From Alphaproteobacteria bacterium (GTDB lineage Bacteria; Pseudomonadota; Alphaproteobacteria; UBA828): a DNA stretch of 64,000 bases. Below, piece after piece: positions 1-64,000 of this stretch. The notes under the pieces were generated by a model. It searched no databases, was not told the origin of the DNA, and worked only from the letters and a program-made list of their open reading frames with translations. The position numbers and the translations under genes are program-made. Within the stretch, counting starts at the first letter, position 1, and each line of letters opens with the position of its first letter. The stretch lies in contig OZ243972.1 in assembly GCA_965214705.1 (NCBI GenBank), positions 2,432,001 through 2,496,000 on the forward strand. The letters are read 5' to 3'.

Positions 1-111
1 CCCTGGTCGCTGATCGGCGTCTCGCTCGCGGGCTGGAACGCCATCGCTTCCGCCGTCATGGCGATAGTGGCGGCCTTCGGCGCGGTCCGGCTGTGGAGGG
101 CCGGCACATGA
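1..111 (+). CDS. dsbB: 3' end of probable disulfide bond formation protein B (partial, runs off window)
   Basis: Frame 1 reads PWSLIGVSLAGWNAIASAVMAIVAAFGAVRLWRAGT*. The W-x-x-x-G-x-S-L-A-G-W-N motif is typical of the alphaproteobacterial DsbB C-terminus; its stop overlaps the coq7 ATG (ATGA). Confidence 0.6.
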   Translation, partial: PWSLIGVSLAGWNAIASAVMAIVAAFGAVRLWRAGT

Positions 112-692
112 ACGAAGACGTGACGCGCGAAGACGCCCGGCCCGCCGTCACCGGCGAGGACCGGCTGCCCGGCGACCCGACCCGTGAAGAGATGATCGCC
201 CGCATGATCCGGGTCGATCACGCCGGCGAGTACGGCGCCAAGCGGATCTACGACGGCCAGCTCGCGGTCCTCGGCCGCAGCGGCGCCGCGCCTGCGATCC
301 GCGCGATGGCCGAGGCCGAGCAGGCGCATCTGGACGCCTTCGACAATCTGCTGGTCGAGCGCCGGGTGCGACCCACCGCTCTCTCCCCGGTCTGGCATGT
401 CGCGGGCTATGCGCTGGGCGCAGCGAGCGCGCTGCTGGGCGAGCGGGCGGCGATGGCGTGCACGGTCGCGGTCGAGGAGGTGATCGAGCAGCACTACGCG
501 GGCCAGGCGGAACGCCTCGGCGAGGACGAGGCCGGGTTGCGACAGACGCTCGAGGAATTCGGCGCCGACGAGGCCCGGCACCGCGAGACCGGTCTCGCCC
601 ACGGGGCCGAGCGGGCGCCCGGCTACGAGGCACTCTCCGCCGCGGTCAAGCGCGGCACCCGGCTCGCAATCTGGCTTTCGGAACGAATTTAG
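108..692 (+). CDS. coq7: Demethoxyubiquinone hydroxylase (Coq7 di-iron family)
   Basis: RMIRVDHAGEYGA, ACTVAVEEVIEQHY and DEARH di-iron motifs; start placed at ATG 108 overlapping the upstream stop. Confidence 0.9.
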   Translation: MNEDVTREDARPAVTGEDRLPGDPTREEMIARMIRVDHAGEYGAKRIYDGQLAVLGRSGAAPAIRAMAEAEQAHLDAFDNLLVERRVRPTALSPVWHVAGYALGAASALLGERAAMACTVAVEEVIEQHYAGQAERLGEDEAGLRQTLEEFGADEARHRETGLAHGAERAPGYEALSAAVKRGTRLAIWLSERI

Positions 693-853
693 AGCGGTCT
701 TCCTGCCGGGATCGCGGACCGCTCTCGGCACGCAATGTGAGCGGCGCACGCCAAGCCTCTCCTTCCTGCCGAGCATCGCGACAGAGGAGGAGGGCAGCGG
801 CCAGACATTCTGCCGATCGCCGGGGCCTGCTGCGGTCTCCGTGAACCGACGAG

Positions 854-1885
854 TCAGACCGCGCGGGCGGCGTCGACGAGGCGGGCGAGCTTGGCGCGCG
901 CGAGTTCGGAGCCCAGCATGATCAGCCCGCAGTCGGGCGCAGCCACCAGCCGGTCGGCATCGATATGGTCGAGCGCCGCGCGCAGGCGCGTGACGATCTC
1001 GTCCACTGTCTCCACCCGGCTGGAGGCGATCTCGACCACGCCCAGGATGACCGTGGTGCGCGAGAACGTGTCCAGCAGGGAAAGATCGTTGTGCCGGTGC
1101 GCGTCCTCGATGGAGACCGCATCGACGATGCTGGCTTCCAGCGCGCCGGCGAGCCGCCGGTAGACCTCCGGGTCGGCCTTCACGTAGTCGGTCTCGTCCA
1201 GCTTGTCGGGATAGCCGCAGCACATGTGCATGGTGCGGGTCACGCCGGCGGGCAGGCCGTGGAAGCACCGTTCGAGGGTTTCGATCCCGAAGTCGAGCGC
1301 CTGGTCCGGCAGGCGGGCGAAGAGCGGCTCGTCGACCTGAATGTGGCGGCATCCGGCGTCGGCCAGGCGCCTGATCTCCACGTTGAGGGCATCGGCCAGC
1401 GCGGCGCACCAGGACCGGCGGTCGGGGTTGACCACGTTGGCGGTCGAGTCCGCGATGGTGAACGGTCCGGGAACGGTGATCTTGACGGGCCTATCCGTCG
1501 CCGCCTGCGCGATCTCCCAGTCGCGCACCAGGAAGGGCTCGCGCGCAGCGACCTTGCCCGTGAAGGTAGGGGCCTCGGCGGTCCAGGCGCCGCCCCGCAT
1601 GGTGCACTCGGTCAGCGTATCGGGCTCGAAGCCGTCGAGATGGCTGCAGTGATAGTGGATGTAGTTCCCGCGCCGCATCTCGCCGTCGGTCGGGATGTCG
1701 ATCCCCATCGCAACTTGCTCGGCGACGACCTCCCGCGTGGCTCGGTCGAATGCGGCCTGTCGCTCCTCTGGCGAAAGGGCCTCATCCTCGACCTCGCCGG
1801 CCTCGACGTCCTCGTGCATCCAGGCCAGGCGCGGCACGTAGGGCGGCTTGGGGTAGGAGCCGATGCAGGTGGTCAGGAGCGGCAC
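854..1885 (-). CDS. Cobalamin-independent methionine synthase II family protein (single-barrel MetE-like)
   Basis: TTCIGSYPKP, TDGEMRR, IQVDEP, HMCCG and APDCGL zinc-binding motifs. Confidence 0.85.
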   Translation of the reverse strand: MPLLTTCIGSYPKPPYVPRLAWMHEDVEAGEVEDEALSPEERQAAFDRATREVVAEQVAMGIDIPTDGEMRRGNYIHYHCSHLDGFEPDTLTECTMRGGAWTAEAPTFTGKVAAREPFLVRDWEIAQAATDRPVKITVPGPFTIADSTANVVNPDRRSWCAALADALNVEIRRLADAGCRHIQVDEPLFARLPDQALDFGIETLERCFHGLPAGVTRTMHMCCGYPDKLDETDYVKADPEVYRRLAGALEASIVDAVSIEDAHRHNDLSLLDTFSRTTVILGVVEIASSRVETVDEIVTRLRAALDHIDADRLVAAPDCGLIMLGSELARAKLARLVDAARAV

Positions 1886-1915
1886 GCAAACAGTGATCGT
1901 GGCGAAGAGTGCGGG

Positions 1916-2704
1916 TCAGCGGCCCGTGAACTTCGGCGGGCGCTTCTCCATGAAGGCGGTGCGGCCCTCGGTGTAATCCGCGCTGGTGAAGCAGGCCGTC
2001 ACCAACTCGTCGCAGAGCGCCGGGTCCACCCCCTCGGCGCCGCTCCGTGCGAGCTCGGCGATCATGCGCTTGCTCGCGCGCATGGAGAGCGGCGCGTTGG
2101 CGGCGATGCCCGCGCAGTAGCCCTCGACGGTCTCGTTCAGCGAGTCGTCGGGTACTGCCTGGTTGACGAGGCCGATACGCTCGGCCTCTGCGGCGTTGAA
2201 GCGCCGCGCGGTGATCAGGATCTCCTTGGCGAAGGCCGGGCCCACGAGATCGGTCAGCAGCTTGAGCGAGCCGATACGGTAGCCGACCCCGAGCCGCGCC
2301 GCCGGGATCGCGAAGGTGGCGCCGGCGCCGGCGATCCGCATGTCGCAGGCGATGGCGAGGCCCAGCCCGCCCCCCATGCAATAACCCCGGATCATGGCGA
2401 TGGTCGGCCGGTCCGCGTTGCGCAGCCGTTGGGTCGCGCCTTCCGCGAGCTCGTCGTAGGCCGCGACCGCGTCCTCGCTTGCGCGCTCGGTCGCGAACTC
2501 CGAGATGTCCGCGCCCGAGACGAAGGCCTTCTGGCCCGCGCCCTTGAGCACGATCACCCGGATCGCCGGGTCCGCCTCCAGCCGGTCGAGCGCCTCGGGC
2601 AGCGCGCGCCACATGGCGACCGAGAGCGCGTTATGCTTCTTCGGGTTGTTGAAGGTGATCCAGCCGACGGCGTCGGCGGACTCGACAAGCAGTTGATCGG
2701 TCAT
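1916..2704 (-). CDS. Enoyl-CoA hydratase/isomerase family protein
   Basis: AFVSGADISEF, GYCMGGGLGLA and EGRTAFMEKRPPKF crotonase motifs. Confidence 0.9.
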   Translation of the reverse strand: MTDQLLVESADAVGWITFNNPKKHNALSVAMWRALPEALDRLEADPAIRVIVLKGAGQKAFVSGADISEFATERASEDAVAAYDELAEGATQRLRNADRPTIAMIRGYCMGGGLGLAIACDMRIAGAGATFAIPAARLGVGYRIGSLKLLTDLVGPAFAKEILITARRFNAAEAERIGLVNQAVPDDSLNETVEGYCAGIAANAPLSMRASKRMIAELARSGAEGVDPALCDELVTACFTSADYTEGRTAFMEKRPPKFTGR

Positions 2705-2716
2705 GTCATTCCCACG

Positions 2717-3910
2717 TTAGACAACGCCCCGGCTCCGCAAGTCCTCGATTTCCGCCGCACCGTAACCGAGAGCCCCCAGGATTTCGTCGGTGTGAGCGCC
2801 GAGCTCGGGCGTCGCGCCATGCACGTTGAACGGCGTGCGGCTGAGCCGGGCCGCCTGGGAGACGATGCGCGTCGGCCCGAGGGCCGGGTGCTCCACGGGA
2901 TGCGCCATGCCGAGGTGCTGTACCTGCGGGTCGTCGAACATCTCGTCGATGGCGTAGATCGGCCCGCACGGCACGCCGGCCCCGTTGAATGCCTCCACCC
3001 ATGCCGTGCTCGGCTTCGTGCGCGTGCGCTCGTTGATGAGCGCGTTCAACTCCACGCGGTTCTCGGAGCGGCCGTCGCCGGTCGCGAAGCGCGGGTCGGT
3101 GATCAGCTCCGGCATACCGAGCGCCTCGCATAGGCGCTCGTAGATGGCGCCGCCGGAGGTCGCGATGTTGATGTAGCCGTCGGCAGTCTCGAACACGCCT
3201 GTCGGGATGCTCGTCGGGTGGTCGTTGCCGGCCTGGCCGGGTGGCACGCCCTCGAACAGGTAGCGCGCGGCCTGGAAGTCGAGCTGCGCGATCATCGCCT
3301 GCAGCAGGGAGGACTGCACCCACTGCCCTTTGCCCGAGTGCTCGCGCTCCAGCAGGGCGACGAGGATACCGATGGCGGTGTAGAGCCCGGCGCTCAGGTC
3401 CGCGACCGGGATGCCGACCCGCATCGGCCCCCGGCCGGGCTCGCCGGTGATCGACATGAGCCCGCCCATGCCCTGGGCGATCTGGTCGAAGCCCGGCCGC
3501 TTGGCATAGGGGCCGTCCTGGCCGAAGCCCGAGAGGCTGGCATAGACGAGGCGGGGGTTGAGCGCGCTCAGGGTCTCGTAGTCGACGCCGAGCCGGTGCT
3601 TCACGTCGGGCCGGTAGTTCTCCACCACCACGTCGGCGGTCTCCGCCAGCCGCTTGAAGATGGCGACGCCGTCGGGCTCCTTGAGGTTGAGCGTGAGGCT
3701 CCGCTTGTTGCGGTGCAGGTTCTGAAAGTCCGGGCCATGCCGGGCCTTGATGGGATCGCTCGCCGTCCCCGGCGTATCCGGCGCCTCGATCTTGATCACG
3801 TCGGCGCCCCAGTCCGCGAGCTGGCGCGCCGCGGTCGGCCCCGCCCGGTAACGGGTGAGATCGAGCACGGTGTAGCGCGCGAGCGCGCCGTCTGCGGGAG
3901 GATGCGTCAT
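2717..3910 (-). CDS. CaiB/BaiF family III CoA transferase
   Basis: VLDLTRYRAGP, LADWGADVIKIE, NLHRNKRSLTLNLK, VENYRP and PELGAHT motifs. Confidence 0.9.
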   Translation of the reverse strand: MTHPPADGALARYTVLDLTRYRAGPTAARQLADWGADVIKIEAPDTPGTASDPIKARHGPDFQNLHRNKRSLTLNLKEPDGVAIFKRLAETADVVVENYRPDVKHRLGVDYETLSALNPRLVYASLSGFGQDGPYAKRPGFDQIAQGMGGLMSITGEPGRGPMRVGIPVADLSAGLYTAIGILVALLEREHSGKGQWVQSSLLQAMIAQLDFQAARYLFEGVPPGQAGNDHPTSIPTGVFETADGYINIATSGGAIYERLCEALGMPELITDPRFATGDGRSENRVELNALINERTRTKPSTAWVEAFNGAGVPCGPIYAIDEMFDDPQVQHLGMAHPVEHPALGPTRIVSQAARLSRTPFNVHGATPELGAHTDEILGALGYGAAEIEDLRSRGVV

Positions 3911-3943
3911 CGGAGGCCGTTCAACCGCTATTGTAGAACGCGC

Positions 3944-4843
3944 TCACTCTTCGGAAAAATCGCGGACCGCACTGTCGAAGCGCCCGTAGTCCGCATAGTC
4001 CACGATGTCATAGAGGTGCGCCCGGGTCATCATGCGGGGCACGAGGCCCGGCTGGTCGTCGCGCTCGTCGAGGTCCCGGAGCCCGTCCTCCACGGCCTTC
4101 ATGGCGAGCCGGAAGGTCGTCACCGGGTAGATCACCAGGTTGTAGCCGAGCTCCGCCAGCGTCTTGCGCGAGAGCAGGGGCGACTTGCCGAACTCGGTCA
4201 TGTTGGCCATGAGCGGCGCGTCGATGGCGGCGCGGAAGGCCTCGAACTCGCGCTCGTCCTGCAGCGCCTCGGGGAAGATCATGGCCGCGCCAGCATCGAC
4301 GTAAGCCTTCGCCCGGTCGATGGCCTTCACCAGCCCCTCGGGTCCGCGCGCGTCGGTGCGGGCGATGAGCAAAAAATCCGGGTCGCTTTGGGCCTCGGCC
4401 GCGGCGCGCACGCGGCGCACCATCTCCGCCGTCGGCACCAGGGTCTTGCGGTCGAGATGGCCGCAGCGCTTCGGGCTCTCCTGGTCCTCCAGGTGGCAGC
4501 CGGCAAGCCCGGCCTCCTCGAGCAGCGCCACGGTGCGGGCGGCGTTGAGTGGCGCGCCGAATCCGGTGTCGACATCCACGATGACGGGAAGCGTGCAGGC
4601 CCGCACGATCGCCTGCGCCCGGGCGATCACCTCGCTCTGCGTCACCAGCCCGATGTCCGGCAGGCCGAGATCGGCAGCCAGCGCCGCCCCGGAGACGTAG
4701 ACCCCGTCGAAGCCCTGGCGCTCGATCAGCTTCGCCACGATCGGCGCAAATGCGCCAGGGAAGCGCAGCAATGCGCCGCTCGCGAGCGCCTTGCGCAGCG
4801 CCCGCCGGCGCGCGGGCGCAGGCACGTCTGCGGCCCCGATCAC
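3944..4843 (-). CDS. prpB: Methylisocitrate lyase (ICL/PEP mutase family)
   Basis: GLPDIG, DVDTGFG, HLEDQESPKRCGHL and MANMTEFGKSP motifs. Confidence 0.85.
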   Translation of the reverse strand: MIGAADVPAPARRRALRKALASGALLRFPGAFAPIVAKLIERQGFDGVYVSGAALAADLGLPDIGLVTQSEVIARAQAIVRACTLPVIVDVDTGFGAPLNAARTVALLEEAGLAGCHLEDQESPKRCGHLDRKTLVPTAEMVRRVRAAAEAQSDPDFLLIARTDARGPEGLVKAIDRAKAYVDAGAAMIFPEALQDEREFEAFRAAIDAPLMANMTEFGKSPLLSRKTLAELGYNLVIYPVTTFRLAMKAVEDGLRDLDERDDQPGLVPRMMTRAHLYDIVDYADYGRFDSAVRDFSEE

Positions 4844-4983
4844 GCGGCGCCTCCCACCGTCCGGCGGGCCCCGCGCGCTAGTGTGCGGCGCCGCATCCGA
4901 TGGTATATGGTGCGCCGGGCCGCCCGGCGACGGGCGGGCAAGGGAGTTGCGCGCGCAGTGCTGCGGGACATGGGAGGAGATCG

Positions 4984-6087
4984 ATGAAGCTGGGCCTGTT
5001 CATGATGCCGATCCACAACCACACGAGGGACTATCACACGACCCTCATGGAGGATATCGAGGCGATCGTCCATGCCGACAGCCTCGGCTTCTCGGAGGCC
5101 TGGGTCGGCGAGCACTACAGCTCCAAGTCGGAGCAGATCACCTCGCCGCTGCTCTTCCTCGCGCATGTGCTGCCGCACACCAAGCAGATCGTCGCCGGCA
5201 CCGGCGTCATCTGCCTGCCCCAGTACCACCCGGCGGTGACGGCCGGGCAGATCGCCATGTTCGATCACCTGGCGAAGGGGCGCTACATCGCGGGCCTCGG
5301 CCCCGGCGGGCTGCCGCCGGACTTCGAGATTTTTGGCGTCATGGACGCGGACCGCAACTCGATGATGATCGAGGCCATCGATATCATGGTCGATATCTGG
5401 ACCTCGGATCCGCCCTACAAATACGACGGCAAGCACTGGCAGATCTCCCTCAAGGACTGGGTCCACGAGGATATCGGGCTCGGCTACATGGCCAAGCCCT
5501 ATCAGAAGCCCTATCCGCCCATCGCGATCTCGGCGATGAGCCCGTTCTCGGGCTCGATCAAGTTCGCGGGCTCGCGCGGCTACATTCCGATCTCGGCCAA
5601 CTTCATCGGCACCTGGTCCGCCAAGTCCCACTGGCAGGTCTATGCTGACGCAGCGGCCAAGGCGGGCCATTCGACCGATCCGGAGATCTGGCGCGTCGCC
5701 CGCAACGTCCACGTGGACGAGACCGACGAGGCGGCCGAGGCCTTCGTCAAGAAGGCCGATGACAGCACCGACTGGTACTTCAGCTACCTCTTCCGGATCT
5801 TCGAGCGCGCCGAGATGAAGGGGCCCTTCGTGGTCAACCAGGGCGACGATCCGGCCGAGCTCACCCACGAGTCGATCCGCGACAACTACACGATCTACGG
5901 CAGCCCGGAGACGGTGGCCGAGAAGATCCTGGCGTTGCGCGACCAGATCGGCCACTTCGGCACGCTGATGCTGACCGCGCAGGACTGGACCGACAAGGAG
6001 CGGATGAAGCGCTCCATGTCGCTGCTCGCCGACGAGGTCATGCCCAAGGTCAACGCCGCCATCGGCACGCAGGCGGCGGCGGAGTAG
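4984..6087 (+). CDS. LLM-class flavin-dependent oxidoreductase/monooxygenase
   Basis: MKLGLFMMP start after GGAGGAG SD; AWVGEHY, GTGVICLP and FDHLAKGR luciferase-like motifs. Confidence 0.85.
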   Translation: MKLGLFMMPIHNHTRDYHTTLMEDIEAIVHADSLGFSEAWVGEHYSSKSEQITSPLLFLAHVLPHTKQIVAGTGVICLPQYHPAVTAGQIAMFDHLAKGRYIAGLGPGGLPPDFEIFGVMDADRNSMMIEAIDIMVDIWTSDPPYKYDGKHWQISLKDWVHEDIGLGYMAKPYQKPYPPIAISAMSPFSGSIKFAGSRGYIPISANFIGTWSAKSHWQVYADAAAKAGHSTDPEIWRVARNVHVDETDEAAEAFVKKADDSTDWYFSYLFRIFERAEMKGPFVVNQGDDPAELTHESIRDNYTIYGSPETVAEKILALRDQIGHFGTLMLTAQDWTDKERMKRSMSLLADEVMPKVNAAIGTQAAAE

Positions 6088-6118
6088 GGCCGCCGCTCTC
6101 GCGCCGGGAGGGCGGGCG

Positions 6119-6847
6119 ACGACCGATTACGCCCTCATCACCGGCGGCGCGCGCGGGATCGGCCGGGCGACGGCGGCCCGGCTCCGCGCCGAGGGCTGCC
6201 GGGTCGTGGTCTTCGACCGCCTGGAGCCGGAAGACCCGGTGGACGAATTCGTGGCGGTGGACCTCGCCGACACCGAGGCCACCGCGCGGGCGCTGGAGCA
6301 GGCGCTTGCCGGGCGCACCATCACGCGGCTGGTCAACAACGTGGGTGCCGTGCGGCCTGCGCTGCTGGGGGACGCGACCCTCGACGACTTCGACTACCTG
6401 ATGGCGCTCAACGTGCGCTCGGCAATCCAGTGCACCAAGGCGGTGGCACCGGGGATGCGGGCTGCCGGCTTCGGGCGCATCGTCAACGTCTCCAGCCGCT
6501 CGGTGCGCGGCAAGGAGCTTCGCACCAACTACGCCGCGACCAAGGCGGCGCTGATCGGGCTCACGCGCACCTGGGCGCTGGAGCTCGGCGCCGACGGCAT
6601 CACGGTCAACTGCATCTGCCCCGGCCCGACGGCGACCGAGCTTTACGTCGAGGCCAACCCGCCGGATTCGCCCCGCACCAGGGCCGCGCTCGCCGCGATC
6701 CCGGCCGGCCGCATCGGCACGCCCGAAGACATGGCCCACGCCATCGCCTTCTTCTTCGACGAGCGGAGTTCCTTCGTCACCGGGCAGGCGATCATGGTCT
6801 GCGGCGGCTCCAGCCTCGGCGCCCGCGAGAGCTACGCACCGGCGTGA
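6119..6847 (+). CDS. Short-chain dehydrogenase/reductase; apparent start codon is ACG (see findings)
   Basis: In frame upstream of the called ORF (6206) lies TDYALITGGARGIG (Rossmann motif); VNNVG, YAATK and VNCICPG motifs are intact; GGGAGG SD lies 7 nt before ACG at 6119. Confidence 0.8.
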   Translation, partial: TTDYALITGGARGIGRATAARLRAEGCRVVVFDRLEPEDPVDEFVAVDLADTEATARALEQALAGRTITRLVNNVGAVRPALLGDATLDDFDYLMALNVRSAIQCTKAVAPGMRAAGFGRIVNVSSRSVRGKELRTNYAATKAALIGLTRTWALELGADGITVNCICPGPTATELYVEANPPDSPRTRAALAAIPAGRIGTPEDMAHAIAFFFDERSSFVTGQAIMVCGGSSLGARESYAPA

Positions 6848-6895
6848 GCCGCTGACCTACACCGGGCAGATGAAGCTGCCGGTGCCAGAAACGGA

Positions 6896-7333
6896 TCAGG
6901 CGGCCTCGTCGACGGTAACGGTCACGCATTTCCCAAGTCGGCGCAGGGCGCGGTCCATGGTTGCGGCCTTGGTGCTGTGCTCCGGGTTCAACATGCGCCG
7001 CACCTCGCTCTCGGCAACGTCGAGATCGCGAGCGAGGCGGCGTTGCGAAATCCCGGCCTGGCGCCACGCCTCATAAAGGGCCGCCTTCAACGCGATTTGC
7101 ACCGGCGGGACGACAAGAGGTCTCCGCTTACCGGCGCGCGACGGCTCGGGGAGGTCCTCGCCCTCCCGAATCGTGGTTGCGATCAGCTCGCGCAACAAGT
7201 CCTTGGCTTCGAGGAGCGCCTCGTCGCGCGTGGCGCCGTCCGTCGCGCCCCATCCGAAATCGGGGAACGCGACGACATACCGCCCGTCCTCGTCGCGTTC
7301 GATCTCGGCAGGATAGTGGTAGGTGTCAGGCAT
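6896..7333 (-). CDS. hicB: HicB family antitoxin with C-terminal HTH
   Basis: YPAEIERDEDGRYVVAFPDF, TDGATRDEALLEAKD and LPEPS HicB fold; ISQRRLARDLDVAESEVRRML HTH. Confidence 0.85.
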   Translation of the reverse strand: MPDTYHYPAEIERDEDGRYVVAFPDFGWGATDGATRDEALLEAKDLLRELIATTIREGEDLPEPSRAGKRRPLVVPPVQIALKAALYEAWRQAGISQRRLARDLDVAESEVRRMLNPEHSTKAATMDRALRRLGKCVTVTVDEAA

Positions 7334-7372
7334 TCGTTCGGTCTCCGGGGACGCTCGCGTCGTTCCGTCCCC

Positions 7373-7585
7373 CTAGAATTCGTCTTTGTCGATCCCAAGG
7401 TCGGTGAGCATCTTGGCGAGCAGTCCCTTGCCGATGTCCTTCTTCCGGTCCTTCACGGTCGTCTTGTGTTCACCCGCATAGAGCGTTCCATGCGAACCGG
7501 CTCCTTCGGATGCGACGAAGCGCACCTCAATATTCCGGCGCCTCGCCCACCTGCGCACTCTCGCAATGAACTGCCTCCCGTTCAT
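7373..7585 (-). CDS. hicA: HicA family toxin
   Basis: 70-aa basic protein with GAGSHGTLY motif and DIGKGLLAKMLTDLGI tail, directly upstream of hicB. Confidence 0.8.
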   Translation of the reverse strand: MNGRQFIARVRRWARRRNIEVRFVASEGAGSHGTLYAGEHKTTVKDRKKDIGKGLLAKMLTDLGIDKDEF

Positions 7586-7620
7586 GCCGCGACAGTGTGG
7601 GATGTCGCCAGCATCGGTCA

Positions 7621-7649
7621 ATGATAAATGCGCACATTTTTGTGCGCAA
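7621..7649 (-). promoter_or_regulatory. Putative hicAB promoter with overlapping operator palindrome
   Basis: Minus strand TTGCGC-N17-TATCAT; inverted repeat TGCGCACA-TTTT-TGTGCGCA at 7629-7648 covers the -35 box and spacer. Confidence 0.7.
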
Positions 7650-7699
7650 CAGTTCAATCCCGGCGACAACTCGGGTCAAATGTGCTGGAGCACTCTTTC

Positions 7700-9043
7700 C
7701 TACACCGGGCGGATGAAGGAGCCGGTGCCGGGGGCGCCGATCACCGCCCCATCGGCATAGACCGGCGTGCCCCTCACATACGTGCTCGTCACGCGCGCGC
7801 CGAAGGTCATGCCGTCGTAAGGGCTCCACTTCACCTGAGACGCCATGCCGGCGGCATCGAAGGTCCAGGCGCCGGGGGCGACGATGGCGAAGTCCGCGTC
7901 GGCGCCTGGGGTGAGCGCGCCCTTGCGCGGATAGAGGCCGAAGTGCCGTGCCGGCCGTTCGGCGAGCAGCGCCGCCACCCGGCTCGGCGCAAGCCCCCGC
8001 TCGGTCACCATGCCCGTGTAGAGCGCGGCGAACAGGGTCTCCAGCCCCGGCACGCCCGAGCCGTTCTCCGAGAACTCCGGGCTCGACTTGCGCGAGAGCG
8101 GCCAGGCCACGTGATCCGACGAGACGAAGTCCACCTCGTCCGCCACCACCTTCTCCCACAGCGCCTCGCGCTCGTGCGCCGGGCGAATGGGCGGGTTCTG
8201 CTTGAGGCGCGCGCCCATGGTCAGCACCTGGCTTTCCTCGAACACCAGGTACTGCACGCAGGTCTCGGCCGTGGCCGCGACGCCTTCCTCGCGGTAGTGC
8301 TTCGCCTGGTCGATGCCGCGCGCGAGCGAGCTGTGCACGATGTGGCAGCGCACCCCGGTCACGCGCGCGATCTCGAAGACCGCCGCGTTGGCCACCACCT
8401 CGGCGACTGCCGGGCGGCCCGCACCGTGGCTCTCCGGCGTGTTGCGCCGCTCGTCGAGGAAGCGCTGCGTCAGGCGGCGGACGATGGCGGCGTCCTCGTT
8501 GTGGAAGGCGACCGAAAGCCCGGTGTCGCGGATCGCCGGGAACAGCTCGTAGAGCTCGCCCATGTCGTAGCCGGGGAAGCGCACCGGGTGATACTCGTAG
8601 GTGGACACCTTGAAGGCGCAGACGCCCGCCTCGGCGAGTTCCGCGATGCCCTCGGTGCCCGCGCCCTTCTTCGGCGCGCCGTAGAGCGCCACGTCCACGA
8701 CTGCAATCCGCTCCAGGGTCTCGACCTTGGCCTCGAGCAGCTCGACCGAGTTGACCGGCAGCGGGTCGTCGAAGGGCATGTCGACGATGGTGGTGACGCC
8801 GCCGGCAGCAGCCGCGACCGAGGCGTCGCCCAGCCCTGCGATCCCCTCGCAGCTCCCGGCATGGACCTGGCCGTCGATGACGCCGGGGAAGATCAGCTGG
8901 CCCGTCGCATCGACCGTCTCCGCCGCCTCCGGCGCCTCGCCGGTGCCGAGCGCGCCGATCAGCCCGCCGCGAACCGCGAGGAAGCCGTCCGCCAGCACCC
9001 GGTCCGGGAGCACGAGGTCGCCGCGCACCACGAGGTCGTACAT
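7700..9043 (-). CDS. Allantoinase/dihydroorotase-like cyclic amidohydrolase
   Basis: MYDLVVRG start; PGVIDGQVH, AAAAGGVTTIVDMP, FHNED, HIVH, KQNPPIR, SSDH and KGALTPGADADF motifs. Confidence 0.85.
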   Translation of the reverse strand: MYDLVVRGDLVLPDRVLADGFLAVRGGLIGALGTGEAPEAAETVDATGQLIFPGVIDGQVHAGSCEGIAGLGDASVAAAAGGVTTIVDMPFDDPLPVNSVELLEAKVETLERIAVVDVALYGAPKKGAGTEGIAELAEAGVCAFKVSTYEYHPVRFPGYDMGELYELFPAIRDTGLSVAFHNEDAAIVRRLTQRFLDERRNTPESHGAGRPAVAEVVANAAVFEIARVTGVRCHIVHSSLARGIDQAKHYREEGVAATAETCVQYLVFEESQVLTMGARLKQNPPIRPAHEREALWEKVVADEVDFVSSDHVAWPLSRKSSPEFSENGSGVPGLETLFAALYTGMVTERGLAPSRVAALLAERPARHFGLYPRKGALTPGADADFAIVAPGAWTFDAAGMASQVKWSPYDGMTFGARVTSTYVRGTPVYADGAVIGAPGTGSFIRPV

Positions 9044-9054
9044 GCGTCTGCTCC

Positions 9055-9426
9055 CTAGCGCCCCGGCACGTCGTAGTAGTCGCCGGCGTCCTCGGTGTAG
9101 ATGTGGCGCTCGATGGCGAGCCCGGTCGCGCCGTCCAGCGTGCCGGCGGTGATCGAGACGCGGTTCTCGCCCGCCGGCTTCCAGAACAGGTTGCCGCCGC
9201 AGCGGTTGCAGAAGCCGCGCCGTGCGCTCTCCGAGGAGTGGAACCAGACCAGGGTCTCGTCGGCCTCCAGGGCGAAGCGCGCCAGCGGCACCGAGGTCAT
9301 GGCCGCATGGTGGCCGGAGGTCTTGCGGCACTGCCCGCAGTGGCAGGCGATGACATGGCGCAAGGGCCCGATCGCCCGGTATCTGACGCCGCCGCAGAGG
9401 CAGCCGCCGGTATGAATGTCGGTCAT
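9055..9426 (-). CDS. GFA family (CENP-V/Mss4-like) zinc-binding protein
   Basis: GGCLCGGVRY, CHCGQCRK and RGFCNRCG cysteine motifs. Confidence 0.9.
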   Translation of the reverse strand: MTDIHTGGCLCGGVRYRAIGPLRHVIACHCGQCRKTSGHHAAMTSVPLARFALEADETLVWFHSSESARRGFCNRCGGNLFWKPAGENRVSITAGTLDGATGLAIERHIYTEDAGDYYDVPGR

Positions 9427-9448
9427 CCCTTTCTCCGCGTGCGGGTCG

Positions 9449-10744
9449 CTAGGCGGCGAGCCGGGCGATCGCGGCAGCGAGCACCGCGGCGCCCGCGCCG
9501 AAGTCCTCGAGCGTCATGGCCTCGTCCGGGTTGTGGCTGCCGTGGGCGTTGCGCACCAGCACCATGGCGGCCGGAATCCCTGCGCGCTGAAAGACCGCGG
9601 CATCGTGGCCCACGGTGGCGAAGCTGCGCGTCGGTATCTCGATTGCTGCGGCCGCCTCTTCCAGCACAGAGCGAAGACCCGCGTCCAGCGGCGCCGGCGG
9701 GGCGCCGACGCACTCGCCGAGATCGAACGTGACCCGGCGGCGCGCGGCGATCTCGGCCGCGCGGGTCTCGACCTCGGCCCGGCACGCATCGAGAAAGCCC
9801 TGGCTCGTGCCGCCGAAGTTGAGGGTGAAGTCGCAGCGGCCGGGAACCTTCGTCATGGCGTGGTGGGCGCCGTCGGTGAAGAGCTTGCCCACGGTAAACA
9901 CCGTGTCGGCCTCGCCGCTCTTCTCCTGCGCGATCCAGAACGCCTCCAGCCCGTGCACGAGCTCGCTCACGGCCAGCACCGTGTCCTGCCGGTGGTCGCG
10001 CGGCGTGGCGCCGGAATGGTCGTAGCGGCCGTGGCAGGTTGCGCCCGGCCAGCGCACGTTGCCGCGAATGACGGTGGGCACCGCCACCTGCGCGCCCTCC
10101 GCCACCAGTACCGGACCCTGCTCGATGTGAAGCTCCAGGAAGGCGCGCGCGTTGGCGGGCGTGAGCCGGGGCGCATCCTCGCAGCGGAGCGCGTCCGCAT
10201 CGAGGCCGAGCGCCGCCATGTGCTCCGCCAGCGTCCGCCCGGTGTCCGAGCGCTTCAGCGTGTCGAGATGATCGTGGGAGAGCGAGCCCAGCGCGAGACG
10301 CGCGCCGATGAACGGGATACCGAACCACACACTCTCCTCCGCGCGCGTGGCGATGGCGGTCACGTCGCTGTTCGGCTGCCAGCCCATATCGCGGAACGCG
10401 GCGAGCACGATGAGCCCGGCCACCGCGCCCGCGAGCCCGTCGTAGTGCCCGCCGGTCGGCACGGAATCGGTGTGCGAGCCGGTCAGCACGGCGGGCGCGC
10501 TCCGGTCGCGGCCCTGCAGCGTGCAGTAGAGGTTGCCCGCGTGGTCGTAGGCGGTCTCCAGCCCGAGCGTGCCGGCGGCATTGGCAAGCCACTCGCTGGC
10601 GAAGTGATCCTCCGCGCTCCAGGCGGGACGGGTCACGCCGGCTTGCGCCGCGCTCGCCGCCCGGATCTCGTCGAAGAGCGATTCGGCCAGCGGCAGCCGG
10701 GCCTCCACCGCGGTGCGCAACCCGCGCCCGTCGACCGCACTCAC
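9449..10744 (-). CDS. M20 family hydantoinase/carbamoylase-type amidase (N-carbamoyl-amino acid/allantoate amidohydrolase-like)
   Basis: GSHTDSVPTGGHYDG, AEE, LELHIEQGPVL, HSGATP, GHDA and SHNPDE motifs; GTG start overlaps the upstream TGA. Confidence 0.85.
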   Translation of the reverse strand: MSAVDGRGLRTAVEARLPLAESLFDEIRAASAAQAGVTRPAWSAEDHFASEWLANAAGTLGLETAYDHAGNLYCTLQGRDRSAPAVLTGSHTDSVPTGGHYDGLAGAVAGLIVLAAFRDMGWQPNSDVTAIATRAEESVWFGIPFIGARLALGSLSHDHLDTLKRSDTGRTLAEHMAALGLDADALRCEDAPRLTPANARAFLELHIEQGPVLVAEGAQVAVPTVIRGNVRWPGATCHGRYDHSGATPRDHRQDTVLAVSELVHGLEAFWIAQEKSGEADTVFTVGKLFTDGAHHAMTKVPGRCDFTLNFGGTSQGFLDACRAEVETRAAEIAARRRVTFDLGECVGAPPAPLDAGLRSVLEEAAAAIEIPTRSFATVGHDAAVFQRAGIPAAMVLVRNAHGSHNPDEAMTLEDFGAGAAVLAAAIARLAA

Positions 10745-11742
10745 GGCGCGAAGACCTCCAGGATCTCGTCGTAGTTGCGGCTGAGCGGAATCAGGATGAG
10801 CTGATCGAGTCCGGTGTCGAGCCAGCGTTGCGCACTGGCCACGCATTGGTCCGGGGTGCCGTGGGCGATCAGCTCGCCCACCAGCGCATCGTCGACCAGC
10901 GCCATGGCGTCCTCGATGCCGCCGGGACGGGGCGGCCAGCCGCCCATCACCTCCTTGATTTCGGCGAGCCGGTCCTCCGGGTACTCCCAGGCCTTGGCGA
11001 AGTGCGGCTGCTGGCCGAGGTACTGGGTCACCACCCGCTTGGCGTCGTAGAGCGCCTTCTCGCGATCTGCGTCCATCGAGATGTTGACGAGCTGCAGTTT
11101 CTCCACGTCGGCGAGCGTGCGGCCCGCGTGCGCCGCGCCTGCGGCGATGCGCTCCAGCGAGCGGCGGGTGTAGGCCGGCGGGAGGATGCCGTTGATCAGC
11201 GCGCCGTCCGCGATTTCGCCGGAGAGCTCCATCATGCGCGGCCCCGTCGGGCCGATGAAGATCCTGACCGCCGGCGGCACGCGCGCATCGCCGTGGCCGA
11301 GATCGAGGGTGAGGTCTCGCACCGTCACCAGCTCGCCCTCATGCGTGACGCCGCCTTCGAGCGCGAGCAGCCGGCGCAGGACGCCCACGTATTCGCGCAT
11401 CTGGGTGAGCGGCTTGCGGCGATCGATGCCCTGCTTCCAGGCGAGCGGGTCCCAGTAGGCGCCGAGGCCGAGGTTCATCCGCCCCGGTGCGAGGTTGTCG
11501 AGCGTGGCGAAGGTCATGGCCATCAGCGCCGGACCGCGGGTCCAGCTATTGACGATGCAGGAGCCGAGCCGCACCCGCTCGGTAGTGGCGGCCATGGCGC
11601 CCAGCACCGAGACCGCGTCACGCGCGAGCCTGGTCTCGGTGACCCAGAGGGAATCGTAGCCCAATGCCTCGGCCTTGGCGGCGAGCCTCAGTTGCTCGCG
11701 CACCCCCGGACGGTCGAGGAAGCCGAAGCCGACCTTGCTCAT
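10741..11742 (-). CDS. LLM-class (Mer-like, flavin or F420-dependent) oxidoreductase
   Basis: GYDSLWVTE, TERVRLGSCIVN, TLDNLAPGRMNLGLG and GPRMMELSGEIADG motifs. Confidence 0.85.
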   Translation of the reverse strand: MSKVGFGFLDRPGVREQLRLAAKAEALGYDSLWVTETRLARDAVSVLGAMAATTERVRLGSCIVNSWTRGPALMAMTFATLDNLAPGRMNLGLGAYWDPLAWKQGIDRRKPLTQMREYVGVLRRLLALEGGVTHEGELVTVRDLTLDLGHGDARVPPAVRIFIGPTGPRMMELSGEIADGALINGILPPAYTRRSLERIAAGAAHAGRTLADVEKLQLVNISMDADREKALYDAKRVVTQYLGQQPHFAKAWEYPEDRLAEIKEVMGGWPPRPGGIEDAMALVDDALVGELIAHGTPDQCVASAQRWLDTGLDQLILIPLSRNYDEILEVFAP

Positions 11743-11786
11743 GCGCACCTCATGCGTGTCTCATCGCGGCCTGCCTGCCGCGCTCG

Positions 11787-12008
11787 TCAGCTGCGCGCCT
11801 GGACCATGGTGCAGGCGATGAGCTCCTCGCCGAGCGCCTTGCACGCTTCGAGCCGGTGCAGGCCCTCCACCAGCACGTAGCGCGCGCCGTCCTGGCGCAC
11901 GAGGATCGGCACCTTCAGCCCGTCCTCCAGAATGCTCTCGGCGAGCGTGTCCACCGTCGCCTGCTTGAGCGTGCGGCGGCGCTTGGCTGGCACGTAGATG
12001 TCGGCCAC
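11787..12008 (-). CDS. Small stand-alone ParB N-terminal/sulfiredoxin-like domain protein (start may extend to 12038)
   Basis: LAESILEDGLKVPILV and YVLVEGLHRLEACKALG ParB-N signature. Confidence 0.75.
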   Translation of the reverse strand: MADIYVPAKRRRTLKQATVDTLAESILEDGLKVPILVRQDGARYVLVEGLHRLEACKALGEELIACTMVQARS

Positions 12009-12241
12009 CGCGAGGTCCTTGTTCTCCAGTAGCGGCGTCGTTTCCTCCCTGCTCCGGCGGCGGTTTCCCCCGCACGCTCCGGCGTTCCGTTGCGTGCCGG
12101 ATCGACTCTCGCAAAGGCTCCCGGCGCGCGCAATATCGGCTCGTGCGTCGGGTTGTCAGGAAGGGCGTGGGCCGACACTCTGCGCCCAAAGGCGAGGGGC
12201 GCAGGGCTGCGTTCCCCTCGCATCTGGAGATCGCGGACGCC

Positions 12242-13360
12242 ATGACGGCAGACACCATCGAGATTCGCGCCGCGGTCTGCCGCGCCTTCGGCGAGCCGCT
12301 CTCCATCGAGACGCTGCGGCTCGCGCCGCCCCAGGGCAGCGAGATCCGGGTCAAGGTGCGCGCCAGCTCGATATGCCATTCGGACATCACCTACATGGAC
12401 GGCGGCTGGGGCGGGGAAGACGCACTGCCGGCCGTGTTCGGGCACGAGCTGGCAGGCGTGGTCACCGGCCTCGGCCCCGCCGTGCCGCCGGGCGGTATCG
12501 GCGCGGGCGACCGCGTGCTCGTCTCGCTGCTGCGCTCGTGCGGGCGCTGCGCATACTGCGAAGCCGGAAGCCCGGCCCAGTGCACGGCCGAATACGCCAT
12601 CGACTCCACCCCGCGGCTCGCCGACGAGCAGGGTCAGCCGGTGCGGGCCGGGCTCCGGGTCGGCGGCTTCGCCGAGAGCGTGGTGGTGGATGTCTCGCAG
12701 GCCGTGACGCTGCCGGCGCATGTGGCCGACGAAGTCGCCAGCCTGCTCTCCTGCGGCGTGCTCACCGGCTTCGGTGCGGCCGTCAACACCGCGAGGGTGC
12801 GGGTGGGCGATGCGGTGGCGGTGGTCGGCTGCGGCGGCGTCGGGCTCAACTGCGTCCAGGGCGCGGCGCTCGCCGGTGCGCTCCCGCTCGTCGCCATCGA
12901 CGTGACCGAGGGCAAGCTGGAGCACGCGCGGGCCTTCGGGGCGACGGATGCGATCGACGCCAAGGACGAGCAGGCCACCGCGAAGGCGCTGGCGTTGACC
13001 GAGGAACGCGGCTTCGACGTGGTCATGACGGCGGTGGGAAGTGCTCGGGCGATCGAGCAGGCGCTGCCGCTGCTCGCGCCGGAGGGCGCGCTGGTCGTGG
13101 TGGGAATGCCGCCCTACGACGAGCGGGTCAGCCTGAACGCCACCGACCTCTCGCACTTCGGGCAGCGCATTCTGGGTTGCAAGATGGGCAACGCCAGGCT
13201 CCGCGTTGACGTGCCGAAGCTGTTTCGCCTCTACCGGAGCGGCCGGCTCAGGCTCGACGAGCTGATCGCCTCGCGCAGACCGCTGGAGGAGATCGACGAA
13301 GCTCTCGCGCTTGCGCGGCGCTCCCACCACCTGCGCCACGTCATCGTCTTCCCCAAGTGA
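12242..13360 (+). CDS. Zn-dependent alcohol dehydrogenase
   Basis: ICHSD, GHE, CGRCAYC structural zinc motif, and GCGGVG nucleotide-binding motif. Confidence 0.9.
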   Translation: MTADTIEIRAAVCRAFGEPLSIETLRLAPPQGSEIRVKVRASSICHSDITYMDGGWGGEDALPAVFGHELAGVVTGLGPAVPPGGIGAGDRVLVSLLRSCGRCAYCEAGSPAQCTAEYAIDSTPRLADEQGQPVRAGLRVGGFAESVVVDVSQAVTLPAHVADEVASLLSCGVLTGFGAAVNTARVRVGDAVAVVGCGGVGLNCVQGAALAGALPLVAIDVTEGKLEHARAFGATDAIDAKDEQATAKALALTEERGFDVVMTAVGSARAIEQALPLLAPEGALVVVGMPPYDERVSLNATDLSHFGQRILGCKMGNARLRVDVPKLFRLYRSGRLRLDELIASRRPLEEIDEALALARRSHHLRHVIVFPK

Positions 13361-13378
13361 ACCCGTACGAGCCGGCCG

Positions 13379-14485
13379 ATGAGAATCCAGAAGATCGAGA
13401 CATTCTGCACCCGCGAGGTCGGGCTCACGCGCGTTACTACGGACGACAGCGCAGAGGGCTGGGGCCAGGTCTCGACCTACCACGCCGACATCTCCGCGAC
13501 CGTGCTTCACCGGCAGGTCGCGCCCTGGGCGCTCGGCCAGGACGTCTCGGCGCTCGACGGACTGGGGGACCTGCTCGATCTGATCTGCGAGCGCGAGCAC
13601 AAGTTTCCGGGCTCCCACCTGTGCCGGGCGCTGGGCGGCCTCGATACCGCGATCTGGGACCTCCACGGCAAGCTCCAGGGCAAGAGCGTCTGCGCGCTCC
13701 TGGGCGGCACCCCGCGCCCGCTTCGCGTCTACGCCTCCAGCATGCAGCGGGAGATCACGCCGGAGGCGGAGGCCGAGCGCTTCCTGAGACTGCGTGAGCG
13801 CCACGGCTACGATGCCTTCAAGTTCCGCGTGGGCGCGGAGTGCGGCCGCGGGCGGGACCAATGGCCCGGCCGCTCCGAGGCGATCGTGCGGCAGGTTCGC
13901 CGCGCGCTCGGCGACGATGTCGCGCTGCTGGTCGACGCGAACAGCTGCTACGCGCCGGCGCAGGCCATCGCGCTCGGCAGTGTCCTGGAAGAGAACGGGG
14001 TTTGCCACTTCGAGGAGCCCTGCCCCTACTGGAAGCCGGACTGGACGCGCCAGGTGAAGGAGGCGCTCGATCTGGACGTGACCGGCGGCGAGCAGGACAA
14101 CAACCTCACGCTCTGGCAGTTCCTGATCGAGAGCCGAACCATGGACGTGGCCCAGCCCGACGTCTGCTACGTCGGCGGCGTCGACCGCTTCCTCCGCGTC
14201 GCGCGCATGGCGCAGGATGCCGGCATGCCGGTCACGCCCCACGCCGCCAACATGTCCCTGGTCACGATCTTCACCCTGCACCTGATGGGCGCGCTGGAGA
14301 ACGCAGGGCCCTACGTCGAGTTCTCCATCGAGGGCGCCGACTTCTATCCCTGGCAATACGGCATCTACGACGAAATGCCGGTCGCGAAGGACGGCAAGGT
14401 CGAGATTCCCGGCGGCCCCGGCTGGGGAATCACGGTCCGCCCGGAATGGCTGGAGAAATCAGTCCATCAGGCCAGTGAGATTTAG
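13379..14485 (+). CDS. Mandelate racemase/muconate lactonizing enzyme family protein
   Basis: DTAIWDLHGK, FKFR, LLVDAN, FEEP, GGEQ, QPD and PGWG enolase-superfamily motifs. Confidence 0.9.
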   Translation: MRIQKIETFCTREVGLTRVTTDDSAEGWGQVSTYHADISATVLHRQVAPWALGQDVSALDGLGDLLDLICEREHKFPGSHLCRALGGLDTAIWDLHGKLQGKSVCALLGGTPRPLRVYASSMQREITPEAEAERFLRLRERHGYDAFKFRVGAECGRGRDQWPGRSEAIVRQVRRALGDDVALLVDANSCYAPAQAIALGSVLEENGVCHFEEPCPYWKPDWTRQVKEALDLDVTGGEQDNNLTLWQFLIESRTMDVAQPDVCYVGGVDRFLRVARMAQDAGMPVTPHAANMSLVTIFTLHLMGALENAGPYVEFSIEGADFYPWQYGIYDEMPVAKDGKVEIPGGPGWGITVRPEWLEKSVHQASEI

Positions 14486-14597
14486 ACCCTAAGCCTCCAC
14501 CGCCGGGTTCGGCCATGGCAAGCCGTGGACGGGTGCCGACCGGCGCGGCATGATAAGCGCAAGGGATGAGGGCTCTCGACCCTCCAGGGAGGCGACG

Positions 14598-16010
14598 ATG
14601 ACTGCGACCGTGATTCGGAACGGGCGGATCGTTACGGCGGTGGACGACTACACGGCCGACATCCTGATGGAGGACGGCCGGGTCCGCATGATCGGCACGG
14701 ACTTGCCCGTCGGCGACGGGATTCCGGAGCACGATGCGGCAGGGCTGCTCGTGCTGCCCGGCGGCGTCGACGTGCACACGCACCTCGACTGGGATTTCGG
14801 GCCGGCGCGGACGGCGGACACCTTCTACACCGGCTCCCAGGCCGCGGCCTTCGGCGGCACCACCACGGTCGTGGACTTCGCCGCCCAGGTGAAGGGGACG
14901 AGCCCGCTCGCCGGTCTTGCCGACTGGCACGAGCGCGCCTCGGTCGCCGCCGTCGATATGGGCGCGCACATGATCATCACCGAGGTGAACGACCAGACGC
15001 TGGTCGACATGAAGAGCCTGATCCACGACGAGGGCGTCAGCACCTTCAAGCTCTTCACCGCCTATCCCGACGTGCTGATGATCGACGACGGCCAAATCTT
15101 CAAGACGATGCGCCAGGTCGGCGCTCACGGCGGCATGGTGCAGATCCACGCCGAGAACGGCCATGTCATCGACGTGCTGGTGCAGGAGGCGCTCGACGCC
15201 GGCAACACCAGCCCCAAGTGGCACATGCTGACCCGCCCGACCCTGATGGAGGGCGAGGCCACCCACCGGGTCATCCGCATTGCCGAGCTTGCCGAGGCGC
15301 CGGTCTATATCGTGCACCTCTCGGCGGGCGAGGCGCTCGACGCGGTGACGGAGGCGCGCGATCGTGGCCTCCCGGTCCATGCCGAGACCTGCCCGCACTA
15401 TCTCTTCCTCACGGACGAGGAGTACGAGCGGCCGGGTTTCGAGGCCGCGAAGTTCGTGATGACGCCGCCGCTCCGGGGCGCTGCGCATCAGCATGCGCTC
15501 TGGCGCGGGCTGAAGACCGACGACCTCCAGGTCATCGCCACCGACCATTGCCCCTTCTGCTTCAGTGAGAACGTGCTGGGCCTGCGGCTCTCGAAGGAGC
15601 TCGGCCGCGACGACTTCAGCAAGATCCCGAACGGCGCGCCGGGGCTCGAGACCCGCATGCCGCTGGTCTACGACGGCGGCGTGCGGCGCAACGGCATGTC
15701 GCTCAACCGCTACGTCGAGCTGACGGCGACCGCGCCGGCGAAGCTCTTCGGCCTGTTCCCGCGCAAGGGCACGATCGCCGTGGGCTCCGACGCCGACATC
15801 GTGCTGTTCGACCCGGACGAGCAGTGGACCGTCCGCGCCGCCGAGCATCACAGCCGGGTGGAGTACTCGCTCTTCGAGGGCCGCGAGGTCACCGGCCGGG
15901 TGAGCAAGGTGTTCCTGCGCGGCGAGTTGATCGTCGACGGCCGCGAGTGGCTCGGCCGCGAGGGCGGCGGGCAGTTCCTCAAGCGCGGCCAGGCGGGGAA
16001 GGCGAAGTAA
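14598..16010 (+). CDS. hydA: Dihydropyrimidinase (D-hydantoinase)
   Basis: PGGVDVHTH, AAAFGGTTT, FKLF, HAENG, YIVHLS, ETCPHYL, TDHCPF and KIPNG motifs. Confidence 0.9.
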   Translation: MTATVIRNGRIVTAVDDYTADILMEDGRVRMIGTDLPVGDGIPEHDAAGLLVLPGGVDVHTHLDWDFGPARTADTFYTGSQAAAFGGTTTVVDFAAQVKGTSPLAGLADWHERASVAAVDMGAHMIITEVNDQTLVDMKSLIHDEGVSTFKLFTAYPDVLMIDDGQIFKTMRQVGAHGGMVQIHAENGHVIDVLVQEALDAGNTSPKWHMLTRPTLMEGEATHRVIRIAELAEAPVYIVHLSAGEALDAVTEARDRGLPVHAETCPHYLFLTDEEYERPGFEAAKFVMTPPLRGAAHQHALWRGLKTDDLQVIATDHCPFCFSENVLGLRLSKELGRDDFSKIPNGAPGLETRMPLVYDGGVRRNGMSLNRYVELTATAPAKLFGLFPRKGTIAVGSDADIVLFDPDEQWTVRAAEHHSRVEYSLFEGREVTGRVSKVFLRGELIVDGREWLGREGGGQFLKRGQAGKAK

Positions 16011-16195
16011 GCTTTACGGCACCAGCACCATCTTGCCGAAGACCTCGCGCTCGGCAGTACGCCGAGCCGCTTCCTGGATGTCGGCGAGGGGGTAGACGGT
16101 ATCGATCACCGGCGCGAGCCGGCCCTCCGCCATCAGCGCGAAAACCCGCGCAAGCTCGCGGCGGCCGCAAAAATGGCTGCCGTGAATGGTCATGT

Positions 16196-18291
16196 CCCAT
16201 CTTTGCCACTTTTCGGTCCCGAAGGCCTGATTTTGGGTAGCCTTTGGGATCTAAGGCACTGATTTTGTTGGATTGTGTTTTGGGAAGTCCATTGTAGTGC
16301 CATAATCTTTGGTCTGTGGGCCGGCGCTCCTTGACAGTCCGCAAACTGTCCGTGACCCTGCCGCCATGTTCATTCGCAAAACCCTCACCGGTCGCGGAGA
16401 CGGTGGCGAGCGCTATGCCACCTACCGCCTCGTGCGCAGCGAACGCATCGGCGGAAGGGTGCGCCAGGTCACGCTCCTCAATCTCGGCGCCGACTTCGGT
16501 GTGCCCGAGGAGCAATGGCGCGAATTGGCGCTTCTGATCGAAACCCTTCTCGCCGGCAGCGAGCCGCTGCTGGAGCCGGATGCCGCCTTGCGCCCCGTCG
16601 CCGAGGACGTCGTACGGCGGCTTCACGCCCGCGATCTCGGCGCGTCGCGGCCCGGGGACGAGAGCGACCTGGCCACGGTCCGTCTCGATAGCCTCTCCCA
16701 CGAACAGGTCCGCTCGGTGGGCTGCGAGCGCCTGGCTCTCGCCGCGCTTGACGACCTTCGCTTCATCGAGACGCTGGAGAGGCTGGGCGCAAGTGAGCGC
16801 GACGCACGCATCGCGGCGGCACTGGTGGTCGCGCGCATGATCCATCCCTCCAGCGAGCGCGAGGCCTTCCGCTGGCTGAGCGCGAACAGCGCGACCCTGG
16901 AGTTGCTCGATGTCGACAGCGGCAAGTCGCTCACGCTCAGCAAGCTCTACCGCATCGGCGACCTCTTGTGGCGTCACCGCGCGGCGCTTGAAGAGGCGCT
17001 GTGCGCCCGGGAGCGCGATCTCTTCGGCATCCCCGACACCATCGTCTTCTTCGACCTGACCAACACCCATATGACCGGACGGCCCAGCTCCGCGCTGGCC
17101 CGCTTCGGGCGCTCGAAGCAGAGGCGTGACGATTGTCCGATCGTGACCCTGGCCCTGTCGCTGAACCAGGCCGGCTTTCCGCAGCACAGCGAGATCCTGC
17201 CCGGCAACATCTCCGAGCCGGCCACTCTCGCCGACGCCATCGGGCGGCTGGAATGCCAAGCGCGCGGCAGCAACGCCCCCAGGCCCACGGTCATCATGGA
17301 CGCCGGCATCTCCACCGAGGCCAACCTCGCCTGGCTGCGGGCGGGCGGCTATCACTGGATCACCGTTCGCCGCGGCGTCTCGGCGCCGCCCGGGCGCGAA
17401 GCCGATGCCGCCTTCGAAACCCGGGCCGGCCACGATGCCCGCGCCTGGCGTCTCGCGGCAGGGGACGACGAAGCGCACCTGTGCGTCTGGAGCCATGAGC
17501 GCCAGCAGAAGGACGAGGCCGTGCTCGCCCGTCAGCGTCACAACTTCGAGGACGCCCTGCGCGCCCTGCATGGCGGGCTGTCGAAGAAGAACCACATCAA
17601 GCAGTTCACCAAGGTGATGGAGAAGCTGGGCCGGCTGAAGGAAAGGTACAGGCGCGTCCACCGTCAGTACGACATCGAGGTCGAGCCCGGAGAGAAGGGG
17701 CGGGCCAGTGCGGTCCGCTGGAGGCGCAACGCTCTCCATGCCGAGCGCGACCGCCAAGCGGGCATCTATGTGCTGCGCACCAGCCACGTCGAGTGGGATC
17801 TTGAAACCGTGGTCCGAACCTACTGGAAGCTCACAGAGCTCGAGGCCACCTTCCGCAGCCTGAAATCCGAAATCGGCCTGCGCCCGGTCTGGCACTCCAA
17901 GACCTCGCGCATCGCCGCCCACCTGTTCATCGCCGTCCTCGCCTACCACGCGGTTCATCTGCTGCGAACCCGTCTGGCGGCGCACGGCTTGCATGACCGC
18001 TGGAGTACGATCCGCGACAAGCTCGCGGGCTGGGTGCGTCTCACCTCCACCATCCGGGAGGTGGACGGAAACCGCATCGTCATCCGCCAGGATGCTCAAC
18101 CCGACGCCGAGGCGCGCGTCATCGCGCAGGCGGCGGGCCTCACGGTGGATCCCCACAGGCGCCGGGCGGTGCTCCCGGGAGTGTCGCGATGAGCGCACAA
18201 ACGTAGTGCCATAATCCCAGATGGGCCAGAAAATCAGCCCATCATCGCAACTACTTAGGTCGCAGGCGCGCGCCAAAATGGCAAAGATGGG
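16196..18291 (+). mobile_element. IS1634-family insertion sequence
   Basis: Terminal IRs CCCATCTTTGCCACTTT and AAAATGGCAAAGATGGG (16/17 match); ATGT duplicated at 16192-16195 and 18292-18295; single DDE transposase. Confidence 0.9.
16366..18192 (+). CDS. IS1634 family DDE transposase
   Basis: MFIRK...YRLVRSER...VRQVTLLNLG N-terminus; FFDLTN, GRSKQRRDDC, PGNISE, VIMDAG, EATFRSLKSEIGLRPVWH and AHLFIAVLAY motifs. Confidence 0.9.
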   Translation: MFIRKTLTGRGDGGERYATYRLVRSERIGGRVRQVTLLNLGADFGVPEEQWRELALLIETLLAGSEPLLEPDAALRPVAEDVVRRLHARDLGASRPGDESDLATVRLDSLSHEQVRSVGCERLALAALDDLRFIETLERLGASERDARIAAALVVARMIHPSSEREAFRWLSANSATLELLDVDSGKSLTLSKLYRIGDLLWRHRAALEEALCARERDLFGIPDTIVFFDLTNTHMTGRPSSALARFGRSKQRRDDCPIVTLALSLNQAGFPQHSEILPGNISEPATLADAIGRLECQARGSNAPRPTVIMDAGISTEANLAWLRAGGYHWITVRRGVSAPPGREADAAFETRAGHDARAWRLAAGDDEAHLCVWSHERQQKDEAVLARQRHNFEDALRALHGGLSKKNHIKQFTKVMEKLGRLKERYRRVHRQYDIEVEPGEKGRASAVRWRRNALHAERDRQAGIYVLRTSHVEWDLETVVRTYWKLTELEATFRSLKSEIGLRPVWHSKTSRIAAHLFIAVLAYHAVHLLRTRLAAHGLHDRWSTIRDKLAGWVRLTSTIREVDGNRIVIRQDAQPDAEARVIAQAAGLTVDPHRRRAVLPGVSR

Positions 18292-19151
18292 ATGTGCTTG
18301 CGGAACAGCTCGATCACGTTGAGCGGCACTTCCTCGCCCGCGTGCGCTCCGCAGGTGACGAGGCGGCCGTTGAAGCAGACCGCGTCGATGCTCTGGCGCA
18401 GCACGTCGCCGCCCACGCTCTCGATCACGAGATCGACGCCGCGGCCGTCTGTGAGCCTGAGCGCCTCGTCGCGGATGCTCTGGCGGGTGTAGTCGATAGT
18501 CTCGGCGGCGCCGAGCGCGCGCGCCTTCTCCAGCTTGGCGGCGGAGCCCGCGCTTGCGATCACCCGCGCGCCGTGCAGTAACGCGACCTGGATCGCCGAC
18601 GAGCCGACCACGCTGCCGGCCGCGTTGACCAGCACCGTCTGCCCCGCCTGCACACGGCCGAGAGCGACCGTCATGTGCCAGGCGGTGCCGAGCCCGATCA
18701 TGCCGGCGGCGGCGGTCTCGAAGGAAAGCGCGTCCGGCAGCGGGATCACCGAAAGCGCGTGGGAGACGCAATACTCGGCGTGCGTCCCCCACTGGCCCGC
18801 GCCGATGCGTCCGTGGGTGAAGTCGACGCCGTCGAGCCCGCTCAGCCAGGGCTCGGAGAGCGGATCGCCTTGGGCGAAGTCGATGGCGACGCGGGTGCCG
18901 GGCGCGGGGCCCTCCACGCCGGGGCCGAGGGCCGCGATCTCGCCCACGCCTTCGCAGCCGGGCACGTGCGGCAGCGTCACCGGGATGCCGGAGATACCCT
19001 CGCGCACGTCGTGGTCCAGGTGGTTGATCCCGCTCGCGCGGATACGCACCAGGACCTCGCCCGGCCCCGGCTCGGGCGTCTCGATCTCCTCGTAGAGCAG
19101 GGTCTCGACGCCGCCGTGGGCGCGGATGACGACCGCCTTCACGGCGGGTCC

Positions 19152-19796
19152 CTACTCGGCAGCTTCGGCCGCGACCGCGCCGGAGAGCGCGGCGATGGCT
19201 TCGGCGCTCGTGATGATGTCGGCGTACTTCTGGCCCATGTCGAAGAGGTTCGCCTCGTGGGGTCCGAGCGCCCGGTCGCCGACACAGTCGCTGATCACCA
19301 CCGGGCGGAAGCCGTGGCACATGGCGTCCAGCACGCTCGCGCGCACGCAGCCCGAGGTCGTGCAGCCCGCCACCATCACCGTGTCCACGCGCATCTTGGC
19401 GAAGGCCGGCGCGAGGTCGGTGCCGAAGAAGGCCGACGGCACGCGCTTGCGGATGACGATCTCGCCCGGCGCCGGCGCCAGAGCATCGACGATCTGGCTG
19501 TCTGGCGCGTCCTCGGTCAGCCCCGTGAGCGAGGGCACCTTCATGCACATGATGTTCGCGTCCGCCGCGTCGTCGGCGAAGATGACGCGGGTGTGCGCCA
19601 CCGGCACGCCGCGCTCGCGGCAGAAGGCGAGCAGCCCCACGGTCGCGTCGATCGCCTCCTGGATATTGCCGCCGCCGAACTTCGCCGGGTCGGTGAAGCC
19701 GTTGACGAAGTCGACGATGAGCAGCGCCGCCTTCTCGCCGAAGCCGAGCCGGTTGCCAAAATTCTGGGTCTTGTAGATGTCGATGTCCGAAGCCAT
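19152..19796 (-). CDS. nicF: Isochorismatase-family amidohydrolase, maleamate amidohydrolase (NicF)-like
   Basis: LLIVDFVNGF-x-DP-x-x-FGGGNI, K-x-x-PSAFFGT, TTSGCVRAS and DRALGPHEANLFDM closely recall Bordetella NicF (recognised from memory). Confidence 0.7.
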   Translation of the reverse strand: MASDIDIYKTQNFGNRLGFGEKAALLIVDFVNGFTDPAKFGGGNIQEAIDATVGLLAFCRERGVPVAHTRVIFADDAADANIMCMKVPSLTGLTEDAPDSQIVDALAPAPGEIVIRKRVPSAFFGTDLAPAFAKMRVDTVMVAGCTTSGCVRASVLDAMCHGFRPVVISDCVGDRALGPHEANLFDMGQKYADIITSAEAIAALSGAVAAEAAE

Positions 19797-19849
19797 GCCG
19801 CACCCCGCCTCCGTTAGCCGTTGGAGAACAGACGGAACCCCGCCATGTG

Positions 19850-20230
19850 TCAAGCGTCGCCGCCGTCGCTCTCGACCGTGACCGCGGCCAGCTTGCCGTT
19901 CTCCAGGTGGAACTCGGCGCGCCCGCTGGTCTCCCGCGCGTGCCCCTCGGCATCTTCGAGCCTGAGGGTGAAGCGGCAGGTGGAGCGCTGCCCGGCCTCG
20001 TCCACCTCGTGCTCCAGCAGCTCATGCCGGATCGAGGGATAGTCCGACAGCATCTGCGCGAGATACTGCTTGATCTCGCCGTCCCGCCCGCGGTGGCTCT
20101 GGCCGTCTACCGAGAGCACCGCGTCGTGGGCGAAGCAGTCGAGCACCGTGCCGAGGTGCCGGAAGTCGATATTGCTGTAGTAGCTGTGCTCGACCAGATT
20201 GACGATCTGGGCGCGCCTGAGCATCACCAC
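19850..20230 (-). CDS. SnoaL-like/NTF2 family protein
   Basis: About 125 aa with YY-x-x-ID, VLDCFAHDA and HRGRDGEI pattern; upstream of the NicF-like gene. Confidence 0.65.
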   Translation of the reverse strand: MVMLRRAQIVNLVEHSYYSNIDFRHLGTVLDCFAHDAVLSVDGQSHRGRDGEIKQYLAQMLSDYPSIRHELLEHEVDEAGQRSTCRFTLRLEDAEGHARETSGRAEFHLENGKLAAVTVESDGGDA

Positions 20231-20364
20231 CGGCGCCTCCTCTCACCCGCGGGCCCATCGTAGCCGGCACCATCGGCCGTCCGAAAGGCCGGCAGCCTCC
20301 GGACGATGGTTCTCTGGTCAATTCGGTGCGAAGGCCATAGTCTGATTCGAAAGGAGGCGGCGCC

Positions 20365-21156
20365 ATGCATGCATTCAACTATCGTCGTGCGACATCGGTG
20401 GAAGACGCGGTTGCCGCCTTCAATGGCGCGGACGACGGCGCCTATCTCTCGGGCGGCCACACGCTGCTGCCGACGATGAAGCAGCGCCTGGCGGCGCCCT
20501 CCGACCTGATCGACCTCGCGGGGCTGACGGCGCTCAACGGAATCACGGTGGACGGCGAGGCGGTCGAGGTCGGCGCGCTCACGCCCCATGCGGCCGTCGC
20601 GGCCTCCGCCGAGGTGCAGGGCGCGATCCCGGCGCTCGCCACGCTCGCCGGCAAGATCGGCGACCCGCAGGTGCGCAACAAGGGCACCATCGGCGGTTCC
20701 ATCGCCAACAACGACCCGGCCGCGGACTATCCGGCTGCGCTGGTCGGGCTCGCCGCCACTGTGGTGACCGAGCGCCGCACCATTGCGGCGGACGACTTCT
20801 TCACCGGGCTGTTCGAGACCGCCCTGGAGGAGGGCGAGCTCGTCACCGCGGTGCGCTTCCCCCGTCCCGTGAAGGCCGGTTACGCCAAGTTCCCGAACCC
20901 CGCGTCGCGCTACGCCATCGTCGGCGTCATGGCGGCGGAGACGGCGTCGGGCGTTCGCATCGCGGTGACCGGCGCCGGCCCCTGCGTCTTCCGCGCCTCC
21001 GCCATGGAGGCCGCGCTGAGCGGCGGGCTGGACCCCGAGGCGACGCTGCCGGCGCTCTCCGACGAAGGTCTCAACTCCGACATCCATGCGAGCGCCGAAT
21101 ACCGCGCGCATCTGGTGGGCGTCATGGCCCAGCGGGCGATGGCCGCAGCCGCTTAG
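20365..21156 (+). CDS. Xanthine dehydrogenase family FAD-binding subunit (CoxM/CutM-like)
   Basis: YLSGGHTLLPTMKQRL, IGDPQVRNKGTIGGSIANNDPAAD and DIHASAEYR motifs. Confidence 0.9.
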   Translation: MHAFNYRRATSVEDAVAAFNGADDGAYLSGGHTLLPTMKQRLAAPSDLIDLAGLTALNGITVDGEAVEVGALTPHAAVAASAEVQGAIPALATLAGKIGDPQVRNKGTIGGSIANNDPAADYPAALVGLAATVVTERRTIAADDFFTGLFETALEEGELVTAVRFPRPVKAGYAKFPNPASRYAIVGVMAAETASGVRIAVTGAGPCVFRASAMEAALSGGLDPEATLPALSDEGLNSDIHASAEYRAHLVGVMAQRAMAAAA

Positions 21157-21358
21157 CGGGGGGAGAGAACCGGCCGCAAAACACAAAACTACAAAACGAA
21201 CCCAATTTCACGTAACCACTTGATTCATAATAAATTACATACATTTCGCCAGTTCATAGCCCCGGTGCGGGCTCGTCACGACAAGTTGAAGCAAAGCGAT
21301 TGGCGCCGCACCCCGGCAGGCCCGACATTCCAACCGTCACAGGACGGAGGATTGCTCA

Positions 21359-22366
<1,008 letters not shown>

Positions 22367-22370
22367 GCCC

Positions 22371-22589
22371 AGCTTATTCGTTTCCCTCAGGCGCCGGGCG
22401 CGAACTTTTTCATTTCCCTCAACGGCGGGCGCTCGTTCCACTCGCTTGCCTACGCGCTACGCGCGCGGCGCATGTGCGCCGTCCGAGCCTGACTTTATCA
22501 TTTCCCTCAGTCGCCGGGCGCTCGCTCCGCTCGCTTGGCTACGCGCTTACGCGCGCGGCGCTGTCGCGCCGTCCGGGCCTGCGGCCCGG
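22371..22589. repeat. Degenerate tandem REP-like repeat: two ~88-bp units plus a partial unit, rich in mini-hairpins
   Basis: TTTCCCTCA recurs three times. Units starting 22404 and 22492 share CGGGCGCTCG-x-TCC-x-CTCGCTTG-x-CTACGCGC(T)TACGCGCGCGGCGC...GCGCCGTCCG. Confidence 0.75.
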
Positions 22590-22688
22590 TTCGCGTCAAC
22601 GGCAAACTCCTCGTTTGTTGCCGGCAGCATGAGAAACCGGACCATGGTGCGGTGCACAGGGAGGGGCGGCGCGGGGCAGCATCGCGGG

Positions 22689-23501
22689 ATGAGCCAGAAA
22701 ACATCCCGCGAGCGTATCCACACCATGCAGAACGAAACTCCCCGGAAATCCCCCGAGAGCACCCCCAAGAGCACAACGGCCGGGACGTTCGGCCGCTCCT
22801 CCATCAAGCGCCTGCCGTCCAAACTCCGCGAGGCCGTCAATCAGGCCATCGCGGACGGCGCCACCATCGACGAGATCACCGCCCGCATCCGGGCCGAAGG
22901 CGAGACATGCTCGCGCTCGGCCGTCGGCCGCTACGCCAAGAACGAGCGCGACCTGATCCGCCAGCAGCAGGAGACCGACCGCACCATCAAGGCGTGGGTG
23001 GACGCGCTGGGCGAACGGCCGGAGGGCCAGGCGGGACTCATCCTGATCGAGACCCTGCGGACCATGGCGCTCGCCACCATGGCTCGTCTCAGCGCGCGGG
23101 AAGAGCCCGTCTCGACGGAGGAGTTCGCCCGCCTCGCCCTCACCCTCAAGCGCATCGAAGGCACCGACAAGCTCCGCAAAGACCGGGAGCGGGCGGCGAA
23201 GAAGGCGGCGAACGACGCAGATCGCGCCAAGGGCCAGGGCGGGCTCTCGCCGGAGGTGGTCGCCATCATCCGCGCGGAGGTAGAGGGCAGGCCCCCGCCA
23301 CCCCCGCCTGCTCCCCGCACCGTCACATCGGTGCCGGTGGACCCGTGGAACCCCGCCGAAGCCCGCCTATACCCATCGATCCCAGCTGATCCCGGCGAGT
23401 CCCACTTGAGCCCGGATCATCGCTATGAATCCTGGACGGAAATCGCGCCGCGGGTGTTTCGCACCAGCCCCACATCGATCCTGTCCCTCGGGCCGGAGTG
23501 A
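22689..23501 (+). CDS. DUF3486 / phage Mu Gp27-like protein with proline-rich tail (start 22689 or 22725)
   Basis: RSSIKRLPSKLREAV...GATIDEI...SRSAVGRY N-terminal motif and GLSPEVVAIIRAE C-terminal motif of this family. Confidence 0.75.
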   Translation: MSQKTSRERIHTMQNETPRKSPESTPKSTTAGTFGRSSIKRLPSKLREAVNQAIADGATIDEITARIRAEGETCSRSAVGRYAKNERDLIRQQQETDRTIKAWVDALGERPEGQAGLILIETLRTMALATMARLSAREEPVSTEEFARLALTLKRIEGTDKLRKDRERAAKKAANDADRAKGQGGLSPEVVAIIRAEVEGRPPPPPPAPRTVTSVPVDPWNPAEARLYPSIPADPGESHLSPDHRYESWTEIAPRVFRTSPTSILSLGPE

Positions 23502-23507
23502 GGCGGG

Positions 23508-24293
23508 CTAGTACGCCGAGAGAAACGACTTCAGCGCGGCCGTGAACGCCGGCGCCCGCTCGATATTCGAGAGGTGAGCGGCGTCGAGTTCCAGATACTG
23601 AGAGCCGCCGATCCGCTCGTGCATCAGTCGCATGCCGGCCGGCGGCGTGCCGGGGTCCTGCGAGCCGGCAATCAGCAGAACGGGATGATCGATCGAGCCC
23701 AGCCGGTCGAGGTTCGCGAGCGATTGGATGGCGCGCGCGCAGCCCGTATAGCCCGCGACCGAGGTCGTGCGAATCATGTGCCGCACATCGTCGATGCGCG
23801 CGGCGCCGCTTGCCCGATAGCCCTCGGAGAACCAGCGCTCGATGGTCGACTCGACGACCGCCTCCATGCCCCCGTCGGCGACCGCGGCCACGCGCTGGTC
23901 GAAGGCGGCAATGAATGCTTCACCGCTGTGCGCAGAGGTGTTCGCCATGACCGTGGCCGTGACCCGATCCGCATGGTTGAGCAGGAGTTCCTGCACCGTC
24001 ATCCCGCCGATGGAGAGGCCCACGAAGTGGCTCTTGCCGATACCCAGGTGGTCCCAGAGGCCCACGACATCGCCCACCAGGTCGTCGAACGTGTACGGTC
24101 CCTCCACCGGCGCGGATTTGCCATGCCCGCGCTTGTCGTAGCGCAGGATGTGGAAGTCCTCGGCGAGCGCGGCCTCCTGCTCGTCCCACATGTGCAGGTT
24201 CGTTGCCAGCGAGTTGGAGAAGGTCAGCCAGGGTCCGCTCTCGTTCCCCGAAATCTCGTAGTTGATTGAGACGCCACGGATATCGGCAAGCAT
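23508..24293 (-). CDS. pcaD: 3-oxoadipate enol-lactonase-like alpha/beta hydrolase
   Basis: [27 protein letters not shown] nucleophile, and AAHLSNIE motifs. Confidence 0.75.
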
Positions 24294-24452
24294 TCGCTCT
24301 CTCCCTGTCGGTCGGGCGCATGTCTTACCACGGTCATGGTGTGCGTGGCATCTCGGCAGCGCTTGACCGCCCCGGAGTTCGCTGCGAAAACCGCCGCACG
24401 GCGCGGCCGGATGCCGCCTGTCTCCGAAACATCATCATCGTCGGGGGAAACC

Positions 24453-25622
<1,170 letters not shown>

Positions 25623-25656
25623 GGGCGCGCCCGGCCGGCGCCCGTCCTGCCGTGCG

Positions 25657-26355
25657 ATGGAAGAGCGCCGCCGCCGCGTCTACGGGCGGAGGCTAAGCCA
25701 CCGTCTTCGCCCCGGCCGTCAGGCACTGCTTGAGCGTGCCCTGCCGGCGCTCAGGATCGACCTTCCAGAGGACTCGCGGGCTCGGATCGACCTGAGCGGG
25801 CTGTTTCCGTCGCCGGTCCGTGACCTTTGGCTCGAGATCGGCTTCGGCGCGGGCGAGCATCTCGCCCATCAGGTCCGCGCCAATCTGGCCGTGTGCTTCA
25901 TCGGCTGCGAGCCCTTCGTCCAGGGCGTCGCCGGTCTCCTGCGGCATCTGGAGGCGGACGGCACGGCAGACAGGGTCCGCATCTTCCCCGACGATGCGCG
26001 GCTCCTGCTCGATCGCCTGCCCGATGCCAGCATCGGCCGGCTGTTCGTGCTGTTTTCCGACCCCTGGCCCAAGAAGCGCCACCACAAGCGGCGCCTGATC
26101 GATGCCGAGACGCTCTCCGCCTTCGCGCGCATCCTGAAGGACGGCGCCGAGTTCCGTTGGGCGTCCGACGATGGCGGCTATGTGGAGTGGACGCTGGAGC
26201 ATGTCGCCCGGAACGAGGCGTTTGCCCTAAGCGATCGAATTTCCGGCGATTGGCCGGCGCGGCCGGTCGACTGGCCGGAGACGCGCTATGAGCAGAAGGC
26301 CCGCGCCCAAGGACGCACGCCTGTCTTCCTCCGCTACGTCCGCAGCTCGCGCTGA
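25657..26355 (+). CDS. trmB: tRNA (guanine-N7)-methyltransferase
   Basis: LEIGFGAGEHL and DPWPKKRHHKRR motifs; position between metK and rimP. Confidence 0.93.
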   Translation: MEERRRRVYGRRLSHRLRPGRQALLERALPALRIDLPEDSRARIDLSGLFPSPVRDLWLEIGFGAGEHLAHQVRANLAVCFIGCEPFVQGVAGLLRHLEADGTADRVRIFPDDARLLLDRLPDASIGRLFVLFSDPWPKKRHHKRRLIDAETLSAFARILKDGAEFRWASDDGGYVEWTLEHVARNEAFALSDRISGDWPARPVDWPETRYEQKARAQGRTPVFLRYVRSSR

Positions 26356-26508
26356 TGGCGGCTTACCGCAATTCGCAGGCGTTGATGAGGGCGCAGCGGG
26401 GAGAAACACCTTGAAGAGAATCCACAAAGCGCGATAGGTTAGCGGCGCTGCGCTCTTCGGGGGTGTGAGGAGCGCGGCAAAGAGCGTGCCCAGGGTTTGA
26501 GTGATTGT

Positions 26509-26535
26509 GGTGGGCAGTGGTGGCCCGCCTTTTTT
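26509..26535 (+). terminator. rimP-leader type attenuator/terminator hairpin
   Basis: GGTGGGC-AGTGGTG-GCCCGCC stem followed by T6, 12 nt upstream of rimP; matches the known position of the rimP leader. Confidence 0.75.
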
Positions 26536-26547
26536 CTGTTCTGCGGT

Positions 26548-27057
26548 ATGACGAAGACGCGAGACGTGGACTCGGAACGGCAGATCGAACATGCGATTGC
26601 ACCGGTGCTGGCGGCGATGGGCTATGAGGTCGTTCGAATCCGCCTCGGCGGGGGCAGGCAGACGGTGCTCCAGGTGATGATCGAGCGGGCCGACCGCGTG
26701 CCGCTGACCGTGGACGACTGCGCCGCGGCCAGCCGCGCCCTCTCCGCGCAATTCGAGAACGACAACCTGCCGGCGACCGACTACGCGCTGGAGGTGAGCT
26801 CGCCGGGGATCGACCGGCCACTGGTGCGGCTCGCCGACTTCGCCCGCTTCGCCGGATTCGAGGCCAAGGTGGAGATGAGCGAGCCGCTGGAGGGTCGCCG
26901 CCGCTTTCGCGGTCGGCTGCAGGGCGCCGGCGATGGGTGCGTTCGCATGACCGTGGACGATCAGAACGTCTCACTGCCATTCGACGGGATTCGCGCGGCC
27001 AAGCTCGTGTTGACCGACGAGCTGATCACGGCCAGCCAAGCGGCGGAGCGGGTGTGA
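26548..27057 (+). CDS. rimP: Ribosome maturation factor RimP
   Basis: TVDDCAAASR and YALEVSSPGIDRPL motifs; upstream of nusA. Confidence 0.95.
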   Translation: MTKTRDVDSERQIEHAIAPVLAAMGYEVVRIRLGGGRQTVLQVMIERADRVPLTVDDCAAASRALSAQFENDNLPATDYALEVSSPGIDRPLVRLADFARFAGFEAKVEMSEPLEGRRRFRGRLQGAGDGCVRMTVDDQNVSLPFDGIRAAKLVLTDELITASQAAERV

Positions 27058-28670
27058 TGGCGGACGGCGACACTGCGGGCCTCGCCCGCCTCGAGCTTCT
27101 CCAAGTGGCCGATGCCGTGGCCAGGGAGAAGGGCATCGAGCGCGAGCTCGTGCTGGAGGCCATGGAGCAGGCCATCACCCACGCGGGCAAGCGGAAGTAC
27201 GGCCAGGAGCACGACATCCGCACCGACATCGACCGCGATACCGGCGAAATCAAGCTGATGCGCTATCTTGAAGTGGCCGAGGAGATCGAGAACGAGGCCA
27301 CCCAGATTGCACTGAGCGAGGCGCAGGAGCGCAACCCGGCCGCGCAGGTGGGCGACTATCTGGCGGACCCGCTGCCGCCCATCGACTTCGGCCGCATTGC
27401 GGCGCAGACGGCGAAGCAGGTGATCGTCCAGAAGGTGCGCGAGGCCGAACGCGCGCGTCAGTACGAGGAATACAAGGACCGCGTGCAGGAGATCGCCAAC
27501 GGCCTCGTCAAGCGCACCGAGTACGGCGGGCTCACCGTCGATCTCGGGCGGGCCGAGGCCGTGATCCGGCGGGAGGACCTGCTGCCGCGCGAATCCTTCC
27601 GCAACGGCGACCGGGTGCGCGCCTACATCTACGACGTCCGCCGCGAGCCGCGCGGGCCGCAGATCTTCATGTCCCGCACGCACCCCAACTTCATGGCCAA
27701 GCTCTTCGCCCAGGAGGTGCCGGAGATTTACGACGGCATCATCGAGATCGATGCCGTGGCCCGCGACCCCGGCAGCCGCGCGAAGATCGCCGTGCACTCC
27801 AACGACAGCAGCATCGATCCCGTTGGCGCGTGCGTCGGCATGCGCGGCTCCCGCGTGCAGGCCGTGGTTGGCGAGCTGCAGGGCGAGAAGATCGACATCA
27901 TCCAGTGGTCGCCCGATCCCGCCGCCTTCATCGTCAACGCGCTGGCGCCGGCCGAGGTCACCAAGGTGGTGCTCGACGAGGAGGCGAAGCGCATCGAGGT
28001 GGTCGTGCCGGACGAGCAGCTTTCGCTCGCCATCGGCCGGCGCGGGCAGAACGTGCGGCTCGCGTCCAACCTCACGGGCTGGGACATCGATATTCTGACC
28101 GAGGCCGAGGAATCGGAACGCCGCCAGGAGGAGTTCCGCACGCGCTCCGAGATGTTCATGGAAGCCCTCGACGTCGACGACGTGATCGCCCATCTGCTCG
28201 TGACGGAAGGGTTCTCTACCGTGGAGGAGGTGGCCTACGTCCCGATCGAGGAGCTCGCCATGATCGAGGGCTTCGAGGAGGAGCTGGCGGCCGAGCTTTC
28301 GAGCCGCGCCGCGGCCTACGTCGAGGCGATGAACAAGGAGCTCAACGAGCGCCGGATCGAGCTCGGCGTCAGCGACGAGATCGCGGCCATCGACGGCCTG
28401 GACCCGGCAATTCTCGTCGCCCTTGGCGAGAACGAGGTCAAGACGCTCGACGATCTCGGCGATCTCGCGGGCGACGAGCTCATCGAGATATTGGGCGACT
28501 TGGCACCGTCGATCGAGGAGGCCAACGCCGTCATCATGATGGCGCGGGCTCACTGGTTCGACGACGAAGAACCGATGGATGGTGCGGAGGCCGGTGAAGC
28601 CGACGAGGCGGCAGAGGCCGGCGACGTCTCCGAGACCGTCGCCGAGGAGCACGAGAGACCGAACGTTTGA
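27057..28670 (+). CDS. nusA: Transcription termination/antitermination factor NusA
   Basis: [34 protein letters not shown] and [15 protein letters not shown] motifs. Confidence 0.97.
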
Positions 28671-29293
28671 CCGCATCGGCACACATGAAAGACCGCCCGG
28701 CCTCGCCGGATGCCGGCTCCCGGCGCTGCATCGCGAGTGGCGCCAGCAAACCCCGCGACGCTCTTCTGCGCTTCGTGGTCGATCCGGCTGGCGCGTTGGT
28801 GCCGGACCTGGGCGAATCGTTGCCGGGCCGGGGGCTCTGGGTCTCTGCCGAGCGTGCCGCGCTGGAAAAGGCCCGCGAGCGCGGCCTGTTCGCCCGCGCC
28901 GCGCGACGGCCGATCGCCGTGGCGCCCGATCTGATCGACGAGGTGGAGCGTCAGTTGACCGCAAGGGCGCTGGATATTCTCGGGCTGGCACGCCGCGCAG
29001 GCGCGCTGGTCACGGGCTTCGACAAGGTGCAGCGCGCGCTCACCGAGCGACGCGTGGCTGTCCTCGTGGAAGCGAGCGACGGCGCGCGGCACGGCCGGGC
29101 GCGCCTCGGTGCGCTGGCGCGGGACATTCCCGTGATCGCGCAATTCGATGGCGCCGCGTTGAGCCGCAGCCTGGGGCGTGAGAATGTAGTGCACGCCGCG
29201 CTGGCACCTGGCCGCCTTGCCGATCGTTTCCTTCGGGAATCCGCTCGGCTTGCCGGTGTGCGCGGAATTTCCGGCGATCGGGACATGGCGTGA
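28667..29293 (+). CDS. YlxR (DUF448) RNA-binding protein fused to an L7Ae-like domain
   Basis: RRCIASG...LLRFV...PGRGLWV followed by [17 protein letters not shown]; between nusA and infB. Confidence 0.85.
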
Positions 29294-31938
29294 TGACTGA
29301 CGAAACCGAAGCCGGTGATCAAGAGCGGCGCAAGCCCCTGTCGCTGAAGCGTCCGGGGCGGCTCGAGCTCAAGAAGACGGTCGATGCCGGCCAGGTTCGG
29401 CAGAGCTTCTCGCACGGCCGCAGCCGGGCCGTCGCCGTCGAGGTTCGCAAGAAGCGAACGCTGAAGCGTGGCGCCGCTGCGGACGGTGTGGCGGCGCCCA
29501 AGGCAAGAGCGCCGGCGCCCAAGCAGCCGCCGCCCGAGCCGGTGGCCGAGGCAGCGCCGCCACCGCCTCAGGAGGAAGTGCAGCAGACCTCCACGGCGCC
29601 ACGCTCTCGCGTCGTCCTCCGCACGCTGACAACCGACGAAAAGGCCGCACGCGCACGGGCCGTCGAGGACGCGATCCGCGCCGAGCGTCAGGAGCGGGAG
29701 CGGGCGGAGGAAGAGGCCCGCCGCCGCGCTGCGGATGAAGAGCGTCTCGCTGCCGAGCGCGCGGAGGCCGAACGGCGGAAGAGCGAGGAAGACGCCCGCC
29801 GCAAGGCCGAAGAAGATGCGCGCAAGCGGGCGGAAGAGGATGCCGCGCGCCGGCTTCCACAGCCCGAGGAACCCAAGCCGGAAGATGCCGCGGCTCCCGA
29901 AGCCGCGCCGGCAGCGCGGCCCGCCCGACCTGGAGAGGCTCCGGCGGAAGAGGATCGCGGCAGGCCCCGCCGCCGCGGCGAGCAGCGCCGCCCCCCCACT
30001 CCTTCGCGGCGCGACCAGCCGCGCCGGCGCGGCGGCAAGATCACGCTTTCCGAGGCCCTCGACGGCACCGTCGGCGAGCAGCGCGGGCGCAGCCTCGCGT
30101 CGCTCCGCCGTCAGCGCGAGCGCGAAAAGCGCCTCGCGCGCGAGGCGATGCGCGCGGACGAACTCAAGCCGGTGGTGCGCGAGGTTATTCTTCCCGAGGC
30201 GATTACGGTGCAGGAGCTCGCCAACCGCATGGCCGTGCGCGGCGCCGAGGTTGTCAAGCGCCTGATGGAGATGGGCACGGTCGTCACCATCACCCAGTCG
30301 ATCGATGCCGACACGGCTCAGCTCGTGGTCGAGGAGTTCGGCCACAAGGTGAGGCGTGTCAGCGAGGCCGACGTCGAGATCGGGCTCAAAGGCGAGGACG
30401 ATGCCGACGAGGCCCTGATGGCCCGCTCGCCCGTGGTCACGGTCATGGGCCATGTCGATCACGGCAAGACCTCGCTGCTCGACGCCATCCGCTCCAGCGA
30501 CGTGGTGTCCGGCGAGGCGGGCGGGATCACCCAGCACATCGGTGCCTACCAGGTGGAGACGCCGAAAGGCTCCCGCATCACCTTCATCGACACGCCCGGC
30601 CACGCCGCCTTCACCGAAATGCGCGCACGGGGCGCAAGCGTGACCGATATCGTCGTTCTCGTGGTCGCGGCGGACGACGGCGTCATGCCGCAGACCGCCG
30701 AAGCGATCAATCATGCGCGCGCCGCAGGCGTGCCGATGCTGATCGCCATCAACAAGATCGACCGGCCCGACGCCGACCCCAACCGGGTGCGCCAGGACCT
30801 GCTCCAGCACGAGATCGTGACCGAGGAGATGGGCGGCGACGTGCTCGCGGTCGAGATTTCGGCAACCGAGAAGCAGAACCTCGACAAGCTCGAGGAGGCG
30901 ATCCTGCTGCAGGCGGAGCTGCTCGAGCTCAGCGCCAACCCGGACCGCGCCGCCGAGGGGATCGTGATCGAAGCCAAGGTCGATCGCGGGCGCGGTGCGG
31001 TGGCCACCGTGTTGGTTCAACGCGGCACGCTCAACGTCGGCGACATCGTGGTCGCCGGCGCGCAGTGGGGCCGGGTGCGGGCGATGTACGACGACCACGG
31101 CGCCGCGGCCAAGGCGGCGGGGCCTGCGGTGCCGGTCGAGATTCTCGGGCTCAGCGGCGTGCCCCTGGCGGGCGACGAGGTGGTGGTGGTCGAGAACGAG
31201 CGCCGTGCGCGGGAGGTCTCCGAGTTCCGCCAGGCGCGCGCCAGGGAGAAGGAGGTCGCGCGCGGCGCGCCGCTCAACCTGGAGCAGCTCTTCTCCGAAA
31301 TCCAGGAGAAGGAAGGCAAGAGCGAGCTTCCCCTGGTCATCAAGGCCGATGTCCAGGGCTCGGTCGAGGCGCTGGTCGGCGCGCTCGGCAGGCTCGGCAC
31401 GGAGGAAGTGGCCGTGCGCGTGCTGCATTCGGGCGTCGGCGGCATCACCGAATCGGACGTGACGCTTGCCGCAGCGTCGGATGCGACCATCGTCGGCTTC
31501 AACGTGCGTGCCAACGCGCAGGCGCGCGAGCTCGCCGCTCGGTGCGCCATCGAGCTCCGCTATCACGCCGTCATCTACGACGTGGTGGACGAGATCAGGG
31601 CCAATCTCGAAGGGATGCTGCGCCCGGAGGCGCGCGAGCGGACGATGGGCAGCGCCCAGATCCTCCAGGTGTTCGACGTGGGCCGCGTCGGCAAGGTAGC
31701 GGGCTGCCGCGTGACCAACGGCCTCGTGCGCCGGGGCGCGAAGGCGCGGCTGCTGCGCGACGATGTGGTCATCCACGACGGCGCGCTCAAGACGCTTCGG
31801 CGCTTCAAGGACGACGTGCGCGAGGTGAAGGAAGGCTACGAGTGCGGCATGTCGTTCGAGAACCACTCCGACTTGCGCGAGGGCGACGTCATCGAGCTCT
31901 ACGAGATCGAGGAGGTCGCGCGCACGCTCGAGACTTAG
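29293..31938 (+). CDS. infB: Translation initiation factor IF-2
   Basis: [30 protein letters not shown] and NKID GTPase motifs. Confidence 0.97.
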
Positions 31939-31959
31939 GGCGCGCCTGTCCAACGATCG

Positions 31960-32343
31960 ATGACGAGGAGAAGCGGCAGCGCTGGCACGCCGAGCCAGCG
32001 GCAGCGGCGAGTCGGCGAACTCATCAGAGGCGCGCTGTCCGAGACCCTCTCCCGCGGCGAGTTTCGCGAACCCGTGTTGAACGAGGTCCGTCTCACCGTG
32101 ACGGAAGTTCGGCCGGCGCCGGATCTACGCTCCGCCAAGGTCTACGTGATGCCGCTCGGTGGTGAGCGGGAGAGCGAGGCGGTCGACGCTTTGCAGCGCG
32201 CCGCCGGCTACTTGCGTGGCGAGGTGAACCGTCGCGTCAGGCTCAAGTTCTCGCCGTCGCTCAGCTTCGAGATCGACCGCAGCTTCGAGCATGTGCAGCA
32301 CATCGACAGGCTGCTCGGCGCAAACGAGAGCGCCGATGACTGA
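31960..32343 (+). CDS. rbfA: 30S ribosome-binding factor A
   Basis: QRRVGELIR, TVTEV-x-x-x-PDLRSAKVY and LKFSPSLSF motifs. Confidence 0.95.
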   Translation: MTRRSGSAGTPSQRQRRVGELIRGALSETLSRGEFREPVLNEVRLTVTEVRPAPDLRSAKVYVMPLGGERESEAVDALQRAAGYLRGEVNRRVRLKFSPSLSFEIDRSFEHVQHIDRLLGANESADD

Positions 32344-33232
32344 CGGCACACCCACACGCGGCCCTCACGGCTGGTTGGTGGTGGACAAGCCGCACGGGAT
32401 CACCTCTGCGGCAGCCGTCGCCCGCATCAAGTCCCTTGTCGGCCGCGGCGCGAAGGTGGGCCACGCCGGCACGCTGGACCCCATGGCCTCGGGCGTGCTG
32501 CCGGTGGCGATCGGCGAGGCCACCAAGACGGTCTCCTTCATGATGGATGCGCCCAAGCGCTACCGCTTCGACGTGCGCTGGGGCGAGCAGCGTGACACGG
32601 ACGATGCCGAGGGCACGGTGATCGAGACAAGCGCGCACCGCCCGTCCACGGAGGTTATCGAGTACGCGCTGCCGGCCTTCATCGGCCGCATCGAGCAGGT
32701 GCCGCCGGCGTTCTCGGCCCTCAAGGTCGGTGGCGAACGCGCCTATGCGCTCTCGCGCCAGGGCCGGCCGCCGGAGCTCGCGCCGCGCATGGTCCACATC
32801 GAGAGCCTGACGCTGATCGAGGCCGATGACGACGGCGCCACCTTCGCGGTCGATTGCGGCAAGGGCACTTACGTGAGGGCGCTGGCCCGCGACATCGCCC
32901 GCGCGGCGGGGACGGTCGGCTACGTGAGCCGGCTCCACCGCGCCGCAGTCGGGCCGTTCACCGACGAGGATGCGAATCCACTGGATAAACTGGTCGCGCT
33001 CGGGCATAGTCTGGCTCTCGCCGAAAGCCTGCGACCGGTCGATGCAGTGCTGGCCGACATCCCGGCTCTGCGTCTGACCGCGCGCGAGGCGGATCGCCTG
33101 CGCCACGGCCAGCCAGTGCCCGCGCCCGGTGCCGCACCCGGAAGGGTTCGCGCCGTTGCCGGGTCCCGGCTTGTGGCGTTGGCCGAAGTCGGCGCGGGCC
33201 GGGCCCGCCCGTTGCGGGTCTTCAACATGTGA
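32336..33232 (+). CDS. truB: tRNA pseudouridine(55) synthase
   Basis: [24 protein letters not shown] and [13 protein letters not shown] motifs. Confidence 0.95.
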
Positions 33233-33248
33233 CAAGCGGAGTAGCCAG

Positions 33249-33518
33249 ATGTCGATCACCGCGGCGCGGAAGACCGAGCTGATATCGGAGTACGCAACCA
33301 AGACCCACGATACCGGCTCGCCGGAGGTCCAGGTCGCGATCCTGACCGAACGGATCAACAATCTGACCGAGCATTTTCGGAGCCACAAGAAGGATCTCCA
33401 TTCGAGGCAGGGCCTCCTGAAGATGGTCAGCCGCAGGCGCCGCCTGCTCGACTATCTCAAGCGCAACGATCAGGAGCGCTATTCCACCGTGATTCAGCGG
33501 TTGGGTTTGCGCAAATAG
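33249..33518 (+). CDS. rpsO: 30S ribosomal protein S15
   Basis: [13 protein letters not shown] and RRRRLLDYL motifs; 89 aa. Confidence 0.97.
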
Positions 33519-33664
33519 CATTGGCAGTCGCGTGATCCGCCGGGATGCGGCACGCGGGTCAAGAGGGCACGTCGGGAGGCGCGGCATGGGCCGCCGCCGC
33601 CGGCGTTGCGCCTGTGTAGGGGCGAGCCGAATGGGCGGCTCGCCACCGGAACGAAGGAAACAAT

Positions 33665-35791
33665 ATGTTCGATATCACACGTCGTGAGGTCATGTGGGGC
33701 GAGCGCAAGCTCGTGCTCGAAACCGGGCGCATCGCCCGCCAGGCGGATGGCGCCGTCCTCGCGAGCTACGGCGAAACCGCGGTGCTCTGCACCGTCGTCG
33801 GCCAACGTACCGCGCGGGAGGGCCAAGATTTCTTCCCGCTGACAGTCAACTACGAGGAGAAAGCATTCGCCGCCGGCAAGATTCCAGGCGGCTTCTTCAA
33901 GCGCGAAGGGCGCCCGAGCGAGAAGGAGACCCTGGTCTCCCGCCTGATCGACCGGCCGCTTCGGCCCCTCTTCGTCAAGTCGTTTCGTAACGAAACCCAA
34001 GTCATCTGCACGGTGCTCTCGCACGACCTGGTCAACGATTCCGACATCGTCGCCATGATCGGCGCGTCGGCCGCGCTCACCATCTCCGGCCTGCCCTTCA
34101 TGGGGCCGATCGGGGGGTGCCGGGTCGGCTACGTCGACGGCGCCTACATGCTGAACCCGACCTACGAGCAGCGCGCGGCCTCCGACCTCGATCTGGTCAT
34201 GGCCGGCACCCAGGAGGGCGTGCTCATGGTCGAATCGGAGGCATCCGAGCTCTCCGAGGACCAGATGCTAGGCGCCGTGACCTTTGGCCACGAGTCCGTC
34301 AAGCCGGTGATCGAGGCCATCATCAGCCTTGCCGAGGCTTGCGCGAAGGAGCCCTGGGAGCTGCCCGAGGAAGAGGTGGACACAGCCCTCGTCGAACGGA
34401 TTCGCGCAAGCGCCGAGGCCTCGCTGCGCACGGCCTATTCGGTCGCCGGCAAGACCGAGCGGCAGGACAAGGTGGCGGCCGCGAAGTCCGAGACTGCGGC
34501 GCAGTTCCGCGAGGACGACGGCGCTGCCGGCATCCTCGACAGCACGCTGAGTTCGCTCGAGAAGGAGATCGTGCGCGGCCAGATCCTCGACAGTGGCGTG
34601 CGCATCGACGGCCGTACGACCAGCGATGTTCGCGCCATCGAGAGCGACGTGGGTGTGCTGCCGCGCAGCCACGGCTCGGCGCTGTTCACGCGCGGCGAGA
34701 CCCAGGCGCTGGTCACGGCGACCCTCGGCACCGGCCAGGACGAGCAGATCATGGACATGCTCGAGGGCGAGTACCGTGAGCGCTTCATGCTGCACTACAA
34801 CTTCCCGCCCTATTCGGTGGGCGAGGCGCGCTTCCTGCGCGGGCCCGGCCGGCGCGAGATCGGCCACGGCAAGCTCGCCTGGCGGGCGGTCCATCCGCTC
34901 CTGCCCGACGCCGAGGCATTCCCCTACACTATCCGCGTGGTCTCGGAGATCACGGAATCCAACGGGTCGTCGTCGATGGCGACGGTCTGCGGAGCCTCGC
35001 TCTCGCTGATGGATGCGGGCGTTCCCCTGGCCCGGCCGGTCGCCGGCATCGCCATGGGGCTGATCAAGGAAGACGACCGCTTCGCCGTACTCTCCGACAT
35101 CCTCGGTGACGAGGACCATCTTGGCGACATGGACTTCAAGGTCGCGGGCACGGAGCAAGGCATCACCTCGCTGCAGATGGACATCAAGATCACCAGCATC
35201 ACCGAGGAGATCATGCGCACTGCGCTCGCTCAGGCGCGCGACGGCCGGCTGCACATCCTCGGCGAGATGGCGAAGGCGCTCGCGCACGCCCGCGACAGCG
35301 TGAGCGACAATGCGCCCCGCATCACCACCTTCTCGATCCCGAAGGATCGCATCCGCGAGGTCATCGGGCCCGGCGGCAAGGTCATTCGCGAGATCTGCGA
35401 GACCACCGGGACCAAGATCGACATCGAGGACGATGGCACCATCAAGGTGGCGGCGGTCGAGGGCGAGGCGACGAAGGCCGCGATCAACATGATCCGCGAC
35501 ATCGTGGCCGAGCCCGAGGTCGGCGTGATCTACGACGGCAAGGTGGTCAAGATCGTCGACTTCGGCGCCTTCGTGAACTTCATCGGCAAGCGCGACGGCT
35601 TAGTGCATATCAGCGAGATCGCGCCGCGCCGGATCAAGAGCGTGAGCGACGTTCTGAGCGAAGGCGATAACGTCAAAGTGAAGGTGCTCGGAATCGACGA
35701 CCGCGGTAAGGTCAAGCTGAGCATGAGAGCCGTGAATCAGGAAAGCGGAGAGGACCTGAGCGCGGCCGAAGAAGCGGCGCAAGCCGGGTAG
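33665..35791 (+). CDS. pnp: Polyribonucleotide nucleotidyltransferase
   Basis: [28 protein letters not shown] and [14 protein letters not shown] motifs; KH and S1 domains. Confidence 0.97.
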
Positions 35792-35930
35792 GGAAAGCCG
35801 CCAAGAGAAGCGACACCTTGCAAACGCCGCCGCTGCCGCCCACATCGCGGTGCAGCGGCGGCACCAACTCGCTGCCCTGCGCTGCCGCGGTGGGCGAAAC
35901 GAGCCTGATGCAACGGCGGATGGACCGACC

Positions 35931-37328
35931 ATGAAGGCGTTGAACGCAATCAGGTTGTCGGGGCGCGATGTCCTCCCCTTGATCGAGGGCGGCAAGGGCA
36001 TCGGCGTGACCAACGGCCTGAGCTCCGGCGCCTGGGCTGCCGCCGGCGGCGTCGGCACGTTTTCCGGCGTCAATGCCGATTACTACGACGAGCACGGCCG
36101 GGCGATTCCACAGACCTATCGCGGTCGCACCCGCAAGGAACGGCACGAGGAGCTGGTCGATTACGCGATCAGGGGCGGCATCGCCCAGGCGCGCATCGCC
36201 CACGAGGTCTCCGGCGGCGATGGCCGGCTCCACATGAACGTGCTGTGGGAGATGGCCGCTGCCGAGCGCATTCTCCACGGCATTCTCGAGGCGACGCGCG
36301 GAATTATCCACGGCGTGACCTGCGGCGCCGGCATGCCATACCGCCTGGCCGAGGTAGCCGCGCAGTACGATGTCCAGTACTACCCGATCATCTCGTCGGC
36401 GCGGGCGTTCCGCGCGCTCTGGAAGCGCGCGTACCATCGCTTCTCGGACTGGATGGGCGGCGTGGTCTACGAGGACCCCTGGCGCGCCGGCGGTCATAAC
36501 GGCCTCTCAAACAGCGAGGATCCCGAACAGCCTGAGCCCGCCTATCCTCGGGTTGTGGCGCTGCGCCAGCAAATGCGTGAGTACGGCCTCGACGACGTGC
36601 CGATCGTGATGGCAGGCGGCGTCTGGTACCTGCGTGACTGGGAGGATTGGCTCGACAACCCCGAGCTCGGTCCCGTCGTCTTCCAGTTCGGCACCCGCCC
36701 GCTGGTGACCGAAGAAAGCCCGATCTCCGAGCGCTGGAAGCGCAAGCTGCTGTCCATGCAGGAAGGAGACGTGAAGCTCAACCGCTTCAGCCCTACCGGA
36801 TTCTATTCGTCGGCGGTGCGCAACGACTTCATCCACGAGCTCGCCGAGCGCGAGCAGCGTCAGGTCGCCTACACCGCCGAGCCCATCGGTGACCACGACC
36901 AGAAATTCACCCCGGGGCCGCGCGGGCGTTCTTTCTATGTGACCAAGGGCGATTTGAAGCGGGCCGAAGCGTGGATGAACGAGGGCTTCACCTCCGTGAT
37001 GAAGACCCCTGAGACCACGATCATCTTCGTCACCGACGAGAAGGCGCGCGAGATCAGGGCCGATCAAGCCGCCTGCATGGGCTGCCTCAGCGCCTGCAGG
37101 TTCAGCAACTGGGCGACCAACGAAACGGGCTCGACCGGCAAGAAGACCGATCCCCGCAGCTACTGCATCCAGAAGACGCTGCAGGAGATCATCCACGGCG
37201 AGGACATCGACAACCAGCTCATGTTCGCCGGCCACGCGGCGTTCCGCTTCGCGGACGATCCCTTCTATTCGAACCGCTTCATCCCCACCGTGCGCCAGCT
37301 GGTGGAGCGCCTGCTTACCGGCGACTGA
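35931..37328 (+). CDS. NAD(P)H-dependent flavin oxidoreductase (nitronate monooxygenase-like)
   Basis: LIEGGKG, TCGAGMP, AGGHNG, MAGG, FQFGTR and CMGCLSAC motifs. Confidence 0.8.
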   Translation: MKALNAIRLSGRDVLPLIEGGKGIGVTNGLSSGAWAAAGGVGTFSGVNADYYDEHGRAIPQTYRGRTRKERHEELVDYAIRGGIAQARIAHEVSGGDGRLHMNVLWEMAAAERILHGILEATRGIIHGVTCGAGMPYRLAEVAAQYDVQYYPIISSARAFRALWKRAYHRFSDWMGGVVYEDPWRAGGHNGLSNSEDPEQPEPAYPRVVALRQQMREYGLDDVPIVMAGGVWYLRDWEDWLDNPELGPVVFQFGTRPLVTEESPISERWKRKLLSMQEGDVKLNRFSPTGFYSSAVRNDFIHELAEREQRQVAYTAEPIGDHDQKFTPGPRGRSFYVTKGDLKRAEAWMNEGFTSVMKTPETTIIFVTDEKAREIRADQAACMGCLSACRFSNWATNETGSTGKKTDPRSYCIQKTLQEIIHGEDIDNQLMFAGHAAFRFADDPFYSNRFIPTVRQLVERLLTGD

Positions 37329-37356
37329 CGGTGGGCCGCCACGCCGGCGGCTCTCC

Positions 37357-38328
37357 TCAACGCTCCTTCACGTAGGGAACGCCGCTCGCCTTGGGCGGCA
37401 CCGCCTTGCCGACGAAGCCTACGAGCAGAAGCACGGTGAGCAGGTAGGGCAGCGCCTGGATTGCCTGCACCGGGATGATCCCGACGCCGGGGATATCCAC
37501 CCCTTGCAGCCTTGCCTGCACGGCATCGGCGAAGGCGAAGAGGAAGCAGGCGAAGAGGGTCGGCACCGGGCGCCACTTGCCGAAGATCAGCGCAGCGAGC
37601 GCGAGGTAGCCCATGCCCGCGCTCATGTCGCGCACGAAGAGCGCGTTCTGTGCGATCGAGAGCGACGTGCCGGCGACGCCACAGAGAATGCCGCAGACGA
37701 TCATCGCCCGGTAGCGCATGCCGGCGACCGAGATGCCGGCGGTGTCCACCGCCTCCGGCGCCTCGCCGACAGCGCGGAGTCTCAGCCCGAAGCGGGTCTT
37801 GTAGATGAACCACGCCGCGAGCGGGACCATGCCGAGCGCGATGTAGACGATCAGGTTGTGGCCGCTCACGATCTCCGAATAGATCTGGCCGAGGAAGGGC
37901 ACGTCGCTCAGCCGGTCGGCGAAGGGGAAGTGGATCGGGCGGAAGCGCGCCGCGTCCGCCACGATCGGCGTGTGCCCGCCCTGCCCGAACCATGCGAGCG
38001 AGAGCACCGGCCCGAGGCCCGCCACCAGGATGTTGAGCGCCATGCCCGAGACCACCTGATCGCCCCGGTGGGTGACGCAAGCGAAGGCATGGATCATCGC
38101 GAGCCCCACGGAGGCGCCCATGCCGGCGAGCAGGCCGATCCACGCCGAGCCCGTGGCGAACGCCGCCGCCGCAGCGGCAAACGCCGCCCCCAGCATCTTG
38201 CCCTCGAGACCGATATCGACCACGCCCGAACGCTCGGCGAACATGCCGGCGAAGGCGGCCAGAATCAGCGGCGTCGAGACGCGCAGCGTCGCGTCGATCA
38301 CCAGGACGATCCAGGTGATCGCTTCCAT
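37357..38328 (-). CDS. ABC transporter permease (nucleoside/CUT2 type)
   Basis: ERSGVVDIGLEG, RLRAVGE and LAALIFGKWRP motifs. Confidence 0.9.
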   Translation of the reverse strand: MEAITWIVLVIDATLRVSTPLILAAFAGMFAERSGVVDIGLEGKMLGAAFAAAAAAFATGSAWIGLLAGMGASVGLAMIHAFACVTHRGDQVVSGMALNILVAGLGPVLSLAWFGQGGHTPIVADAARFRPIHFPFADRLSDVPFLGQIYSEIVSGHNLIVYIALGMVPLAAWFIYKTRFGLRLRAVGEAPEAVDTAGISVAGMRYRAMIVCGILCGVAGTSLSIAQNALFVRDMSAGMGYLALAALIFGKWRPVPTLFACFLFAFADAVQARLQGVDIPGVGIIPVQAIQALPYLLTVLLLVGFVGKAVPPKASGVPYVKER

Positions 38329-38330
38329 GG

Positions 38331-39446
38331 CTACGCCGCCACCGCCCGCGCGCGGCGTGCGAACAGGCGCTCGATCCGGCCGCGGAACATGTGCTCCAGC
38401 GCGCCCGAGAACAGGATGACCAGCCCCTGCAGCACCACCACCATGTCGCGGGTCACGTTGGGCATGTCGAAGGCGAGCTCGGAGCCGCCCTGGTAGAGAA
38501 TGCCGAAAAGCAGGGCCGCGAGCAGGATGCCCACCGGGTGGTTGCGGCCCATCAGCGCGACCGCGATGCCCACGAAGCCGTAGCCCGCCGTGAACTCCAG
38601 CAACAGCCGGTGGTGGACGCCGATGATCTCGTTGACGCCCACGAGGCCGGCGAGCCCGCCCGAGATCGCCATCGCCAGCATGATCGAGCGGTCCGGTGCA
38701 ATGCCGCCGTAGACTGCTGCCGACTCGTTATGGCCGACGGCGCGAATCTCGTAGCCCCAGCGGGTGCGCCAGACGAAGAACCAGAAGAGCACGAGGCAGA
38801 CCGCTGCGATGACGATACTCAGGTTGAGCGACGAGCGGCCGATATTCGCGCCAAACGCCGCGAAGACATCGTGGACGAAGGGGAGCCAGGCGCCCGCCTC
38901 GAAGGTGCGGCTTTCGGCCGCCTGCTGCCCCGGCTTGATGAAGATTTCGACCAGCAGGTAGGTCATCAGCGCTGCGGCCAGGAAGTTGAACATGATCGTC
39001 GTGATGACGATGTGGCTGCCGCGCTTCGCCTGCAGCCAGCCGGGAATGAATGCCCAGAAGGCGCCGAAGGCCATGGCGCAGGCGATCGCCAGCGGAATCA
39101 CCACAGGCGCCGGCCAGTGGCCCAGATAAAGCCCGATCAGACCCGCGCCGAGCCCGCCGAGATAGGCCTGCCCCTCGCCGCCGATGTTGAAGAGGCCGCA
39201 GTGGAAGGCGATGGCGACGGCGAGCCCGGTGAAGACGAAGTTGGTGGTGTAGTAGAGGGTGTAACCGATCGCTTCCGGGTAGCCCACCGCGCCGAGCACC
39301 AGCAGCCTCAGCGCCTCGAACGGGTTCTCGCCGATCAGCGCAATGATGATGCCGGCGATGACGAGCGCGAGCCCCAGGTTGATGAGCGGGACCAGCCCGT
39401 GTGTGACCCAGGTCGGCGCCTGGGTCGGGCCGCCGAAGCCCTTCAC
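38331..39446 (-). CDS. ABC transporter permease (nucleoside/CUT2 type)
   Basis: GLFNIGGEGQ and GFVGIAVALMGRNHP motifs. Confidence 0.9.
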   Translation of the reverse strand: MKGFGGPTQAPTWVTHGLVPLINLGLALVIAGIIIALIGENPFEALRLLVLGAVGYPEAIGYTLYYTTNFVFTGLAVAIAFHCGLFNIGGEGQAYLGGLGAGLIGLYLGHWPAPVVIPLAIACAMAFGAFWAFIPGWLQAKRGSHIVITTIMFNFLAAALMTYLLVEIFIKPGQQAAESRTFEAGAWLPFVHDVFAAFGANIGRSSLNLSIVIAAVCLVLFWFFVWRTRWGYEIRAVGHNESAAVYGGIAPDRSIMLAMAISGGLAGLVGVNEIIGVHHRLLLEFTAGYGFVGIAVALMGRNHPVGILLAALLFGILYQGGSELAFDMPNVTRDMVVVLQGLVILFSGALEHMFRGRIERLFARRARAVAA

Positions 39447-41044
39447 GCCTCGGCGACCTCCGCAGCGTCCGCGCGCTCGCCCGCCATCATCAGGCCGAGC
39501 GTGCGCTCGTCCGCCTCCGCCTGCGCCACCTCGCCCACGATCGCGCCGCCGAACATCACCAGGATGCGGTCCGCGAGAGACATGATCTCGTCGAGCTCGA
39601 CCGAGACCAGCAGGATCGCCTTGCCCTCGTCCCGCATCGCCACGAGCTTGCGGTGGATGAACTCGATGGCGCCGATATCGACGCCCCGCGTGGGCTGGCC
39701 CACCAGCAGCACGTCCGGGCTGCGGCTCATCTCGCGGCCGACCACGATCTTCTGCTGATTGCCGCCGGAGAAGTTGGCGGTGCGCAGCGACGGCAGGGGC
39801 GGGCGCACGTCGAAGTCCTCCATCGTGCTTCCCACGGCGTCGACCACCGCGCCGCGGCTCATCAGCGCGCCGCGGTTGTAAAGCCGCTCCCGGTGATACC
39901 CGAGGACGCCGCTCTCGGAGGCGTCGAAGGCCGTCACCAGCCCCATGCGCTGGCGATCTTCCGGCACGTGGCCGAGCCCGCGCCGGCGCATGGCCCGCGC
40001 CGCCTCGGCCCGGCCGCCGGCGGGCACCGGCTCGCCCCCGATGGCGATGGTACCGCTCTCACGGGCGAGGGTGCCGGCCAGCGCCTCCAGCAGCTCCGAC
40101 TGGCCGTTGCCGGCGACGCCCGCGATGCCGACGATCTCGCCGGCGTGCACGGTGAAGCTCACGTCGTGCACGCGCAGCACGCCGCTGCGGTCGCGCACCG
40201 CCAGGCTCTCGACCCGCAGCAACGCCTCGCCCGGCGCTGCTTCCTCCTTGTCCACGCGGAGCAGCACGCTGCGGCCCACCATCATCGCCGCGAGCTGGGC
40301 GCGGTCGGTCTCCGCAGTCGCCACATGATCGACCACGCGGCCCGCGCGCATGACGGTGACCCGGTCGGTGAGCGCCATGATCTCGCGCAGCTTGTGGGTG
40401 ATCAGGACGATGGTCCGGCCCTGGTCCCGGAGCGCGCGGAGGATGCGGAAGAGGTCGTCCACTTCCTGCGGTGTGAGCACGCCCGTGGGCTCGTCCAGGA
40501 TCAGGATGTCGGCGCCGCGATAGAGCGCCTTCAGGATCTCCACCCGCTGCTGCAGGCCCACGGGCAGCGAGCCCACGATGGCGTCGGGATCGACATCGAG
40601 CCCGTACTCGCGCTCCAGCCGCTCCAGCTCCTGCCGGGCCTCGCTCAGGGTCGAGCGCAGCAGGTAGCCCTTCTCGACGCCGAGCACCACGTTCTCCAGC
40701 ACGGTGAAGGTGTCCACGAGCATGAAGTGCTGGTGGACCATGCCGACTCCGTGGCTGATGGCGTCTTCCGGCCCCCTGATGGTGACCGGCGTGCCGCCCA
40801 CCCTGATCTCGCCGCCGTCGGCCTGGTAGTAGCCGTAGACGATGCTCATCAGGGTCGACTTGCCGGCGCCGTTCTCGCCGACGATGCCGTGGATCGTGCC
40901 GGGTGCGACGGCGACCGAGACGTCGTCGTTCGCGTGCACCGAGCCGAACCACTTCTGGATGCCGACGACCTCCAGCGCGGGCACACCCGGCCCGCCCGAG
41001 GGGCCGCGCTCTTCCGCAGCCCCCCGGTGTTCGTCCCCGGCCAC
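39443..41044 (-). CDS. ABC transporter ATP-binding protein (two-domain CUT2 type)
   Basis: GENGAGKST, ILDEPT, SGGNQQK and QPTRGVD motifs. Confidence 0.93.
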   Translation of the reverse strand: MAGDEHRGAAEERGPSGGPGVPALEVVGIQKWFGSVHANDDVSVAVAPGTIHGIVGENGAGKSTLMSIVYGYYQADGGEIRVGGTPVTIRGPEDAISHGVGMVHQHFMLVDTFTVLENVVLGVEKGYLLRSTLSEARQELERLEREYGLDVDPDAIVGSLPVGLQQRVEILKALYRGADILILDEPTGVLTPQEVDDLFRILRALRDQGRTIVLITHKLREIMALTDRVTVMRAGRVVDHVATAETDRAQLAAMMVGRSVLLRVDKEEAAPGEALLRVESLAVRDRSGVLRVHDVSFTVHAGEIVGIAGVAGNGQSELLEALAGTLARESGTIAIGGEPVPAGGRAEAARAMRRRGLGHVPEDRQRMGLVTAFDASESGVLGYHRERLYNRGALMSRGAVVDAVGSTMEDFDVRPPLPSLRTANFSGGNQQKIVVGREMSRSPDVLLVGQPTRGVDIGAIEFIHRKLVAMRDEGKAILLVSVELDEIMSLADRILVMFGGAIVGEVAQAEADERTLGLMMAGERADAAEVAEA

Positions 41045-41087
41045 GGGGCTTACGCCTCGGTAGCCGGCGGGCGCCGGCGCCCGCGCG

Positions 41088-42071
41088 CTACTGCGCCATG
41101 TAGTCGGTCACCGCGATGTTGCCGGCGATGATGTCCGTGCGCGCCTGCTCGATTGCCGTTTCCATCTCGGCCGAGATGAGGCTGCGGTTGTGCTCGTCCA
41201 GCGCCCAGCCGACGCCGTCCTCCGCCAGCCCGAGGATCTGGATGCCCCCTTGCCAGGTGCCTTCCTTGGCAGCCCTGAAGGACTCGTAGACCGCCACGTC
41301 CACGCGCTTGACCATCGAGGTCAGCATCGTGCCGGGGTGGATGTAGTTCTGGTTGCTGTCCACCCCGATGGCGAGCTTGCCGGCGTCCTTCGCTGCCTGG
41401 TAGACGCCGATGCCGGTGCCGCCGGCGGCGGCGTAGACCACGTCCGCGCCCCGGTCGAACTGGCTGCGCGCGAGCTCGCCGCCCTTGGTCGGGTCGTTCC
41501 AGGCAGACGGCGTCGTGCCGGTCATGTTCTGGAAGATCTCGATGTCCGGATTGACGTGCTGCGCGCCCTCCACGTAGCCGAGCGCGAACTTGCGGATCAG
41601 CGGGATGTCCATCCCCCCGACGAAGCCGACCTTACCCGTCTGAGACGCCATCGCAGCCGCCATGCCCACCAGGAACGAGCCCTCGTGCTCCTTGAAGATC
41701 ACCGACTGCACGTTGGGCAGGTCCACCACCATGTCGATCAGGGTGAACTTGGTCTCGGGGAACTCCTGCGCCACGGTCTCGACCGCCGCCGCCTGGGCGA
41801 AGCCCATCGCCACCACCACCTGCGCGCCGCGCCTGGCCATGTTGCGGAGCGCCTGCTCGCGCATTGAGGGGTTGGTCACCTCGAAGTCGCGGTACTGAAT
41901 GCCGGTGTCCGCTGTAAACTTCTCGGCACCGTTGAAGGCGGCCTCGTTGAAGGACTTGTCGAACTTGCCGCCCATGTCGAAGACGACGGCCGGCGTGAAG
42001 TCCTCGGCCTGGGCCATGCCGCCCGCGGCAATCCCGATCGCCGCGAGCGCGACGACGATGAGTCGTTTCAT
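41088..42071 (-). CDS. BMP family substrate-binding protein (purine/pyrimidine nucleoside)
   Basis: Signal peptide; GGKFDKSFN, AAAGGTG and IGVDSNQ motifs. Confidence 0.9.
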   Translation of the reverse strand: MKRLIVVALAAIGIAAGGMAQAEDFTPAVVFDMGGKFDKSFNEAAFNGAEKFTADTGIQYRDFEVTNPSMREQALRNMARRGAQVVVAMGFAQAAAVETVAQEFPETKFTLIDMVVDLPNVQSVIFKEHEGSFLVGMAAAMASQTGKVGFVGGMDIPLIRKFALGYVEGAQHVNPDIEIFQNMTGTTPSAWNDPTKGGELARSQFDRGADVVYAAAGGTGIGVYQAAKDAGKLAIGVDSNQNYIHPGTMLTSMVKRVDVAVYESFRAAKEGTWQGGIQILGLAEDGVGWALDEHNRSLISAEMETAIEQARTDIIAGNIAVTDYMAQ

Positions 42072-42153
42072 TGGGAATCTCCCTTGGATTTTGGTGCGTG
42101 TCCCGATTGCGCCCAGCCTAGCCTAGCCACTATCGAATGTCTGTCTCCGCGCC

Positions 42154-42684
42154 CTATTCGGCAGCCTCGGCGCTAGCGCTCTGTGCTTTCTCCAGAGTGA
42201 GCTCGACCGGCACCGGGTTGGAGACGATGTCGAGCACCGGGCAATGCGCGTTGACCGCCTGCTGGAGCTTGGCCAGCGTCTCCTCATCTGCGGACGAGAC
42301 CACGCGCACGGTGCCGCGCAGCTTCTGGTAGCCCGGCCGCACCGATTCGTCGACCGCAAAGAAGCCGCGCAGGTCGATATCGCCCTCCAGCGTCACCGCG
42401 ACGTGCTCCAGCGGGATGCCGAGGGCCGCCGCATAGGCGCGATAGGTGATCTCCTGGCAAGTGCCGAGCGCTGCGAGGATCAGCTCGACCGGGTTGGGCC
42501 CGGTGTCGGTGCCGCCCAGGCTCTCCGGCTCATCCACCACCAGGCGGTGGTCGCGCATCGCCACCTCCGAGCGGAAGCCCTCGCCCAGGGACGACACGGA
42601 TTCGAAAGTCGCCTGCGCCTCCGCCGGATCGGTGCGGAAGGCCTCCTGGGTTTCGACGATCAGATTGCGCAGCTCTTCGCTCAT
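42154..42684 (-). CDS. OsmC family protein
   Basis: DEPESLGGTDTGPNPVELILAALGTC and HCPVLD motifs. Confidence 0.9.
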   Translation of the reverse strand: MSEELRNLIVETQEAFRTDPAEAQATFESVSSLGEGFRSEVAMRDHRLVVDEPESLGGTDTGPNPVELILAALGTCQEITYRAYAAALGIPLEHVAVTLEGDIDLRGFFAVDESVRPGYQKLRGTVRVVSSADEETLAKLQQAVNAHCPVLDIVSNPVPVELTLEKAQSASAEAAE

Positions 42685-42769
42685 GGTCCATCTCCCTCTG
42701 GCGGCCGTTCACTCGGCCGAGACTATGACTGTTGATCCATCAATACGTGCTTTTGTGTGAACTTGGGAG

Positions 42770-43435
42770 TCATCGCCCTGCGTCCGCCGCAGCGACCACA
42801 TCCATGAAGGCGCCGAGCTTTGCGGCATCGAGGGCGCCCTCGGTGCGGACGCCGGTGCAGAGATCGACCCCGTAGGGGCGCACCGCGAGGATCGCTTCGG
42901 CCACGTTGCCCGCGTTGAGCCCGCCTGCGAGGAAGACGGGGCAGGGGGCTTCCGCCACGATGCGCCGGCTAAGCGCCCAGTCGTGGACCCGCCCGGTGCC
43001 GCCCAACTCCTTGACCTTGCCGGCCGGATTGCCGGAATCGAGCAGCAGCCCGTCCACCATGGGAGCGATGGCCACGGCCTCCGCGACCGCGCCCTCGTCC
43101 CGCACGTGGATCACCTGCACCAGCGCGATGCCGGGCAGCGCCGCGCGCAACGCCGGGTAGGCGCTGGCATCGAGCGCGTCGCAGAGCTGGATCGTGTTGA
43201 CCCCGCAGCGCCGCTGCTGGGCGGCAATGGCGGCGGGCTCCACCTTCGACGTGAGCAGGAAGGTGCCCAGGGCCGGCGGCGCGGCGGCGGTGATCTCCCC
43301 GATCAGGTCTTCCCCGATCACCCCCGGCCCGCTCGGCATTGCCGAGACCAGCCCGATCGCATCGGCGCCTGCGGCGACAGCGGCTTGCGCCTCCGCCAAG
43401 CTGGAGATGCAGCAGATTTTCGCGCGTGTCCGCAT
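42770..43435 (-). CDS. trpF: Phosphoribosylanthranilate isomerase-like protein
   Basis: KICCI, LLLDSG, GGTGRVHDW and FLAGGL motifs; located outside any trp operon. Confidence 0.75.
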   Translation of the reverse strand: MRTRAKICCISSLAEAQAAVAAGADAIGLVSAMPSGPGVIGEDLIGEITAAAPPALGTFLLTSKVEPAAIAAQQRRCGVNTIQLCDALDASAYPALRAALPGIALVQVIHVRDEGAVAEAVAIAPMVDGLLLDSGNPAGKVKELGGTGRVHDWALSRRIVAEAPCPVFLAGGLNAGNVAEAILAVRPYGVDLCTGVRTEGALDAAKLGAFMDVVAAADAGR

Positions 43436-43490
43436 CGGCCTCGGTAGACCGACCGCGCCGAGCGCGTTAGGTGTCGGCCCTGCGGGCAGC

Positions 43491-44603
43491 CTAAGCCGCC
43501 GCCCGGTCGCCGAGGGCGCGCCTGAGCCTGGGGATGACCTCGTCGGCCATGAGCCGCATCGAGGTCAGCTGGTGCGCCTTGTGGGTCTCGTTCAGGCAAT
43601 CGGTCGCCGTCATCAGGATGGTGCCGAAGGGCCCCACCTCCTCGCGCAGCGCGAGGATCTCCCGGGCCACCGAGTCCGGGTCTCCCGCGATGGAGAAGGC
43701 GTCGCAGGCGTACTCGGGCGTCACGTCCTCGTCCGCCATCTCGGGCCCGCTCTTCATGATGGCGTGGAAGGCAGCGCGTCTCACCAGTGTCACCAGGTAG
43801 CCGTAGTAGTGGGCGAACGGCCCCTCGGGGTCCCGCACGTAGGCCTTGGCCCAGGCGTTGTCGGCGGCGACGAAGATCGAGCGGGCGACGCGCCAGTCCG
43901 CCGGCCCCGGCTCGCGTCCGCTCCGCGCGCAGCCGTCCGAGAATCCCTGCCAGTGGTTCTTGATGGTCGAGACCGGCACGAAATTGGCCGAGATCACGCC
44001 CCAGCCGCGCGCCGCAGCGCTGCGCACGCCGCCCGAATCCGGGCTCATGGCGGAGGCCACGAGCGGCGGATGCGGCTTCTGGTAGGGCTTGATCATGGCG
44101 CCGACGCCGAGGTCGGGCCAGTGATAGTCCTCCAGCCTCAGGGTCCAGTACTTGCCCCGGATGTCGTAGGGCGGCTCGGTGGACCAGAGCTTGAGCACGG
44201 TCTCGATGGCCTCACCCGCCATCTCGCGGCGGACCTGGAGGTCGGTCACGCCGAACATCTCGAAGTCGCTGACCAGCCCGCCGGGGCTCACGCCCAGGAT
44301 CAGGCGCCCGTCGCTCAGGTGGTCCAGCAGCGCGGCATGGGCCGCGGTCTGCACCGGGTGGCGCTGGGGCAGGTTGACCACGCCGGTGCCGAGCTTCATG
44401 CGGGTCGTCCGCGCGATCAGGTTGGAGAGGAACATGAAGGGGCAGGTCACCGGCTCGCTCAGCGTCGTGTAGTGCTCGCCGATCCAGAACTCGTCGAAGC
44501 CGAGGCGATCGCAGGCGACCGCGATCTCCACGTCTTCCTTGAGCACCGTGTGGGTGTCCCGCCGGTGATCGTTCACCGGCATCATGAACATACCGAGCTT
44601 CAT
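43491..44603 (-). CDS. LLM-class flavin-dependent oxidoreductase (paralog of 4984..6087)
   Basis: MKLGMFMMP, WIGEHY, GTGVVNLP and KPYQKPHPP motifs. Confidence 0.85.
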   Translation of the reverse strand: MKLGMFMMPVNDHRRDTHTVLKEDVEIAVACDRLGFDEFWIGEHYTTLSEPVTCPFMFLSNLIARTTRMKLGTGVVNLPQRHPVQTAAHAALLDHLSDGRLILGVSPGGLVSDFEMFGVTDLQVRREMAGEAIETVLKLWSTEPPYDIRGKYWTLRLEDYHWPDLGVGAMIKPYQKPHPPLVASAMSPDSGGVRSAAARGWGVISANFVPVSTIKNHWQGFSDGCARSGREPGPADWRVARSIFVAADNAWAKAYVRDPEGPFAHYYGYLVTLVRRAAFHAIMKSGPEMADEDVTPEYACDAFSIAGDPDSVAREILALREEVGPFGTILMTATDCLNETHKAHQLTSMRLMADEVIPRLRRALGDRAAA

Positions 44604-44688
44604 CCTGCCCTCTCCCTAAACCGGGCCGGACTGAAACATGGAGCGCAGTGCGGAGCAAGCGCCGGCCCCGGTCGTAGGCGAGACAGGT

Positions 44689-45726
44689 TCAACACTCTTC
44701 GATCTTGCCGCCGGCGTCACGCCAGGCGGCGATGCCGCCGATCATGTGGCAGACATTGCCGAGCCCGCCCTCGCGCGAGGCATCGACCGCCATGGCCGAG
44801 CGCTCGCCGAAGGCGCAATAGTAGACCAGCCGATGCCCCGGCCGGCCGGCGAGCGCGCGCAAGGCTCCGCCCGGCCGGATCATGCCGGCGAGCTGGCCGT
44901 AGGGTGCGTGGATCGAGTTCGGGATTGTGCCTTCCCGGCTACGCTCCCCTTCCTCCCGCAGGTCGACGAGGATGTCGTCGGGCCGTTGCCCGTGCATGAC
45001 ATCCTGCGCCGTCATCGCGCACTCGGGGTGTGCCTCGTCCGCCTGGCCGCGGCCCACCTGCAGGTTCGCCGGCACCGCCACGTCCATCATCTTGGGGTTG
45101 GCGAGGTTGAGGCCATTCATCAGCGCGGCGTAATCGGCGGGCGTTGCGACTTGCAGGCGCGGGTTGAAGCGCTTCTCCTCGCCGACGGTGCTCACCGTGT
45201 CGCCCTTGTAGTCGTGGCCGGGATAGACCAGCGTCTCCTCGGGCAGGGTCAGCAGCTTGTCGAAGAGCGAGGCGTATTGCTGGAGCGGATCACCGTTCTG
45301 AAAGTCGGTGCGGCCGGTGCCCCGGATCAGCAGCGTGTCCCCGGTGAAGACGCGGTCCTCCATGACGAAGCTGTAGGATTCCGCCGTGTGGCCCGGCGTG
45401 TGCAGCGCGCGCAGACTGACGCCTTCGATCTCCACCGGGTCGCCGTCGCCCACCCGCATCGAGACCACGTCCACCGGCGCCTCCCGGCCCATCACGGTGA
45501 CGCACTTCGTGCGGTCGCGGAGCTCCGCCATGCCGCTGATGTGGTCGGCATGCACGTGGGTATCCACCACCTTGGCGAGGATCAGGTCGAGCTCGTCGAG
45601 CAGCGTCAGATAGCGCTCCACCTGCTCCTGCACCGGGTCGATGATGAGCGCCTCGCCGCCCGCGCGCCCGCCCAGCAGGTAGGTGTAGGTGCCCGAGGCC
45701 ATGTGATAGAGCTGGCGAAAGATCAT
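44689..45726 (-). CDS. Persulfide dioxygenase (ETHE1-like MBL fold) fused to a rhodanese domain
   Basis: THVHADHIS, TPGHT, GTGRTDFQ and YPGHDY motifs, then a C-terminal rhodanese YCAFGERS. Confidence 0.88.
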   Translation of the reverse strand: MIFRQLYHMASGTYTYLLGGRAGGEALIIDPVQEQVERYLTLLDELDLILAKVVDTHVHADHISGMAELRDRTKCVTVMGREAPVDVVSMRVGDGDPVEIEGVSLRALHTPGHTAESYSFVMEDRVFTGDTLLIRGTGRTDFQNGDPLQQYASLFDKLLTLPEETLVYPGHDYKGDTVSTVGEEKRFNPRLQVATPADYAALMNGLNLANPKMMDVAVPANLQVGRGQADEAHPECAMTAQDVMHGQRPDDILVDLREEGERSREGTIPNSIHAPYGQLAGMIRPGGALRALAGRPGHRLVYYCAFGERSAMAVDASREGGLGNVCHMIGGIAAWRDAGGKIEEC

Positions 45727-45834
45727 GGTCCGTCGTCCGCCGGTCTATTGGATCGCCTCATTGTAAGGCCTCGCTGCGCCCGCGGGCCACTGGGGAGCGC
45801 TGCCAGCGCAGCCCTCCTCGACTGCAGCTGCTAA

Positions 45835-45983
45835 GGAACCTCTGATTTATCAGGGGTTCCCGTGGCACAGGGATGTGCCACCATTTTCGGTGGCTGTAAG
45901 TCACTGAAAATGTGAGCAAAGCGGAAAGCGCGCTTCCGCCTTGCGCGTCTGAGAAATGCAGGAGGCACTTATTCAGACCTTCC
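45835..45983. mobile_element. 149-bp non-autonomous IS5-type element (MITE)
   Basis: Ends GGAACCTCTGATTTA and TTATTCAGACCTTCC (11/15 IR); CTAA directly repeated at 45831-45834 and 45984-45987; no ORF. Confidence 0.75.
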
Positions 45984-45988
45984 CTAAG

Positions 45989-46642
45989 TCATCTGGGTGG
46001 CGAACCGGTGTCGATCCTGCGCCAGACGGTCGCGAGCCACGGCTGCTCGCGGCGCGGGCGGCCGGGCGGCCGATAGTAGTGGTGCAGCTCGGCGAAGCCC
46101 GCGCCGGTGACGAGGGCGCGCCAGGTCTCCAGGTCCCAGAAGCAGCCGTAGCGCCCGCCGACCCAGCCTTCCTGGTTATCCCCGCGCGGATTGGAGCAGA
46201 ACAGCACGCCCCCGGGCTTCAGCGCTGCCGCGAGGTCGGCGAGCACACGCGCGATCTGGCTGCTCGGCACGTGGAAGAGCGAGGCGTTGGCGAAGATCCC
46301 GTCGAAGCGTGCGGCCGGCAGGTCGAGGGCGAGAAAGTCCTGGTGCAGCACCGGGCAGTCGGTCTCGGCACGGGCGAGGGCGACCAGCTCCGCCGCACCG
46401 TCCAGCCCCACGACCTCGTGCCCGAGTTCGGTGAAGGCCAGCAGGTCGCGGCCCGGCCCGCAGCCGAGATCGAGGATCGCGTAGGGCAGATCGCCCTCGA
46501 TCGCGTCGAGCAGGGCGGCGATGTTCTGGCTCACGTCGTGGTCGGCCGTGCCCTGACGGTACGCGTCCGCCATGCGGTCGTACTCCGCGAGCGTGATGGC
46601 GGTTGCCTCCCGCGCCTCCTCGTCTCGCGGCGATCTATTCAT
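45989..46642 (-). CDS. Class I SAM-dependent methyltransferase
   Basis: ILDLGCGPGRD, FDGIFANASLFHVP and LKPGG motifs. Confidence 0.9.
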   Translation of the reverse strand: MNRSPRDEEAREATAITLAEYDRMADAYRQGTADHDVSQNIAALLDAIEGDLPYAILDLGCGPGRDLLAFTELGHEVVGLDGAAELVALARAETDCPVLHQDFLALDLPAARFDGIFANASLFHVPSSQIARVLADLAAALKPGGVLFCSNPRGDNQEGWVGGRYGCFWDLETWRALVTGAGFAELHHYYRPPGRPRREQPWLATVWRRIDTGSPPR

Positions 46643-46713
46643 CGAATCAACGCCTTGGCGTCGCGATGGCCGCCGCGGCGCGTCTGCGCTAGACTCGGCG
46701 TAGGGGAGGCCCT

Positions 46714-49080
46714 ATGAGCCAGCTCGTGAACAGGCCGGCCGTCGCGCCGGAGACGCTCGCCTGCCTCAACGCGCTTGAGCGCAAGGTGCTGTGGCTGTCG
46801 TCGTGGATGGTCCACAACGCGAACCACCTGCGCCCGGCACGCGACGGGCTCAAGGTGGGCGGCCACCAGGCCTCGTGCGCTTCGGTGGCGACGCTGATGA
46901 CAGCGCTCTATTTCGACGTGCTCGGGCCGAACGACCGGGTCGCCGTGAAGCCCCACGCAAGCCCGGTGTTTCACGCGATCCAGTACCTCTTCGGTAATCA
47001 GACCCGCCAGAAGCTCGAAGATTTTCGGGCCCTCGGCGGCGCCCAGAGCTACCCGTCGCGCACCAAGGACAGCGACGACGTCGACATCTCCACGGGCTCG
47101 GTCGGGCTCGGGGTGGGCATGACGCTCTTCGCCTCCATGGTTCAGGACTACGTGCACTTCCACAAGCTCGCGCCCGACCAGCGCCCGCCCGGCCGCATGA
47201 TTGCCGTCATGGGCGATGCCGAGCTCGACGAGGGCAACGTCTTCGAGGCGCTGCTGGAGGGCTGGAAGCACGACGTACGAAACCTCTGGTGGATCATTGA
47301 CTATAACCGCCAGAGCCTCGACCGTGTGGTCTCCGACCGCCTGTTCCAGAAGATCAAGGACTTCTTCCAGGCGGTCGGCTGGCAGGTGGTGATCCTGAAG
47401 TACGGCCGCCGCCAGCAGGCCGCCTTCGCCAAGCCCGGCGGCGAGGCGCTCCGCCAGTGGATCGACGACTGCCCGAACGAGCTCTACTGCGCGCTCACCT
47501 TCAAGGGCGGCGCGGCCTGGCGCGAACGGCTCATCCAGGACGTCGGCCACGTCGCCGGCATGAAGGCGCTGCTCGCCGAGTATGACGACGACGGCCTGCA
47601 GGACCTGATGACCAACCTCGCGGGCCACGACATGGAAGCGGTGCTGGAGGCGCTTCGCGAGGTCGATTCCGACGTTCCCCACTGCTTCATCGCGTACACG
47701 ATCAAGGGCTTCGGGCTGCCCTTCGCCGGCCACAAGGACAATCACGCCGGCATCATGAACGAAGAGCAGATGGCCGACTTCCGCGCCTCGATGCACGTGG
47801 ACGAAGGCTCCGAGTGGTCCCGCTTCGCCGGCCTCGGGCTCGACGAGGAGACCCTGGAGCAGTTCATCGGTGCGGTCCCCTTCAACCGCAAGCCGGGCCG
47901 GCATTCGGCGCCGGCTGTGCCGCTGCCCGACGCGCTGCCCTTCCGCCCCGGCCCCCGCATGTCCACGCAGGAGGCCTTCGGCCGCATTCTCAACGAGCTC
48001 GGCAAGGGCGAGAGCCCGCTCGCCGAGCGCATCGTCACCACCTCGCCCGATGTCACGGTCTCCACCAACCTCGGCGGCTGGGTGAACCAGCGCGGCATCT
48101 TCGACCGCGCCGACCGCGAGGACGTCTTCCGCTCCGAGAAGGTCGTCTCGATGCAGAAGTGGTCGCTCAGCCGGAACGGCCAGCACATCGAGCTCGGGAT
48201 CGCCGAGAACAACCTTTTCCTCCTGCTCGCTGCGCTCGGTCTCAGTGACGACTTCTTCGGATCGCGTCTGCTACCGGTGGGTACGGTCTACGACCCCTTC
48301 ATCGCGCGCGGCCTCGATGCGCTGACCTACGCCTGCTATCAGGACGCGCGCTTCCTGCTGGCGGGCACGCCGTCCGGCATCACGCTTGCGCCCGAAGGTG
48401 GCGCGCACCAGTCGGTCGGCACGCCGCTGCTCGGCATGGGCCAGCCGGGGCTCATCTCCTTCGAGCCGGCGTTCGCCGACGAGGTCGCCGAGATCATGCT
48501 GTGGGGCTTCGGCCACCTGCAGGAGCCCGACGGCGGCGCCGTCTACTGCCGCCTCTCCACCCGCACCATCGATCAGCCCGAGCGCGCGATCGACGCGGCG
48601 CTCCGACACGACCTGCTGGCGGGCGGCTACTGGTTGGTGGAACCCGCGCCGGACGCCCCATTGGCGCTGGTCTTTTCCGGCGCCATCGCGCTCGAGGCGC
48701 GGGAGGCCCATGCGGCGCTGACGGAAGAGATTCCGGGCATCGGACTGCTCGCCGTCACCTCTGCCGACCGACTCTACGGCGACTTGATGGGCGCGACCCA
48801 GGTCCGCGCGCGGGGCGAGGCGACGCTCGCGACCCACGCCGAGGCGCTGCTCGGCCGGCTGCCGCCCGACGCCGCGCTCGTCACCGTGCTGGACGGCCAC
48901 CCGGCCGCACTTTCCTGGCTTGGCACCGTCGCTGGCCACCGCGCCTATCCGCTCGGTGTCACGGGCTTCGGCGAGTCCGGCGATATCCCGGCGCTCTACG
49001 CCAAGCACCGGATCGACACCGACGCCATCCTCGACATGGCCGCACTCGCCTGCGTCGACCGCGCCCGCCGCCGCGCCTGA
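46714..49080 (+). CDS. Thiamine-diphosphate-dependent transketolase-like / AceE-like 2-oxoacid dehydrogenase E1
   Basis: KVGGHQASC, TGSVGLG, GDAELDEG (ThDP motif), ELGIAENN, EGGAHQS and FGESG motifs. Confidence 0.85.
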   Translation: MSQLVNRPAVAPETLACLNALERKVLWLSSWMVHNANHLRPARDGLKVGGHQASCASVATLMTALYFDVLGPNDRVAVKPHASPVFHAIQYLFGNQTRQKLEDFRALGGAQSYPSRTKDSDDVDISTGSVGLGVGMTLFASMVQDYVHFHKLAPDQRPPGRMIAVMGDAELDEGNVFEALLEGWKHDVRNLWWIIDYNRQSLDRVVSDRLFQKIKDFFQAVGWQVVILKYGRRQQAAFAKPGGEALRQWIDDCPNELYCALTFKGGAAWRERLIQDVGHVAGMKALLAEYDDDGLQDLMTNLAGHDMEAVLEALREVDSDVPHCFIAYTIKGFGLPFAGHKDNHAGIMNEEQMADFRASMHVDEGSEWSRFAGLGLDEETLEQFIGAVPFNRKPGRHSAPAVPLPDALPFRPGPRMSTQEAFGRILNELGKGESPLAERIVTTSPDVTVSTNLGGWVNQRGIFDRADREDVFRSEKVVSMQKWSLSRNGQHIELGIAENNLFLLLAALGLSDDFFGSRLLPVGTVYDPFIARGLDALTYACYQDARFLLAGTPSGITLAPEGGAHQSVGTPLLGMGQPGLISFEPAFADEVAEIMLWGFGHLQEPDGGAVYCRLSTRTIDQPERAIDAALRHDLLAGGYWLVEPAPDAPLALVFSGAIALEAREAHAALTEEIPGIGLLAVTSADRLYGDLMGATQVRARGEATLATHAEALLGRLPPDAALVTVLDGHPAALSWLGTVAGHRAYPLGVTGFGESGDIPALYAKHRIDTDAILDMAALACVDRARRRA

Positions 49081-49102
49081 CGCAGAAACGCGGGCAAGGA
49101 AT

Positions 49103-49417
49103 TCAGGCGACCCTGCTCCCTGCCGACTGAGCGGCAGAGGCTCGTTCCCGCCGCGCCTGCGCCAGCTCGTAGCTCGCCTGCATCCGCATCCAGTGCTCGG
49201 CGGTGCCCCAGCCGATATCTTCCAGTGCCAGCGCCATGGATGCCGACACGCCGGCCTTGCCGTTGAGCAGCCGCGACAACGTGCCGCGCTCGCAGCCCAA
49301 GTGGCCCGCCGTCTCGGTAACGCTCCAGCCAACCTCGTCCATGCTTTCGCGGATCAACTCGCCCAGGTGCGGCGGGTTCAGCATGGCCTCCACACGATCG
49401 CTATCGTCGTCGCTCAT
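49103..49417 (-). CDS. higA: HigA family antitoxin
   Basis: PPHLGELIRE, LSRLLNGKAGVS and WMRMQASYEL motifs. Confidence 0.9.
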   Translation of the reverse strand: MSDDDSDRVEAMLNPPHLGELIRESMDEVGWSVTETAGHLGCERGTLSRLLNGKAGVSASMALALEDIGWGTAEHWMRMQASYELAQARRERASAAQSAGSRVA

Positions 49418-49436
49418 GAGCCGTTGCTCCTTCCGA

Positions 49437-49709
49437 TCAGTGGTAGTCGACCAGATCCACGTCCACGGCCTCGCCAGCCTCGAAGCGAAACACTACGCGC
49501 AAGTTGCCGGAGACACGGACGCTCCATTGGCCTGCCCGGTCGCCCGTGAGCGGATGCAACCGGAAGCCGGGGGCATCGGCGCTGCGCGGATGGGATGCTT
49601 CCTGCAGCCGGAACAGAATGCGCCGAAGCCGGGGGACCAAGTGTGCGGGCAGTCGCGCCGGGTCGTCCCACTGGTGCAGTGCGCGCAGGCCCTTGTGCCT
49701 GATCCTCAC
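49437..49709 (-). CDS. higB: HigB (RelE/ParE killer) family toxin
   Basis: IRHKGLR...PGFRLHPLTGDRAGQWSVRVSGNLRVVFRF...DYH; GTG start at 49709, upstream of higA. Confidence 0.9.
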   Translation of the reverse strand: MRIRHKGLRALHQWDDPARLPAHLVPRLRRILFRLQEASHPRSADAPGFRLHPLTGDRAGQWSVRVSGNLRVVFRFEAGEAVDVDLVDYH

Positions 49710-49715
49710 GGGAAT

Positions 49716-49744
49716 ACCGTAACGTGTAGCGCTACACGACGCAA
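49716..49744 (-). promoter_or_regulatory. Putative higBA promoter with perfect 16-bp operator palindrome
   Basis: Minus strand TTGCGT-N17-TACGGT, 6 nt before the GTG; spacer contains CGTGTAGCGCTACACG (49723-49738). Confidence 0.75.
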
Positions 49745-49780
49745 GCGGATACGACCATACTGAATTGCGCGCCGCGCTCT

Positions 49781-50974
49781 TTACGCCGCCGTCCCGGCCT
49801 CTTTGCGCAGGGAGGGCGGCATCCAGCGCACCTGTTTCTCGGTGCCATAGGCGAAGAACTCCGACGGCTTGCGCCGCTGCTTCAGCATCCAGGGGTGCAG
49901 GATCGGCATGTTGTAGTAGAAGCGCGCCGCCCAGTGGGGCCAAAGGATGAGTGGCCACGTGATTGTCGACCAGAGCTGCGTGTGCTCGGAGATCGGCCGC
50001 TGCCGCACCTCCCAGCGCGTGAGTGCCCGGTCGATATCGTCGGTCTCTCGCAGCATGTTGGCGAGCGAAAGCGCGTTCGAGATCGCCGTGCCGCAGCCCT
50101 GGCCGAGGCCAGGCGACATGGCGTGGGCCGAATCGCCTACGATCGCCGCCCGGCCCTTGCTCCAGGCCTTGAGCTTGATCGTCTCGAAGCGGTCGTAGCG
50201 TCCCTCGTCCGGCACGCGGTCGATCATCGATTCGAGGTGCGGAAAGGCCTCGGTCCAGAGCGACTTGGGCAAGGGCAGCCGTGACGCCTCGGTATCGCGC
50301 GCGAGCATGATGAAGGCCAGATAGAAGACCTCTCGCGTGCACGGCGTGTAGAGCACGCGGCGATAGCCGTTCCACCACTCGCGGATGGTGCGCCCCTCTT
50401 CGGTGTCGGCGTAGCCCGGCTCGTGGGGCACGAGCACGCGGATGGCGCCGTCCAAGTGGGGCTTGCGGCTCTTCAGCAGGCCGAGCGAATCGCGCACGTT
50501 GGAGTTGATTCCGTCCGCGCCGATGACCAGGTCCGCCGGCCACTCGCGGCCATCCTCGGTGATCAGCACGCCTTCGGGCCGCGCGCTGGTCGCGGTCGAG
50601 CCGGTGACGATCTCGACGCCCGCGCGCTCCGCCGCGCCCAGAATGGCGCTGAGCAGCTGCTGGCGCGTGATGCAGAACATGCGCGAGCGACCAGTGCTGG
50701 TAATCGGCGCGAAAGGGACCTCGTCGATGTAGCGGCCCTTGGCGTCCCAGCTTATGTAGGTCGGCGCCTCGGTGCAGCCCTCCAGCGCGTCGTCGGCCGC
50801 GCCGATGGCCTTGAGCACGCGCACGCCGTTGTCCCAGATCCAGATGCCGGCGCCGAAGGCGCGGATCTCCTCCGTGCGTTCGTGGACGCGCACGGTCCAG
50901 CCCGCTTGGGCGAGCGCTGCGCCCATGACGAGCCCGGTGAAGCCGCCGCCCGCGATCTCCGCGTGTCGCGTCAT
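49781..50974 (-). CDS. FAD-dependent monooxygenase, 2-methyl-3-hydroxypyridine-5-carboxylate oxygenase (MHPCO)-like
   Basis: AEIAGGGFTGL, HE-x-x-x-EIRAFGAGIWIW-x-NG, GADG and GDSAHAMSPGLGQG; the N-terminus recalls Mesorhizobium MHPCO (from memory). Confidence 0.75.
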   Translation of the reverse strand: MTRHAEIAGGGFTGLVMGAALAQAGWTVRVHERTEEIRAFGAGIWIWDNGVRVLKAIGAADDALEGCTEAPTYISWDAKGRYIDEVPFAPITSTGRSRMFCITRQQLLSAILGAAERAGVEIVTGSTATSARPEGVLITEDGREWPADLVIGADGINSNVRDSLGLLKSRKPHLDGAIRVLVPHEPGYADTEEGRTIREWWNGYRRVLYTPCTREVFYLAFIMLARDTEASRLPLPKSLWTEAFPHLESMIDRVPDEGRYDRFETIKLKAWSKGRAAIVGDSAHAMSPGLGQGCGTAISNALSLANMLRETDDIDRALTRWEVRQRPISEHTQLWSTITWPLILWPHWAARFYYNMPILHPWMLKQRRKPSEFFAYGTEKQVRWMPPSLRKEAGTAA

Positions 50975-50997
50975 GCTCTGCCCGCGCCGCGCGCGTT

Positions 50998-51556
50998 CTA
51001 CGCGGCCGCCTCCGCCTCGGTGCGCAGGTGCGGCGGCATCCAACGCACTTGGTCCTCGGTGCCGTAGGCGTGGAACTCAGACGGCTTACGCCGCTGCTTC
51101 AGCACCCAGGGATGCAGAATCGGCATGTTGAAATAAAGCTTCGCCGCCCAGTGGGGCCAGAGCGTGAGCGGCCAGGTGATCGTGGACCAGAGCTGCGTGT
51201 GCTCGGAGATCGGCCGCTGCCGTGCCTCCCAACGCGCGAGCACCCGCTCGATATCGTCGGATTCGCGGAGCATGTTGGCGAGCGAGAGGGCGTTCGAGAT
51301 CGCCGTGCCGCAGCCCTGGCCGAGCCCCGGCGACATGGCGTGGGCCGAATCGCCCACGATCGCCACCCGGCCCTTGCTCCAGGCGTTGAGCTTGATAGTC
51401 TCGAAGCGGTCGTAGCGGCCCTCGTCCGGCACCCGGCCGATCATCGATGCGATGTGCGGGAAGGCCTCGGACCAGACCGCCCGCGGCAGGGGGATCTGGG
51501 CCGCCTCCTCATCTCGCGCGAGCATGGTGAAGCAGAAGTAGAACACCGCGCGGCGC
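50998..51556 (-). pseudogene. 3' half of a second MHPCO-like oxygenase, 5' truncated at the integrase island
   Basis: VFYFCFTMLARD...RWMPP aligns closely with the C-terminal half of 49781..50974; similarity stops at about 51556. Confidence 0.85.
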
Positions 51557-51671
51557 ACCTGCGGTGCTAAGTATCTGACATAGGGTCGGTTTTTCTCCCG
51601 CATCTTGTTGCATCCGGACGGATCGGTCAACGCCCGGTTCCCCGGCTGCAATCGCAACCGGGAGAGAGGAC

Positions 51672-52793
51672 ATGCCCAAAACCAACCTCACCGACGCCCG
51701 CATCGGGGCGCTCAAGCCCCGCAAGACCGCCTACGACGTCCGCGACGGCAAGCTCAAGGGGTTCGGCATCCGGGTACTGCCCTCGGGCGGCAAGCGCTTC
51801 TTCGTCCACTGCCAGCATCGCGGCAAACGGGTGTGGAAGATCGTCGGAGACGCCGAGGCGATGAGCGTGATCGAGGCGCGCTCGCGCGCGAGCGGGATGC
51901 TGGCCGCGATCAGGCGGGGCGACACCGCGCCGCCCCGTCCCGAGGAGGCGCTCTTCGAGGCCGTCGCGGAGACCGTATTCCGACAACACGAGCGGGTCTG
52001 GAAGCCGCGCACGCTCGCTGTCAACCGGGGCTACCTCCGCAACCAGATCATGCCCCATTTCGCGGGGCGCAATGTCGCCGATATCGACCGGCGCGAGGTG
52101 CGCGACTGGTTCGCCTCGCTCGCCGCGACGCCGGCCGCCGCCGACAGGTCGATGCCGATCCTCTCCGTCGTCATGAAGGAGGCGGAACGGATGGGGCTGC
52201 GGCCCGAGGGCTCCAACCCCTGCCGGGGCATCCGGCGATACCGCCGCAAGGGGCGCCAGCGGTTCCTGTCGGACGACGAGATCCGGAGGCTCTCCCGGGC
52301 GCTCGCGGCGCACGCCGAGGCGTGTCCGGGGCAGGTCGCCGCGATCCGCCTGCTCCTTTTGACCGGATGCCGAAAGAGCGAGATCCTGACGCTCCGCTGG
52401 TCCGACTACCGCGAGGGCCGCCTGTTCCTGCGCGACTCCAAGACCGGACCGAGGACCGTATGGCTGTCCGCGCCCGCGCGGGCCGTCCTCGACGGCATCG
52501 CGCGGACCGGCCGTTGGGTCTTTCCGTCGCCCCATACCGGACGCGCGCACTGCGAACACTGGCTGGACAGCTTCTGGTGGCGCATCCGGGCGGAGGCCGA
52601 TCTCGGCGACGCCCGTCTTCACGATCTCCGCCATACCCATGCCAGCATCGCGCTGCGCGAGGGCGAGACCGTGCTCGCCATCGGCAGACTGCTCGGACAT
52701 GCCGATCCGGGGACCACCCTCAAGTATGCCCACCCGGCCGACGCGATGACGCGGCAGGCCGCCGAGACCATCGGCGCCCTGCTGGGGAGCTGA
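51672..52793 (+). CDS. Tyrosine integrase with N-terminal arm-binding (DUF4102-like) domain
   Basis: LTDARI...D-x-x-LKGFGIRV-x-PSG-x-K N-terminus; catalytic GCRKSE, DSKTG, HDLRH, LLGH and KYAH are intact. Confidence 0.92.
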   Translation: MPKTNLTDARIGALKPRKTAYDVRDGKLKGFGIRVLPSGGKRFFVHCQHRGKRVWKIVGDAEAMSVIEARSRASGMLAAIRRGDTAPPRPEEALFEAVAETVFRQHERVWKPRTLAVNRGYLRNQIMPHFAGRNVADIDRREVRDWFASLAATPAAADRSMPILSVVMKEAERMGLRPEGSNPCRGIRRYRRKGRQRFLSDDEIRRLSRALAAHAEACPGQVAAIRLLLLTGCRKSEILTLRWSDYREGRLFLRDSKTGPRTVWLSAPARAVLDGIARTGRWVFPSPHTGRAHCEHWLDSFWWRIRAEADLGDARLHDLRHTHASIALREGETVLAIGRLLGHADPGTTLKYAHPADAMTRQAAETIGALLGS

Positions 52794-52796
52794 GCC

Positions 52797-53948
52797 GTGC
52801 CGGCAAGGGAACGCAGGAAGCTCACCGACGACGCCGTCGCCGGTCTCCGCCCCCGCGCGCGGGAGTATGCCGTCTGGGACAAGAGCGCGCCCGGCCTCGG
52901 GGTCCGGGTCCGTCCGAGCGGCGCAAAGACCTGGGTTCTGCTGGAGCACGCCGGGGGGCGCTCCAGGCGCGTCTCCCTCGGCCCGGTCTCGACGAGGACC
53001 GTGGAGGAGGCGCGGCGGGAGTGCCATGAGCGCCGGGCAAGCCCGGAGACGGACAAGCCCGTCCGTCCGGCGCCCGCCGCCCCCCTGTTCCGCGAGTTCG
53101 TGGAGGATCCATGGAAGGAGGCGATTTTCGGGCGCTGCAAGCCCGCGACCGGGAAGTCCTATGCCTGCCTGCTCGATACCCGCCTCCTCCCCGCCTTCGG
53201 CGCGACCCCGCTCGACCGCATAACGCCTGCACAGGTCAGGCGCTGGTTCGACGCATTCAGCTGCGCCGCGCCCGGCAACGCCAACAACGCGCTCAAGCTG
53301 CTTCGCTCGATCTTCAACGTCGCCATCGCCCGCGGCCTCCTCGACAGCAACCCCGCGCAGGGCATCGCCCCCAACCGCCGGCCGCCGATGACGCGCTTCC
53401 TGTCGCGCGAGGAGATCGCGCGTCTTCACGCCGTCCTCGACGAAGAGGCCAAGCGGGGAGAGCGGTTCAGGCCGCAGGCCGACATCGTCCGCCTGCTGCT
53501 TCTCACCGGATGCCGCAGGGGAGAAATCGCCGGGCTCCGCTGGTCCGAGGTCCAGGGCGGCGCGCTGATGCTTGCCGACAGCAAGACCGGGCCGAGAAAG
53601 GTTCCCCTCAACGCCCAGGCCAGGAGCATCCTGGACCGCCGGAAGCGGGGAGAAAGCCGGTTCGTGTTCCCTTCGCCGCGCGATCCGTCGCGGCCGCGCG
53701 GGTCCGAACTCTCTCTCTGGTACCGGGTCCGCCGCAAGGCCGGCATCGAGGACTGCCGGCTTCACGACCTCAGGCATACCCATGCCAGCCACGCGGTAAT
53801 GAACGGCGTGCCGGTCCCTGTCGTCTCCCGGCTGCTTGGCCACTCCAATTCGCGCATGACGCTCCGCTACGCCCACCTCGGCGACCGCGACATCGAAGCC
53901 GCCGCCGAGAGGGTCGGAAAGGCCGTCGCCACGATCATGGGGCTTTAG
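52797..53948 (+). CDS. Second tyrosine integrase with arm-binding domain, in tandem with the first
   Basis: LTDDAV...WD-x-x-x-PGLGVRVRPSG-x-K; GCRRGE, DSKTG, HDLRH, LLGH and RYAH are intact; 3 nt after the int1 stop. Confidence 0.92.
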   Translation: MPARERRKLTDDAVAGLRPRAREYAVWDKSAPGLGVRVRPSGAKTWVLLEHAGGRSRRVSLGPVSTRTVEEARRECHERRASPETDKPVRPAPAAPLFREFVEDPWKEAIFGRCKPATGKSYACLLDTRLLPAFGATPLDRITPAQVRRWFDAFSCAAPGNANNALKLLRSIFNVAIARGLLDSNPAQGIAPNRRPPMTRFLSREEIARLHAVLDEEAKRGERFRPQADIVRLLLLTGCRRGEIAGLRWSEVQGGALMLADSKTGPRKVPLNAQARSILDRRKRGESRFVFPSPRDPSRPRGSELSLWYRVRRKAGIEDCRLHDLRHTHASHAVMNGVPVPVVSRLLGHSNSRMTLRYAHLGDRDIEAAAERVGKAVATIMGL

Positions 53949-54050
53949 CTGGATCAGCGGCGCGCTGTTAAAAACTTTCATGGCCGGCGGCTCGGCCACC
54001 CCGTAGAATGAAAACGCGCACACGCCTCAATGTCGGGTTAGTATTCATTT

Positions 54051-54362
54051 GGCTCAAACCGCTTATGCACTTGGCTCCGGTGCCACATGATGTTGCCCCC
54101 AATGTCGGCTATTTCAGGCCCGCCAGACGCCGCATGTGGATTTCACCGGAGCATTGTGCATAAGCGGTTGGCTCAATTCGTGATCCGTAGGCATGGCCCA
54201 AACATCGCGCTGTGGCAGCCGGAATTCAGCCGATTAGTGCGAGGACGCGGTTGAATTCTCTCGCGAGAGGCCGTCTTTGGCTTCAATTTGCCGACCAGAT
54301 GCCTCGAGAGGCGCGTGCCCGCGAGCACTGGCAGCCCATGCCTACGGATCACGAATTGAGCC
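54051..54362. mobile_element. Composite hairpin MITE: two fused IR-bounded units with GGCTCAA termini
   Basis: Unit A has IR 54057-54070 / 54156-54169; unit B has a perfect 27-bp IR at 54170-54196 / 54336-54362; ATTCATTT flanks both outer ends (54043-54050, 54363-54370). Confidence 0.7.
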
Positions 54363-54600
54363 ATTCATTTTGAACGAAGCCGCTACGCGGAGTTAGCGGC
54401 GTAGAGTTCATTCATTTCCGAGGCGTCGCGGGTGCCGTTTGTTCTGTGCGTTCGCTTCCCGGTTGCGTCAGTGGCGCTCCGCCCGTCGGGTGGCGGATCC
54501 CCAGCAGCCTCCCGATCACCAGTGGTTAGCATCGACCCCTGCGACGGACCGTCGCCGGATCGGTCCGGCGGCGCGCCGTCGCGATCCAGGGAGATCGATA

Positions 54601-55479
54601 ATGACCGGGACCGCGTGCGACACGAACACCGTCACCCCTCTTCGCCAGCGCATGGAGGAGCAGCTCCGCATCGCCAATCTGGCCGCGAGCACGTCCAAGG
54701 CCTACATCTGCGAGATCAAGAACCTGGCCAGGTACTACGACGCCTCGCCGGACGAGCTCGACGCCGAGCAGGTGCGCCAGTGGTACCTGGGGCGGATCGA
54801 CAAGGGGCTCAGTCCGGGCACGACCAACGTCTCCTTCGCCGCGCTGAACTTCCTCTACATCGACACACTCGGCTGGCCTGACCATGTCGCCGGCCTGCGC
54901 TCCCGCAAGAAGCCCGGCAAGCTGCCGCGCTACATGTCGGAGCAGGAGGTCGAGCACCTCATCCTTGCGACACCCGACCTCCGCCACCGTGCTGCCATTG
55001 TCACCGGCTATGGCGGCGGGCTCCGCATCTCCGAGACCTTGGCCATCAAGGTCGGCGACATCCTGTCGGAGAAGAAGCTGCTGCACATCCCCTCCGGCAA
55101 AGGCGGCACCGAGAGAATGGCACCGTTGCCGGACATCGTCATCCACTACTTGCGCGTCTACTACAGGAACATCTGGCCGCGTCCGACGAACTGGCTCTTC
55201 TACGGCGTCTCGCTCGACAGGCCCATCGCAACGGAGACCTTGCAGGCCGCCTTCAGGAGGGCGCGCGACATTGCCGAGCTCGACCGCAGCTACACCTTCC
55301 ATTGCCTGCGCCATTCGGCGGCGACCCATCTCCTCGAGCGCGGCGGCGATATCGAGGTGATCCGGGACATGCTCGGCCATCGAAGCGCGAACACGACCCG
55401 TCACTACGCCCGCGTCACCGGCAAGATGTTCGAGGGCCTCGACCACCCGATCTCAGGCTTCGCAGCGTTGCGCAACTGA
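54601..55479 (+). CDS. Tyrosine recombinase of the IS91-associated type
   Basis: TPLRQRMEEQL N-terminus after a GGGAG SD; GLRISE, GKGG, HCLRHS-x-ATHLLE, MLGH and HY motifs. Confidence 0.9.
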   Translation: MTGTACDTNTVTPLRQRMEEQLRIANLAASTSKAYICEIKNLARYYDASPDELDAEQVRQWYLGRIDKGLSPGTTNVSFAALNFLYIDTLGWPDHVAGLRSRKKPGKLPRYMSEQEVEHLILATPDLRHRAAIVTGYGGGLRISETLAIKVGDILSEKKLLHIPSGKGGTERMAPLPDIVIHYLRVYYRNIWPRPTNWLFYGVSLDRPIATETLQAAFRRARDIAELDRSYTFHCLRHSAATHLLERGGDIEVIRDMLGHRSANTTRHYARVTGKMFEGLDHPISGFAALRN

Positions 55480-55485
55480 CGGCGC

Positions 55486-56727
55486 GTGGAGGCCGAACGC
55501 GCGGGCGTGGCGGAGATCTTCCGCCGCGCCGGCGCCGCTTTCCGTGAGCGCCACAAAGGGCGCATCGACGCCGCCCGGCTCAAGGTCATGGGCGCCATCG
55601 AGGCGTGCCGCACCGCCGTGCTCGGCGGCCACATGTACGCCTGCGAGGGCTGCGGGCGCGAGCATCCGCTCTTCAACTCCTGCCGCAACCGCCACTGCCC
55701 CACCTGCCAGGGTCTCGCCGCCAACCTCTGGAGCGAGGAGCGCGCCGGGGACATCCTGCCGGTGCCCTACTTCCATGTGGTCTTCACCCTGCCCAAGGAG
55801 GTTGCCGCCATTGCCTTCTGCAACCGCAGGGTGGTGTTCGACATCCTCTTCCGGGCCGTCGCCGAGACCCTGCGCACCATCGCCGCCGATCCCCGCCACG
55901 GCGGCATGCGCATCGGCGGCACCGCGGTCCTCCATACCTGGGATCAGAAGCTCCGCTTCCACCCGCACCTGCACGTGGTCGTGCCCAACGCGGGCTTCGA
56001 CGTAGACAGTGGCGAGTGGAAGACGGGGAGCACCACCTTCCTCGCCCCCGTCAAGGTCCTCGGCAGCCTGTTCCGCCGCCTCTTCCTCGAGGAGCTCGCC
56101 CGCGCCCACGGCCGGGGGGACCTGGAGTTCCACGGCACCCTCGCCCACCTCGCCAATCCCGGCGAGTTCCACGCCACGCTTGCCGCCGCCCGGGCCAGGG
56201 ACTGGGTGGTCTACGCCAAGCGGCCCTTCCGCGGGCCTGAGCAGGTCTTCCGGTACCTCTCGCACTACACGCACAGGATCGCCATCTCCGACAGCCGCAT
56301 CGTCTCCTTCGACGGCGAGACGGTCTCCTTCCGCCACCGAAAGCCCAAGGCGCCGGGGCAGAGAAAGCCGCGCTACGGCATCGCCACCGTGAGCGCCGAC
56401 GAGTTCATCCGCCGCTTCCTGAGGCACGTCCTGCCGGACGGCATGCACCGCATTCGCTACTTCGGCATCCTCGCCAACGGCTGCCGCGCCAGCACGCTGG
56501 AGAGAGCACGCCAGGCTCTCGGCGCCCTCGGCTGCGCCGCCCCCGAGGGAAGCGTGGACGGCGCTCGGGCCGAGCCCGACGAAGAGCCCGAGATCGGCAC
56601 CGCGCCCGTGGCCTGCCCCCACTGCGGCGGCGTCATGCGCCTCGTCCGCGAAATCCGCCGCCGCCATGAGCCCCGCTCGACGCGCGGCCCGCCGGCGCTG
56701 CCGCCGACCCACAGGGGGAAACCGTGA
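55486..56727 (+). CDS. IS91-family (Y2 HUH) transposase with zinc-binding domain
   Basis: CRTAVLGG, NSCRNRHCPTCQ, FHVVFTLP, HTW...HPHLH (HUH), YLSHY (Y2) and terminal CPHCG motifs. Confidence 0.92.
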   Translation: MEAERAGVAEIFRRAGAAFRERHKGRIDAARLKVMGAIEACRTAVLGGHMYACEGCGREHPLFNSCRNRHCPTCQGLAANLWSEERAGDILPVPYFHVVFTLPKEVAAIAFCNRRVVFDILFRAVAETLRTIAADPRHGGMRIGGTAVLHTWDQKLRFHPHLHVVVPNAGFDVDSGEWKTGSTTFLAPVKVLGSLFRRLFLEELARAHGRGDLEFHGTLAHLANPGEFHATLAAARARDWVVYAKRPFRGPEQVFRYLSHYTHRIAISDSRIVSFDGETVSFRHRKPKAPGQRKPRYGIATVSADEFIRRFLRHVLPDGMHRIRYFGILANGCRASTLERARQALGALGCAAPEGSVDGARAEPDEEPEIGTAPVACPHCGGVMRLVREIRRRHEPRSTRGPPALPPTHRGKP

Positions 56728-56989
56728 GACGCCCGCTCGCTTCGGCCCCGCGCAACGGCGCCAAAGCGCCGACGCACGACCGAACCTGTCTCCGCTTGAG
56801 CCGGGCTGACAGCCCTCGGCTCACACCCCGCTCAGTCCTCGCAGCGTGCGCCCGCATGCCTGCCGAAAGACCGGCGCGAGCGTCGATTTTATGCGCAACT
56901 CTGCTGCCGGTGGATGCCGCCTGACGCTGACATCAGCGCACTTTCCACATAGCTCAACTTCGCCTCTCGTGGCCCGCGGCTTCGTTCAA

Positions 56990-57031
56990 AAGGGTTGGGC
57001 AGGCTCTCGAGAGAGAGCCTGCCCAACCCTT
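56990..57031. repeat. Perfect 19-bp stem hairpin with GAGA loop
   Basis: AAGGGTTGGGCAGGCTCTC-GAGA-GAGAGCCTGCCCAACCCTT. Confidence 0.9.
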
Positions 57032-57071
57032 AACCTTGAGCGTCGGCCCCTCAGACCGATAGAAGCAGTAA

Positions 57072-60000
57072 ATGTTCCTGTTCAGACATCCAGTCTTGCT
57101 GCTGCGCCGAAGCGAGGCGCTCCAGACCGCGCCGATCACGGTCGCGTTCTGGACGTTGGCTGTCATCGCTCTGACCAGCCTGCGGGATCTGCATCTTTGG
57201 GGGATGCCGCAGGTCGAGGTGGTCATCGCACGGGCGACCATGGCATGCATAGTCATCCTGGTGGGCTTGGTGGGCCTGGTTGGAATTCGATGCTTGTTTG
57301 CCTGGCGGAAGTCCGGCTCACGCGTCTCTGTCCTGAGCACAGTGGGCGGAATGCCCGGCGTGTTGTTGCTCGGTGCAGTGGCATCCTATCTGGCGATCGG
57401 CTTTGCCGTGATGGACGAGGCGGACTGGCGGCCGGGCACGGCTGAGTCACTGAGGTTTGCAGTACTCTCTTTCGGCGTGCTTGTGGCTGCCGTAGTCGGT
57501 GGCCGCGCGGTGCTGGAACGAGTCGGGGCCGACCGGTTGTTGCGGGGCGTGCTTGTCGTCCTGATTTTGAGTTGCGCCATCATTCTCGCTTCGCCGGTCC
57601 TGCGCGACCTCGGCATCCTGCCGCCTTATAGAATTCCATTCCGCCTGACCGGCGCTTTCGTCGATCCCAACGACGCCAGCTTGATCGGCAGCATGACGGT
57701 GGGACTCGCCGCGGCGTTCCTGACCAATGGCGGGCCGCGCACGCTCGGTTGGGTGGGCCTGGCCGCCGGCGTCGCCGCAAGCCTGGGGTCGGCGTCCAGA
57801 ACCGCGTTGGTCATACTCGGTGCGCTGGCGATCGTGTTCCTATTGATCCATGTCCGCAGCAAACCAAGGGCCTTCGTCCTGATTTTGGCGGCCACGGTAA
57901 TGGTCGCGATTGGAGGATTGGCCGGCGTTGCGTTCTTCTCCGGAGGCCTTTCCGAGTGGTTTAGAGCGCGGAGCGGTATCAACGACGCACTCGGGGAAAA
58001 ACTGTTCTGCGACCCTTCGCCGACCGACAGCCCTGGCACGGACTGCGCCGTCCTGCTGGCAACGAGAGACATCCTGGCCGGAGACATTGCCCTCAACTGG
58101 AGCCGCACCGTCCCCGTCAACCGCTGGCGGGGCGTGACGGTGGAAGGCCCGGAGGGACATGTCACCGGGCTGCATCTCGCGGGACTTGGATTGAACGGCC
58201 GTATCCCCCCGGATCTTGGCCGCCTGGACCGCCTCGTTTCGCTGTCCCTTGGACGCAATCGGCTCACCGGTCGCATTCCGCCCGAGCTGGGAAATCTGGC
58301 GAGCCTCAAGTATCTGGTCCTGAGCTACAACATCTTGACCGGGGCTATCCCGCCGGAGCTGGCGAACCTTGAGAACCTCAAGGAGCTGTGGCTGAGAAAC
58401 AACCGCTTGACCGGCCATGTCCCGGCCGCTCTCGCAGGGCTCGACCTGTCCGTCCTGCGTCTCTCGGGCAACGACTTCGACTCCATTCCTCCCAAAATCA
58501 ATGCCGTCGCCGACCACGATCTCGGCCGCTTCGTGCTCTGCCTGCCGCCGCCTCGAACCAGCCCCGCGTTGTTCGAGGACTGCACGACGCTGTTGGCGGT
58601 GAAGGACACGCTGGCCGGCGACGCCCCGCTCGACTGGCACGCGGCGGTCTCCATCGGCTTGTGGCAAGGCGTGACCGTGGGCGGTCCGGAAGGTCGTGTC
58701 ATCGCGCTGGATCTGTACGGGAAAGGGCTGAACGGACGCATTCCCCCGAGCCTCGGCAGGCTGGACGGCCTCGTCTCGTTGAACTTGGCCGCCAATCGGC
58801 TCACCGGTTCGATTCCGCCGGAGTTGGGACAACTCGTCGACCTGCGCGTCTTGGCCCTAGATCGCAACGCCCTGACCGGCACCGTCCCTGCGGAACTGGC
58901 ACGACTCCCCGGGCTCAGGGCCTTGTGGTTGAAAGAGAACCGCCTGACCGGCCCTGTTTCGCCGGCGCTGTTCGATGTCCCTGACCACGATCTCGGCCGC
59001 CTCGTGCTCTGCCTGCCGCCGCCTCGAACCAGCCCCGCGTTGTTCGAGGACTGCACGACGCTGCTGGCGGCGAAGGACACGCTGGCCGGCGACGCGCCGC
59101 TCGATTGGCACGCGGCGGTCCCCATCGGCTTGTGGCAAGGCGTGACCGTGGGCGGTCCGGAAGGTCGTGTCATCGCGCTGGATTTGTACGGGAAAGGGCT
59201 GAACGGACGCATTCCTCCGAGACTCAGCGGGCTGGACGGCCTCGTCTCGTTGAACTTGGCCGCCAATCGGCTCACCGGTTCGATTCCGCCGGAGTTGGGA
59301 CAACTCGTCGACCTGCGCGTCTTGGCCCTAGATCGCAACGCCCTGACCGGCACCGTCCCTGCGGAACTGGCACGACTCCCCGGGCTCAGGGCCTTGTGGT
59401 TGAAAGAGAACCGCCTGACCGGCCCTGTTTCGCCGGCGCTGTTCGATGTCCCTGACCACGATCTCGGCCGCCTCGTGCTCTGCCTGCCGCCGCCTCGAAC
59501 CAGCCCCGCGTTGTTCGAGGACTGCACGACGCTGCTGGCGGCGAAGGACACGCTGGCCGGCGACGCGCCGCTCGATTGGCACGCGGCGGTCCCCATCGGC
59601 TTGTGGCAAGGCGTGACCGTGGGCGGTCCGGAAGGTCGTGTCATCGCGCTGGATTTGTACGGGAAAGGGCTGAACGGACGCATTCCTCCGAGACTCGGCA
59701 GGCTGGACGGCCTCGTCTCGTTGAACTTGGCCGCCAATCGGCTCACCGGTTCGATTCCGCCAGAGTTGGGGAGCCTCGCCGGCTTGCGGTCCCTGGTGCT
59801 CGACGGCAATGCGCTGACCGGCGCCATTCCACCCGAGCTGGGGAAACTGACCGACCTGGAAAGGCTCGGGCTTGCCAAAAATGCCCTGATCGGCCCCATC
59901 CCACCGGAACTGGCGAAGCTGTCGAGCCTCGGGAAACTCTGGCTGAGCGGCAACCGCCTGACCGGTTTCCTCCCCCCCGAGCTGCGCGCGGTCGCCGGCA

Positions 60001-61595
60001 GGGACGCGCCCTGCCCCGCCGCTCCCGCCGACAATCCCGGTTTGCGCGCCGATTGCGCGCTCCTGCTGGCGGCGAGGGACATCCTCGCCGGCGATGCGCC
60101 GCTCGGCTGGAGCGAGGACATCCCCATCGAGATCTGGCAGGGCGTCACCGTGGGCGGCTCGCCGGAGCGGGTGACGAGGCTCGACCTGTCGAGGTCAGGT
60201 CTGAACGGGCGCATCCCGCCAGCGTTGGGCGGACTGGACAAGCTCGTTTCGCTTTGGCTCAATCGCAACCGGCTCACTGGCCCGGTGCCTCCCGAACTGG
60301 GGGAGTTGACCGACCTGGAGGTCCTGACGCTCTCCTTCAACGCCTTGAGCGGCCCGATTCCGCCGGAACTGGGGAAACTGTCGCATCTCAGGGAGTTGTG
60401 GCTGAAGCACAACCGCCTGACCGGCTCCGTGCCGCCGGAACTCGAAGGGCTGGAGAAGCTGACCTTAATACGTCTCTTTGGCAACGATCTGGAACGCCCC
60501 TATCCGCGGCGTCTCTACCGGATCGCGAGCCACGACCTGGACCTCCACGATCTGCGCCATCGTCGGTCGCTCGACGATGCAGAGGCGGCGCAGGCGGCGG
60601 ACCGCCGCATGAACCGAGATCGTCCGGATGCGGTAAGGCGCCTGTTCTGTCGACCCTCCTCCAGCGTCACTTCCGATCTGCAAGCCGACTGCGGCCTTCT
60701 GCTGGCGAACAAGGACGTCCTGGCCGGCGACGCGGCGCTTGACTGGAGCGAGGACATCCCCATCGAGTTCTGGCAGGGCGTCACCGTCGGCGGCTCGCCG
60801 AAGCGCGTGACCGCACTGGCATTGCCGCGCGCGGGACTGAACGGGCGCCTGTTCGCGGAACTCGGCGAATTGGGCGGCCTCGTCGCTCTGGACCTGAGCC
60901 ATAACCGGCTCGCCGGCCCCGTACCGCCGGAACTGGAAGGACTGGGCAATCTCTTCTTCCTGCGCCTCGCCGGCAACGACCTGAACCGCCCCTTCCCGCC
61001 GGCGCTCCACGAGATTGCCGACCATGACCTCGACGGGCCGGTTTTCTGCCGGCCGAAGAAAATCGATCCGGACCTTCTCGCCGATTGCACCCTCTTGCTG
61101 ACGGTGAGAGACAGCCTCGCCGGGGATGCGCCGCTCAACTGGCGCCGCGATGTGCCGGTCGACGACTGGCAGGGTGTCGCGGTGGATCGCTCGCGCGGCC
61201 GCGTGACGGCGCTGGACCTGACGCAAATGGGTTTGAACGGACGCATCCCCGCGGAGTTGGGGCAGCTTGCCGGACTCGCCTCCCTGCGCCTGGGCCGCAA
61301 TCGGCTTGCCGGCGACATCCCGCCCGAGCTCGGCAACCTCGCCGGTCTGCGCATGCTGGCATTGGACGGCAACCTCCTGGCCGGTTCCGTGCCGCCGGAA
61401 CTGGGCAAGCTGTCGAGGCTCACCGACCTGAGGCTGCACGGGAACCGTCTGAGCGGCCCCGCACCGCCCGCTGTGGCCGCGCTGCCAGCGTTGCGCCTGG
61501 ACGATGACGATGCGGTTGGCGAACTGCCGGCGCAGAGTCGCGGTCGGGTTCTCGACCGGAACCTGTTCTGCCAATCCTTTCCCGAAGCACTGTAA
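57072..61595 (+). CDS. O-antigen ligase/polymerase-like membrane domain fused to multiple plant-type LRR modules; 3' end cut by IS66
   Basis: About 8-9 hydrophobic segments with RLTGAFVDPND and GSASRTA motifs, then repeated LxxLxLxxNxLTGxIPPELG with Cys-pair caps; the stop TAA lies inside the IS66 end GTAAGCG. Confidence 0.8.
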   Translation: MFLFRHPVLLLRRSEALQTAPITVAFWTLAVIALTSLRDLHLWGMPQVEVVIARATMACIVILVGLVGLVGIRCLFAWRKSGSRVSVLSTVGGMPGVLLLGAVASYLAIGFAVMDEADWRPGTAESLRFAVLSFGVLVAAVVGGRAVLERVGADRLLRGVLVVLILSCAIILASPVLRDLGILPPYRIPFRLTGAFVDPNDASLIGSMTVGLAAAFLTNGGPRTLGWVGLAAGVAASLGSASRTALVILGALAIVFLLIHVRSKPRAFVLILAATVMVAIGGLAGVAFFSGGLSEWFRARSGINDALGEKLFCDPSPTDSPGTDCAVLLATRDILAGDIALNWSRTVPVNRWRGVTVEGPEGHVTGLHLAGLGLNGRIPPDLGRLDRLVSLSLGRNRLTGRIPPELGNLASLKYLVLSYNILTGAIPPELANLENLKELWLRNNRLTGHVPAALAGLDLSVLRLSGNDFDSIPPKINAVADHDLGRFVLCLPPPRTSPALFEDCTTLLAVKDTLAGDAPLDWHAAVSIGLWQGVTVGGPEGRVIALDLYGKGLNGRIPPSLGRLDGLVSLNLAANRLTGSIPPELGQLVDLRVLALDRNALTGTVPAELARLPGLRALWLKENRLTGPVSPALFDVPDHDLGRLVLCLPPPRTSPALFEDCTTLLAAKDTLAGDAPLDWHAAVPIGLWQGVTVGGPEGRVIALDLYGKGLNGRIPPRLSGLDGLVSLNLAANRLTGSIPPELGQLVDLRVLALDRNALTGTVPAELARLPGLRALWLKENRLTGPVSPALFDVPDHDLGRLVLCLPPPRTSPALFEDCTTLLAAKDTLAGDAPLDWHAAVPIGLWQGVTVGGPEGRVIALDLYGKGLNGRIPPRLGRLDGLVSLNLAANRLTGSIPPELGSLAGLRSLVLDGNALTGAIPPELGKLTDLERLGLAKNALIGPIPPELAKLSSLGKLWLSGNRLTGFLPPELRAVAGRDAPCPAAPADNPGLRADCALLLAARDILAGDAPLGWSEDIPIEIWQGVTVGGSPERVTRLDLSRSGLNGRIPPALGGLDKLVSLWLNRNRLTGPVPPELGELTDLEVLTLSFNALSGPIPPELGKLSHLRELWLKHNRLTGSVPPELEGLEKLTLIRLFGNDLERPYPRRLYRIASHDLDLHDLRHRRSLDDAEAAQAADRRMNRDRPDAVRRLFCRPSSSVTSDLQADCGLLLANKDVLAGDAALDWSEDIPIEFWQGVTVGGSPKRVTALALPRAGLNGRLFAELGELGGLVALDLSHNRLAGPVPPELEGLGNLFFLRLAGNDLNRPFPPALHEIADHDLDGPVFCRPKKIDPDLLADCTLLLTVRDSLAGDAPLNWRRDVPVDDWQGVAVDRSRGRVTALDLTQMGLNGRIPAELGQLAGLASLRLGRNRLAGDIPPELGNLAGLRMLALDGNLLAGSVPPELGKLSRLTDLRLHGNRLSGPAPPAVAALPALRLDDDDAVGELPAQSRGRVLDRNLFCQSFPEAL
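58512..59770 (+). repeat. 471-bp near-identical tandem repeat (about 2.7 copies, 157-aa period) inside the LRR gene
   Basis: GACCACGATCTCGGCCGC starts at 58512, 58983 and 59454; intervening DNA is nearly identical. Confidence 0.93.
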
Positions 61596-61671
61596 GCGGT
61601 ACGCAGACCCCATACCGGAATCTGGCTTGACTACGACGGGGATTTCTTGAGGAGCGCCGTGAGCGCGCGAG

Positions 61672-63387
61672 TCATTTTGCCTCGGGCTGGAAGTTCCACG
61701 GCAGAAGCTCCTGGATGCCCGACTGCGGGTGGCCCTTGGCGATCTTCTCGAGCGTGCTCCGCATCCAGGCGTAGGGCTCGACGCCGTTCATCTTGCAGGT
61801 CTCGATCAGCGAGGCGATGCGGGCCCAGGCTTGCGCACCCTCGTCGTTGCCGGCGAAGAGCGCGTTCTTGGCGGTGAGCTTCAGCGGCCGGATTCGGTTT
61901 TCCACCAGGTTCGAGTCGATCTCGACACGACCGTCGTGCAGGAACTCCAGCAGCCCGTCCCACTGGTTGGCGATATAGGTCAGCTTCTCGCCGAGACGCG
62001 AGCGCGGTGAGACGCGCGAGCGCTGCTCGTCGAGCCAGACACCGAAGGTGTTCACGATCGGCGCCGACTCCTCCCAACGGATCGCGCGGCGCTCCGCCGG
62101 CGGCTTGCCCCGGATCTTCTTCTCGATCGCATAGAGCTTCGCGATCCGATTCAGACCGGCCAGCGCGATCGGCGATGCGCTCGAGTCGTATACCTCTTTC
62201 AGCTTCCGTCTTACATGCGCCCAACAGAGGGCCCGCGTCACAGGGCCTTCCGCCCGGTCCGGCCGCGCCAGGATGTTGTGGCCCGAGTAGCCGTCGAGCT
62301 GCACCGTCCCCGAAAAGCCCTCCATAAGCTCGGCGCCATACTTGCCGCCGCGGCCGGGCGCATAGCGATAGACGACGCCCGGCGGGTCCGTGCCGCTCCA
62401 GTGGCGCTCGTCACGCACAAGGGTCCACATGTAGCCCGTCTTCGTCTTGCCCCGGCCCGGGTCGAGAACGCGGATCGTGGTCTCGTCCAGACCCAGGTGA
62501 TCCGACTTCTTCAGCTCATCCTCCAGGCAAGCGACCACGGGGCGCAGGTGAAACGACGCCTGGCCCACCCACGTCGCCAGCGTCGCACGGTGAACCTCGA
62601 TCCCCGAGCGCTCGTAGATCTGCGACTGGCGATAGAGCGGGCAATGATCGCCGTACTTCGCGATCAGCACCTGCGCCAGAAGAGCCTCGGTGGGAAGGCC
62701 GCCCTCGACCAGAGCGGCCGGCGCCGGCGACTGCACCACCCCGCCCCCCTTGCACTTGTTGCAGGCGTAGCGGGGGCGCACGGTCTCGATGACGGTGAAC
62801 TTCGCCGGCTCATAGTCCAGCCGCTCGCTGCGGTCCTCGCCGATCTTCGTCATCTCGCCGCAGCCGCAGGGGCACATGATCGTGTCCGGCTCGATCACCT
62901 CCTCGCGCCGGTCGACCTGGGGCCCGAAGCGCACCCCGCTGCGCGACCCCCGGGAAGAGCGCCGCCGGCGCTTGCCGCCAGCCCCCTCGTCCTGCTCCTG
63001 GTCATCTGCCTCGGGCCGACCGCCGGCTTCAGCGATCGCCGCCCAAAACTCCTCGAACGTAAGCTGGCGCTCGTCCTCGCCGAGCTTCTCGGAGCGCGGA
63101 CCGAACAGCGCCTTCCTGAGCTCCTTGTTGAGATGCTCAAGCCGGCTGATCTGCTCCGCGCTCTGCGCGTTCTCGGCCTCCAGCCGTGCCGCCCGCGCTT
63201 CCGCCGTCTGCCTCGCCGCCTCCGCCGCGCCGCGTGCCTGCTCCGCTTCGCATAGGGCTGCTTCCGTCGCCCGGCGCGCCGCGCGCTCGTCGTCAAGCTC
63301 CGCATGCAGGGCCGCCAGCGCCGCCGAAACCACCGCAGGCGACGGCGAACCGGCGCTGCTGAGGGGTGAGGGCGTGACCTTCGGCAT
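61672..63387 (-). CDS. tnpC: IS66 family transposase TnpC
   Basis: LFGPRSEK, CPCGCG, KYGDHCPLYRQ, DET, DGYSG, CWAHVRRK and IDSNLVENRIRP motifs. Confidence 0.93.
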   Translation of the reverse strand: MPKVTPSPLSSAGSPSPAVVSAALAALHAELDDERAARRATEAALCEAEQARGAAEAARQTAEARAARLEAENAQSAEQISRLEHLNKELRKALFGPRSEKLGEDERQLTFEEFWAAIAEAGGRPEADDQEQDEGAGGKRRRRSSRGSRSGVRFGPQVDRREEVIEPDTIMCPCGCGEMTKIGEDRSERLDYEPAKFTVIETVRPRYACNKCKGGGVVQSPAPAALVEGGLPTEALLAQVLIAKYGDHCPLYRQSQIYERSGIEVHRATLATWVGQASFHLRPVVACLEDELKKSDHLGLDETTIRVLDPGRGKTKTGYMWTLVRDERHWSGTDPPGVVYRYAPGRGGKYGAELMEGFSGTVQLDGYSGHNILARPDRAEGPVTRALCWAHVRRKLKEVYDSSASPIALAGLNRIAKLYAIEKKIRGKPPAERRAIRWEESAPIVNTFGVWLDEQRSRVSPRSRLGEKLTYIANQWDGLLEFLHDGRVEIDSNLVENRIRPLKLTAKNALFAGNDEGAQAWARIASLIETCKMNGVEPYAWMRSTLEKIAKGHPQSGIQELLPWNFQPEAK

Positions 63388-63480
63388 GGGCCACCCCTTA
63401 ATCCGATTCGCCAATGCATGACCAGGGAAAAGTGCAGGCGGGACCGCGACCGAAATCTGCGGCCCCGCCTGCGTGCCGCC

Positions 63481-63831
63481 TCACTCCGCCGCCAGCGGGC
63501 GGCGAACCGGGCGGGCCTTCACCCGGCGCCAGTCCAGACCCTCGAAGAGGGCCTCGAACTGGCCCTTCGTAAGGCGCATCACACCATCCTCGATCCGAGG
63601 CCAGGCGAAGCGGCCCTGCTCCAGACGCTTGTAGGTCATCACCAGACCGCTGCCGTCCCACGCAAGGAGCTTGAGCCTGTCGCCGCGGCGCGAGCGGAAG
63701 ATCACGATCACCCCGGAATAGATATCGAGGTCCAGCTCCCCCGCCGCCGTCGCCGCAAGCGCGTCGTGGCCGCGACGAAAATCAACCGGCCGCGTCGCCA
63801 ACACGATGCGAAGCGAGGGGGCCGCGATCAT
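63481..63831 (-). CDS. tnpB: IS66 accessory protein TnpB
   Basis: PVDFRRGHDAL, FRSRRGDRLKLLAWDGSG and KRLEQGRFAWP motifs. Confidence 0.93.
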   Translation of the reverse strand: MIAAPSLRIVLATRPVDFRRGHDALAATAAGELDLDIYSGVIVIFRSRRGDRLKLLAWDGSGLVMTYKRLEQGRFAWPRIEDGVMRLTKGQFEALFEGLDWRRVKARPVRRPLAAE

Positions 63832-64000
63832 GACGACGCCCGGCCCAGGCCCGAGGCCACCGCAACAATCCGATCGACCGCGCTCTCCACCGGAAGGCGA
63901 ACGACCACGCCTAGCGCCTCGATCGCCACCGTCCGCTCGGACGTCACGCTATCAACCACCACGGGAACAAATGGCGGTGCAGAGCCACCAATCCGAGCGC
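63828..64000 (-). CDS. tnpA: 3' end of IS66 accessory protein TnpA (partial)
   Basis: Reads ...PPFVPVVVD...VVVRLP...RIVAVASGLGRASS*, with ATGA overlap to tnpB. Confidence 0.75.
   Translation of the reverse strand, partial: ARIGGSAPPFVPVVVDSVTSERTVAIEALGVVVRLPVESAVDRIVAVASGLGRASS

What the first reader, a model, noticed from the sequence alone, without database searches (positions are those of the whole stretch)
57072..61595. O-antigen ligase/polymerase-like membrane enzyme carrying a large plant-type LRR array where its periplasmic loop should be
Seen: about 300 aa of hydrophobic helices with RLTGAFVDPND and GSASRTA, then seven complete modules and the start of an eighth. Each module has a two-Cys cap (C-x10-13-DC..LL..(K/R)D.LAGD..L.W...W.GV) and 24-aa plant-specific LRRs. 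Established: Wzy_C/WaaL-type GT-C enzymes have R-x-x-G-x-F-x-N/D-P-N and S-x-SR motifs, then a large periplasmic loop, then an H-N motif and final helices; plant-type LRRs bind proteins and are enriched in some host-associated bacteria. Inference: the LRR array begins right where that loop begins, so this may be a glycosyltransferase with a modular protein-recognition insert (targeted glycosylation), or a membrane scaffold repurposed to display LRRs. I know of no characterised example. This is the best candidate for a new system in the window.
Basis: partly seen in the sequence, partly recalled or inferred. Interest (0 to 1): 0.85.

Follow-up and report, generated by a model that had tools for sequence, protein, structure and literature searches.

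The report
Broken glycan ligase carrying plant-type LRRs
This is a broken copy of an undescribed kind of bacterial membrane sugar-chain enzyme that carries a string of plant-receptor-like binding domains in its outward-facing loop; it travels between distant bacteria on a mobile island with the genes that make the sugar chain.

Summary
ORF 57072-61595 is the 5' three quarters of a WaaL/Wzy_C-fold membrane glycan transferase. Its periplasmic catalytic loop holds tandem, capped, plant-type LRR mini-domains: seven plus the start of an eighth here, nine in the whole gene. Beyond the IS66 element the frame continues with two more modules, then the conserved Arg, GHG and His-Asn motifs and three final helices, and this part scores above Pfam's Wzy_C cut-off. 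This copy is dead. It has an IS66 insertion with an 8-bp target duplication, an 11-bp duplication that shifts the frame, and an IS91-type element 33 bp upstream. An intact 2031-aa paralogue lies elsewhere in the genome. A model of a one-module homologue matches the WaaL structure (Z 22.4) and plant receptor ectodomains. The gene sits on an integrase-bearing island with three GT4 transferases, a Wzx flippase and an amidotransferase. No copy was found in 40 related genomes, but copies occur in genomes whose 16S is only 79-81% identical. Amino-acid changes between paralogues cluster on the LRR concave face. The function is inferred, not shown. The scan found this family before on other DNA (e1-4578625). 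None of the four searches of the held papers aimed at it listed such a protein.

The parts
51672..52790 (+). Island integrase 1 (373 aa, tyrosine recombinase with Arm-DNA-binding domain)
   Evidence: Pfam Phage_integrase 65.9 bits and Arm-DNA-bind_3. The same pair precedes the paralogous copies in L008 and L009. The DNA is 96.8-97.3% identical to the other islands.
52797..53945 (+). Island integrase 2 (383 aa)
   Evidence: Pfam Phage_integrase 80.3 bits. It forms a tandem pair with integrase 1 in three islands of this genome.
54369..57038 (+). IS91-type element (Xer-like recombinase 54439-55476 and Y2 transposase 55486-56724), inserted between the integrases and the gene and ending 33 bp before the ATG
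   Evidence: Pfam Phage_integrase, Y2_Tnp and Zn_Tnp_IS91. Other copies in the genome are 97.9-99.9% identical, and the element is missing at this place in the intact island L008.
57072..61595 (+). The reported ORF: the 5' 1507 codons of the LRR-bearing Wzy_C/WaaL-type gene (a pseudogene here)
   Evidence: It is 84% identical over aa 1-330 to the intact paralogue.
57072..58004 (+). N-terminal membrane domain, about nine helices, carrying RLTGAFVDPND (57642-57674) and GSASRTA (57786-57806)
   Evidence: Wzy_C profile positions 3-71 at aa 230-301. The model of homologue P0103 shows nine long helices before the insert. R of RLTG, G, P and S of SxSR are nearly invariant in the 76-sequence alignment A2.
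58008..61591 (+). LRR array: modules 1-7 starting at nt 58008, 58539, 59010, 59481, 60012, 60648 and 61047, and the start of module 8 at 61569
   Evidence: Cap and Cys positions. Pfam LRR families. The module model matches plant LRR ectodomains at Z 16-19.5 and TMt 0.65-0.71.
58512..59770 (+). 471-bp tandem repeat, 2.7 copies at 98% identity (modules 2-4), showing recent module duplication
   Evidence: Tandem Repeats Finder.
61584..61591 (.). Left copy of the 8-bp target duplication GAAGCACT of the IS66 insertion (the right copy is at window-equivalent 64344-64351)
   Evidence: The intact paralogues read straight through ...CCCGAAGCACTGCCGCGCC....
61592..64000 (-). IS66 copy 1 (2752 bp, ending at window-equivalent 64343): tnpC 61675-63414, tnpB 63484-63831
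   Evidence: 31 hits in the genome cover all 2409 bases that lie in the window at 99% identity or more.

Best explanation
Shown: the ORF is the 5' part of a pseudogenised member of an undescribed subfamily of WaaL/Wzy_C-fold (GT-C, subclass B) membrane enzymes. In this subfamily the start of the long loop that carries the catalytic-type residues is expanded by tandem, individually capped, plant-type LRR mini-domains: nine in the whole gene, and about one to nine in homologues by a rough motif count. The loop lies after the ninth helix and before the loop helix with the conserved Arg and the His-Asn motif. The gene is the first cargo gene of a mobile island of about 20 kb. The island order is two tyrosine integrases, LRR-Wzy_C, three GT4 glycosyltransferases, a Wzx-type flippase and an AsnB-type amidotransferase. 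The island is present in four diverged copies in this genome and also occurs in very distant bacteria. The window's copy is dead: an IS66 insertion at codon 1507, an 11-bp tandem duplication about 50 nt further on, an IS91-type element 33 bp upstream, and a second IS66 in the next GT4 gene. Inferred mechanism for the intact form: the GT4s build a lipid-diphosphate-linked oligosaccharide, the amidotransferase modifies it, and Wzx flips it. The Wzy_C domain then transfers it in the periplasm, using the conserved Arg/Arg/His set as a ligase-type enzyme (WaaL- or PglL-like) rather than as a polymerase. The LRR array, anchored in the membrane at both ends, acts as a binding platform of changeable specificity that holds the acceptor or a partner, most likely a periplasmic or envelope protein. 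I put the architecture, the pseudogene status and the island context at about 0.95. I put 'active glycan transferase with a periplasmic binding array' at about 0.7, and 'ligase or O-oligosaccharyltransferase acting on LRR-bound proteins' at about 0.4.
For: Continuation and breaks. Wzy_C is split at profile position 71/81. The intact paralogue P0096 scores 36.6 bits against a cut-off of 31.7, in two stretches. Short relatives match the profile contiguously (P0109 43.0 bits, P0106 50.1 bits). Fold: the model of the one-module homologue P0103 (pLDDT 84.8, pTM 0.79) matches WaaL 7tpj_B at Z 22.4, rmsd 4.3, with 341 residues aligned over model residues 15-627, ahead of RodA/FtsW at Z 13.5-14.1. Catalytic-type residues: R188, R504, H546-N547 and E555 (P0103 numbering) are 90% or more conserved in 76 sequences. 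The HN motif is found in 79 of 88 LRR-bearing clusters, and at least 5 of the 9 misses are C-terminally truncated. R504 aligns with E. coli WaaL R288 in a weak local hhalign match. PMC10920833 (section 11 read) gives two Args plus one His as the O-ligase set, places them on the outer face, and reports Asp/Glu in place of His in polymerases of the same clan. Context: GT4 x3, a Wzx-like flippase and AsnB follow the gene. The same order is seen in the intact paralogue's island, and GT4 genes follow the gene in five loci from other genomes. Binding-array reading: between the window copy and the intact paralogue, LRR concave-face positions have dN/dS 1.50 (Nd 53.1, Sd 11.9, 120 codons). Scaffold positions have 0.20 (Nd 19, Sd 38, 360 codons), Fisher p 6e-8. 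Concave positions are also the most variable over 1278 units. Mobility: no copy in 40 relatives; five other host genomes have 79-81% 16S identity to this genome but carry a protein 66-73% identical.
Against: No activity, acceptor or ligand is known for any member. No NCBIfam model reaches its cut-off: TIGR03097 scores 22-29 bits against 188, and TfpM 13-21 bits against 600. Sequence searches of the PDB found nothing, even with a profile. The equivalence of the conserved residues to the WaaL triad therefore rests on spacing and on one low-probability (4.6%) local alignment. The PDB list returned no solved Wzy polymerase, so the WaaL hit cannot separate ligase from polymerase. A cassette with a Wzx flippase and no other Wzy-type gene would fit a polymerase equally well. 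The periplasmic placement is by homology; my own hydropathy and charge counts were unreliable. For the second paralogue pair the concave/scaffold contrast is weaker (1.05 against 0.28, p 0.07). Both compared copies are pseudogenes, and gene conversion between modules could add to the pattern. The copy in the window itself cannot function.
Confidence: 0.6

Rival explanations
1. It is a Wzy-type polymerase. The enzyme polymerises the cassette's repeat unit, and the double-anchored LRR array replaces the missing co-polymerase or scaffold, guiding the chain or reaching toward the outer membrane.
For: The cassette holds a Wzx flippase and several GT4s but no other Wzy-type gene and no Wzz, PCP or export gene among the ORFs I scanned. 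Pfam Wzy_C covers polymerases as well as ligases. Module number varies widely (about 1 to 9 caps by a rough motif count), as a spacer might. [LRR-Wzy_C + GT4] units are duplicated together in L005 and L006, as in linkage-specific polymerase/GT pairs.
Against: The conserved acceptor-side residue is His, as in O-ligases. PMC10920833 reports Asp/Glu at that position in polymerases of the same clan. The nearest named models, all far below their cut-offs, are O-glycosylation ligases and O-oligosaccharyltransferases, not polymerases. Change concentrated on the concave faces is not expected of a passive spacer.
Confidence: 0.25
2. It is an alternative O-antigen (LPS) ligase brought by the island. It attaches the island's glycan to lipid A-core, and the LRR array binds host envelope proteins only to localise or regulate the enzyme.
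For: The best structural match is WaaL, and the Arg/Arg/His set is conserved. Mobile elements that change surface glycans are known; for example a phage-acquired Wzy in P. aeruginosa (PMC4815439, search listing and abstract only).
Against: The hosts are very different (16S 79-81% identical to this genome; records titled Nitrospirales, Acidobacteriota, Gemmatimonadota and Pseudomonadales). Their lipid A-core acceptors probably differ, which sits badly with a transferable core-specific ligase. Several copies per genome (up to 5) are not expected of a core ligase.
Confidence: 0.1
3. It is a catalytically inert membrane scaffold that merely displays LRR modules in the periplasm, acting as a receptor or adhesin-like sensor.
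For: The array makes up about 80% of the protein. The same loop position accepts a different insert in close relatives: an unnamed domain of about 110 residues that is also repeated in giant proteins (P0095, P0099, P0100).
Against: The Arg, GxG, His-Asn and GEAG residues are conserved at 90% or more between LRR-bearing and LRR-less relatives. HN is present in 79 of 88 LRR-bearing clusters. The membrane core has dN/dS 0.37-0.53. The gene is always followed by glycosyltransferase genes.
Confidence: 0.06
4. It is a chance fusion, a mis-assembly, or a secreted or type III LRR effector read together with an unrelated membrane gene.
For: NCBIfam's best hits for the whole ORF are the XopAC, XopAE and XopL models. 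The region is full of insertion sequences.
Against: Those hits cover only LRR stretches and lie far below their cut-offs (166 against 450, 158 against 600, 74 against 500). The same continuous architecture is seen in 88 clusters (including the query) on contigs of up to 6.7 Mb and in four copies in this genome. The two halves of one Pfam domain flank the array, and one fold model joins them.
Confidence: 0.01

Closest known systems
WaaL O-antigen ligase (Cupriavidus metallidurans, PDB 7TPJ/7TPG; CAZy GT121; Pfam Wzy_C PF04932)
   Same: It shares the 12-helix GT-C(B) fold (Z 22.4, 341 residues aligned). It has a long loop near the C-terminus carrying the conserved Arg and His, a further conserved Arg in the loop after helix 5, and a Pfam Wzy_C match above cut-off in the intact paralogue.
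   Different: Identity in the structural alignment is 18%, and no sequence-level match to any PDB chain was found. The loop carries about 175 to more than 1500 residues of capped LRR modules. The gene lies in a mobile Wzx/GT4 cassette and not in a core-LPS locus. There are several copies per genome.
PglL / PilO / TfpM-type O-oligosaccharyltransferases (Wzy_C-family enzymes that glycosylate proteins)
   Same: They share the Wzy_C domain and the His-Asn...Glu-x-Gly type motif (the motif's presence in these enzymes is recalled, not tested here). They work with a short GT set and a flippase. The cassette's GT4s score best, though below cut-off, on the PglJ model.
   Different: TfpM scores only 13-21 bits against a cut-off of 600. 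Known O-OTases have no built-in protein-binding repeat array. No acceptor is known here.
Plant LRR receptor ectodomains (SERK/BAK1, PGIP, ERL1, PEPR1)
   Same: The 24-residue plant-specific repeat and the N-terminal cap helix superpose on them: BAK1/SERK TMt 0.65-0.71 at 34-38% identity, and ERL1, PEPR1 and PGIP at Z 18.6-19.5. Variability is concentrated on the concave face.
   Different: Each module has only 3-6 repeats, and the modules are strung in tandem inside a loop of a bacterial membrane enzyme. Pfam's LRRNT_2 cap model did not report the caps. There is no kinase or single-pass anchor.
TIGR03097 putative O-glycosylation ligase, TIGR03108 amidotransferase and TIGR03088 GT4 of XrtA/PEP-CTERM exopolysaccharide loci
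   Same: The gene content is of the same kind, and these are the best-scoring named models for three cassette components.
   Different: All scores are below their cut-offs (29 against 188, 532 against 817, 84-93 against 409). I did not look for an exosortase or PEP-CTERM gene near the island.
Bacterial proteins with plant-specific LRRs (Xanthomonas XopAC/XopAE/XopL, Leptospira LIC_11051)
   Same: They have the same LRR class.
   Different: Those are secreted or injected proteins. This one is a polytopic inner-membrane enzyme, and all of those models score below cut-off.

Membership tests
Wzy_C / O-antigen ligase family (Pfam PF04932) | Whole-protein score at or above Pfam's gathering cut-off (31.7 bits) | tested here: met
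   The window ORF alone scores 20.2 bits and does not pass. The 3' fragment beyond IS66 scores 34.8 bits, or 37.7 bits for the last 135 aa alone. The intact paralogue P0096 scores 36.6 bits in two stretches. 74 of 88 clusters list PF04932.
WaaL-type GT-C(B) fold | Twelve transmembrane helices with a long periplasmic loop near the C-terminus, superposable on a solved O-antigen ligase | tested here: met
   The model of homologue P0103 (pLDDT 84.8) has nine long helices before the insert and three after it. 7tpj_B matches at Z 22.4, rmsd 4.3, with 341 of 403 residues aligned. This was tested on a homologue 72% identical to the intact paralogue's membrane parts, not on the broken window protein itself.
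WaaL-type GT-C(B) fold | Two phosphate-binding Args and an acceptor-activating His on the outer face (R191, R265, H313 in 7TPG, per PMC10920833) | tested here: inconclusive
   R188, R504 and H546 are 90% or more conserved. R504 aligns with E. coli WaaL R288 only in a local hhalign match of 4.6% probability; the role of R288 is recalled. The Arg-to-His spacing is 42 residues here, against 48-49 in WaaL. No residue-level superposition was available.
WaaL-type GT-C(B) fold | Transfer of a glycan from undecaprenyl diphosphate to an acceptor | not testable with these tools
   This needs biochemistry.
Plant-specific LRR class | 24-residue unit LxxLxLxxNxL(T/S)GxIPxxLGxLxx | tested here: met
   Position-wise consensus over 1278 distinct units: L97, L97, L98, N100 (fixed by the search anchor), L98, T64, G100 (fixed by the search anchor), I/V93, P98, E77, L94, G56, L83.
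Plant-specific LRR class | N-terminal cap of the LRRNT_2 type | tested here: inconclusive
   Pfam did not report PF08263 at E up to 1. However, the model aligns from its cap helix (residues 313-318 onward) to the first residues of PGIP, SERK and ERL1 ectodomains, and each cap has a Cys pair.
PglL/TfpM O-oligosaccharyltransferases (NCBIfam NF058641) | Score at or above the model's cut-off (600 bits) | tested here: not met
   12.9-21 bits.
TIGR03097 exosortase-associated O-glycosylation ligase | Score at or above the cut-off (188.1 bits) | tested here: not met
   22.2-29 bits, covering the C-terminal motif region only.
XopAC/XopAE/XopL type III effectors | Score at or above the cut-offs (450/600/500 bits) with a match beyond the LRR part | tested here: not met
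   166.3, 157.6 and 73.5 bits, in LRR stretches only.
IS66 family insertion (the breaking element) | Terminal inverted repeats starting GTAAGCG, an 8-bp target duplication, and tnpB/tnpC genes | tested here: met
   Ends at 61592 and window-equivalent 64343, with target duplication GAAGCACT. Near-identical copies occur genome-wide. The GTAAGCG end as a family trait is recalled. Pfam was not run on this element; the IS66-transposase hit is on a different, diverged ORF downstream (L001:15162-16451).

The most novel reading that the evidence does not exclude
The family may be a horizontally mobile, self-contained protein-glycosylation (or envelope-targeting) cassette. Its transferase would carry its own array of receptor-like LRR modules, which evolve by module duplication and by change on the binding face. 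That would make it the first oligosaccharyltransferase with a built-in, modular and rapidly changing acceptor-recognition device. A bolder variant is that the Ser/Thr/Pro-rich cap loops of the modules are themselves the acceptors, so that the enzyme decorates its own periplasmic array with the island's glycan.
Probability: 0.25. Interest if true: 0.85.

Novelty: new variant of a known kind. Interest (0 to 1): 0.66.

Why it matters
WaaL, Wzy and PglL-type enzymes are central to bacterial surface glycans and to glycoconjugate engineering. How they choose acceptors is still poorly understood. A natural version that carries a string of receptor-type binding domains inside the catalytic loop would be a new way to couple recognition to glycan transfer, and a possible template for programmable glycosylation. 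It also shows capped plant-type LRR ectodomains working in the bacterial periplasm. These domains spread between phyla on an integrase island and diversify like immune receptors. The same loop accepts another repeat-type insert in close relatives, which suggests a general 'display loop' in this enzyme clade. The window's own copy is a pseudogene, so the biology has to be studied on the intact paralogue or on homologues.

Tried and rejected
1. Sequence searches of PDB chains with the LRR-less homologue P0095 and with the 76-sequence profile A2 gave no meaningful hit at E up to 10. Only the fold search found WaaL.
2. The first fold, of the two-module homologue P0019 with 37 close relatives, had pLDDT 40-55 in the membrane part and was not used for fold search.
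3. PADLOC gave no defence-system hit for the cassette proteins, apart from a weak QueC-like match of the amidotransferase.
4. A viral-contig scan with the N-terminal 330 aa found no relative.
5. Sequencing runs: no RNA holder was listed, names were coded, and no reads were laid.
6. My own hydropathy and positive-inside counts were unreliable: helix calls differed between homologues. I do not use them.
7. dN/dS between the L003 and L004 genes had too few differences to read.
8. NCBIfam named no family above its cut-off for the enzyme.
9. hhalign of A2 against E. coli K-12 WaaL gave only a 24-column local match.
10. The chance-fusion and type III effector readings were rejected (see rivals).
One Pfam call had out-of-range coordinates and was corrected.
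Full report
1. THE OBSERVATION

The + strand ORF runs from ATG 57072 to the stop at 61593-61595 and encodes 1507 aa. Its codon-position GC pattern (0.70/0.49/0.80) is that of a real gene in this 68% GC DNA. The long antisense ORFs over the same stretch are by-products of the composition.

The first 300 or so residues are hydrophobic helices. They contain RLTGAFVDPND (aa 191-201) and GSASRTA (aa 239-245). From aa 312 on there are seven two-Cys caps, at aa 313, 490, 647, 804, 981, 1193 and 1326. Each cap is followed by three to six 24-residue repeats. An eighth cap starts at C1500. Pfam scores the repeats at E 2e-65 (LRR_1) and 8e-53 (LRR_8). Modules 2-4 form a 471-bp tandem repeat with 98% identity between copies.

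2. WHERE THE ORF ENDS, AND WHAT LIES BEYOND

The stop codon belongs to the end of an IS66 element that begins at 61592 with GTAAGCGG. I laid the whole genome in the script box and found the element's other end at window-equivalent 64343. The element is 2752 bp long and is flanked by a perfect 8-bp target duplication, GAAGCACT.

Directly after it the gene continues (locus L001, whose coordinates are window coordinates minus 61000). First comes the rest of cap 8. In this copy the cap carries an 11-bp tandem duplication (GGGACGTGCTG twice) that shifts the frame. Two paralogues in the same genome read ...RDVLAGDVQLNW... without the duplication. Behind the shift, a 548-codon open frame holds the rest of module 8 and all of module 9. 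It then reads ...GRPLLWRLGFEKAMEAPVFGHGL...GPHNLYLTLLGEAG... followed by three hydrophobic helices and a natural stop. This piece matches Pfam Wzy_C profile positions 81-149 at 34.8 bits, or 37.7 bits for the last 135 aa alone, against a cut-off of 31.7. The window ORF matches positions 3-71 at 20.2 bits.

A second, identical IS66 copy lies in inverted orientation 28 bp after the stop. It sits inside the first codons of the next gene, with target duplication ACTCCAGA. An IS91-type element (54369-57038) ends 33 bp before the ATG, and it is absent at this place in the intact paralogous island. The window's copy is therefore a pseudogene with at least two disabling lesions, plus a likely cut-off from its upstream region.

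3. HOMOLOGUES

A search with aa 1-330 found 88 clusters at E up to 0.001 among the 8000 candidates scored, counting the query itself. Only proteins of 828-2638 aa were searched. All 88 list LRR families, 74 of 88 list PF04932, and most are about 2000 aa long. The sequences I read (P0005, P0016, P0017, P0019) have the same order: membrane domain, caps with LRRs, then the Arg/GHG/HN part and three helices. A rough cap-motif count over the 88 gives 1 to 9 caps per protein.

This genome holds four copies. One is the window's. One is an intact 2031-aa gene with nine modules (P0096), scoring 36.6 bits on Wzy_C in two stretches. One is broken by two IS66 copies, and one by an element carrying IS21-type-looking genes (named by recall; no family search was run on them) plus an IS66.

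An exhaustive search of 1.84 billion representatives, queried with the LRR-less relative P0095, found 683 proteins at E up to 0.001. Among the best 150, 53 carry both signature motifs by regular expression. Of these 53, 43 have no LRR unit and are mostly 400-500 aa long, and 8 have at least two units. Short relatives match the Wzy_C profile without a gap (P0109 positions 6-148, 43.0 bits; P0106 positions 2-149, 50.1 bits).

I built a quick tree on 423 core columns of 76 proteins, chosen by me from the hit lists for being full length. The multi-module LRR proteins form one clade with 100% SH-aLRT support. Their sister is a pair whose loop holds a different insert of about 110 residues that Pfam did not name in P0095. 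All 14 LRR-bearing rows lie on one side of a 97% branch that holds 32 rows. At least two gains or losses are forced. That other loop domain also recurs many times in giant proteins of up to 5552 aa; in one relative (P0100) part of it weakly resembles an Ig-type Pfam model. The loop therefore appears to be a general insertion point for repeat-type extracytoplasmic domains.

4. FOLD

A second model used the one-module homologue P0103, which is 72% identical to the intact paralogue P0096 in both membrane parts, with 76 diverse relatives. It reached pLDDT 84.8 and pTM 0.79, and shows nine long helices before the insert and three after it.

Aligned against 48,161 PDB representatives, its best match is the O-antigen ligase WaaL (7tpj_B): Z 22.4, rmsd 4.3 Å, 341 of 403 residues aligned, spanning model residues 15-627. 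The match therefore covers both sides of the insert. The SEDS polymerases RodA and FtsW follow at Z 13.5-14.1.

The module matches plant receptor ectodomains from their N-terminal cap onward: ERL1 Z 19.5, PEPR1 19.4, PGIP 18.6. Foldseek gives BAK1/SERK TMt 0.65-0.71 at 34-38% identity. Pfam's LRRNT_2 model did not report the caps.

5. CATALYTIC-TYPE RESIDUES AND TOPOLOGY

In the 76-sequence alignment the positions conserved at 90% or more are R188, G191, P196, S239, R504, P519, G522, G524, H546, N547, G554, E555, G557 and P560 (P0103 numbering). In the window's gene these correspond to R191 and, in the 3' piece, to R418, the GHG motif, H460-N461 and E469 (and reading of the sequence).

PMC10920833 (abstract, passages and section 11 read) makes several relevant statements. 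[quoted passage not shown] The conserved residues of all these families lie on the outer face. Polymerases of the same clan carry Asp or Glu where the ligase has His.

The family here keeps Arg/Arg/His with similar spacing: 42 residues from Arg to His, against 48-49 in WaaL. R504 aligns with R288 of E. coli K-12 WaaL in a local hhalign match of low probability; that R288 is a functional Arg is recalled. In the model, the LRR array lies in the same inter-helix segment as R504 and H546, with no membrane helix between them. By homology it is therefore periplasmic. The paired cysteines of each cap fit an oxidising compartment. I could not obtain an independent topology prediction; my own charge counts were unreliable.

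6. GENOMIC CONTEXT

In the window's own island, downstream of the gene (the first GT4 broken by the second IS66), lie three paralogous GT4 glycosyltransferases. Next comes a 440-aa polytopic protein. It is 52% identical to a neighbour's protein that hits Polysacc_synt, and its nearest Atlas clusters are Wzx/MOP flippases. Then comes a convergent AsnB-type amidotransferase, whose best NCBIfam model is the XrtA/PEP-CTERM amidotransferase (532 bits, below the 817 cut-off). A further GT4 follows it. The intact paralogue's island shows the same order up to the amidotransferase; I did not examine it beyond that. The GT4s score best, below cut-off, on PglJ and on the XrtA-system GT model.

Upstream lie two tandem tyrosine integrases (51672-53945). 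The whole unit recurs at 92-97% DNA identity in the other copies. It lies beside a truncated duplicate of a FAD-monooxygenase gene.

In other genomes the gene is likewise followed by GT4 genes. Some carry [LRR-Wzy_C + GT4] units in tandem, and in two the gene is fused to the GT4. Integrases lie upstream in two loci (L003, L004).

No copy was found in 40 related genomes, 20 of them of the same genus. The five other host genomes share only 79-81% 16S identity with this one, yet carry proteins 66-73% identical over the N-terminal domain, with one to five matches per genome. Their records are titled Nitrospirales, Vicinamibacterales, Terriglobia, Gemmatimonadota and Pseudomonadales. This is the pattern of a horizontally mobile island. 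No relative was found in viral contigs with this query, and PADLOC recognised no defence system.

7. EVOLUTION OF THE ARRAY

Over 1278 distinct repeat units, the most variable positions are 2, 3, 5, 7 and 8 of LxxLxLxxN, together with positions 21 and 23. Positions 2-8 lie on the concave face in LRR structures, by established knowledge.

Between the window copy and the intact paralogue, concave positions show dN/dS 1.50 (Nd 53.1, Sd 11.9, 120 codons). The other repeat positions show 0.20 (Nd 19, Sd 38, 360 codons), Fisher p 6e-8. The membrane core shows 0.53. For the third copy against the intact one the values are 1.05, 0.28 (p 0.07) and 0.37.

There are caveats. Two of the three genes are pseudogenes, the pairs are not independent, only the 24 strictly matching units of P0096 were classed, and gene conversion is not excluded. 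Even so, the pattern is the one seen in LRR receptors whose binding face diversifies. It argues that the modules bind something and that the paralogues differ in what they bind.

8. WHAT IT MOST LIKELY DOES

Shown: the architecture, the fold, conservation of the ligase-type residues, the glycan-gene cassette, mobility, and the death of this copy.

Inferred: the intact enzyme takes the cassette's flipped lipid-diphosphate glycan and transfers it in the periplasm. The His at the acceptor-side position and the nearest, sub-threshold named models favour a ligase or O-oligosaccharyltransferase over a polymerase. LRR modules are typical protein binders, so an acceptor or partner protein held by the array is my preferred reading (about 0.4). 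A polymerase whose array acts as a scaffold (about 0.25) and an alternative LPS ligase (about 0.1) remain open. An inert display scaffold is unlikely (about 0.06).

9. NOVELTY

Four searches of the held library were aimed at this architecture. Their terms were: O-antigen ligase / leucine-rich repeat / periplasmic loop; plant-specific LRR / bacteria / horizontal gene transfer / LRRNT; Wzy_C / LRR; and O-antigen polymerase / oligosaccharyltransferase / leucine-rich repeat / LRR domain / Wzy. Their listings showed no paper describing an LRR array in a Wzy_C/WaaL-type enzyme (listings and abstracts only). Most subscription journals are not in that library.

This scan had already met the family on other DNA: e1-4578625, a homologue with eight modules fused to a GT4, judged an undescribed family. 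The present work agrees with that note. It adds the split-domain proof across an IS, the WaaL fold match, the island with integrases, the cross-phylum 16S contrast, the alternative loop insert, and the concave-face substitution pattern.

I rate it a new variant of a known kind of enzyme. Interest is moderate to high for the family and lower for this particular broken copy.

Noticed in passing
window 61592-64000 and window-equivalent 66039-68790 (L001:5039-7790): Two identical 2752-bp IS66 copies in inverted orientation bracket the 1.7-kb 3' end of the gene. Each has its own 8-bp target duplication (GAAGCACT, ACTCCAGA), so they are two separate insertions and not a composite that moved as one. 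Genome-wide, 31 hits cover the 2409 bases tested at 99% identity or more. Three of these lie inside LRR-Wzy_C genes, and a 97.7% variant lies in a fourth copy. These genes make up only about 0.3% of the genome. Either the genes tolerate insertions or the element prefers this kind of target.
   Followed up: partly
window 54369-57038: An IS91-type element with its own Xer-like recombinase sits 33 bp upstream of the gene's ATG. Its end includes the GC-rich hairpin at about 56990-57035. It is the same element type that earlier notes on this genome describe (e1-6677704).
   Followed up: partly
window 49784-51657: A 219-aa fragment (51001-51657, - strand) repeats the C-terminal part of the neighbouring FAD-monooxygenase gene (49784-51043). 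It lies right beside the first island integrase, which suggests the island integrated into the 3' end of that gene. The attachment sites were not mapped.
   Followed up: no
L007:9938-11677 (P0095); P0099, P0100, P0142, P0207: Close relatives of the enzyme carry, at the same loop position, one to several copies of a different domain of about 110 residues. Pfam did not name it in P0095; in P0100 part of it weakly resembles an Ig-type model. The same domain is repeated up to about 25 times in giant proteins of up to 5552 aa.
   Followed up: partly
L005:3792-13612 and L006:2209-13591: In two other genomes, [LRR-Wzy_C + GT4] gene pairs are repeated in tandem with different module numbers (about 2000-aa and 780-864-aa forms side by side). 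In L003 and L004 the enzyme is fused in frame to the following GT4.
   Followed up: partly
window 58008-61591 (cap loops): The loops between the two cysteines of each cap are rich in Pro, Ser, Thr and Ala (for example LPPPRTSPALFED, DPSPTDSPGTD, RPSSSVTSDLQAD). This composition is reminiscent of bacterial O-glycosylation sites (recalled). It raises the idea that the array could itself be glycosylated.
   Followed up: no
L001:15162-16451 and L001:16802-18208: Beyond the amidotransferase lie another IS66-family transposase gene of a different, diverged type and a fourth GT4 gene with a lower third-position GC than the cassette genes. The right-hand end of the island is therefore unclear.
   Followed up: no
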